The notes beneath the pieces are model-generated. The model did not search any database, was not told where the DNA came from, and saw only the letters and a program-made list of their open reading frames with translations. The translations under genes were made by a program, and so were the position numbers. Source: Mizuhopecten yessoensis (Eukaryota). Taken from it: a DNA stretch of 48,217 nucleotides. The stretch lies in contig NW_018404455.1 of NCBI RefSeq assembly GCF_002113885.1, positions 807,309-855,525 on the forward strand. The letters are read 5' to 3'. This document shows positions 1 through 48,217 of this stretch, piece after piece (within the stretch, counting starts at the first letter, position 1; every line of letters starts with the position of its first letter).

Positions 1-280
1 AGTGTATGCATGTTTGGGTTGATGTACACATGTAACTGTAACACTATGTATTACGACAAAATGTATACGTTTTTTGTCTATGAAAAAATAAAAATAAATA
101 AAAAATGCACATTCGTTAACAGAGAATTTAGTAATTTAAATCATAAGAATATCTTTTTGACAAAATGTTCACGTTTCAATTTGATAATAAAAACAATACG
201 AAATGATGGTTAACATTTTAATACATACTCAAGTTGCTGTCTCAGAAGTCTCCACATAAATGAATAAAAAATGATAGTCG

Positions 281-573
281 TTATGGTTTTATAAAGCCAC
301 TCTCTACACGACACATAGATTGAATTATTTCATCAATCTTTTTACTTCGCCACAGTTTTTTCAGCTCCATTTTCCGCCGACATGGACATGAAACATTAGA
401 AATATAATAGTTTCTCATTTTTTCTTGAACTTTCCATCGATTCACTTCTTCTACAAAATGTCTTACCACATCATTCAAACGAAGGCATCGTTGATGTGCG
501 ATACAAGTGAAAAGTATACACAAGATTAAATAAAGAGACCATTTTCTCAATACTTGACTGTATATCCTCCATG
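281..573 (-). pseudogene. Frameshifted small ORF of the cluster, function unknown
   Basis: ATG at 573 gives MEDIQSSIEKMVSLFNLV...; a second frame (ORF 281-550) continues CIAHQRCLRLNDVVRHFVEEVNRWKVQEKMR... Confidence 0.3.
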
Positions 574-627
574 TTAGGTAAAAAGCCTCAGTCTGGCAAT
601 GTCTGCTTTTTTAATCTATACATGTAA

Positions 628-1023
628 CTATCTAATGTTCTTACTGAAATGTTGTTTCACATACTCCTCACAGCGGAAACGTTCATCTTCCATTAAATGT
701 TGTAACACGTGTGAAGGAATACAGGACTGAATAGTAAATTCACGCCACAGTTTCTCCACTTCTAAATGACTGACTGCTGACGAGGCTTCTTCGAAATATA
801 GATTTATAATATCATCACTATCAAACATTACACAGTTGTGTCCTTGCTGGTTAGCTTGACCTTCCATACATCCTCTACAGACAAAAAGTTCAAATATGAC
901 ATCTTTAACGTTCAATACATAGGCTAGACACAATAGATTTTTCGCAATTTTCCGGTAGGCTTTTTCCTCGATATGATATCTCATATAAGAATCAAGACTT
1001 TCTTCAAGTATGTCAGCATTCAT
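628..1023 (-). CDS. 131-aa hypothetical protein with a C-x2-C...NQ..H-x-C putative Zn-binding motif
   Basis: Open frame MNADILEESLD...CRGCMEGQANQQGHNCVM...KNIR*; its ATG overlaps the stop of the upstream BIR ORF. Confidence 0.5.
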   Translation of the reverse strand: MNADILEESLDSYMRYHIEEKAYRKIAKNLLCLAYVLNVKDVIFELFVCRGCMEGQANQQGHNCVMFDSDDIINLYFEEASSAVSHLEVEKLWREFTIQSCIPSHVLQHLMEDERFRCEEYVKQHFSKNIR

Positions 1024-1323
1024 TTTGGTAATATCATTTGTAAGTATACACAATCTTTCGACCACTTTTAATGTTCGATTTCTACACAATCTGAGAATGC
1101 CCACGAGGTCAAATGTACTCCACGCATGAAACAGATAACTTTATCACTTTGTCCAGAATAAAAAAAAAGGTCCGTTACATCCAAGTTGGTATGGAGTCTG
1201 ACGTACTTGTTGTGGCCAGTCCTTAAACGTTTGTATCTGATCCTCACATTTAATCATTGACTGATATTCTGGTCGAATATTGTATGAAGTTTGACGTACA
1301 CAATCTGTTGTAATATCTGACAT
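1020..1323 (-). pseudogene. Single-BIR-domain IAP-like pseudogene
   Basis: MSDITTDC...EDQIQTFKDWPQQVRQTPYQLGCNGPFF/(frameshift in the T-run ~1160-1168)/YSGQSDKVICFMRGVHLTSWAFSDCVEIEH*KWSKDCVYLQMILPK*. Matches the BIR consensus RxxTFxxWP...GFFYxGxxDxVxCFxC...W...D...EHxxWSxxC, with a frameshift, an internal stop and C->R. Confidence 0.8.
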
Positions 1324-1324
1324 G

Positions 1325-1505
1325 TCAATTTCCGTGTATTAAGGCACAAACACACTGTAAGCTTTCCGATAGAAACAGTATGTTTTTAAAATAGTCTCCT
1401 GTTATTTGTATACTCTTTCCATCTTCTTTTAAACATACATATAGCTCACCTTTGACTTTTTTCACGATGACTTGTTGTGTAATACCGAGGCGGCAGTTAG
1501 TGGAG
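1325..1505 (-). pseudogene. ORF remnant with weak PC4-like resemblance
   Basis: ...CRLGITQQVIVKKVKGELYVCLKEDGKSIQITGDYFKNILFLSESLQCVCALIHGN*; in-frame stop upstream; similarity judged by eye only. Confidence 0.3.
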
Positions 1506-1821
1506 ACTTATGATGTCTTCCTTGTATATATGTACACAATGTAGACTCTATGTCGGCTTTACCGTGGACATGTCCAGTCTTGCAATAGATAAAAAAAAAG
1601 GGAGGTAGCGCCTTACGCCTACATGCTGTGACTTGTGACTTGTTTATGGTTGAGGTTTATTTTTAGAATGGACTGTTGTAAATGCACCAGTCTTTTTAAG
1701 GGTATACATTCCAAAGCATCATGGCTATTTTTAACTCGATGCGTGTCCAGTCTTGCCTACACACATTCCTTCTACCACCCTTTTATTGCATCATACATTC
1801 CTTTTACCTCCCCTTTATTGC

Positions 1822-2707
1822 GTCAATGAATTTGTTGAAAGATCATCCAAATGTTATTTGTATAAATTCCTGATAGAAAGCTTTACGTTACAATTGTATC
1901 TAACAAAGTCTATTCCAGATGCGTATCTTAAACTTATTTCAAAATTACGACTTTCATCGGATCATTTATATTTAGAAGAAGGTCGGTATCGTAATATTCC
2001 GAGGGCGAATAGGATATGTCGTTATTGTAATCAAAACCAGGTAGAGGACGAGTTCCATGTTGTTCTGATTTGTCCACTCCATGTTGATATTCGCAAAAAG
2101 TTAATTAAAACGTATTACTGGAGTCATATAAGCTTATCCAGCTGCTATCTGTACGTAACAGAACAGGGCTGCGTAATCTAGGAAAGTATCTGCAATCAAG
2201 TTGGTCAGAACGGTCTCGATTCCAACCTAAGGTTATTGTGTTTTTCTCACTCTGTCTGTCTGTCTGATTGATAACATATGAGTACTTGTTTATTTCCAGG
2301 TTTACACATATTGTTTTGGTCATCCCCCGACTACACCACTGTCTACAAATTGTTTGCCTGTTTTTTGTTTTTGTAATTAACATATTCTTTATTGAGCCCC
2401 AGTTGATATTATGCTAAGACAATGTTGTCACCTCATCTGTTTTCCGATAGTCACGGTACACTTAGGTAAGGTAATTTCACAAGAGCTGGCCATCTTCCGA
2501 TAATTTATTGATCTTGTACTTTATAATAATTGAAAGAATTATACTGTCTATTTATAAGTAATATATATATATATGCGATGTACAAGATTATGCTTCATTC
2601 ATGATGTTATAATTATTTGATATTTTATATCACTGATGTGTCTGTGTATGCTTATGAGCCGCTATAATGCTTCAAGTTGAATAAACAATACAACAATACA
2701 ATACAAC
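1822..2707 (+). mobile_element. 5'-truncated non-LTR retrotransposon 3' end (RTE-X-like) with (CAATA)n tail
   Basis: SSKCYLYK...LQLYL...ISKLRLSSDHLYLEEGRY...RICRYC...EDEFHVVLICP (ORF2 C-terminal CCHC region); AATAAA followed by a caata repeat tail at ~2680-2706. Confidence 0.8.
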
Positions 2708-2848
2708 TGACACACCTGGCCCCTGCCTCGCCTAAATTAATTACTAATCCGAGCCAGCCGGTATACCGATTNAACAATACAACAATACAATACAACTGAC
2801 ACACCTCGCCTAAATTAATTACTAATCCGAGCCAGCCGGTATACCGAT

Positions 2849-3200
2849 TTGAGGTTTCTCTTGTGCAACCAATTTCTATTATGCATACTTAACACAGTCA
2901 TTATAATGCATATTTCAACCCTACTTGGCTCTTTACATACGTAAAATAAAGAATCCCCCCCAGGAGAACCACTGAAAACCCCCACCAATCAGACGGCAGT
3001 ATTCACGCACGTGAACAGACCCGAAGCCATGCTTCCCACTTCATAATTCCAAAGCCCAATAAGCTGAGAGCCAAGGAGACAAGGGAAGGATGGGATGGAA
3101 CTCACCTAATGACTGTGGTAAGTAATTATAATAGAAATTGGTTTCACAAGAGAAACCTCAATTCTATTTCAAAATACGTTATCACAGCCATTATAATGCG
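2849..3200. repeat. DIRS internal complementary region (ICR ~3111-3200) and right terminal repeat/extension (~2849-2915)
   Basis: ttgaggtttctcttgtgcaaccaatttctattat (2849-2882) is the reverse complement, with 2 mismatches, of ataatagaaattggtttcacaagagaaacctcaa (3128-3161). cacagtcattataatgc (2893) recurs as cacagccattataatgc (3183). Confidence 0.8.
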
Positions 3201-4045
3201 AATTCCATGGAGCGATGAAGGGTTCCAACATTAGGACCCATACCCCAAGAGGAAAAATGCAAAATATCTTTTCTTTTGAGATACAGAGCCTGATTACGAC
3301 CAGCGTTCCGGATCACGCGGTAGAAGACATAATGAGGCTCATGCAAAAAAGAGGGAGGACAGACAACGGACTGGGCAGCCACAAGAGGGCCCAAAGAATA
3401 CAACCTGTCAGACTGTCCCGACAAAGATCTTAGAATTCCCCCTCCAAAAACAGCAGCTGTCATGACTTCAGCGTAAGAAGGACCATTAAATAAGGCCCAC
3501 GAAGTAACTAAAGCGCGAACCTCATGAGTCCTTACCCCTGACACCCGCAAGGACTGATCCCCTGCCGACTCATACGCAGCTCGAACAGTCTGAACACTCC
3601 AGCGCGAGATGGTCGCCGCAGAGATATCGGAGCGACCGGGCTGGAGAGACTGCAACAGCCGAGACGAGTGCTAAATTCCACCTAGGGACCAATTGCCTTG
3701 AACGAGGCTTCTCAATATAGAAGCCCCTAATGAGAGCAGACAATGAAGCGTCCGAACCCACAGACTTGCTACCATAGAAAGCCAGCACACTAGCAATGGC
3801 TGAACGATAGCCCGCAATAGTTCCCGGAGACAGGCCTTTGTCCTGGAACAGAAACAAAAGAAAGTCTGCTACAACGGGAACAGAGGCAGAGACTGGATCA
3901 ATTGACCATCCGACACACCAATCACCGAAGGCGGACCATCGAGATTGGTAGACGGCGAAAGACGAAGTTCTCAGTGATCCTACGATGCGAGTTGCAACTT
4001 CTCGAGAAAAGCCCGTCTGAGTAAGCCATCCCGATATAGCATTTA
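3191..4045 (-). pseudogene. DIRS tyrosine recombinase, frameshifted and internally deleted
   Basis: YQSRWSAFGDWC...VADFLLFLF...TIAGYRSAI...PRWNL joined directly to ATISRW...RTHEVRA...SWA; the segment expected to carry the first catalytic Arg is absent. Confidence 0.85.
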
Positions 4046-4049
4046 ACCG

Positions 4050-5702
4050 TGAAGGTGGAACCGTTCTGGTCCCGAGTGGAACTGCCGGGACCTCGGTTGA
4101 GACAGCACATCCCACAGGGGTGGGATGCTGCGTGGGAAGTCCACCGAAAGCCGAAGCAACAGGAAACCAAGGTTGTCGAGGCCAGAGCGGTGCAACCAGC
4201 GACACAGTAAAAGGGTGTGGAAGAAACTTCTCTAACAACCTGCCCACCAGATTGAAGGGAGGAAACGCATACCCGATCAGTCCTGGGATAGAGCATCCAC
4301 CGCCATGGCCATAGGATCTAGAACTGGAGACACAAACGTAGGGAGTCGAAAGTTCAGGGCCATGGCGAACAGATCCACATGGGGTCTGTCCCAAACCAGG
4401 CAAAGAGACCGAGACAGAGTATCGGCCAGAACATTCAGACGACCTGGAAGATGCCTCACCGTGAGATCGAGACTGATCCCCTGACACAGCAACAGGACCT
4501 GGGTGGATAAAGCACACAGAGCCGGGGAACGGGTGCCCCCTGGCGCGGTGGAGTTGTCTCAGACAAATGGCCTTGCCTTGCAGGGAGGGTCGAAGGCCCC
4601 GAAGGGCCTACAGAACAGCCCGCATCTCTAGAAAATTGATGTGTTCTGAAAGCTTCTCCACCGACCACACCCCTGCCGACGTCTGACCGCAAAGGTATGC
4701 ACCCCAACCGGTCATGGACGCGTCGGTGTAAAAGGGTCATAGAAGAAGATGCCTGTGCCAGAGAAACTCCTGCCAAGACATTGCTCTCGAGAGTCCACCA
4801 CGGAGCTGATTCCTTCACCGACTCCGGCAATGGAAGTACACATCGCACTGCTGAGACGCCGGAGACCAAACTGACAGAAGGAACAGTTAGAGCGGACGGA
4901 TGTGAAGCCGACACAAGGGAACCACATCCGCCAGTGAATTCAGGTAACCGAGGAACCGAAGGAACCATCGAACCTGAATCCGCTCCACACCGACCAGAAC
5001 GGAGACCAACAGAGAAGCCTTCTCGAACTTGGACGCTGGCGGAAGGACCAATCCCAGATCGGTTCTGAACCGATAACTGAGGAAAACAAAAACCTGGGAG
5101 GGGAAAACCTCAGACTTCTCCCTAGAAGGAATGAACCCTAGGCGGCACATAACGCCAAGAACCGACCTGAAAGTAAGCATCGATGGACGTATCCAACATC
5201 CCCGGACGCACTGACGCATTGATGTGTCGTGGCGTTTTCATCTGGAAGTGCAGAGAATCGACGCACGTGTTGAACGTACTGAGGTCGATAATAGGCCTCC
5301 AGGCATCGGACTTCTTCTTCACGAGGAAGACACGGGAATAAAACCCTAGAGAATACCATCCGGTGAAAGTTCCTCGATCGCGCCCTTCGCAATTCTGACC
5401 TGAACCTCCGAACTGAGAGCCTCCACCTTTCCCGGATCGAAATGAGAAAGGGAAAAGATAGGCTCTCGCGCCAGAGGTGGATATTGAAGATACGGGATGC
5501 AGAGACCCGTGGACACAACCCCTAGGACCCAACTGTCTGGTGTGATTTCCTTCCACTGAGGAACGAAATGGGACAGCCGACCGCCGACTGGCAAGTCCGG
5601 AAGGGGCCAATCTAGCCATTTCAAAACCACATCGGCGAAGCCTTCTGCGCACATGGGCGTGGGAGCGGCGACAGACAGTAGACAAGGAGTTACCAAGGGC
5701 AA
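4050..5702 (-). pseudogene. DIRS RT-RNaseH-DNA adenine methyltransferase ORF, fragmented
   Basis: PVGGRLSHF..W, WRPIIDL, DAYF, then a jump to LGF..SREKS (YLDD region missing); RNase H and DLFA/FPPF methylase motifs lie in shifted frames. Confidence 0.85.
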
Positions 5703-7187
5703 GGAAGAGTCTTTGCCCTGACCCCTATGGGAACCCCTACCGCGGAAGGAAGATTTCCGCCTGATCTCCTACGCCTGGAGGAACCAGAAGCCTGCCTCTT
5801 CCTGCCAGCGCCCTTGCCCGCAGAACTGTGGCGTGCATCCTCAGACGCAAACGGGTCAATTCTTATCTCAGATTGCACTAAGTATATATGTCTCTAAGTA
5901 AATGTCTTTTTAGTTTTGGACATATAACTTTATTAGTCTCCGAACTTGAATATTGACATAGATATTACGATGCTCTCGCGACTACTGTAATGCATTACGT
6001 AAACAAACCAATGAATATCAATAGATACATTTCTATTTGGTTGAATGTTTCAGTCTTAGGTGATACAGGTTTCATAATCGTTATGCAAATGTTTACACCG
6101 TGCGAGAGATACTCAGAAACCTCAACGAATATGAAAATGAAATTAGCCCTTCTGTCATTCAAGTTTTCCTTCAAGTCTGATACGTCTTACGACTGTTGAG
6201 CCAATAAAAACAATATCTCTGCAACTGGTCACCGTTCATTAGCAGGCGGGTTCCCCAATAATTGAAATTCAACTATCACTGGACGGTGAGAAAATTCACC
6301 TTAGGCGATTATCTAATTAGATTGACACTTACATAAGCGGGACCAGATTACACACCGTAAGCGAGGATAAGTGGTACACTCCCTAACCTTTTGGAAGGTA
6401 AAATTCAAGCAACAATTGCTGGTCTCTGAAGCAAAAATACGTCTAGATTTTCTGGATTGAACGTAAGGAGGAGAAAAAGCTATGGCATATAATGTTCTTA
6501 AATATGGGAAAACAAACGAAAATTAAACCACGTCGTACAATGCAAATAAAAAAAGGGGTATGATAGGGAATTTAAACGTAAAATAATAACCCATGTTTTT
6601 ACATACACCACATAATTGATTCAAATGTCCCTGTGTAACATAATTGATTCAGATGTCCCTGTGTAACATAATTCTTCACGTGTCCACATGCAGTAGTGCT
6701 TACGTTTGAAAATGCCCTAACAGAATATTTTGCACTTTTGAAGTATTCATCGATGTATTCCGTTTCACACCTTCTGGTTTAAAATTGCCTTGTATGATAT
6801 CACTGTCATCTATGAAAGGTTTACTCAGTTGGAGCATTTATCATTCAGAAAAAAATTAATGAATTTCTAGGCACTCTTCCGACAGTATCTATACTATACA
6901 CTAAGTTTGATCACGGACTTAGATAGCAATCTAATTCCGTGGTTTGATAACGCGTGATGGTGATATGGAATTATGGAATAAGACATGCACATCTGTAAAA
7001 CTGGAATTTATCCTATTAAAGTTAAAACAAAACCCTGATAGTCTGGCCAAATCCTTAAAACTCTCTGGTAATGAATTGGCATTTAACAAGACTGCGTATT
7101 TAACCGGACAAACAAAAATTGAACGATTACCCGGTAATTTCGGCTTTTGCTATATTATTTAATTTCAAATTGACTGTTATCCATTAA

Positions 7188-8275
7188 GGTTCAGCAAGCC
7201 CCCTAAAAGAGGTAATAGTCACCCTAAATTTCAACCCCCTGGCAAGTCATATTCAAATATTCTTATCACAAATCGGAATATATATATGTAATTTAAATAC
7301 ATTGAACTTGTACATGAGCTATTAAAAAGGTATATTACCAGGTCAACGAAGTCAAAAATACGGCATTAAGGCTGATGTAATGATAAAAGTTGCTCAACAG
7401 ATTTATAATATGTCAATCTCCTAAGTGACCCAACTGAATGTTTCGAAATTACATGTTATTTGAAGATCATTTATATACCTAGGTCAAGCGGGGCTTTATT
7501 TCTCTTTAACTATGTGTGGAGAGGCATACCGGCCTCACAAGTAAATGATTGTTGCTATGGGAATGTACAAAAATCATTGTAAAACGTCAGAGTAACATAT
7601 TTTAACGGTATATATGTGTATAACCATAGACATTTGACCATAAATACTACTTAAACTTCATATAAAATGTCCTTCCTTAACATTCAATATTGTAATAAAA
7701 GAGCTAGACTTGTTGTAAACATTATTGTACTTTTCAGCTTCAATGTTTATAACATGTCTAGCGCATTCATATAATCACATAATGTTATCAAATGGCACAT
7801 CATCTCAAGTTCATTTATCGATCAAGGTTACTTAGCCATTGTTTTCTTATTTAAAATTTGCTAAAATGTATTACCAGGAGATTTTATTATGATTTTAGTG
7901 ATTTCGCATGGCAACATCTATCTTTATTTGTGGTCGGAATTCCTCTCAACAGTTAGTAGAAGAGAAATAAAGCTCCGCATGACCTAGGTATATAAATAAA
8001 CTTTAGATTATGAGTCATTTCCCAGCACTCAGTAGGGTTGCAAAAGAGATTGACATGTTTTAAGTCCGGTGAACTATTTGTATAAAGACATCAGCCTTAA
8101 TGCCTTTTTTGACTACGTTAACCTGGCTATGTAGTTTTTGTATGGCCAATGTACAACTTCAATATATATAAATAACATATTTGAGTTCCGATTTGTAATT
8201 GAGGTCTTTGAACATGACTTACCAGGGGGTTGGAATTTTAGTTGACTACGTCATCTTTTGGGGGCTTGTTGAACT
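7188..8275. mobile_element. Non-autonomous long-TIR DNA transposon, Kolobok-like
   Basis: TTAA on both sides (7184-7187, 8276-8279); GG...CT (RR...YY) termini; imperfect inverted arms of ~400 bp or more (ggttcagcaagccccc / gggggcttgttgaact; ggcattaaggctgatgt; tatatacctaggtca); no ORF. Confidence 0.8.
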
Positions 8276-9107
8276 TTAAACAATCATTCTTTTGATCTTA
8301 TGGCTTCCATATTTTGTTCTTATTTTAAATTGTGAAAGCTGCGCTGGCAATATTAAGAGTGAGTATCGAACAATACACTTAGATTGTTTCAGCTTAAAAT
8401 GATACGAATTGATATGTGCACAAGCTTATATTGATACGTTTTATTTGCCAGCACCTCACCGATATATCTTTGCTCATACCTCACCGAAGACCCGGTCATC
8501 GTCCGTCTCGGAGTATCGTTAGTTTATACCGAATTCATAAAAGAACATAGATATAATAATATGTACAACCCTAACATGTATTGGATGCTTTGTGAAATCG
8601 TCAAGTGGAGGTACGTTCATCATTATTTCAGCAACAAACAGCCTATCTATCACTCGGCGAAACAATTCACAGACAATTAATTAATTATTTGTCTCTGATA
8701 TGGGCAAGAACCCATAGATATGGAATAAATACGTATAATATGTAAACAAATATGCAAATGTGTATTTATTTAGTTAACATTATTTATCAGCTACTGCTAG
8801 TTTATCGTAGCTAGCCCTTATAGATGACAACGGAAATATCGATTAGAATAGTTTATCTTCTCGGATCGTTTCTTCCATCTCGTTTTCAATCATTCCTCGC
8901 ATTTCGATCTGCCTAATTTCAATCCATTCCGTTCCTGTGAGAAAAGCATGTTTCGTTCCGTTCTATTTGCGTTTTGTTCCAAACAGTGAAATTATTTTCG
9001 TTCCGTTCCGTTAATGCCATGTTTTCATTCCGTTTTCATTCCGTTCTTGTCGCGTTTTCATTGCGTTTCATACCATTCCGTTTGTCAACTGAAACGCTGA
9101 CACCCCT

Positions 9108-9601
9108 GTACCTGTCCATTTGTTTTCTTTTAAGATATAAGAAAATCACAATGAACTTTTCAACACCTGGGATATTTTTACAAATCCTGAAGTTACGTCA
9201 ATAACCGAAATACTTTCTACCGACATAAAGTTGAAAACCACGCACGGGAAAATAGAAAATATCCCGAGAGAATAGTTATTAAGTGTACAGTCCAAAATAG
9301 CATAAACAATGAGGTGTGCCGGTATGGTAGCATTCACAAGCCTTAAAGTTCAATTGATATAAAACATGCATGGATACGGTTGTTTAGTATGCCGCTAGGT
9401 ATTCTCGATAGATGGTATCTAGTGATATTTGACACAAACATATTTGATAATACACAGAACGGCAGTAGGTTTCTACAAAAACAAAAGATATTTTAAATGT
9501 ATTACCTGTTCATTTGTTTTCTTTTAATCTATAAGTAAATCTCAGTGAACTTGTTAACCCCTGGGATATTTTTCAAGTTCTGAATTTATGTCAACAACCG
9601 A
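9108..9601 (+). repeat. Imperfect ~100-bp direct repeat upstream of the secreted-protein gene
   Basis: tacctgtccatttgttttcttttaa...cctgggatattttt...gtcaataaccga (9108-9208) vs tacctgttcatttgttttcttttaa...cctgggatattttt...gtcaacaaccga (9503-9601). Confidence 0.75.
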
Positions 9602-9646
9602 TTATATATGATCACAAGTTTAAACTTTGTGAACTGAAAAGGGCAG

Positions 9647-9685
9647 TATAAAAAGGAAGCCCAGCCGCACTTTTTATAGACAGTC
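9647..9685 (+). promoter_or_regulatory. TATA box and Inr-like site
   Basis: TATAAAAAG at 9647-9655; CAGTC ~34 nt after its start (9681); ATG at 9738. Confidence 0.6.
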
Positions 9686-9737
9686 TTTTAGTGTACCACA
9701 TTCACGTACAATCTATTGTTTTCCGTTCAAAAGAAGT

Positions 9738-9833
9738 ATGAAGGGAACAAACCTGCCTCTTGCAGTCCTGCTGTTTACAACATCTGTCCTACTTGCTAAA
9801 GTCAAGTCGTCTGCGATCGGACAGAGGAGTATC
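9738..9833 (+). CDS. Secreted-protein exon 1 (signal peptide)
   Basis: Basic N-terminus, hydrophobic core LPLAVLLFTTSVLLA, donor GTAAGT at 9834, phase 0. Confidence 0.8.
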
Positions 9834-12800
9834 GTAAGTTTGAATCACTTTCCTAACATTTATATTCATTTAATTACATATATATGTACGATATTAATAG
9901 CTTAATCAAATGTCTAACCGATTTTTCACTTAAACGTTACATTAGTATTATATATATTATAGATCTGTTTTACTGACATTTTCATTCCTGTATAATTTTC
10001 ATTTCGTCAAAAAAAAAATTAGATGACAGATTGTTGAAATATTGACATATTTGAACAAACCCTGATCTGAATCATTGAATTAATTTTTGAAATATATGCA
10101 AAATGACAGATTCAAAGAAAAGTATACTAAACATGTGTGAAATTCAAATGCCTTGCTATTCTTTGAACTAAGACTAGTTATTTGCTGTTGATATTTCATT
10201 CTGGTTCATTTTCTAGCGCCGGTGCAAAATTTATCAATTAATCAGAAGTTGAGTAATACACACTATTCAAAATATTTGACTTTTCATGCTCGTTTGTATG
10301 TTGACTATGTGCTATCGTTTGCTGTTTAATTTACAATTAAAACATACAAAAAAAAACTTGTTCTGTTCAACATGTTAGTTCAATTGGATGAACCATGTAT
10401 GCTGATATAATAAACAACACATACATAAAGGGTGGCATATCTACTAATTTAAAGATAAAATATGTTTACAATTGTCAAAAACATATAACGCTAGAACAGT
10501 TCTGGTGTGGATAATCAAACATAAACCCTTAAACATCACGATCCTTAAACAACACGAGCCTTAAACATCACGATCCTTAAACATCACGAGCCTTAAACAT
10601 CACGATCCTTAAACATCACGATCCTTAAACATCACGATAGGCTGTACGACTAATCCTGTCAACATACTTATCTAAACCCTTAAACATCACAATAGGCTGT
10701 ACGACTATTCCTGTCAACATACTTATCTAAACCCTTAAACATCACGATCCTTAAACATCACGATAGGCTGTACGACTAATCCTGTCAACATACTTATCTA
10801 AACCCTTAAACATCACGATCCTTAAACATCACGATAGGCTGTACGACTATTCCTGTCAACATACTTATCTAAACCCTTAAACATCACGATCCTTAAACAT
10901 CACGATAGGCTGTACGACTAATCCTGTCAACATACTTATCTAAACCCTTAAACATCACGATCCTTAAACATCACGATAGGCTGTACGACTAATCCTGTCA
11001 ACATACTTATCTAAACCCTTAAACATCACGATCCTTAAACATCACGATAGGCTGTACGACTAATCCTGTCAACATACTTATCTAAACCCTTAAACATCAC
11101 GATCCTTAAACATCACGATAGGCTGTACGACTAATCCTGTCAACATACTTATCTAAACCCTTAAACATCACGATCCTTAAACATCACGATAGGCTGTACG
11201 ACTAATCCTGTCAACATACTTATCTAAACCCTTAAACATCACGATCCTAAAACATCACGATAGGCTGTACGACTAATCCTGTCAACATACTTTTCTAAAC
11301 CCTTAAACATCACGATCCTTAAACATCACGATAGGCTGTACGACTAATCCTGTCAACATACTTATCTAAACCCTTAAACATCACGATCCTTAAACATCAC
11401 AATAGGCTGTACGACTAATCCTGTCAACATACTTATCTAAACCCTAAACATCTCGATCCTAAAACATCACGATAGGCTGTACGACTAATCCTGTCAACAT
11501 ACTTTTCTAAACCCTTAAACATCACAATAGGCTGTACGACTAATCCTGTCAACATACTTATCTAAACCCTAAACATCTCGATCCTAAAACATCACGATAG
11601 GTTGCACGACTAATCTTGTCACCATACATGTACTTATTTAACCCCTTAAACATCACGATAGGCTGGAGGCTAATCCTGTGAACATACTTATCATCTATAG
11701 AGTTTTGTCTTATACAGATGGGCGTTGCCGAATCAAACGTTCATTCATTGATGGGTAAGTATAGCTTTGTATTTAGTTCAATGGCATAGTTATTTTCAAC
11801 ATCTTTGATATTTTAAAGAATGAAACATTGTTCCGTGTAAGATTCTCTTACTACTTTTTAATTTTAACTAATATATTAATGACTTAATTAAAGTGCCATC
11901 AATTTTACTGTAAATCATTGAGTTAAACAAGAACATATTTCATATTGATCTTTAAAAGGATCGAACGGAAATTCAAGTATACAGGCAAAATTCAGTGATT
12001 GTTTCGCAATTTATTTAAATATATTGTTGATATCATTGATAACTTACTGTTTTATAAAGGTAATGATGGGTTTTTCCAAGATTTCTTGTATACTTATTGG
12101 ACTTTGTGATTGATCGAGGTAAACAAATATTCTTGTTTTCCTTACACACGGCCGGTAACTATTTATAATTTCATAAGTCTCAAGAAATATTTGGGTCAGG
12201 ATTTTTATGCTTAACAGAAAAGTCATAAATCTGATACAATGATTGGAAAATGCATGCGATATGCTAGATAGCCTGTTACAGACATGGTCACAATGGCCAA
12301 CACAATGATATCATGTAAGGCCACACCAAAAAAGTACAAGAGATGAAATGAGAGGAAACGCGTCATCTCATTTAAAGTTTGATTCCTCTGTCATATCTTC
12401 ATTCTATAAAGGAAACAAAATACTGCTCTGGTTTAAGTTTGTGTTAAATTTACGTCTTTGTTGATGATGAGAACATTTTAGTTGGGATTTATATTGACAA
12501 AAGATGCTGCCTGAAAACTGTTAAAAAACTTAATAATCACAAGAAAGATAAAAATTGTTCATCAAACTTCTATTTCAATATCAGAGATTGGCAACTATAC
12601 TCAAATGATCAAATTCTTAATCTCAATTTGTATTAGTCTTAATTTGTAAAAGTGGTCTCAAGATGTAAGATGTATCACCATTTCAATGATATTCCCAAGT
12701 AAAAGTACCTGCTGACTGTTGTAAAAAAATAATTTAATGGACAAGCAAACTTGAAATTTGGTTTTCAAAAATGTGTGATTATAGCTCTGTTTCTTAATAA

Positions 12801-15800
12801 ATCTTGTTTTTATCAAATAGGTCTATTCCTATACTTTTTTTTCCCCGCCATTATTCCTATTTAGATATGAATGCTATGGGAATTTACCAGACAGAATTAC
12901 AGACATCAACATACATGATAGTACATATATGTATATCCTCTTTGTAATGTGTATTTTCAGCGAACAGCAGGAATCGCAGATCTGACGAAAGTGATTCAGG
13001 CAGCTCCTCGGGTAGAGTATTATTTTTTATTATTTTATATATATTATAAGTCATAAATAACTTGTTACGTTTGCTTTATTAACGTTAGTGAGAAGGCAAG
13101 CAAACATTCGCATTTACCAACAAATTGCATACTAACAATAAATTCCAGATAGGAATTTGAATTGGAATCACCAAGGAAATTTTAAATTATTAGGTATCTC
13201 TTATAACTTTCAATTGGAAAATATTTTGGAAGATAATTTCAGACAAAAGTTAGTCACTGTCAAAAAGCTACTAAATGATTGGTCATTTAGAAACCTTACA
13301 TATATTGGCAAAGTAACTGTTATAAAAACTTTAGCTCTGCCCATTTTTATTCAAACATTTACTGTCTTACCAGACCCACCCTTAGAAATGGTCAAAGAGC
13401 TACAGAAATATTTCTTTGAATTTTTATGGAACGAAAAGGTAGACAAAGTAAAACGTACAGTTATGTATGGGGATTATAATGAGGGAGGTTTACGTGTACC
13501 ACACATTATATCTTTTTGTCATGCCTTAAAAATGTGCTGGATTAAAAAAATATTGGATCCATTAAATACTTCACCTTGGAAGACACTGATATTAGATAAA
13601 ATTGAACCATATGGGGGAGATAAAGTTTTTAAAATGAAAAAAGAAGGGCTTTTAAAAATTTCCAAATTCTTAAATATCTTTTGGAGAGAAATATTCACTA
13701 TATGGGCAGAGTTAACTGGTGATGAACTCCCCACAACCCCAGACACTGTTGCTTCTGAGCCGATCTGGTATAATAACTTCATTAAAATTGATAATAAGAT
13801 TTTTATTTATAAACATTGGTGTGAAAAGGACATTTTTTTTATTGGGGATCTTGTTGAAAACAATAGTTTTTTAACACATGAATACTTTTGTGAGAAATTC
13901 AATTTGGCTGTTAATTTCATTGAATTTTTGGGAATTTTAAATGCAATACCAAGGTCATGGAAACTAATTTTATTTCAAAGAAATGAACCAATTGAGGCAA
14001 AACAAAGTAAATTTATTCAGTATTTGAAGAAACATGAAAAGGTTACAAACTATTTTTATAAATTTATGCTGAAATCAGTCACAGAAATACCAAAGAAAAG
14101 TCAAGATGCATGGCAGGAAATTTTACATGTAAACATTCCCAAAGAATCCTGGTGTAAGTTTTATTCAATTCCGAGATATATTACAGATGACACTAAACTT
14201 CAGAATTTTCAGTTCAAACTCTTTCATAGAATTCTATATACTAATACCAAATTAATGCAATGTAAATTGAGTGAAACAGAAAGATGCACATTCTGTGGTG
14301 TGGGAAGAGAAACATTAATACATTTATTATGGGAATGTTGTCATGTACAATCTCNTATGTTTAATGTTAAAAAATAAAACAAGTGTTATCTTTGTTAAGC
14401 ATTCTAATTCAACAAACAAAACTTGAATTGTTTGGGTTTTTTTGTAAATAAAATGTGATTATCAATCTTTTTGTTTTTTTGATAAAACTTGTTTTTTTTT
14501 CAAATGTGACTATTTCTATCGTCTTTATCCCGCTATTTTCCTATGTAAATATGATTGTGATGGGAATTTACTAGACAGAGTTACATACATCAACATAAAT
14601 GATGGTATATCCTCTTTGTGATTTGTAAATTCAGAGCAAAGCAGGAAACGCAGATCTGGAGAAAGTGATTCAGGCAGCTCCTCGGGTAAAGTATTATTTT
14701 GTATTATTTTATATATATTATAAGTCATAAATAACTTGTTACATTTGCTTTATTTACGTTAGTGAGAAGGCAAGCAAACATTCGCATTTACCAACAAATT
14801 GCATACTAACAATGAATTCGTTTATTCGGACTTAGTTTTTAAGATTAATATTTCCGTTATATTTTATATTAACCATAAAAAAAGATAGATAAAAAGGCAG
14901 CAAAGTGCATCATTGAGATAATTTGTTTACAGAGTGATTTTATGATATCCAATTTATTGACAATTGTCAATTCATTTTTATCGATAATAGTAATGTGTAA
15001 CAGATGTGATGATGTCTCCTTATATCAACGTATTTGTTATTACATCTGTTGACCCCACCTTTCCTTTAATCCTATTCTTATTCATTATTAAAAGTTGTTT
15101 TTACACAACCAATAAGATTTTCTATGTGATGTTTGGATGACTAGTACGATATGTACACTGTCACCTTCATCAGACAAATGACCAGTGAAGCGTATGCACA
15201 CAAAGGTGTAAAATGCGTTCGAGTTGTCCACAAACATCGATGTCGATTCGGCTACGCTGTAAGCGTATGTACAATAGTTGTTTTATATGTACCATACTTA
15301 CCAACCTGAAGAAAATGTTTAGAAAAAACTGTTCCTATCCTAATTTCAGAAATTGCGTTACAAATGTAATATCATTATTTTTTTATCATGTTTTTTAACA
15401 CAAAATGAATCGATATTTCTACTGGCTTTATTTTTTGTACTTTGAATATTGTTCTATTTTAATAAATATGTTACAATGTTGTATTTAGAGTCAAACGAAA
15501 TCAGTGAGAGCGTCTCTTCTGAAGGTAATTATACCAGCACCTGTTAAGAGTTACTTTTTGTTCAGTATAAGATTAATCTACTTGTTGGATTTGCTATGTT
15601 TAATGTTAAAAAACAGAACAAGTTTTATCTTTGTTAAGCATTCTACTTCAACAAACAAAACTTATATTGTTTTTTTTTGTAAATAAAATGTGATTATCTA
15701 TCACTTGTTTTACGCCACCTTTTACTTAATCCTATTCTGTTCCAAAGTTCAGAAATGCGTTCGAATGTGATTTTATATTTTTATCGTGTTTTTAAAACAA

Positions 15801-17874
15801 TTCGAATAGATATTTTTACTGGCTTTATTTTTGTACTTTAAATATTGTTCTATTTTAATAAATTCCTTACAATGTTGTATTTAGAGTCAAGCTCAACCAG
15901 TGAGAGCGTCTCNATGAACTTTGAATATTGTTCTATTTTAATAAATATGTTACAATGTTGTATTTAGAGTCAAACGAAATCAGTGAGAGTGTCTCTTCTG
16001 AAGGTAATTACACCAGCACCTGTTAAGAGTTACTTTTTTTTCAGTATAAGATTAATCTACTTGTTGGATTTGCTATGTTTAATGTTAAAAAATAAAACAA
16101 GTGTTATCTTTGTTAAGCATTCTACTTCAACAAACAAAACTTACATTGGTTATTTTTGTAAATAAAATGTGATTATCAATCACTTGTTTTACGCCACCTT
16201 TTACTTAATCCTATTCTGTTCCAAAGTTCAGAAATGCGTTCGAATGTGATTTTATATTTTTATCGTGTTTTTAAAACAATTTGAATAGATATTTCTACTG
16301 GCTTTATTTTTGTACTTTAAATATTGTTCTATTTTAATAAATTCATTACAATGTTGTTTTTAGAGTCAAGCACAACCAGTTAGAGCGTCTCTTCTGAAGG
16401 TAATTATACCAGCACCTGTTAAGAGTTACTTTTTGTTTAGTATAAGATTAATCTACTTTTGGATTTGCTATGTTTAATGTTAAAAAATAAAACAAGTGTT
16501 ATCTTTGTTAAGCATTCTAATTCAACAAACAAAACTTGAATTGTTTGGGTTTTTTTGTAAATAAAATGTGGTTATCAATCTTTTTTTTTTAATAACACTT
16601 GGTTTTTTTCAAATGTGACTATTTCTATCGTCTTTATCCCGCTATTTTCCTATGTAAATATGATTGTGATGGGAATTACTAGACAGAGTTACATACATCA
16701 ACATAAATGATGGTATATCCTCTTTGTGATTTGTAAATTCAGAGCAAAGCAGGAAACGCAGATCTGGAGAAAGTGATTCAGGCAGCTCCTCGGGTAAAGT
16801 ATTATTTTGTATTATTTTATATATATTATAAGTCATACATAACTTGTTACATTTGCTTTATTTACGTTATTGAGAAGGCAATCAAACATTCGCATTTACC
16901 GACAAATTCCATACTAACAATAAAATTCTTTATTTGGACTGAGTTTTCAAGATTAATATATCCGTTATATTTTATCTGTACCATTAAAAAAAGATATATA
17001 AAAGGCAGCAAAGTGCATCAGATTACCTGTGTTCAATATCAGATTAATCTACGTGTTTAATGTTGAAGAATTAAATAAGTGTTAACTATTTTAAGCATTC
17101 TGCTTCAACAAATACAATTTTCAGATGGTGCTTTATTTCTTCATATATCGAGTTGTCATATTACGCAAACGGATTGTTAACTCTGATAGTCGACTATCAG
17201 TCCCCGAGGTTGGCCATAGCCTTGTAGCTGATATTTAGTTTGGCAGGATTTACTTAAAATGCTAGCTTAGTGACAAATGAACGGTTTTTTAAAGATTAAT
17301 CCATAATTGCCGATATGGCTAAATGGTGGAGTAAAAATGCTTCTTTGTTAGACTTTCTGCACTTCCCAGATTCATTTTTTCGTATTCCTTATGGTTATAA
17401 CAGTTAAGAACGTTTTTGAAAGCAAGCAAGCATGATTATATGACAATTTTTTAAACATGATACTGAGGATAACAAAACGATATGATCCAATTGGCTACAG
17501 AAAAAAGCCAGGGTAATTCGCCCATGCTTTTCAAATGTTTGATAATTAACTTAGAAAATACCCAATACAAAAACTCCATTGACGTCGATAAATTCATATT
17601 GGGTAAATTTTAGAAACTTGTAAAGGATGTTATCATTTTAACCTTATTAGTTTGATTTTTATCAATGTTTTTGTTTTACTTTATCCGGATTTACATGCAC
17701 TACACTTCCCCCTTAATTTTGGAATTAATAAAAAAAAATGACGCATGTTATAACATTTACCAGTCAGTTATGTGGACCAGAACATCCATAATTGTTTAAC
17801 TTTGACATTAACTACTTCAATTTATCCAAATCATCCTATTTTTAGATTCAGCAGAAAGCAGGATATTTGGCTGA
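9738..17874 (+). CDS. Multi-exon gene for a secreted Ser/Glu/Asp-rich, furin-site-containing phosphoprotein precursor (whole CDS span)
   Basis: Phase-compatible GT-AG chain: MKGTNLPLAVLLFTTSVLLAKVKSSAIGQRSI|MGVAESNVHSLM|ANSRNRRSDESDSGSSS|EQSRKRRSGESDSGSSS|ESNEISESVSSE|ESSSTSESVS(SE)|...|EQSRKRRSGESDSGSSS|DSAESRIFG*. True module number is uncertain because of the joins at 14355 and 15913. Confidence 0.7.
10523..11691. repeat. Composite minisatellite: 16-bp monomers grading into 71-bp (and 55-bp) units
   Basis: (ccttaaacatcacgat) x~7, then units of 2x16-mer + aggctgtacgactaatcctgtcaacatacttatctaaac. Confidence 0.95.
11718..11754 (+). CDS. Secreted-protein exon 2 (MGVAESNVHSLM+g)
   Basis: ttttgtcttatacag acceptor, G|GTAAGT donor, 37 nt, phase 0 to 1. 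Confidence 0.7.
12961..13011 (+). CDS. 51-nt module exon (ANSRNRRSDESDSGSSS)
   Basis: tattttcag acceptor, G|GTAGAG donor, phase 1-1; all six Ser codons are used. Confidence 0.7.
13146..14354 (+). mobile_element. 5'-truncated L1/Tx1-clade LINE, ORF2 C-terminal part; 3' end lost at the assembly join
   Basis: ~400 uninterrupted codons: KLLGI...W..RNLTYIGKVTVIKTLALP...EGGL...W..K...FQFKLFHRILYTN..L...CTFC...ETLIHLLWEC (zf-RVT). Confidence 0.9.
14635..14685 (+). CDS. 51-nt module exon (EQSRKRRSGESDSGSSS)
   Basis: Paralogue of 12961-13011 with conserved AG/GT and flanking intron. Confidence 0.7.
15489..15524 (+). CDS. 36-nt module exon (ESNEISESVSSE)
   Basis: ttgtatttag acceptor, AAG|GTAATT donor, phase 1-1. 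Confidence 0.7.
15885..15912 (+). CDS. 36-nt module exon (ESSSTSESVS...), cut by the assembly join at 15913
   Basis: Same acceptor context and homologous sequence. Confidence 0.55.
15968..16003 (+). CDS. 36-nt module exon (ESNEISESVSSE), duplicate or allele of 15489-15524
   Basis: One synonymous AGC->AGT difference; splice sites intact. Confidence 0.55.
16364..16399 (+). pseudogene. 36-nt module exon copy with in-frame TAG
   Basis: ESSTTS* : GAG->TAG at 16381-16383; splice sites intact. Confidence 0.5.
16743..16793 (+). CDS. 51-nt module exon (EQSRKRRSGESDSGSSS)
   Basis: Identical to 14635-14685. Confidence 0.6.
17846..17874 (+). CDS. Probable last coding exon (DSAESRIFG*)
   Basis: cctatttttag acceptor, TGA at 17872-17874, donor G|GTAATG at 17892. 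Confidence 0.55.
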
Positions 17875-18554
17875 TTTGAGCAGCGTAATCGGTAATGCTT
17901 ATTTTATCACCAGTATATAAAATAAATTAACTTGATGTTTTTATGATTTCGTAGTTATGCCTGTTTTGGTTTTGGTTTCAATTTGCTTTATTTAGGGTTA
18001 TGCTCGTAACGTTGATTCTGTCTACCAGTATAACCGGTATACAAGTAGAAACTCAAAGTACGTTAGATCAGCCATGTTAGGCGGATGGTAATAACAGTTT
18101 GGATCACTTTGTACTGTGTACAGCTGTTATAAACAAGCAGTCGTAATAACCAGCTACAAAATGAGAATTGATAAAAACAAAATTACCTCATAAAACTCAT
18201 TTTCAGGAGATAAATGATTCTTTCAAATAACAGAAATTTATGTAATTTTTATATGGTCAGTTGTATACTCAAAACTGAAAAAATGAGTGGACAAAATTAC
18301 CTGACCTCAAACTAATATACGTTTTTATACTGTCTGTACAAGTTAGTGCTTCATATTTAATATAGTAAAGGCTACATCAGAATAAAGGCACAAACAAAGA
18401 AATGTCGCGTTAGGTTGACCATGAATCGTCAACCGGTGTTAGGTGACATAAACTGCCGGTGTATCTACAAATAAATGGCTAATTTATCGGGAACGATCAT
18501 ATTAGATCAAATTAAATGTAATATAATTGAAATAAAGACAGAACTTTGAGACTN

Positions 18555-18732
18555 GAGTAACTAGCCGTGCTGCAGTGTTCTGAACCCTCTGCAGACGACT
18601 AGTTAGTTTGTCAGATATACCACAGAGCAGGGCATTACCATAATCCAACCGAGAGGTAACAAGTGAATGCACCAAAATCTTGCATGCATCTGCAGTTAGA
18701 ATCTGCCGAATACAGCCGATGTTCCTGTTCCT
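18555..18732 (-). mobile_element. L2/CR1-group LINE ORF2 fragment
   Basis: NIGCIRQILTADACKILVHSLVTSRLDYGNALLCG...LQRVQNTAARLV. Confidence 0.85.
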
Positions 18733-18870
18733 GTTTAATAATTCCATCATCAATTATAATAGTTTATTTTATTATTCCATCATCAATTATAACAGTTTGT
18801 TTAATAATTCCATCATCAATTATAATAGTTTGTTTCATAATTCCATCATCAATTATAATAGTTTGTTTCA
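18732..18870. repeat. 33-bp tandem repeat x~4
   Basis: tgtttaataattccatcatcaattataatagtt. Confidence 0.9.
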
Positions 18871-19291
18871 CACTGTTTAGGCTTGGTAATTGAAGATACA
18901 CTGTAGCCAACTTTACTATGCTAGCATTTAAATGTACATGTTAGTCATGATTATCAGAAGTCTACTCAGCTGGGTATTAATTATTTGATCTTGAAAGTGA
19001 TTTGAAATACGAAAATGTCCTACGAAATTCATGTATCTTGATTGTGATGGTTAAATAAATAAGAAAGGACAAAAGAGTTTCTCAAAAATGATTTTGTGAA
19101 TGTTCTTTTCCGAAGTCTAATATATGTTTGTTAATGTTAACGTACCGCAGTCTGTCGAAACAACTGCGGTTAAAGTTGAAGTCAAACAGTTTCACAAGTA
19201 TATTAAGTAAATTAGTATGAATAAATCTGAAATTTAAAAAAAAACAAAAAAAACACTAATGTCCAGTATGAGCGAGCAAAGCTAGAGCTAC

Positions 19292-19584
19292 TTATCTCAC
19301 CAGACGCTGGGTTGAAGTCTTGTTTACGTTATCTCACCAGACGCAGGGTTGAAGTCATGTTTACGTTATTTCACCAGACGCATAGTTGAAGTCATGTGTT
19401 CGTAATTCACCAGATACTGGGTTGAAGTCATGTATACGTTATCTCACCAGACGATAGGTTGAAGTCATGTTTACGCTATTTCACCAGACGCTGGGTTGAA
19501 GTCATGTGTACGTTATTTCACCAGACACTGGGTTGAAGTCATGTTTAGATTATCTCACCAGACGCTGGGTTGAAGTCATGTTTA
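19292..19584. repeat. 37-bp tandem repeat x~8
   Basis: ttatctcaccagacgctgggttgaagtcatgtttacg. Confidence 0.95.
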
Positions 19585-19655
19585 TATATACAACATTTGA
19601 TATAGCGCCCTCCCTATCTAGCTAACACAAGCCACTCTAAAGCGCTTTACAGTAC
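19584..19655 (-). mobile_element. L2-type LINE/SINE 3' tail
   Basis: Minus strand reads tgtaaagcgctttagag...gcgctatatcaaat. Confidence 0.55.
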
Positions 19656-19965
19656 ATAGATATACAATGTTATACAGTCAATACAATAAGCATATTTATT
19701 AATCAATACAATATTGAGGAATTCGCAGGAGCTGAGTTATAAACGGAAAGATGATAAATTTTCATTTTGAAAGAAAAATAAGGAATGTCATTTTTATCTT
19801 GCTGATAAGAAAAAAAAGGCAACCTAACATAGAAAAAACGTCTTGCACCAAATTATTTTTGCCATCAAATAAAGCTTCGCTATTGAAAAATTATAAAGAG
19901 CTTAGCATACAAAGCTCGGCTTATGAACATGTTCAGCTGGTATTTTACATCTTTACAGTGGAACG

Positions 19966-20201
19966 NNNNNNNNNNNNNNNNNNNNNNNNNNNNNNNNNNN
20001 NNNNNNNNNNNNNNNNNNNNNNNNNNNNNNNNNNNNNNNNNNNNNNNNNNNNNNNNNNNNNNNNNNNNNNNNNNNNNNNNNNNNNNNNNNNNNNNNNNNN
20101 NNNNNNNNNNNNNNNNNNNNNNNNNNNNNNNNNNNNNNNNNNNNNNNNNNNNNNNNNNNNNNNNNNNNNNNNNNNNNNNNNNNNNNNNNNNNNNNNNNNN
20201 N
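19966..20201. other. Assembly gap (236 N)
   Basis: Run of n. Confidence 1.
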
Positions 20202-20202
20202 N

Positions 20203-20244
<42 letters not shown>
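20202..20244. repeat. (TC)n microsatellite
   Basis: Direct observation; abuts the gap. Confidence 0.98.
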
Positions 20245-20247
<3 letters not shown>

Positions 20248-23011
20248 TATTTATTAAAATCATTTCAATACTGTCATTTTTATATGTGTTTTGTAAGAAT
20301 TATGATATATGGGATAACCGGTTACATTTAGACTGTTTACGTGCTTTATAAAATATCGGGTGCATTTGGTTGGTTTATGTATTTGAGTTATAATTTTGGC
20401 AAAATAGGGTACAGCAGGCCGAGATAACATTTTATGTCACTTTGATATGGGATATCCAGATGAACGGAGACAATTTATGCATTTATGTGAGGTCATGTGG
20501 TGGATATGTGGGCGATTCATTGACTAAAAGGAATTGCCCATATATTGATATTACACCTCTTCAAAGCTGTAAATGTTATAAGACGAAATGAAACACTTTT
20601 CTCGCCGCTACCATGACATCCGACCGTAGGTGCGATTGCTATTGTACAGGTCAAAACGAAAGTTGGTTTTAAAACACTGACGGTTTTGTAGTGTTTTGGT
20701 AAAACTGTATTGAAGGCCGGCATTGATATAACTGTATATTATGATATCAGATTTATCTTATGAAGTATTCACATCCATAGGGAACAACTCAATATGCAGC
20801 AGACATTTATACCATAGGAGATATCCCAAACCCTGCAAACATATCATGACGTCATTAGAATGAGGAAACTATAAAAAATATTTTTTGTAGATGTGCTACG
20901 AAACACTTAACTTCAGATAGAACAGTAAAGTGTTCAGGTCTGTTCAAATATGAGCAACGGACTGAATCTCAACGTTAGATCCGAAGCGTCGCTGATGTAA
21001 ACAGAATTTTTCACTTCAGCTCAACTGAAAAGACACCGACATGCCTTTGTAGGCAGAAACAAGAGCTAATAAAAACTAGATAAATATAAAAGTGAAATAC
21101 TTCATGCTAATGTTGTAGTCATTAAAATCAGGATCGTATTTAAAACTATTTGAGTTCCGTATCAATTATGATTAAAATTTGTTCATCCTCTTCGATTGTT
21201 GGTGACCTGACTATTCTCTCCGGATCTGATTGGTTTTGCTGGAAATTTTTGCGCATGCGTATTACCTTATTTTGAATCTTTAATTTTCCTAAGAACTCAT
21301 GACATTTTTTCCCGTTTCTTTGGATGTCTCCAAGATTCCTAATCGTTTTTCATCTTTTGTATTGGCGCGTTTTTCTTCTTTTTCTTCTTTTTTTTTTTAC
21401 GTGACATTATTCTTATCAAGAAGATAAAGCAAATTGTGTTATCATATTCTAGGAAATTCCTGCTACATAAACGCCAATGGATACTTTTGAAACAGTACGG
21501 CTAAGGTCATTGAATATATATAAAAGAACGCCGGCTAAAGCAAAAAGTGTAACTTCTATTTATGGTTGTCATAGTTATAAACATTATTCAATAATGGCGA
21601 TAAAAGTTTTCACCTGGGACAATTTTTCCTCCCGTATTGCCTAGTTGAGTTGAAGCATCGATAAAAGAACCTGAGTCAATCGCATCCAAGAAATATAAAG
21701 TCACTACAACTGTTGATCAAATAAACGTTTGTAATTGTGATACACTTAAATGCAAGATTACGTCATTGAAACAATAAAAAGTAAAATTATTTCAAATATA
21801 AAATGCAAACAAATAAACTATAATGGTAGTATACTCTTATTACAAAAATAGAGATGAATGTTTAGAAGCTAAAAATAGAACTCAAATTATTCATTTATAT
21901 GTTTGTTTATGTCTTTCCATACATGTAGCAGGTGTTTGCTTTCAAAATATTATATTTGAAATGTGTCGTATTTTTGGTCTCAAATATCGTAATTACTCTT
22001 ATCTATTATCTGTCGGTAGTTTTGACATTAAGAGTCATGTCGCAAATTAAAGGCAGCAATTTAAATTGTTTGTGTACTGTTTAATAACAATACTCTTAGT
22101 AGTTCACGTGTCTCTGGGGATATATCAAGGTCATTAAAGCATGGTGTGTAATAGAAAAGAGAAATATTAAAATTTGATATCCGAGTTCACTCGTAACTCT
22201 TTCGAACAACAATTTATTCAATATTACAGTTTCTATCACTGTACTTTCCTATAAAAAAAAGTGCTACACCATACAATAGAATCAGGTCAATTGTTTAAAT
22301 TCATACTACAGGCAAATTTTGTGGTCGCCATCTTGATCTGTTTCGGAAATTGTTTATTTTCTTTTATTAAATGAAGGTGCATGTCCTTAACTCGTTCACA
22401 ATCTGAATATGTCGTATTACATGGATTTGACCAAGGTTTACATGGCGAGTGTTGCTGATCTATATAAGATGCTTACTCTTTCACAACCTACTTGATTTAC
22501 CTCCTTGTCTTGTGTCTTTGTTACTACTGTGTTCCTCGCCATAAGGACATGACACTACTAGATTTACATGGCGCTTACTTTTTTACAAGCTCACGGGCTT
22601 ATTCTCCTTGTCTTTTTCAGTCTTTGTTGTTTCTTTGTCACTTCCTTATTTCTCGCCATGAGGACGTAACACTACTGGGCGTTGACCTAGATGTACTTTA
22701 CAGAAGTCGTTGATGAACAGAAGATACTCACCCTTCCGGAACAACTGAACTTAATCTCCTTGTAATTTTGCAAGGCCCTACGTGTGAATAGTCCCTCTGC
22801 TCACATTTTGCCCTGATTTTACGGGTTTACGTGTAAATAGTCTGTTTGCTCACATCTTGCCCTGGTTTTACGAGTTTTCGGTTCGACTTAAAGTTTAATT
22901 GAAACTTCGGTATAAACTTGTTGTTTTTGCACTAGTTTTATCGATTTTTAATTTAAATTACGCTTGTGTTAACACACCGTTAGAGACATGTACCATTACT
23001 GATAAAGACGC

Positions 23012-23783
23012 AGGGCTTCGCTTGTTGTTTTACTGTTAGAGAATCGGGGCTTCTCTTGTTGTTTTACTGTTAGAGAATCGGGGCTTCTCTTGTTATTTTA
23101 CTGTTAGAGAATCGGGGCTTCTCTTGTTGTTTAAAGAATCGGGGCTTCTCTTGTTGTTTAACTGTTAGAGACTCAGGACTTCTCTTGTTGTTTTACTGTT
23201 AGAGACTCAGGGGCTCTCTTGTTATTTTACTGTTAGAGACTCAGGGCTTCTCTTGTTGTTTAACTGTTGGAGACTCAGGACTTCTCTTGTTGTTTTACTG
23301 CTAGAGACTCATGGGTTCTCTTGTTGTTTTACTGTTAGAGACTCATTGCCTCTCTTGTTGTTTTACTGTTGGAGACTCATTGCCTCTCTTGTTGTTTTAC
23401 TGTTAGAGACTCAGGGCCTCTCTTGTTGTTTTATTGTTAGAGACTTAATGCGTCTATTGTTGTTTTACTGTAAGAGACTCAGGGCTTCTCTTGTTGTGTA
23501 ACTGTTAGAGATTCAGGACTTTTCTTGTTGGTTGACTGTTAGAGACTCATGGCTTCTCTTGTTGTTTTACTGTTAAAGACTCAGGACTTCTCTTGTTGTT
23601 TTACTGTTAGAGACTCAAGACTTCTTTTATTGTTTTACTGTTAGAGACTCATGGCTTCTCTTGTTGTTTACCTGTTAGAGACTCATGGCTTCTCTTGTTG
23701 TTTAACTGTTAGAGACTCAGGGCTTCTCTTATTGTTTTACTGTTAGAGGCTCAGGACTTATCTTGTTGTTTTTACTGTTAGAG
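23012..23783. repeat. 34-bp minisatellite x~22
   Basis: gggcttctcttgttgttttactgttagagactca. Confidence 0.95.
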
Positions 23784-25567
23784 CTCTTAGATAATGGACA
23801 TTGAACACCTCTTTTTTTTCCTTAATAATTGTCATTTTTCGTTTTGTTATTTTCCTTCTTCATGTAGTTTTTCTGGTTTCTCTCTTGACCAAACTGCATT
23901 TGTTGGTCCTATATGGCCTTGTTTTGTTAATCTAAGGCCGTGATAAATACGTAAGAATCTAGTTAAGACAATCAACAATATCCAACCATGACATCATATT
24001 CAGTCGAAAGACTAGAGAAAGTAAAATTTATTCAAGTCAAAGATGTTAATAACATACAAGTATATTCGTATATTCAACGCACTTGAATATTTGGTACAAT
24101 TTTTTACTTATATCTCTAACTACTTTCTTAAGTTCCTTTATAATGTATTCTCAGATTATTTGGTTGAAGTCATCAGATGTTGTCAGTTCACGAAGTAAAG
24201 GGGGACTGGTTATCTCCTGGTTTTCCTGTGGTTAAAACCGAAATTAAACTTGATAATTGATTGTACAAATACGCTACAAATACATAATATATGTTAATGA
24301 TATATGTTAATTGGTGTTAAGTGTTTATCAATTTATTTCGGAATTTCAGTTTCCATTTACTTTTTAAAACAGTTTTTTCTAAATATATCAAATGAATGAT
24401 CTACATAATTGTAATAGATTCGGAGTTTGTGAACGTCATTGAACAAGTAGCAATATTATTTTTACCTGAAGCAATATATTTATATAGTAAAATGATAGAA
24501 TAAACTTATAATAAAGCTCTGTTTATACTATAGGTTATTCAACAAATGTTAACAGATAAGTGTTCAGAACCTGGGTCTCCTCGACTGCCAGAGCCTCTTC
24601 CATCTGTTGATAAACCAAGGAATGAGTAGATTATATTATACTCATATAATACAGTTTTAACATTATTTAAATATTCGTAATCAATATTATATAATTTTGT
24701 CATGAGTTCTGTATTATAACAACCGTCGTTTTCGTTCGAGATTTTTTTTCTTGTATAGCTGTATTTTGTTGAAACCTAATATAACAGCATTTTCAAAAAT
24801 ATTTGCTACCTTGCTATTTCTGTCATCGTCACTATATAAGACATAAAACAATTTTCCTATTAAGAAATCATGCAGATAAAGTTATAGATATTCTAAATGT
24901 ATTTTTAACCAAGTGAAAAGTCTATTACTTTTTTAAACATTAAGTAAAACAACAGTCTTAAGCAATGTATCAATATTCAGGTTTCATAACAAAATGAATT
25001 ACTTACTTGTGACAGAACGACGAATCGGCCCCGTAGCTGTGAAACAAGCGGCAGCTCTCATTAGTGTAGTTAGCAATAGATTTATTTTCATTTCTTTGCA
25101 TCTTTTAATAAGAACATTCATTAATATTATCAGTCCCTTATGGCTTATTAATTATGTATTACATTATAATTTTCAGTTAGGCCATAAGTACATGTCATTC
25201 ATATCAGACAAAAGGTACCGACATACTTTATAACCATTCAAATTATCTATAAATGTTTGTGTAAGTCATCCTCCACATAGTTGTTCCACACATCTTGCAA
25301 CGCCTTTTATATTATAAATGTTGTTAAGATTTTGTTCTATTGAAACACACAAAAAATAAGTAAACAAAAAGCAACCATTTCCGGAAGTCAAACCTGCAAA
25401 GGAAGGTGACTCCAATGCAGAATAAAATGTTGCTATATTTAAAAATCTATATGGGAAATACTCGAATTGAAGTAAATATAATCTTTGCGATTATAACTGC
25501 ATTGTTTCCCTGTTCCTAAATCCTTGATGAAATCTTGTTAGTAAATTAACGAACTCGATTCAAGTAC

Positions 25568-25665
25568 AGGCACCAGGTAGCTCTGTTGGTTAGACCGCCA
25601 GTCTACAATTCGGAGGTTCTGTGTTCAAAACCCAATGTGGTTGTAACATTTCTCCTTTCCTGTTA
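25568..25665 (+). mobile_element. Degenerate tRNA-derived interspersed repeat
   Basis: A-box-like tagctctgttggttag and B-box-like gttcaaaaccc; acceptor and T stems do not pair. Confidence 0.5.
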
Positions 25666-28600
25666 AACAATTAATATGCTAAACGACGAAAACCTCACCG
25701 TGTTATTGTAAGGAAACACAATAAGGACAAGAAATGATTGAAAGTAGATAGAAGATCGGTAACCTACCTTGTCCGCTGAATGGACTATTGTTTTTATTAT
25801 TTTCGACGTCGGTTTGAATCTCTATTGAGAGGAAAATTGATTACAATGACCTCCTCATTCAAATCATTAAAACGCATTCCGCAAGCGTTTAATATGCATC
25901 TTGATTTATGAACAAATATATTTACAAGAATGACATTGCATATTAGAACTTTACTTTGTTTTACAAGAGTTGATGTAAGTTATAGCATCATATTTACAAC
26001 CATTGAAGCTAATACATAAAATACCAATTTCATTTGTATCTGCAATTGTATTGAGAAATCTACATATCGGTATTGTTAGTTATTCATGAGTGTATTATCC
26101 AGTATGAATTATTTGAGCTGAACTGTTTTGATAATGCTAAACTTGTAAAAACATCATACTCCTATGAAAAAACCTACAGAAATAATAGTTGCATGTATTG
26201 AAAAGTCATAACAGTTTTAATAACAGCTAAATACTATCATTATATATATACAGAACAAAACCTACCAGTCCATTGGCATCTGAGACGCTGATAATTGCTA
26301 CCAACATAACAGAAATTATAATAATGGTCAGAGACTTCATCTTTCGATATATCCGATTTTCGTCTTAATGTCTTGTAAATAGGACACTTATTTCTGTAGT
26401 TTCTCTGGTTGTATGTAACGAAGTATTAGTTGTCAGGCGTATTTATACTTACGTACGAGAGCAATGTTCTCTTAATGAATAACGCATCCGTTATATTAGA
26501 TCATGACTTTTTCTAATAAAATCCAGGTAATAAATGGGTAGATTAGAGGTTAAATACAGGTTAGATGTAAACAGATAGCAGAGCAGGTCACATGATACAG
26601 GTAAATGAACTTTCATATTTCACACACGACAGCCTAATCGGACACGACAGCCTAATCGGACACGACAATCTAAAGATAAACTAAAATATGTATTTATATT
26701 GCACATTTAATTACCAATTATAAATCTTTTTTTTGTATCGATGTACTGATTTAAATAGCTTTTTGCACGTAAATGATTGCAAGGTCTGGTAAATTAAACC
26801 ACTTCGGCTCAACCAATACAGTGTTTCATATTGAGAGAGAAACATACCACAAGGATATCACGCTTGCCATACACCTATTTATCGAGAGAAATACCGATCG
26901 AAACCGTATTTCGAACACAAAAACGATAAATCTAGAGCAAGATATAATCAAAGGAAGTGTTTACCCTTTAACGTTTTGAGAATTTTTGTGCCATTGTTTT
27001 GAAATTAGCACTACACATACAAAGTAAGGAGCACCTATTTACTGAACTAATAAATCAATGCTGAAAGCCACGCAAAATAAACATTTGCTGCACCTAATGG
27101 TCGAGTTACCATCAGCGTTCCTGAAGGTAGAATATATGTCTAATAGAAAACGTTAAACGTCTATCTTAAGCAAACCTTGTCAGAATATATTCTATCTGCA
27201 AACATACGTCAAACAAAAAGTATAGCATCGTCCATTTCGATCAAGAATTATGAGAAATAAATGCAAATTTAAAAAAAAAAATGTAATTAGGAAAAGTGCA
27301 TGACCAATTTTTCAAAAATTAACAAAACTACTTTTATCTACATAAAACATTTCTGGTACCTACGTCATCAAAGTCCATTTAGAATATATATCATAAACGG
27401 CTTTGTCGTTCTCATTTGTCTATTCCCATATATGGTAAATTGATCAGTTTTCTTGTCATATCTACCTGCAGAAATTGAATAAACAAGCTGACAGATCTCC
27501 CATTCATCAGCGATACTTTTATTTTCGTTTTCAATTCTTCATTCTTAATATGCACTTATCGTATATAGATATAAAATGTCTCGCCCATAAACCCTGGTTT
27601 CTCTACTGTTAGCATCTACTTGCCTCTTGAGCAGTCTCCTACATCATTGATACATAGGTTTCTGTACTTTTCCTGTCCCTAATCTCCTTACACGATATAT
27701 TACGTACCTCCACAATCCTGGTCCCTAATCTCATTTCCTATATTAGATAAGTTGTACCCCATCAGAGTCTACAATCCATAGCAGCGACCCAGCATTTGAT
27801 CGGCGCTGTATCCTACCACTCGTCCAACCAATAACTCCCTGTTTATCAGGGATTCAGACGTACACCCTATTTGTAGCTTGATAAAATTAAGAAAACCTAG
27901 TCGAAAATGTCAATACGAATTTCTCGCAGACTAAATTAAAAATTGGATTTTCTATTAAAACGCGCAAAATACGTCGTCTTTTAGGAATAATAACTTAACT
28001 ATAAGTCTGTAATGTGTTAAGGTGCATGCTCTAGTTCACAAAGGCTATATATTTGTATGTATAAACCAAGTCGTGTGAAATCCTTTAATAGTTAAACAGG
28101 TTAATAAGTTTATTTAGACTACAACACCAAGGGTCCTGATACCCATTCTGATGGTCCAGCGAAAAAACACTTGCTGTCAATACAATGAATACATTTACTT
28201 TACACCTACGAATATAAAATGTGATTCAATTTTTCAGAATTTCTTTTCCGTTCGACTTTAGGACAAGGATCACAATAATCTTGCTGTATTAATGTCATTA
28301 TTTTTAACGAAATAGTTCACTTGTACGTGTTGACGAACAATTAAGATAACCATGGTTTTCCAGTGAAGAATCTGCAAAATACGCTGCAGAAATATATTAC
28401 CTTAGGCCACTTAACGATCACGAAACGATTTTTTCCTTTCGGAACAAAGATTTTACCTCGGGTTTTGTGTAGGGTTTGTGATATTTAAATGTTTCGTCCA
28501 TTACTGTAGTCCTATAGTGTCGCATTTGACTTCTTTATGCTTTTATATAGTGGTTTATTCGTTGTTTTCTGCCGTTTATTGTGTATGACTTTAGGTGTGT

Positions 28601-28716
28601 TTATCCTCAATCGTTTTCCTCTGTTTTTTATTATGCTGTTGTTGTTTATCCTGCTGTTTTCCATCATATTTTTTTTATCAAACAGGTGTTGGTTATAGAG
28701 CTGATATGTACACTGA

Positions 28717-28850
28717 GGGTGGTCGGTCGACGCAGTGGAAAGCGTACTCGTCAGTTCACCAAGACGACCAGGGTTCGATACTCAGATCACACGTGGAAAG
28801 GCACCTGCCCGACAACGTGGGTTTTTCTCTGGGTGCTCCGGTTTCCTCCC
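28717..28850 (+). mobile_element. tRNA-derived SINE with V-domain-like core, 3'-truncated
   Basis: A box cgcagtgg, B box ggttcgatac, then gtgggtttttctctgggtgctccggtttcctccc. Confidence 0.7.
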
Positions 28851-29776
28851 TGCAGATATATTATAATCTCTTTATATTGTCCCCTTATTAGCCTAATAGC
28901 CTAATTGTCCAAAGGTCCAAATTAGTTGCGTCATACTTGTATATACTCATGCAGCTGGATACGGCAACAATTTTCATTCGCAAACGTAGAGGTGTCAGGA
29001 GAGGAAAAAGGAAGTAACACGAAAAAAATGACTGACTTTGCGTTGCATGCCGATGAACCACATAGGAATTATATAAACGGCGAGCGGATCCAATTGATGG
29101 TCCCATTAATGTTTGTCCTTATACGAACACGTGATCAACGTCAACATTTCAATTTGTTTCCTCGTTCTTAAGTACACCCGATCTTAAGTACACACTATTT
29201 GGAAAGAATACCGCTTTTGTCAAATTGTGTTTTTATTCAATTTATTTTTCAATTTTACTTTTTCATGTCATTTTGACAGAATGAAACAGGATGTGTATTG
29301 CAACGAACATGATCGTCTGTTAGAAGCCTGTGTATTCAGTTGAAGAAAATAAATTTCCAGAAGATTAAATTAATATGAGTTCGTATTCCCTGATCACTGT
29401 GCTTGAGAAAGACATCCATTCTATTGTTCGAAATAAAGCTGCACTTTAAAAACTTGACTACATTACTGGAGAGAGATTGTCACAGTTCCTGTTGCCTAAT
29501 GTGTAGCCAGTACTTGGTTTTACCGCAGTGAGATAGCCACAGTTCCCTCCGACTAGGTTGTAGACAATTAACATGGCATACCAAAGCGAGATAGCCACAA
29601 TTCCTTTGTCTAGAGTGTAGCCAGTAGTATGTTATACTGGATACTTGGTCTATCTAGCAAGGGTGTAACTAATGGAGCGTTTTTGCAATCGTCATAGTTC
29701 CCTCTGATAACAAGGTAAATAAGTGTCTGTTATATCAAATATCACCACAGTTTTCTCTAGCTTGAGTGTGTCAAAT

Positions 29777-30267
29777 ATAGAAGAGCTTACATGAGTGACC
29801 ATGTCATCTTCAATTTATTGAACTCGTTTAATAGATTCAATATGACATGAACACGAATGTCAGATTTTATTCATCGCATATTATTCACTTTTGTTTGAAA
29901 AAAAAACACAACACAATTATGTGTTATCAGCCGACTCTAAATAGTTAAAACCAAAGTACTCCAATCATAGTATTGTAGTTCGGCGCAGTACATAGTAGTT
30001 CCAGATTTGTTTCTCTTTTCAAATCATAAAGTGTTTTAAATGCCATGAAAATAATAATCACAAAATAAGCTTTTCAAATTCAATTTAAAAAAACCGGTAA
30101 ATGTATCATATTCTTATAGAACATAGAAGAAGTACCTTTAGTGGCGTAGGAATATTTTCCTAATGTTTTAATCAATCACAGCACCTTTAAGTTTTATTAC
30201 ACATGCGTAAAATCATATTGATGACATGGACGTATGACATTGTAAAATTGATCTGTTACGTGATAAA
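29777..30267. mobile_element. Non-autonomous hairpin-bearing insertion (MITE/Helentron-associated type) interrupting a degenerate satellite
   Basis: Hairpin catgtcatcttcaatttattgaac / gtttaatagattcaatatgacatg (29800-29849); satellite-like sequence resumes on both sides. Confidence 0.4.
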
Positions 30268-30456
30268 ATGTGTCATGAAAATCGTCATAGTTCCCTCTGA
30301 TGAAAGAGTAACTAAGTGTAAGTTGTATCAGAGATCACCACAGTTCTCTCTAGCTTGAGTGTGTCAGATATAATGTGTTATGGAAATCGTCATATTTCCC
30401 TCTTACTGGAGTATAGCCACAACTGTAGTAATGTTTTCTACTCAAGCGAGATTTTA

Positions 30457-31504
30457 CAGTTCCCTTCTGCCTAGAGTTAAGATGGCATGATGGTATACTG
30501 GAGCCAGATCGTGACAGTTCCCTTCTGCCTAGAATGTAGATGGCATGATGGTATACTGGAGCCAGATCGACACATTTCCCTTCTGCCTAGAGTGTAGATG
30601 GCATGATGATATACTGGAGCCAGATCGACACAGTTCCCTGCTGCCTAGAGTGAAGATGGCATGATGGTATACTGGAGCCAGATCGCCACAGTTCCCTTCT
30701 GCCTAGAGTGTAGATGGCATGATGGTATACTGGAGCCAGATCGTCACTGTTCCCTTCTGCCTAGAGTGAAGATGGCATGATGATATACTGGAGCCAGATC
30801 GACACAGTTCCCTTCTGCCTAGAGTGAAGATGGCACGATGGTATACTGGAGCCAGATCGTCACAGTTCCCTTCTACCTAGAGTGTAGATGGCATGATGGT
30901 ATACTGGAGCCAGATCTTCACAGTTCCCTTCTGCCTAGAGTGAAGATGGCATGATGGTATACTGGAGCCAGATCGTCACGGTTCCCTTCTGCCTAGAGTG
31001 TAGATGGCATGATGGTATACTGGAGCCAGATCTTCACAGTTCCCTTCTGCCTAGAGTGAAGATGGCATGATGATATACTGGAGCCAGATCGACACAGTTC
31101 CCTGCTGCCTAGAGTGAAGATGGCATGATGGTATACTGGAGCCAAATCGCCACAGTTCCCTTCTGCCTAGAGTGTAGATGGCATGATGATATACTCGAGC
31201 CAGATCGTCACAGTTCCCTTCTGCCCAGAGTGAAGATGGCATGATGTTATACTGGAGCCAGATCGTCACAGTTCCCTTCTGCCTAGAGTTTAGATGGCAT
31301 GATGGTATACTGGAGCCAGATCGTCACTGTTCCCTTCTGCCTAGAGTGAAGATGGCATGATGGTATACTGGAGCCAGATCTTCACAGTTCCCTTCTGCCT
31401 AGAGTGAAGATGCATGATGATATACTGGAGCCAGATCGACACAGTTCCCTTCTGCCTAGAGTGAAGATGGCATGATGGTATACTGGAGCCAGATCGTCAC
31501 AGTT
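30457..31504. repeat. 58-bp minisatellite x~18 with degenerate flanking copies (29465-29776, 30280-30456, 31505-31680)
   Basis: cagttcccttctgcctagagtgaagatggcatgatggtatactggagccagatcgtca. Confidence 0.95.
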
Positions 31505-31914
31505 GCATATGTGTTTAGTGTAGCTAGTAGTGCATTATGTAGTCGCAGTTGCCTCTAGCTTCAGGTTAGCATTAAGTGTGTAATACTGGAGTAATTTTTA
31601 AATATCTTTCTCTCTTGAGTGTAACTAATAATGTGTTCTACTGTCTGAAGACCGTCACAGGTCCCTCTGTCTAGTGTGTTCCTACCTTTATAGTCGAAAA
31701 TCAGGTGACTACGTTGACTGAACAATTGATGATTGTCTTTTTTATGTCAAATTTTGTTTCCTTATGTTTCCCTATGTTACATTGTAACACAAATTATCTT
31801 ACGACCTGTGTTGAAACATCAAGCTTTATACGACCTCTGTTGACATCAGTCATTATATGACCCGTGTTGACATCAGTCGGTATGTAATCCACGTTTTGAC
31901 AGCAGTCATTATAT

Positions 31915-32264
31915 GACACGGTAGTCTAGTGGTAGGACGCCGGGCTCGTGATCGACGGGTTGCGAGTTCGAGTCACTTCATGGTCACTGTTGTTTCTTTG
32001 AGCAAGATACTTAACTCCGCTTGTTCTAGTCTACTCAACTGTAAATGACTACGTGGTTGCGAAGTGCTAGTAATTTAAAATGCTAGCTGTGAGCGCCAAA
32101 ATGACGGCACCGGATGTATGCTCCCCAGGTAGTTAAGAAATATATTGGCTTTTTACAGAGGCCCTATAACCACGGATTATAATATGTGAACCGCTTTGAG
32201 ACGACCTGCGAACTGGGTTGTAATAAAGCGGTATATAAGAACCTCGAATTATTATTATTATTAT
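31915..32264 (+). mobile_element. Apparently full-length tRNA-derived CORE-type SINE with L2-like tail and (TTA)n
   Basis: A box tagtctagtgg, B box gttcgagtc, CORE-like ctttgagcaagatacttaac...ctgtaaatg, tail tgtgaaccgctttgag...gcggtatataag, (tta)n. Inserted in a degenerate ~27-bp repeat (31790-32420). Confidence 0.8.
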
Positions 32265-33367
32265 AACATCCACTGTTATACGACCTCTGACGGCATGAAT
32301 CGTTATATGACGTCTGTTGATTCAGCCATCATATGACCTCTGTTGACGCCAATAGGTATTTGACCTATGTGTTGACAAAACCCTTATATGGATCAATGTT
32401 GGCATCAATCGTCATATGACTTATGTCTTGTCAAAAATAGTCAACAGCCTATCTTATCATGAATCATTATTTGACATGTGTGTCGGTCTCCGTCATCATA
32501 TGACATGAGTGTTGATATATATTTGTATGTTCTTACAGGATAACAAAACGCAAACAAAAGCTTGAAGTAGTTTGTGTCAGACACAAGACACCATGTTATG
32601 TTTGTAATTGTTTCTTTCATATAAGTTAACATATAACAAAATGTACACGCAAAACAATTTAAAGGTCTCTGAATATACACACTCTCTGAATATGTACAGT
32701 TTCTGGATATATAGTACACCATAATTTCCATGCAGAAGATTTAGTGAATATGAATTTTCATTCATAAGGTGGGATAGCACGGTGTCTGTGAAAGTGACCG
32801 TGAACGTAAAAGCTAGATATTCTAATCCTGTTTGCAAACACCATCGATTTGTGCTTAAAAATATAATGCGTTCAACTTTGATAGTCTGAAAGAGGTGTTG
32901 TGGTTTAAACATGTTTATACGACTGTAAACATACGTGTGCGTTTTATATGGTCTATCTTACAGGTGACCTTTTAAACAACTCGAAGAACTGGGGCATGCT
33001 GATGCCTAATAGACGTTTCAATATCGCAAATAAAGGTTTATAACCTTATCGTGGAGTAAAGTCCATTTGTCAGTAGCAGCCATATGTCTTATGAATTAAA
33101 GTAGCGTCCTGTCTTCAGATACGAGAAGAATGAACAATCATATTTATACCCTGGAATGGTTTCCGTTTAGCCTATGGAAGCGTTAGCCACCATATCACCA
33201 AAAGATTAGTGATCATATCAACATATACAACAGTCAGTACTGGTAGAGTTTCCAATTGTTTGATTTAGCTCAATCACCCCTGACGACACATTTTAATTAT
33301 CCCAATTCAAAGGTTTGAATAGTTCATTATGAAATGTCAGGGGTGGATGAGGTTCTATCCTCTAGTT

Positions 33368-33523
33368 CTAGAACTGGAAAGGTCGTTGTCTCTGGTTATG
33401 TCTCTTGCATTGTTCCTTGACCCGCGACATATTGTGACTGATGCTAATGTCTTTGTAGGACTCCCAGTTGACCCGCGTGATCAGTTGTTCTTGCAGCTCT
33501 TCGTCCGTAGGATAGGGGGACAC
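33368..33523 (-). CDS. CNBD gene last coding exon (VSPYPTDEELQEQL...RPFQF*)
   Basis: attacag acceptor; TAG at 33370-33368. Confidence 0.9.
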   Translation of the reverse strand: MSPYPTDEELQEQLITRVNWESYKDISISHNMSRVKEQCKRHNQRQRPFQF

Positions 33524-36500
33524 CTGTAATGGATGATAGTTCACAGTAAGATGAATGTCATTTCTAAGAACAAAAATAAAAGTACTAACTTGTCAAGGCT
33601 ATCGTGATACACAAAGAAATGTCTGGTTAAAAACTTTGAATTTATTTCGTCCAACAGATCATGTGACAACCCAATTCATATGTCGTAGCAGACATAGGTT
33701 TAAACTTCAAAACAAAACGGTATGAAAATATAACCTAGTTATAAGTTGTTAAATAACAAAGAGTAAACAAATACCGAAAGCACATCCGGATATGACGTAG
33801 TTTTTGGTCTGTCGAGCTAAACACTGTCGAAGGAAACCAATATTTCTTAAAAGTAATCATTTGAATCCTTTATTGTCTGTTTTCCACATTAAGACGGAAA
33901 CCAGAAAATGGCTGTATATCCCCCTTAATCTGGACAGCGGCAAAGGCAAAAAATATTACTTTCTAAACACGTGACAAATTGTTTGTAGAGATTTTCGATA
34001 CCGTGATAAATTTATTGGGTTCTCGCCACCTTAAGTATGCGAGTAATCCATGGCGACGATTAGTTCTGTATCGATCTGGAGAGAAATATTGAGATAAATG
34101 TATTAGTATTCGCATCTTCACACCACGTGACATGATATCGCTGTACTCCAGACGCTTGTAAATGAAACGTCTAATAACTTCGTTATCAACTTCTCAAAAC
34201 TCGCTCGGTTAATCGGAAGAACTTCCCCAGATGTCTGCTTTGCCGTGGTTTTCTATGGCGGTCTTGCTGATGGAATTTAGGGGTATGACGCAGGTGGTTA
34301 TATATTTATACAATCATGTTTATTTCGACACTTCCATTTTCATGTAAATATAATTTCTATGCATTTGAATATATATATTCATATCAATTCAACTAAGCTC
34401 TCAAATTCATAAATTTGAAAATATTGAAACCTATATTACTTCCGACCTTAGATTAGAATTTTTTTTATTTATTTGACACACATCCTTTGTGGTTATCATT
34501 GAATGATGGTCAACAGGTTTTAACTGGGTATTACAGTGTTAATGGCTAGATGAGCTGTTATCACTTTTTACGCCTACTTCACTATGACATTTACGAGAGT
34601 CCAGAGTTCATCAGGGAATTGATCGGCCCAAACAAACGCGGTGATTAAAACGGTTTATTCTTGATAAGACATTTTTATATTTATGGGCGATTACATGGAT
34701 TTTGTATTAATCCAACAGTATTTGACAATTTTTTTTTTGTACTTTTTTCCATCGCTAACACGTGACCTTCCATATAAGGGCACGTCGCATGTTCTGGCAA
34801 TATGCGTGTACCTGCAATCCACTTTGTCATTCCAATCTCGATCGGTTTTGATTGATTTTATTCGTTCTTATCAGGGAACGTCGGGCCGACAATTGAATTC
34901 CATTACCAATCCCAAGAAATAATTAGAAATAATGCACTACCTAATAGGCACAATCTGTTTGAACAGGCTCAATTTATGAAAAAGACATCCCATTCACTCC
35001 ATCGGAATGCAAATTGCTATAAAACAGCTAAATATAACTGAACACTGTCATGCACGTGCCATCGCCCTAGCACTAGTTGTCAGTGTTACGTCGAGTTGGC
35101 CTCTCGTGCCGAAATACCGCTATCGTTAGATGCATATATAACGGGAAAGGTCACGCGAGATCTAAATGTCTGTTCGACTTACATAAGAGAAAGAACTCAG
35201 TGGTAATGGCGCTTCATTGTCCGAGTCAAGATGTGTTTGGTAAAAACACATCAAACAACCGCTTAACGTAAACACATATAAGCACATTCTCCCCCTGCGA
35301 TGTTTCAATTTGATTTGATTTCACCATGGAGAATACGTGTTTGCAGTCCCGACGTAATTAACTTGGAAAATTATCCGTGGTATTGTCTGCTTAGAACACA
35401 CGCTGGCGGGAGTAAATTTGAACAGACAACATCATGTTATGTAGATACTAAGGTTTCAAACGTCATGTCAACTTTCTGGAAGTCAAATAATCAAACGTGT
35501 CTCAGACAACCTATTTGTCGGTCAATTTATGCGCATATCATACTTGAATGTTTCAAGTGTAAAAGCTCACGTCGTCTTCAAAGATGAATCAGCATATACC
35601 CCATTGCTGTTTCGATACCTTGAGACCATCAAGTCTCTACGGTAGGCGGATTCAAATAGTGCACATAGTAAATTAAACAGTCTAATTTACTAATAGATTC
35701 CCACGTTGAACAAATGCTACCAAGTCTAGACATAATCTAAAATGTTCATGAACATTGACAAATGGCTTCGTTATTATAAAGGTTAGGCACCTATCCCGGC
35801 ATGCATTATTCTTTCACTTGTATAAGTATCTATTTGGATTTTGTGACTTCAACAATATTGCCTCCAGAAGCGTTGATGAGGTTTTCTTCATTCAAACATG
35901 CATGTCCCGTGCACTAAAGTCGGCATTTCGTGTGTTTCATTGATCCCGATAGAACATTTTACATTTTAAATCAGAAATGGGAGTGAACTAGTTCATTCTT
36001 TGAGAAATGACATTTTTTATATCGGAATGATTTTGTATTTCGCTGCTTATTGCCAGGGTTCGGAAATGTTAATGTTCGTCATGCACGAAAGGGCTGGGCA
36101 TTTCATAAATTGCCTTGTGCAAGTATAGGGGGCTGTAGTTTTATTTTATACTCGGAGGCCGGACACATGAATATGGGCTAGCGTCCACACACACGAACAC
36201 ATATCGAACAAAACCGCAAACCCATCCATCACACATTATATCTTAGACAATTCATGAAAACTCCATAAAACCTTCGAATTGATTGATGTCTGCAATGATC
36301 TACCAGATATTTCCAAACTACCCGTCAAGATCACCCAAGCGTTTGAAATATACTGGGTGACCAAGACGTCAGTGTAGACACCAGACACCCCGTATCTGTG
36401 ATAGTACGTGGCGGGATCACTACCGGTTATAAAACCATCGAATTTTTTATGTTGTTATTATTTTTGTTATTTTTTGGTGAAGTTTGTGGGATGCTTTCGC

Positions 36501-39500
36501 GAATAGATTTTGCGATATGTGATTGCTCGAAATGTGTAGATACAAAGCAGAGTACTGTATTATTTTAGAAACCTAGTGTTCGTTGTTCTGATAAAACATG
36601 AATGATTCCCGTATGTTTTCTGAGTTCCCGACGGTTTAAATATGTAAACAAGATATCATCGTGAGTAGTCAAAGCTTTGTAATAATTGAAGAAAAATAAG
36701 TAGAATTTGACCTGTTAACTCGGCATTGAATTGTGTAAAAAATATTATGGTTACTTAGTTGTTGGTATCTGTTCTAATATATTCCTCAATATCACGTCCC
36801 CGCTCCTTGTGATAATGCATCTCCTTAAGATTGTCAATTACTTGTAAGAATAAATATCCCCATGCAAAGTCAGAGATGTTATAATATATTTACCTGATTG
36901 GTCAGTCTGTTGACCATCTTGTGATTAGTCAGACATATTATATCTAGCTGATTGGTCAGTCTGTCGACCATCTTAGGATTAGTCAGAAATATTAGATCTA
37001 CCTGATTATTCAGTCTGTCAACCATCTTGGGATTAGTCAGAAATATAACATCTACCTGATTAGTAAGTCTGTTGACCATCTTGTAATTAGTTAGAAATAT
37101 TATATCTACCTGATTGGTCAGTGTGTTGACCATCTTGTGATTAGTCAAACATAGTATATCTACCTGATTAGTAAGTCTGTTGACCATCTTATAATTAGTC
37201 AGAAATATTATATTTACCTGTTTGGTCAGTCTGTTGACCAGCTTGGGATTAGTCAGCAATATTACATCTACCTGATTATTCAGTCTGTCAACCATCTTGT
37301 AATTAGTCAGAAATATTATATCTACATGATTGGTCAGTCTGTCAACCATCTTGTAATTGGTCAGAAATATTATATTTACCTGTTTGGTCAGTCTGTTGAC
37401 CAGCTTGGGATTAGTCAGAAATATTATATCTACCTGATTGGTCAGTCTGTCAACCATCTTGGGATTAGTCAGAAATATTACATCTACCTGATTATTCAGT
37501 CGGTCGACCATCTTGTAACTAGTCAGAAATTGTATATTTACCTGATTAGTAAGTCTGTTGACCATCTTGTAATTAGTCAGAAATATTATATCTAGCTGAT
37601 TGGTCAGTCTGTCGACCATCTTGGGATTAGTCAGAAATATTATATCTACCTGATTGGTCAGTCTGGCGACCATCTTGGGATAAGTCAGAAATATTATATC
37701 TACCTGATTGGTCAGTCTGGCGACCATCTTGGGAGCCTTCTGTAGGTGTTGTTTGAAGAGTCGGCGGCTGATTCGGACACAATCAGCTCCATTACTAACT
37801 ACTATCAAACTAGGCTGAGGCTGGTCTTCGAACACGATGTATTGTAGACCCTGCGAGTGGACATCAGTTTAATGACATTACCAAACAACAGTTAGAAGAA
37901 AAGCAACAATAGATAGATCAATGTGGTTTGAAGACAAATATCAGTTTTATGTAAAAAGGTCAACTTTCAGTACCGTCTTAGCCCTGATATTGTCAGAATT
38001 TTGTGGACAATGAAACGTCCTTGACCTTATTTTGGAAACCTACGGCGTCCAATACAAAATTATCAAATAATGAAAACATAAACTATACAGTTTATATGTC
38101 TATAATCTCATCTTATCGTTACTTTAAACACAGGTTATACATTTTGCTAATACAGACATATATTATTAGGCAAGTCACTGCTGACAGTACAGTGTTAGTA
38201 TTGGTAGGTCTGTATCATTATGTCGGATTGCCTGTGGGTCTGTTTTTGTTATTCTGTTTTCATTTAATAATTTATGCATATAATTAACATGTTTGGGGAT
38301 GCACAAGTGTTCTCTCTATAGATACTCTACTCATGATGTCTATCATCAGTCCAGCGTGACAAGTGCAAGCTAGAACAAGTGATGATTTAATTCTATTGTA
38401 AATATTGTAAATATCCTCACTCAAAAGAATGGCAGCCCATTGGATTATTCCACAATCAAATATGAAAATTAAATATAATATAGTTTATGATGTTTCAAGA
38501 GTTTCTATTTCACCTCTTAAATCTTACCTTCACTTATATCTACATGTATCTAATAAAGATATTTTTTATAAATAAATTTCAAATTTTCTTCTAAAACTTT
38601 CTGGTGTTTACATTTTTCTTCGTTACGTGTAATTGTCCGTTACCTGTCAATTGTTGAACACAACAAAGGAGAGGTACGGCCCATTAATGGACAAAGCGAA
38701 TATTTTACTTCATTTTACACTCTAGCATTTATGTACGATGATAACCATCGATGATGATACAATTACAGCTGAATCACCCCAAAATCGTTTGTGTTGTGCA
38801 AGGATCTGAGGACGGTATGAATACTAGGATATAATAGAGAATAAATGATATAAGAAGGAAAGAAAATGCAAGCAGCTGGATTGTATTAAAAACATCGCAT
38901 AAAAGTTTTTTATCATATCTACTGCATTTTTTATTGGTTGTTTGATATTTTTATCAATACTTACAAATACTTCGCCTTTTTTAAGTGTTTGTACCTTGAC
39001 AAACAGAGGGTTTCTATCCGCCTCCGTCTCTTCATGTTCCTGTGTAGGTAAACAAATCAAAAGTGTAACATTTACTGGCGAGTTATATGTATACACAAGT
39101 ATAGACATACGGCTAACATTCTGTTAACAGTCTGGCATTTGAAAACTCGTATCTATTCCTCGAGCTGTCAAACCAATGTTTGTATCGAAGTTATTGTTAC
39201 ACGTATGTGGTTCAAGATTTGAAGCAAAAAGTCTATCAATCAAATTATTTGTGAACGATTTCAGAATCACTTAAGGTGGAAACAACTAAAGTAAGGGCAA
39301 TTCTGCAGGGGGTGAAAATTGCATTTTTTTCAAATCTTCAAAAGTAACTAATATAATGAGTTAAAATATATTTCAGAATCTTTTGATAAGCTGTATTCGA
39401 TAGAAAGAACTATTTTTACCGACATGTGACAGGACTTGCAGAAATTATAAAGAAATAACAAGAAGTTCGGCATAAAACAATCTTATGGTACTGCATTGTT

Positions 39501-42500
39501 TGTTTGTGAAATTCTGATATCATAAAGGAATTGTGCGCTGTATCAAAGACGACACGAGAGAAAATAGTCCAAAAGGAAATGGAAGCTTTGCCATACACAG
39601 AGGGTGGGTGAGGTGGCAGATGAAACGGTGGGCATGTTTATATTGAGTTTTCACTTATTAAGATTTATGTGTGTTGTGATGAAATGCCACAGCTCAGCTC
39701 TGACAGTGCGATGAGGTGGCAGTGTTTTCAATGTAGTAAAAGCTGTCTCCGCACGTACTGTTTACTGGCCTAAACACGTGACAGTGGACCATTATGTACA
39801 AGTTTATATACCACAGGTTTGTTATTGTACCGAAGCTGACAAGACAGAAATTTAATCAGCAATTTGTTCCCCGTGTTTAAAAATCGATGGAAACCTACTC
39901 CAATTGGGAAACTAAAGTCAAATAATCACGGTGTTTGGAAGGGAAAAGGCATCTGCGCTCCCTCCATCTCTACATATATATATGAGGCAAAGAAGTAATT
40001 CCACATATATATATATACACATGTTTATGTCTGGGAATGATTTGGGAATTCATTGAGCACCAGTTTTAGCAATTCAACGGTTCTGTCGCCCAACAATCCT
40101 CTGAAATTGCAGTTTAAAATGCAGCATGCCTTCCCAATGGCTTTGAAATGTTACCAAAACCGAACTGTCGCATTACCTTGCTTTCTAATAAATCAGTTTT
40201 GATTATAGAATCTTCTTCAATAAGAGTTCGAAGACGCTGGGAAATGAACCATATACCTCTTATGTGTAAACAAAATATTCATTTAATGTTATAAACCATT
40301 ATATATATAAATGAAGTTTCTATAAACGTGGTTCTAATGCATATTTGATCAGTTAAATATTGGTTTTAATCAGATCGAAAGTGAGACCATATCTTATTGA
40401 ATTACTAGCCCTTTTACAATGAGCCGAATAAATATATATTTTGATTAAAGTCAAAATACAAATGTAAACTTCGCAATCTGATTGTTTTTCAAAGAATCTC
40501 ATTACCAAAATATCTTCTACACACTACATTAAAGAGAAATACGTTAGTAGTGTTCAGCAATTCGACTTATAAATTGTCATGGCAATACAAAATACATTTT
40601 GTTACCTGCTGTCTAATGAGAAATGAAACAAAGCCACATACTTTCACTAACTAGGACTAGAAGCTGACATTTGAGGTATCGGAGGATTTATATGTATTAC
40701 ATCTGAATTCTTCGGCAGTGGAGTCCATCAATAGTCTTCATATAAAACGTTTTTAGAAGAAAAAAGGCATATCCAAAACTTATGGCGAACATTTAGTTTA
40801 TCTTTTTTAAAATAAATGCATTTTTTGTTTTGCAATGCCCAGTTGGGAAAAGTGAAAAAGTTTCAAACCTATTTTATAGGCGATAGTCAGCATTTATCAA
40901 TAGGAAAACAGGAAGACCTTTTTTTCCCCAATAATTGTCAGTTTCAATGTTGAATTTATCTGCTTTTACTCGAACACATAGTCATTGCAATCATCTGCGT
41001 AAAATAATGTAAAATTCATCCTAAAAATGTCTTGACGAAGCTATATGGTTCCTAGGAAAACATGGCCGCTCTTTTCAAGGTCATTTTTCGGTCTGAAAAG
41101 CTCTGCAATACTTGAATTTCATTTGAAATGAACGAAGTGACTAAATCTTCTTTTATTTTGATGTAGAAATAAAGATATTTTGTTGACTGTTTAGATGGGT
41201 GACTGAAAAATGCGTCGAAACATATCGCTATTCTTTATTTTACATCCCCTGTAAATGGTGTCGTTAACTAGCCACAACCAGGTTTGGTACCTACCTGTGT
41301 GATAGACACCGCTTGTCTGTGTTTTGTGTCCACTAAAGAAACAAAAACATCGATGCATACCTCATGTCTATATTGTTCGTCCCGAATAGAATGCATTGAT
41401 ACGTACCGCCAGTCTGTACTGAGCGTCCCAGTCGTCAAATATCGTCCTCCGACCTTCTCGTTTTTCGGGAGCCGGGTTACCGTTCACGTCCCGAATCTCC
41501 ACGTTTTCTGTTTAATAAATGATTGTAAATACACTATTCTAGCTTTATTCACGTTCTTTAAAAAAAAGGTCATCTCGTCGGTACAAAGAAGGCACGCTAG
41601 CTGGACGTTCCCAGTATCATAGTAATCCTAACTACTGCATTAAAGGAAGGTCGTTTGACCACCTTGACAGGACGTTGGTTCCGATGTTGAAACTCTAGCT
41701 CTGTAATTGACACTTATGATACAACTTTAATAAGTTTAAACGTACATGTAGATACTATTCAATAATGGCGGATGGTATGATAACACTGGTATTATGTCGT
41801 TGTGCCGGCTGGGTACTATTAGTGTCAATGAATAAGTTCACGAACAAGAAGCAAAGTAAAACTTTTATGTTTTGAAGAGAAGGATTTAAAATGCATTCGG
41901 AATTTTGATTGAATGTCATTATGGCTAAAAGATGTATATGCCTTATATTACCGTTGAAGGCACTCAATTTACTGACACAGACTTTATGTGCAACATTAAT
42001 AATACCATTCGAAAATTTAGAATTAATTATTAAATAGTTAATTACTATTCTTTAACAAATTACAATTTCCTTTTCAAACGATACAAATTTAATTCAAAAT
42101 TAACAACAATCAGAAAAAAATCTTCACCTTCTTCTTTTTCACTTTTTTCTGTCTCGGTCATTGAAGTCAGTGTCCTTGGATTCGACTAAAACATAAAGCG
42201 TTGTTAGGATTTCGATGCAGGGGAGCAACTATTACGTGTTCAACCACGAACTGACCAGCAAACTGGACTTAAATTTGCGACAATATGAAGCCGCTTATCT
42301 AAAATAAATGTACGGTGTAAGGGAAGCAACTCTTACATTCTTACAGGTATGACTTGACAGGCAGATCCGTGCAAAAGTTGAATGCTAAAATCATGATGCA
42401 GGGGAAGCAACTCTTACTTCTTTTAAAAGTATGATGAGACAGCAATGCATAATACATTTTTCGATGTGTAATATTTTTCTCTCAAAGCGATTTTCGTTTA

Positions 42501-45500
42501 TTACTCTCCATCCCTCCATACATTTTAGGAAGGAGAGGGGGCCGCTGGCGATCGACCCAGTCCAGTTCCGCTACATATTGATTATGAAAATTGAAAGATT
42601 TGTTAAGTTATGCTCGCAAGTAATCTGATTTTTTTTATCGAACATTATGTTTGCAACAATCCACGAGGTGTCTTTTGTATGATTGCGTTAGCATGCCATC
42701 GAAAAGGTATACCTTCTGATGTCGATATATGGCGGATTTGGCAAATCTTTCTCGACGCCCGGACGTGGGCGTGGTCATGTGGAAGGCGGTTGAGGGGCGG
42801 AGCACTTGGTCCAACCTTTCCAGGAGGGGTGCTGACTTGATGTCGTAGCTGAGATTGCTCCTGGCCGAGAGGGGGGTGTCCTCGCTACATTCATCGTCGC
42901 TGTCCATGGACAAGGCGTGAGGGATATGCAGACCTAGAAATTAACAAACAGTGACTAAGATTTTGCACAGGTAATTCTTGTTTTGTTATCTAAAACTACG
43001 TTAAGAACTTTTAACATTTCTACCAATTACGGAGTGTCCTTACTAGACAGATATATATAAAAAAAAAAAAAAATCTGAAGTTGACAAAATTATATTGGTG
43101 TTTTGTCACCATTGTGAACAGTGTTAACAACTAACAGCGACTATTGAGTGACCCACCCATCTTATCTTATGTAAAACAGATCTGACACCAAGTTTCACTA
43201 ACCTAATCAAATCCACTCTTGTAAGTTTTTCATACTTTATACAAATAATGTCGAATTCCTTGTCAACGTTATTGAGGGAAGGGTGACAGACAGAGTTACG
43301 GACGTGTTCATACTCGTCCGTGGATTCTGTCGTCAAATGCCCTTTGCTATTGTGTGCACGTGCAATACATAAGGTCATATGAGTAGGTTGTCCGTAGAAG
43401 ATGGACTATTCAAAGGCCGCCTGGAAGTGTCATCGTGTCGCAAACAAGTAAACACGGAGAATATAAACGGGGGAAGGAGTGTAGGGGTGAATGACGGATC
43501 ATATTGATGATGTACGTACCGTTGTATCGGGCATGTCTGCTGTAGTCTGTGTCCCGGACGAGGAAAGCCTGGTACCCGTCCGTATGCGCCTTTTGCATGT
43601 GTCGTCCCGTCTTGTGACTAACTGACGGTAGTGTTTTCACAAGCTTTTTGAGCACCTGGATCGAACCCTACAGAAAACAAGGAAACGGGCACTTGCATCT
43701 CATCTTAGATATGGTACAGCTTGCCAGGACACTTTAGAAAAATATGTGGTTGTAATGAAACTTTGATACCATTATTTTTTAACTGTCCTCGAACTTATTA
43801 TTCCAGGCCTACTACACCCACAAGTTCGCCGACATGTATAGCAAAGTCTTTCAAGACACTTAAGGTATTTGTCTTTGTATATTTCCTGAATATCTATGTA
43901 TTCATTCATTTATTCATTTACATTCTTCTGTCTCTTTTACTATCAATCGTCCATTCATTTTCTACCGTTATAACCATTTTGTGTTGAGATAGTATCTCTT
44001 CCCGAAACATCCACTGGACAACTTTAAAGTACCAATCTTACCGACTTGACTATGTAGAGCCAGTCCGACCGTCTACTATCGAACTCCATGACCGTGTTAC
44101 GTCTGGTGGAGAAATAGAATCAAGATTACACTTTTATAATAAATGGTGTCACGTGGTTATTTTTCGAATATTTAACCTTTCTTAGCCTTGATAAATGAAA
44201 CGTATATAAATAAATATAGGTACACACAAAGTATATTCAAACAAAACCATAGTATAAACAGTTTAAAAAGGAAAGAGGCCAAGCTCGATAATCCACTCCT
44301 AACGCCCAGCCAATGTCGACGTCTAATTTTAACCGTAATAAAACAATAAAATTGTCTATTGTCTATTTTATACTTTTATAATCATTCAATGAAAAAACAA
44401 ATACAAGAATGGAATCATAACCTTTTTTATGTCTAGGACTTTGAGAACATTTTTATAACACCAATAACGACTTACTGTACGTAGCTAGTCATAAACTGTT
44501 TCGGGTGATCCTTCAGTATATGTAAGGGCCAGCCTTGCAGAAAACTCTGGTTTCTGGTGGAATAAATATAAAATGTATCTGATATTGCGTGCGAGTTATC
44601 CCCCTTTACCCACCTGGTGCTGCGTGAAAGTATGTAGTACGTATACAGTGTAATTTAAGACCGATATGCATTCTCTTGCAAAATTCATCCATACATTGAC
44701 TAAGGGAAGTGTATATTCCTTTAAGTCAGGTTATAACGTAAACAGTACCGTGGACAATTACTGCATAGTCTGGTCACACATTACACTTTGCTCCGATTGA
44801 AAACTTGTCGCAAGAATAGCATTACATTGCTAATATATATATTATATAAATATGCGACGTTAAATAAACATTCTTGTATTTTGTATCTTCACGGTTATAT
44901 CAGCGAAAAACAAATTATTTTTAGTTGTTTGATTTTTCCACTGTGACATGTAAACAAATGTATTATATTTAATACTTTAGCATGATAAACTTACAGTAAA
45001 AAGGGGTCTACCTCGGGATCCAGCCTGTTTCCTCCCATCACTATCGTTTTGAAGTCCTTAGTAACATAACAATACGTATATCTATAATACAATAACTGTT
45101 TTGATTGTAAACTAATACAAGACTTTAATTGTTATTCACGGAATAAAATGTACTGTTCACACATAAAATCTTGATTATTGTTGATACCACTGGATATTGT
45201 CATGGCTAATTGTTGATACCACTGGATATTGTCATGGCTAATTGTTGATACCACTGGATATTGTCATGGCTAATTGTTGCGTGAATCTCCTACATGAAAT
45301 GTATACTTTGGTTTTATCAATGTTAATGGTTATTTCGTAATTTAAAAAGAAAATGTTGTATAAAAATGACTGCATACTTCGTAATTATATAGCATAAACT
45401 TCTTATACATGTACGACGTGGTCGCAGCTTAAGTCGGAGTCTGTATCTATCATTATCATAAGTCGGAGTCTGTATCTATCATTATCTTAAGTCGGAGTCT

Positions 45501-47372
45501 GTATATATCATTATCTTAAGTCGGAGTCTGTATCTATCATTGTCTGTATCTATCATTATCTTAAGTCGGAGTCTGTATCTATCATTATCTTAAGTTGGAG
45601 TCTGTATCTACAATTATCTTAAGTCGGAGTCTGTATCTATCATTATTATAAGTCGGAGTCTGTATCTATCATTATCTGTATCTATCATTATTATAAGTCG
45701 GAGTCTGTATCTATCATTATTATAAGTCGGAGTCTGTATCTATCATTGTCTGTATCTATCATTATTATAAGTCGGAGTCTGTATCTATCATTATTATAAG
45801 TCGGAGTATGTTTCTAGCATTGTCTGTATCTATCATTATCTTAAGTCGGAGTCTGTATCTATCATTATCTTAAGTCGGAGTCTGTATCTATCATTATCTT
45901 AAGTCGGAGTCTGTATCTATCATTATCATAAGTCGGAGTCTGTATCTATCATTGTCTGTATCTATCATGATCTTAAGTCGGAGTCTGTATCTACAATTAT
46001 CTTAAGTCGGAGTCTGTATCTATCATTATCTTAAGTCGGAGTCTGTATCTATCATTATCTTAAGTCGGAGTCTGTATCTATCATTATCATAAGTTGGAGT
46101 CTGTATCTATCATTATCATAAGTCGGAGTCTGTATCTATCATTATCATAAGTCGGAGTCTGTAACTAGCATTATCTTAAGCCGGAGTCTGTATCTATCAT
46201 TATCTTAAATCGGAGTCTGTATCTATCATTGTCTGTATCTATCATTGTCTGTATCTATCATTGTCTGTAACTAGCATTATCTTAAGTCGGAGTCTGTATC
46301 TATCATTATCTTAAATCGGAGTCTGTATCTATCCTTGTCTGTATCTATCATTGTCTGTATCTATTATTGTCTGTATCTATCATTATCTTAAGTCGGAGTC
46401 TGTATCTATCACTATTATAAGTCGGAGTCTGTTTCTATCATTATCTTAAGTCTGAGTATGTATCTATCATTATCATAAGTCGAAGTCTGTATCTATTATT
46501 ATCATAAGTCGGTGTCTGTATCTATCATTATCATAAGTCGGTGTCTGTATCTATCATTATCGTACGTCGGAGTCTGTATCTATCATTATTATAAGTCGGA
46601 GTCTGTATCTATCATTATCATAAGTCGAAGTCTGTATCTATCATTATCATAAGTCGGTGTCTGTATCTATCATTATCATAAGTCGGAGTCTGTATCTATC
46701 ATTATTATAAGTCGGAGTCTGTATCTATCATTATCTTAAGTCGGAGTCTGTATCTATCATTATTATAAGTCGGAGTCTGTTTCTATCATTATCTTAAGTC
46801 GGAGTCTGTATCTATCATTATCTTAAGTCTGAGTCTGTATCTATCATTATCATAAGTCGAAGTCTGTATCTATCATTATTATAAGTCGGGGTCTGTTTCT
46901 AGCATTATCTTAAGTCGGAGTCTGTATCTATCATTATCATAAGTCGGAGTCTGTATCTATCATTATCTTAAGTCGGTGTCTGTATCTAGCATTATCTTAA
47001 GTCGGAGTCTGTATCTAGCATTATCTTAAATCGGAGTCGGTCTGTATCTATCATTATCTTAAGTTGGAGTCTGATTCTAGCATTATCTTAAGTCGGAGTA
47101 TGTATCTATCATTATCTTTTCGGAAAATTAATTCAATAAATACGAGTGAATTACATACAAAAGGATAGTACAGTATATATATTTAACAAGAATCTTCCCT
47201 CCCTCAATTAAAAAAGTGGAATTTAAATAAAACGTTTAGACCAATGGTTACATGGCAACCCCAGAGGAAGTAGACACAGATTAGTTACCTCGGCGGAGAC
47301 CCGGAGTAGCTCCGTGTACGTCTCTGTGATGATGGAGCCTTGTCGAGGCTTTCCGTGGTATATCCCAAGTTC
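33368..47372 (-). CDS. Cyclic nucleotide-binding domain protein (CNBD2-like), 5' partial, 11 exons, 396 aa in window
   Basis: Phase-consistent GT-AG exons totalling 1191 nt. cNMP-domain motifs ELGI...PRQGSIIT...ELL, WLYIVKSG, LKKGEVFG, SLIVVSNGADC; C-terminal YPTDEELQ...VNWESYK. Confidence 0.9.
36879..37733 (-). repeat. 54-bp tandem array (x~16) of the exon end plus splice donor
   Basis: Unit cccaagatggtcgccagactgaccaatcag|gtagatataatatttctgactaat; stop-free in the coding frame. Confidence 0.95.
37704..37850 (-). CDS. CNBD gene penultimate exon (GLQYIVFEDQ...KMVARLTNQ), first donor
   Basis: ctcgcag / gtagat, 147 nt, phase 0-0. Confidence 0.85.
38965..39039 (-). CDS. CNBD gene exon (EHEETEADRNPLFVKVQTLKKGEVF)
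   Basis: cacag / gtaagt, 75 nt, phase 0-0. Confidence 0.9.
41407..41507 (-). CDS. CNBD gene exon (ENVEIRDVNG...DAQYRLA)
   Basis: aaacag / gtacgt, 101 nt, phase 1-0. Confidence 0.75.
42128..42185 (-). CDS. CNBD gene exon (SNPRTLTSMTETEKSEKEE)
   Basis: gttttag / gtgaag, 58 nt, phase 0-1. Confidence 0.7.
42713..42933 (-). CDS. CNBD gene exon (GLHIPHALSMDSDD...YRHQK)
   Basis: tttctag / gtatac, 221 nt, phase 1-0, GC-rich. Confidence 0.8.
43520..43667 (-). CDS. CNBD gene exon (GSIQVLKKL...RHARYN)
   Basis: ttttctgtag / gtacgt, 148 nt, phase 0-1. Confidence 0.85.
44042..44102 (-). CDS. CNBD gene exon (RNTVMEFDSRRSDWLYIVKS)
   Basis: ccaccag / gtaaga, 61 nt, phase 2-0. Confidence 0.9.
44476..44553 (-). 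CDS. CNBD gene exon (NQSFLQGWPLHILKDHPKQFMTSYV)
   Basis: ccaccag / gtaagt, 78 nt, phase 2-2. Confidence 0.88.
44995..45056 (-). CDS. CNBD gene exon (DFKTIVMGGNRLDPEVDPFL)
   Basis: aag / gtaagt, 62 nt, phase 0-2. Confidence 0.85.
45178..45279. repeat. 32-bp perfect tandem repeat x3
   Basis: ttgttgataccactggatattgtcatggctaa. Confidence 0.95.
45428..47117. repeat. 29-bp intronic minisatellite (~1.7 kb) with interspersed 16-bp partial units
   Basis: cttaagtcggagtctgtatctatcattat and gtctgtatctatcatt. Confidence 0.97.
47289..47372 (-). CDS. CNBD gene exon (ELGIYHGKPRQGSIITETYTELLRVSAE)
   Basis: ttacag / gtaact, 84 nt; phosphate-binding cassette. Confidence 0.9.
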
Positions 47373-48217
47373 CTGTAAGTTTAAAACACGGTTATAACAG
47401 GTTTACTTTTACGTCATCATTAACGTTCAGTTACTCAGTAAAAGTTGAAGAATTAAACATTGAATTATCAAGAACAAGACAGGGCATGATGTTGGAACCG
47501 CTGTTAAATTAACGGGTTTTCTGAATAAAACATTCACGATACGATTTTTCAAACTGTCTCAATAATTCGTTAATGTGCTAATCTTTTATTTAAATGACAA
47601 TAATGAATATGAATACGTGAATATTTGCTAGATATTTTGGAATATTTGTAAGTGAAAAGTTCGCTGATAAAAATAACCTTAGCTTAACAGGCTACGTACA
47701 ACCAGAAAAAGCGATCATGATCAAAGTTATGTCACCTTACCAGAATTATCAGTCAAATACTCAAAATAAAGACATCTTTCTAAAGTTCTAAAGAAATGTA
47801 AATTATGTCATCATTTGTTGTTTTCCGATCACAAATTTCAATATGTGTAATAATGTATGGTAGTTAGTAGCGTTAGTCGATCTTAACAATAATAATAACA
47901 CCAGATAAAGATAAATGTCAGTGACTTTTAGAATCAACACTTTGCTAACTAGACGCTTCAAGACTCGGTTCCCGTTAGATTTATGCCCGTGTTAATAATG
48001 TATTAATGGATTTGATCAAGCGTATGTACAAAGGTTAAAAATCAAAGGAAATAACCAGCATCATCCATCAATCGCCATTATTAGCAATTCATTACACTTC
48101 ACGAGCTTAATAGAAAATCGCATTATGCGGTCGAATGGAAAACATACGATCACACCATCCCAGCCAGCCATTCCAGCCATCCCAGATGTTTTTATAATAA
48201 ACAAAACTTCTATTTTA

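What the first reader, a model, noticed from the sequence alone, without database searches (positions are those of the whole stretch)
9738..17891. Hidden mini-exon gene for a secreted, furin-processed, casein/SCPP-like phosphopeptide precursor
Seen: TATA box, a signal-peptide exon, and a phase-consistent chain of tiny exons, none recovered in this frame by the ORF track. They give ...ANSRNRR/SDESDSGSSSEQSRKRR/SGESDSGSSSESNEISESVSSEESSSTSESVSSEEQSRKRR/SGESDSGSSSDSAESRIFG*. Two unrelated exon types are both Ser/Glu/Asp-rich in this frame, and one uses all six Ser codons. Established: R-x-K/R-R is the furin consensus; S-x-E is the Fam20C site; SSEE clusters are the calcium-binding motif of caseins and SCPPs, whose genes also grow by short-exon duplication but with phase-0 introns. 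Here the module introns are phase 1 and SSE|E is formed across junctions, suggesting convergence. Inference: a polyprotein releasing highly phosphorylated acidic peptides for biomineralisation, amorphous-calcium stabilisation or adhesion in an invertebrate.
Basis: partly seen in the sequence, partly recalled or inferred. Interest (0 to 1): 0.85.

Follow-up and report, generated by a model that had tools for sequence, protein, structure and literature searches.

The report
Annotated scallop gene for acidic secreted peptides
The chain of tiny exons is a real gene of the Yesso scallop, already in RefSeq as an uncharacterised protein. It encodes a roughly 100-residue secreted, disordered, serine/glutamate-rich precursor with two furin-type cleavage sites, and its function remains untested.

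Summary
The window has a TATA box (9647), a signal-peptide exon (9738-9833), a 37-nt exon (11718-11754) and phase-1 mini-exons of 51 nt (type A) and 36 nt (type B).

The gene is not hidden. A search with exon 1 alone found XP_021345621.1, "uncharacterized protein LOC110445372 isoform X2" of Mizuhopecten yessoensis (99 aa). Isoform X1 has 111 aa.

- RefSeq has two A modules, not three. There is no A1-to-A2 junction.
- Exon B2 is cut by an assembly gap.
- Exon B4 has an in-frame TAG and is not used.
- Gaps at 14355 and 15913 leave the number of modules open.

A second frame is open in all the mini-exons, but simulation shows this follows from the amino-acid composition.

The protein has about 31% Ser, nine S-x-E sites, the motifs RNRR and RKRR (each followed by S-x-E) and a C-terminal Gly. 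It has no Pfam family, no detectable homologue or paralogue, and a disordered predicted structure. Fam20-type kinase genes are present in the genome.

Three RNA-seq runs of unknown tissue showed no reads on the exons, so expression site and function are untested. The gene is not an SCPP/casein family member. I read it as an orphan member of the known class of acidic secreted phosphoprotein-like precursors.

The parts
9647..9653 (+). TATA box about 90 nt upstream of the start codon
   Evidence: TATAAAA found at 9647. There is no ATG between 9660 and 9738.
9738..9833 (+). Exon E1 coding part: start codon and signal peptide (32 codons), ending in phase 0, donor gtaagt
   Evidence: It is identical to residues 1-32 of P0001 and P0002.
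10520..11692 (.). Minisatellite in intron 1 (71-nt unit made of a 16-nt and a 55-nt sub-unit, about 12 to 16 copies)
   Evidence: Tandem Repeats Finder.
11718..11754 (+). Exon E2, 37 nt, which sets phase 1 for all later exons
   Evidence: Acceptor cag and donor gtaagt. Its peptide sits at residues 33-44 of both RefSeq isoforms.
12961..13011 (+). Module A1 (51 nt, phase 1-1): RNRR site followed by S-D-E and a Ser/Asp/Gly run
   Evidence: residues 46-61 of P0001 and P0002.
13157..14354 (+). Intronic fragment of a non-LTR retrotransposon (3' part of its ORF), cut off by the gap at 14355
   Evidence: A 406-aa ORF with a zf-RVT match, E = 2.8e-4. RNA runs cover it on both strands.
14635..14685 (+). 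Module A2 (51 nt), identical to A3. It is not needed by either RefSeq isoform and lies on a short contig bounded by gaps at 14355 and 15913.
   Evidence: The order of modules in P0002 excludes A2 once B2 is used.
15489..15524 (+). Module B1 (36 nt, phase 1-1), peptide S-N-E-I-S-E-S-V-S-S-E
   Evidence: residues 63-73.
15885..15912 (+). Module B2 (variant B'), truncated by the assembly gap at 15913
   Evidence: Its peptide is found only in isoform X1 (residues 75-82).
15968..16003 (+). Module B3, which encodes the same peptide as B1 (one synonymous difference)
16364..16399 (+). Module B4 (variant B') with an in-frame TAG. It is a pseudo-exon or a null allele and is not used in RefSeq.
16743..16793 (+). 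Module A3 (51 nt): RKRR site followed by S-G-E and a Ser/Asp/Gly run
   Evidence: residues 87-102 of P0002.
17846..17875 (+). Coding part of the last exon, ending in R-I-F-G and the stop codon TGA
17921..17926 (+). AATAAA polyadenylation signal 46 nt after the stop codon, which implies a short 3' UTR
   Evidence: Its use as the polyadenylation signal is inferred.

Best explanation
This is a real, lineage-restricted protein-coding gene of Mizuhopecten yessoensis, already annotated as LOC110445372 (isoforms of 111 and 99 aa). It makes a small mRNA of about 0.45-0.5 kb (estimated from the CDS and the inferred UTRs) from six or seven mostly tiny exons.

Shown by sequence and annotation:
- an N-terminal signal peptide;
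- a 44-residue non-repetitive head;
- an intrinsically disordered tail built from phase-1 modules A (a basic R-x-[K/R]-R motif plus S-x-E and a Ser/Asp/Gly run) and B (Ser/Glu with SSE completed to SSEE by the next exon).

Inferred mechanism:
- The precursor enters the secretory pathway.
- A Fam20-type Golgi kinase phosphorylates the nine S-x-E serines and then neighbouring S-x-pS serines.
- Furin-type convertases cut after RNRR and RKRR. This releases a neutral N-terminal peptide, one 36- to 40-residue polyanionic phosphopeptide and a 19-residue acidic C-terminal peptide ending in Gly.
- The products would act as soluble calcium-binding polyanions, much as casein phosphopeptides or acidic matrix phosphoproteins do.

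The tissue and the actual role (mineral control, adhesion, granule cargo) are not known.
For: - Gene and frame: phmmer with E1 alone found one protein, 100% identical over residues 1-32. It is XP_021345621.1, LOC110445372 isoform X2. All exon peptides map exactly onto both.
- Transcript support (inferred): X1 carries the end of exon B2, which the window lacks because of the gap. So the annotators' model probably rests on transcript sequence.
- Frame statistics favour this frame.
- Motifs: RNRR at 48-51 and RKRR at 89-92, both followed by S-x-E; nine S-x-E sites; 23 S-x-[E/S] sites; 34 Ser in 111 residues; pI 4.06 for residues 52-111.
- Disorder: the Atlas model of this exact protein has pLDDT 0.52 and pTM 0.12. 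There is no Pfam domain.
- Machinery: Fam20 kinase-domain exons above the Pfam cut-off at two or more loci of this genome.
- Literature: Fam20C takes part in shell formation in a pearl oyster (PMC5824888). One third of the phosphosites in a limpet shell fit S-x-E-type motifs (PMC4094399). FGF23 is a precedent for furin cutting just before a Fam20C-phosphorylated Ser (PMC8348777).
Against: - No reads on any exon in three RNA-seq runs of unknown tissue, each read to 19-24%, and only genomic-type contigs in a fourth run.
- Nothing here shows secretion, cleavage or phosphorylation.
- No orthologue or paralogue was found, so there is no conservation evidence. The exons diverge as fast as, or faster than, their introns (Fisher tests not significant).
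- Glu outweighs Asp, unlike Asp-rich mollusc shell proteins.
- Ser-rich secreted stretches can be O-glycosylated instead of phosphorylated.
- The basic motifs could serve as charge-balancing blocks rather than cleavage sites.
Confidence: 0.55

Rival explanations
1. Neuroendocrine reading. The gene encodes a peptide-hormone or granin-like precursor. Convertases in dense-core granules cut at the basic sites. The bioactive product is the N-terminal peptide or the C-terminal peptide, amidated at its final Gly to end in R-I-F-amide. The acidic Ser/Glu stretches are spacers or calcium-binding granule cargo.
For: - The layout is the classic precursor layout: signal peptide, small size, two multibasic sites, and Gly directly before the stop codon.
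- Tissue-restricted expression would fit the empty RNA runs.
- From general knowledge: granins are acidic, phosphorylated by the Golgi casein kinase and cut at basic sites.
Against: - It is absent from the 63 precursors found in the Yesso scallop ganglion transcriptome and peptidome. No match to its head, tail or accession numbers was found in that paper's supplements.
- It has no similarity to any neuropeptide family.
- Most of the precursor would be spacer.
- A terminal Gly alone is weak evidence.
Confidence: 0.2
2. Mucin-like reading. The Ser-rich tail is O-glycosylated rather than phosphorylated, giving a small secreted lubricating or protective glycopeptide.
For: 34 of 111 residues are Ser, in a disordered secreted chain.
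Against: There are almost no Thr or Pro residues. The serines sit in an acidic S-x-E context, which is the Fam20C motif rather than a mucin-type motif.
Confidence: 0.08
3. Young orphan locus with little or no function. It would be a transcribed, recently expanded low-complexity exon array that the annotation pipeline translated but that makes no useful protein.
For: - No homologue anywhere and no paralogue.
- The exons are not more conserved than their introns.
- One module copy has a stop codon (B4).
- No reads in three RNA runs.
Against: - The gene has a coherent design: TATA box, good start context, canonical signal peptide and canonical splice sites on every exon.
- Two unrelated exon types share the same composition in the same phase.
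- All six Ser codons are used.
- Frame statistics.
Confidence: 0.12
4. Frame-switch or dual coding. Skipping the 37-nt exon E2 would read all the modules in another frame, which is open in every copy including B4. The product would be a basic, Ala/Lys/Leu-containing protein from the same exons.
For: - That frame has no stop in any of the ten exon copies.
- The two B2/B4 differences are synonymous in it.
- The last exon resembles module A in it.
Against: - Its openness is expected 60% of the time as a by-product of the Ser/Glu/Asp composition.
- Both RefSeq isoforms include E2.
- The similarity between A and the last exon is a single 9-mer.
Confidence: 0.02

Closest known systems
RefSeq LOC110445372, 'uncharacterized protein' isoforms X1 and X2 (the latter XP_021345621.1), Mizuhopecten yessoensis
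   Same: It is the same gene: same start codon, same frame and same exons E1, E2, A1, B, (B'), A and the last exon.
   Different: RefSeq gives no function, and no paper in the library names the locus or its peptides.
Vertebrate caseins and the SCPP family (casein phosphopeptide clusters S-S-S-E-E)
   Same: Both are secreted and disordered, carry S-x-E and SSEE clusters that are Fam20C targets, and grow by duplication of short symmetric exons. Both are expected to sequester calcium.
   Different: The scallop gene has phase-1 rather than phase-0 introns, is in a mollusc, shows no sequence or Pfam relation, and has multibasic cleavage sites between its modules. The likeness is analogy, not membership.
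Acidic phosphoproteins of foliated-calcite bivalve shells (scallop MSP-1; oyster folian-cv1, cited in PMC9456362)
   Same: Both are secreted, low-complexity, Ser/Gly/acidic modular proteins of pteriomorph bivalves. From memory, MSP-1 also alternates basic and Ser/Gly/acidic blocks.
   Different: Those proteins are large and Asp-dominated. This one has about 100 residues, is Glu-dominated, has furin-type sites, and has no evidence of being in shell or mantle. Sequence similarity was not tested, because no reference sequence was at hand.
FGF23 processing site R-H-T-R|S-A-E (PMC8348777)
   Same: A furin site is followed directly by a serine in an S-x-E motif. Here the sites are RNRR|S-D-E and RKRR|S-G-E. 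In FGF23, Fam20C phosphorylation of that serine controls cleavage.
   Different: The proteins are unrelated. There is no Thr at P2 for competing O-glycosylation. The interplay is purely conjectural here.

Membership tests
SCPP / casein gene family | Introns exclusively of phase 0 between short exons | tested here: not met
   All module introns are phase 1, with split codons G|AG, G|CG and G|AT.
SCPP / casein gene family | Vertebrate gene descended from SPARCL1; sequence or Pfam match to a casein or SCPP | tested here: not met
   The organism is the scallop Mizuhopecten yessoensis. No Pfam family comes near its cut-off.
SCPP / casein gene family | Signal peptide plus S-x-E or SSEE phosphorylation clusters | tested here: met
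   Hydrophobic core L6-A20. Nine S-x-E motifs and two SSEE clusters.
Proprotein-convertase (furin) substrates | R-X-[K/R]-R motif in an accessible luminal segment of a secretory protein | tested here: met
   RNRR at 48-51 and RKRR at 89-92, each with Ser at P1', in a chain modelled as disordered.
Proprotein-convertase (furin) substrates | Actual cleavage at the motif | not testable with these tools
   This needs peptidomics or an in vitro furin digest.
Fam20C (Golgi casein kinase) substrates | S-x-E/pS motifs in a secreted protein, with the kinase present in the organism | tested here: met
   Nine S-x-E and 23 S-x-[E/S] motifs. The PF06702 Fam20C domain is found above its cut-off at two or more loci of this genome. 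Whether these are Fam20C or Fam20B orthologues was not resolved.
Fam20C (Golgi casein kinase) substrates | Phosphoserine demonstrated | not testable with these tools
   This needs phosphoproteomics.
Molluscan neuropeptide precursors | Signal peptide, basic cleavage sites and an amidation Gly | tested here: met
   The C-terminal Gly directly precedes the stop codon.
Molluscan neuropeptide precursors | Membership of a known peptide family, or detection in the ganglion transcriptome or peptidome | tested here: not met
   It is not in the supplements listing the 63 Yesso scallop precursors. No homologues were found.
Acidic shell-matrix phosphoproteins (MSP-1 / folian class) | Asp/Ser/Gly-dominated composition; presence in shell extract; mantle expression | tested here: inconclusive
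   Residues 52-111 are 45% Ser, 18% Glu, 7% Asp and 7% Gly, so the tail is Ser-rich but Glu-dominated. Expression and presence in shell were not tested. Three RNA runs of unknown tissue were empty.

The most novel reading that the evidence does not exclude
A scallop-specific gene has independently built, from phase-1 mini-exons, a casein-phosphopeptide-like polyprotein. In it, every furin site is followed directly by a Fam20-type S-x-E serine (R-x-R-R|S-x-E, as in FGF23). Golgi phosphorylation would then gate the proteolytic release of calcium-sequestering phosphopeptides used in shell or other mineral control. This would be convergent with the vertebrate SCPPs.
Probability: 0.15. Interest if true: 0.6.

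Novelty: new member of a known kind. Interest (0 to 1): 0.35.

Why it matters
If the peptides are made and phosphorylated, this would be a very small, genetically simple invertebrate counterpart of casein phosphopeptides and acidic matrix phosphoproteins. It would be useful for studying three things: how calcium-binding polyanions arise de novo by exon duplication, how phosphorylation and convertase cleavage interact, and how scallops control mineral. At present it is an annotated orphan gene with a plausible but untested biochemical reading. The practical gains of this check are these:
- the frame and exons are validated;
- the gene is identified as LOC110445372;
- the assembly problems that blur the module count are located.

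Tried and rejected
**Alternative frame**
I first suspected that the frame without E2 was the true one. It is open in all the mini-exon copies and the last exon, and several differences between copies are synonymous in it. I rejected this because both RefSeq isoforms include E2. Resampling also shows that the frame's openness is a by-product of composition (60%), whereas the annotated frame's openness (1.3%) and its Ser content (0 of 5000) are not.

**RNA evidence**
- The one run search listed no holder on record as RNA. The one run guessed to be RNA, holding a fifth of the sampled words, gave only an unspliced contig over A2.
- The one read-laying run used window 9640-15639, that contig run and three raw RNA runs of unknown tissue. 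Depth was zero on E1, E2, A1, A2 and B1. Only intronic transposon pieces were covered, and the contig run looks like DNA.
- This gives no verdict on expression.

**Searches that found nothing**
- Exact-product look-ups of P0001 and P0002 in assemblies.
- Paralogue and retrocopy searches in the genome by DNA and by protein: only this locus.
- Pfam.
- Atlas look-alikes: scores of 0.80 or less, uninformative.
- Papers naming the locus, the accession numbers or the peptides.
- The scan's earlier notes, by words.

Only E1 by reference, and then the database proteins that the tools returned, were used as queries.

**Limits of sensitivity**
A 32-residue query and a length-limited word search cannot exclude diverged or much longer orthologues.
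Full report
**What is in the sequence**

The stretch 9500-18100 is AT-rich animal DNA (GC about 0.29-0.35).
- A TATAAAA box lies at 9647. There is no ATG between it and the ATG at 9738, which has A at -3.
- From 9738 a 96-nt coding segment (E1) encodes a typical signal peptide and ends in phase 0 at a gtaagt donor.
- A 37-nt exon (E2, 11718-11754) has a cag acceptor and a gtaagt donor. It sits just after an intronic minisatellite (10520-11692) and moves the phase to 1.
- Then come three 51-nt exons (A1 12961-13011, A2 14635-14685, A3 16743-16793).
- There are four 36-nt exons (B1 15489-15524, B2 15885-15912, B3 15968-16003, B4 16364-16399).
- The final exon runs from 17846, with TGA at 17873-17875 and AATAAA at 17921.
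- All acceptors and donors are canonical, and all modules are phase 1-1. The split codons give Ala, Glu or Asp, so SSE becomes SSEE only across a junction.
- Type A uses all six Ser codons.
- A and B exons are not detectably related at the DNA level (P = 0.36).

**Which frame**

Each module is open in two frames. The second frame would apply if E2 were skipped. Synonymous resampling settled the matter:
- In that case its 48% Ser was never reached in 5000 trials.

**Independent confirmation: the gene is already annotated**

I searched E1 alone, by reference, against 1.84 billion representative proteins.
- That search gave one hit, 100% identical over residues 1-32.
- The hit is XP_021345621.1, [quoted passage not shown], 99 aa.
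- A search with that protein found only itself and isoform X1 of 111 aa.
- The genome size and contig count (987.6 Mb, 82,659 contigs) fit that species' public assembly as I remember it.

Two points suggest that the annotation rests on transcripts. Both are inferences, not shown here.
- From my own knowledge of the NCBI pipeline, alternative isoforms are normally only issued with alignment support.
- X1 contains the end of exon B2, which this assembly lacks because of the gap at 15913.

I did not fill or look up any N.

- Neither isoform has an A1-to-A2 junction.
- B4 has an in-frame TAG and B3/B4 are unused.
- The single Ns at 14355 and 15913 are scaffold joins.
- The short contig between them (14356-15912) looks like a circular permutation of the next contig's B-B'-A unit. 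The stretch 14356-14912 matches 16469-17020 at 96.4%, and 15436-15912 matches 15915-16391 at about 97%.
- This is either a very recent tandem duplication or redundant haplotype assembly, so the true module number is unresolved.
- A1 differs from A2/A3 by 12% in both exon and flanks. B and B' differ more in the exon (14%) than in the flanks (5-7%). The numbers are small and the Fisher tests are not significant.

**Expression**

The one read-laying run covered 9640-15639 with three raw RNA-seq runs of unknown tissue and one contig run.
- Depth was zero on E1, E2, A1, A2 and B1.
- Coverage fell only on an intronic retrotransposon fragment (13157-14354; zf-RVT) and on a repeat at 15040-15440.
- The contig run held A2 unspliced with its flanks, which is the form genomic DNA would give.

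This is no verdict on expression.

**The protein**

P0002 (111 aa) has the following features.
- Composition: 34 Ser. Residues 52-111 are 45% Ser, 18% Glu, 7% Asp and 7% Gly, with pI 4.06.
- Motifs: RNRR at 48-51 and RKRR at 89-92, each followed by Ser in an S-x-E motif; nine S-x-E and 23 S-x-[E/S] motifs; a C-terminal Gly.
- Structure and family: no Pfam family comes near its cut-off. The Atlas model of this exact sequence is disordered (pLDDT 0.52, pTM 0.12).
- Relatives: no homologue outside the species and no paralogue or retrocopy within the genome was found. Sensitivity for so short and biased a protein is low.
- Machinery: Fam20 kinase-domain exons are present at two or more loci.

**Interpretation**

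The best-supported mechanism is a secreted, disordered precursor. A Fam20-type Golgi kinase would phosphorylate it at S-x-E and then at S-x-pS sites. Furin-type convertases would cut after the two multibasic motifs and release polyanionic, calcium-binding phosphopeptides.

The shown steps are the gene, the frame, the motifs, the predicted disorder and the presence of the kinase family. Secretion, cleavage, phosphorylation and any role in mineral or adhesion are inferred.

Supporting context from the literature:
- Fam20C takes part in pearl-oyster shell formation (PMC5824888).
- One third of limpet shell phosphosites fit S-x-E-type motifs (PMC4094399).
- In FGF23, furin cuts immediately before a Fam20C-phosphorylated Ser (PMC8348777). 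That is the same local arrangement as here.

Rivals:
- A neuroendocrine or granin-like precursor. The layout fits, but the gene is absent from the 63 precursors of the scallop ganglion study (PMC5996578).
- A mucin-like glycopeptide.
- A young orphan locus of little function.
- Frame-switch dual coding, which is very unlikely.

**Comparison and novelty**

The gene works like casein phosphopeptides, SCPPs and the acidic shell phosphoproteins. It is not an SCPP: its introns are phase 1, the animal is a mollusc, and there is no sequence relation. Its Glu-rich, 100-residue, furin-punctuated design also differs from the large Asp-rich shell proteins (MSP-1; folian-cv1, cited in PMC9456362).

The gene itself is publicly annotated but uncharacterised. 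No paper in the library names the locus, its accession numbers or its peptides. I therefore rate it a new member of a known kind. The interest is moderate and lies in an untested, easily testable hypothesis.

My alignments agree, but they add that assembly redundancy may mimic part of that expansion.

Noticed in passing
window 10520-11692: Intron 1 holds a compound minisatellite. Its 71-nt unit is made of a 16-nt and a 55-nt sub-unit, with about 12 to 16 copies at 94-97% identity and a strong negative GC skew. It ends 26 nt before exon E2.
   Followed up: partly
window 15040-15440: This intronic repeat is very abundant in all four sequencing runs on both strands. It shows many 'opposite strands' and 'goes back' joints, which suggests a high-copy transposon (MITE- or SINE-like) with inverted structure that is transcribed genome-wide.
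   Followed up: no
window 13157-14354: A 3' fragment of a non-LTR retrotransposon ORF (zf-RVT match) lies in sense orientation inside the A1-A2 intron and is cut off by the scaffold gap. RNA runs show diverged copies being expressed.
   Followed up: partly
window 3190-5700: A GC-rich island (54% against about 33% around it) carries several overlapping long ORFs on the minus strand. The two ORFs tested had no Pfam match. It is probably a degenerate mobile element.
   Followed up: partly
window 36879-37835: A 54-nt tandem repeat of about 16 copies is read through by a 318-aa open frame on the minus strand, giving 18-residue repeats. Only weak, scattered Pfam hits were found. The scan noted this stretch earlier as s1-528101.
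   Followed up: no
window 22996-23783, 30456-31504 and 45428-47118: Three further minisatellite arrays were seen: 34 nt in 23 copies, 58 nt in 18 copies, and 29/58 nt in about 45 copies.
   Followed up: no
window 17846-17891 against 14635-14685: The last exon shares a 9-mer (encoding -S-R-) with module A (P about 0.01 against shuffles). It may be a decayed A module that lost its multibasic site.
   Followed up: partly
G000 C82279:712-5889 and C4422:176010-181225: Two contigs carry identical-scoring Fam20-domain exons. This is probably a redundant (haplotype) duplicate in the assembly, and it fits the redundancy suspected at the locus studied here.
   Followed up: no
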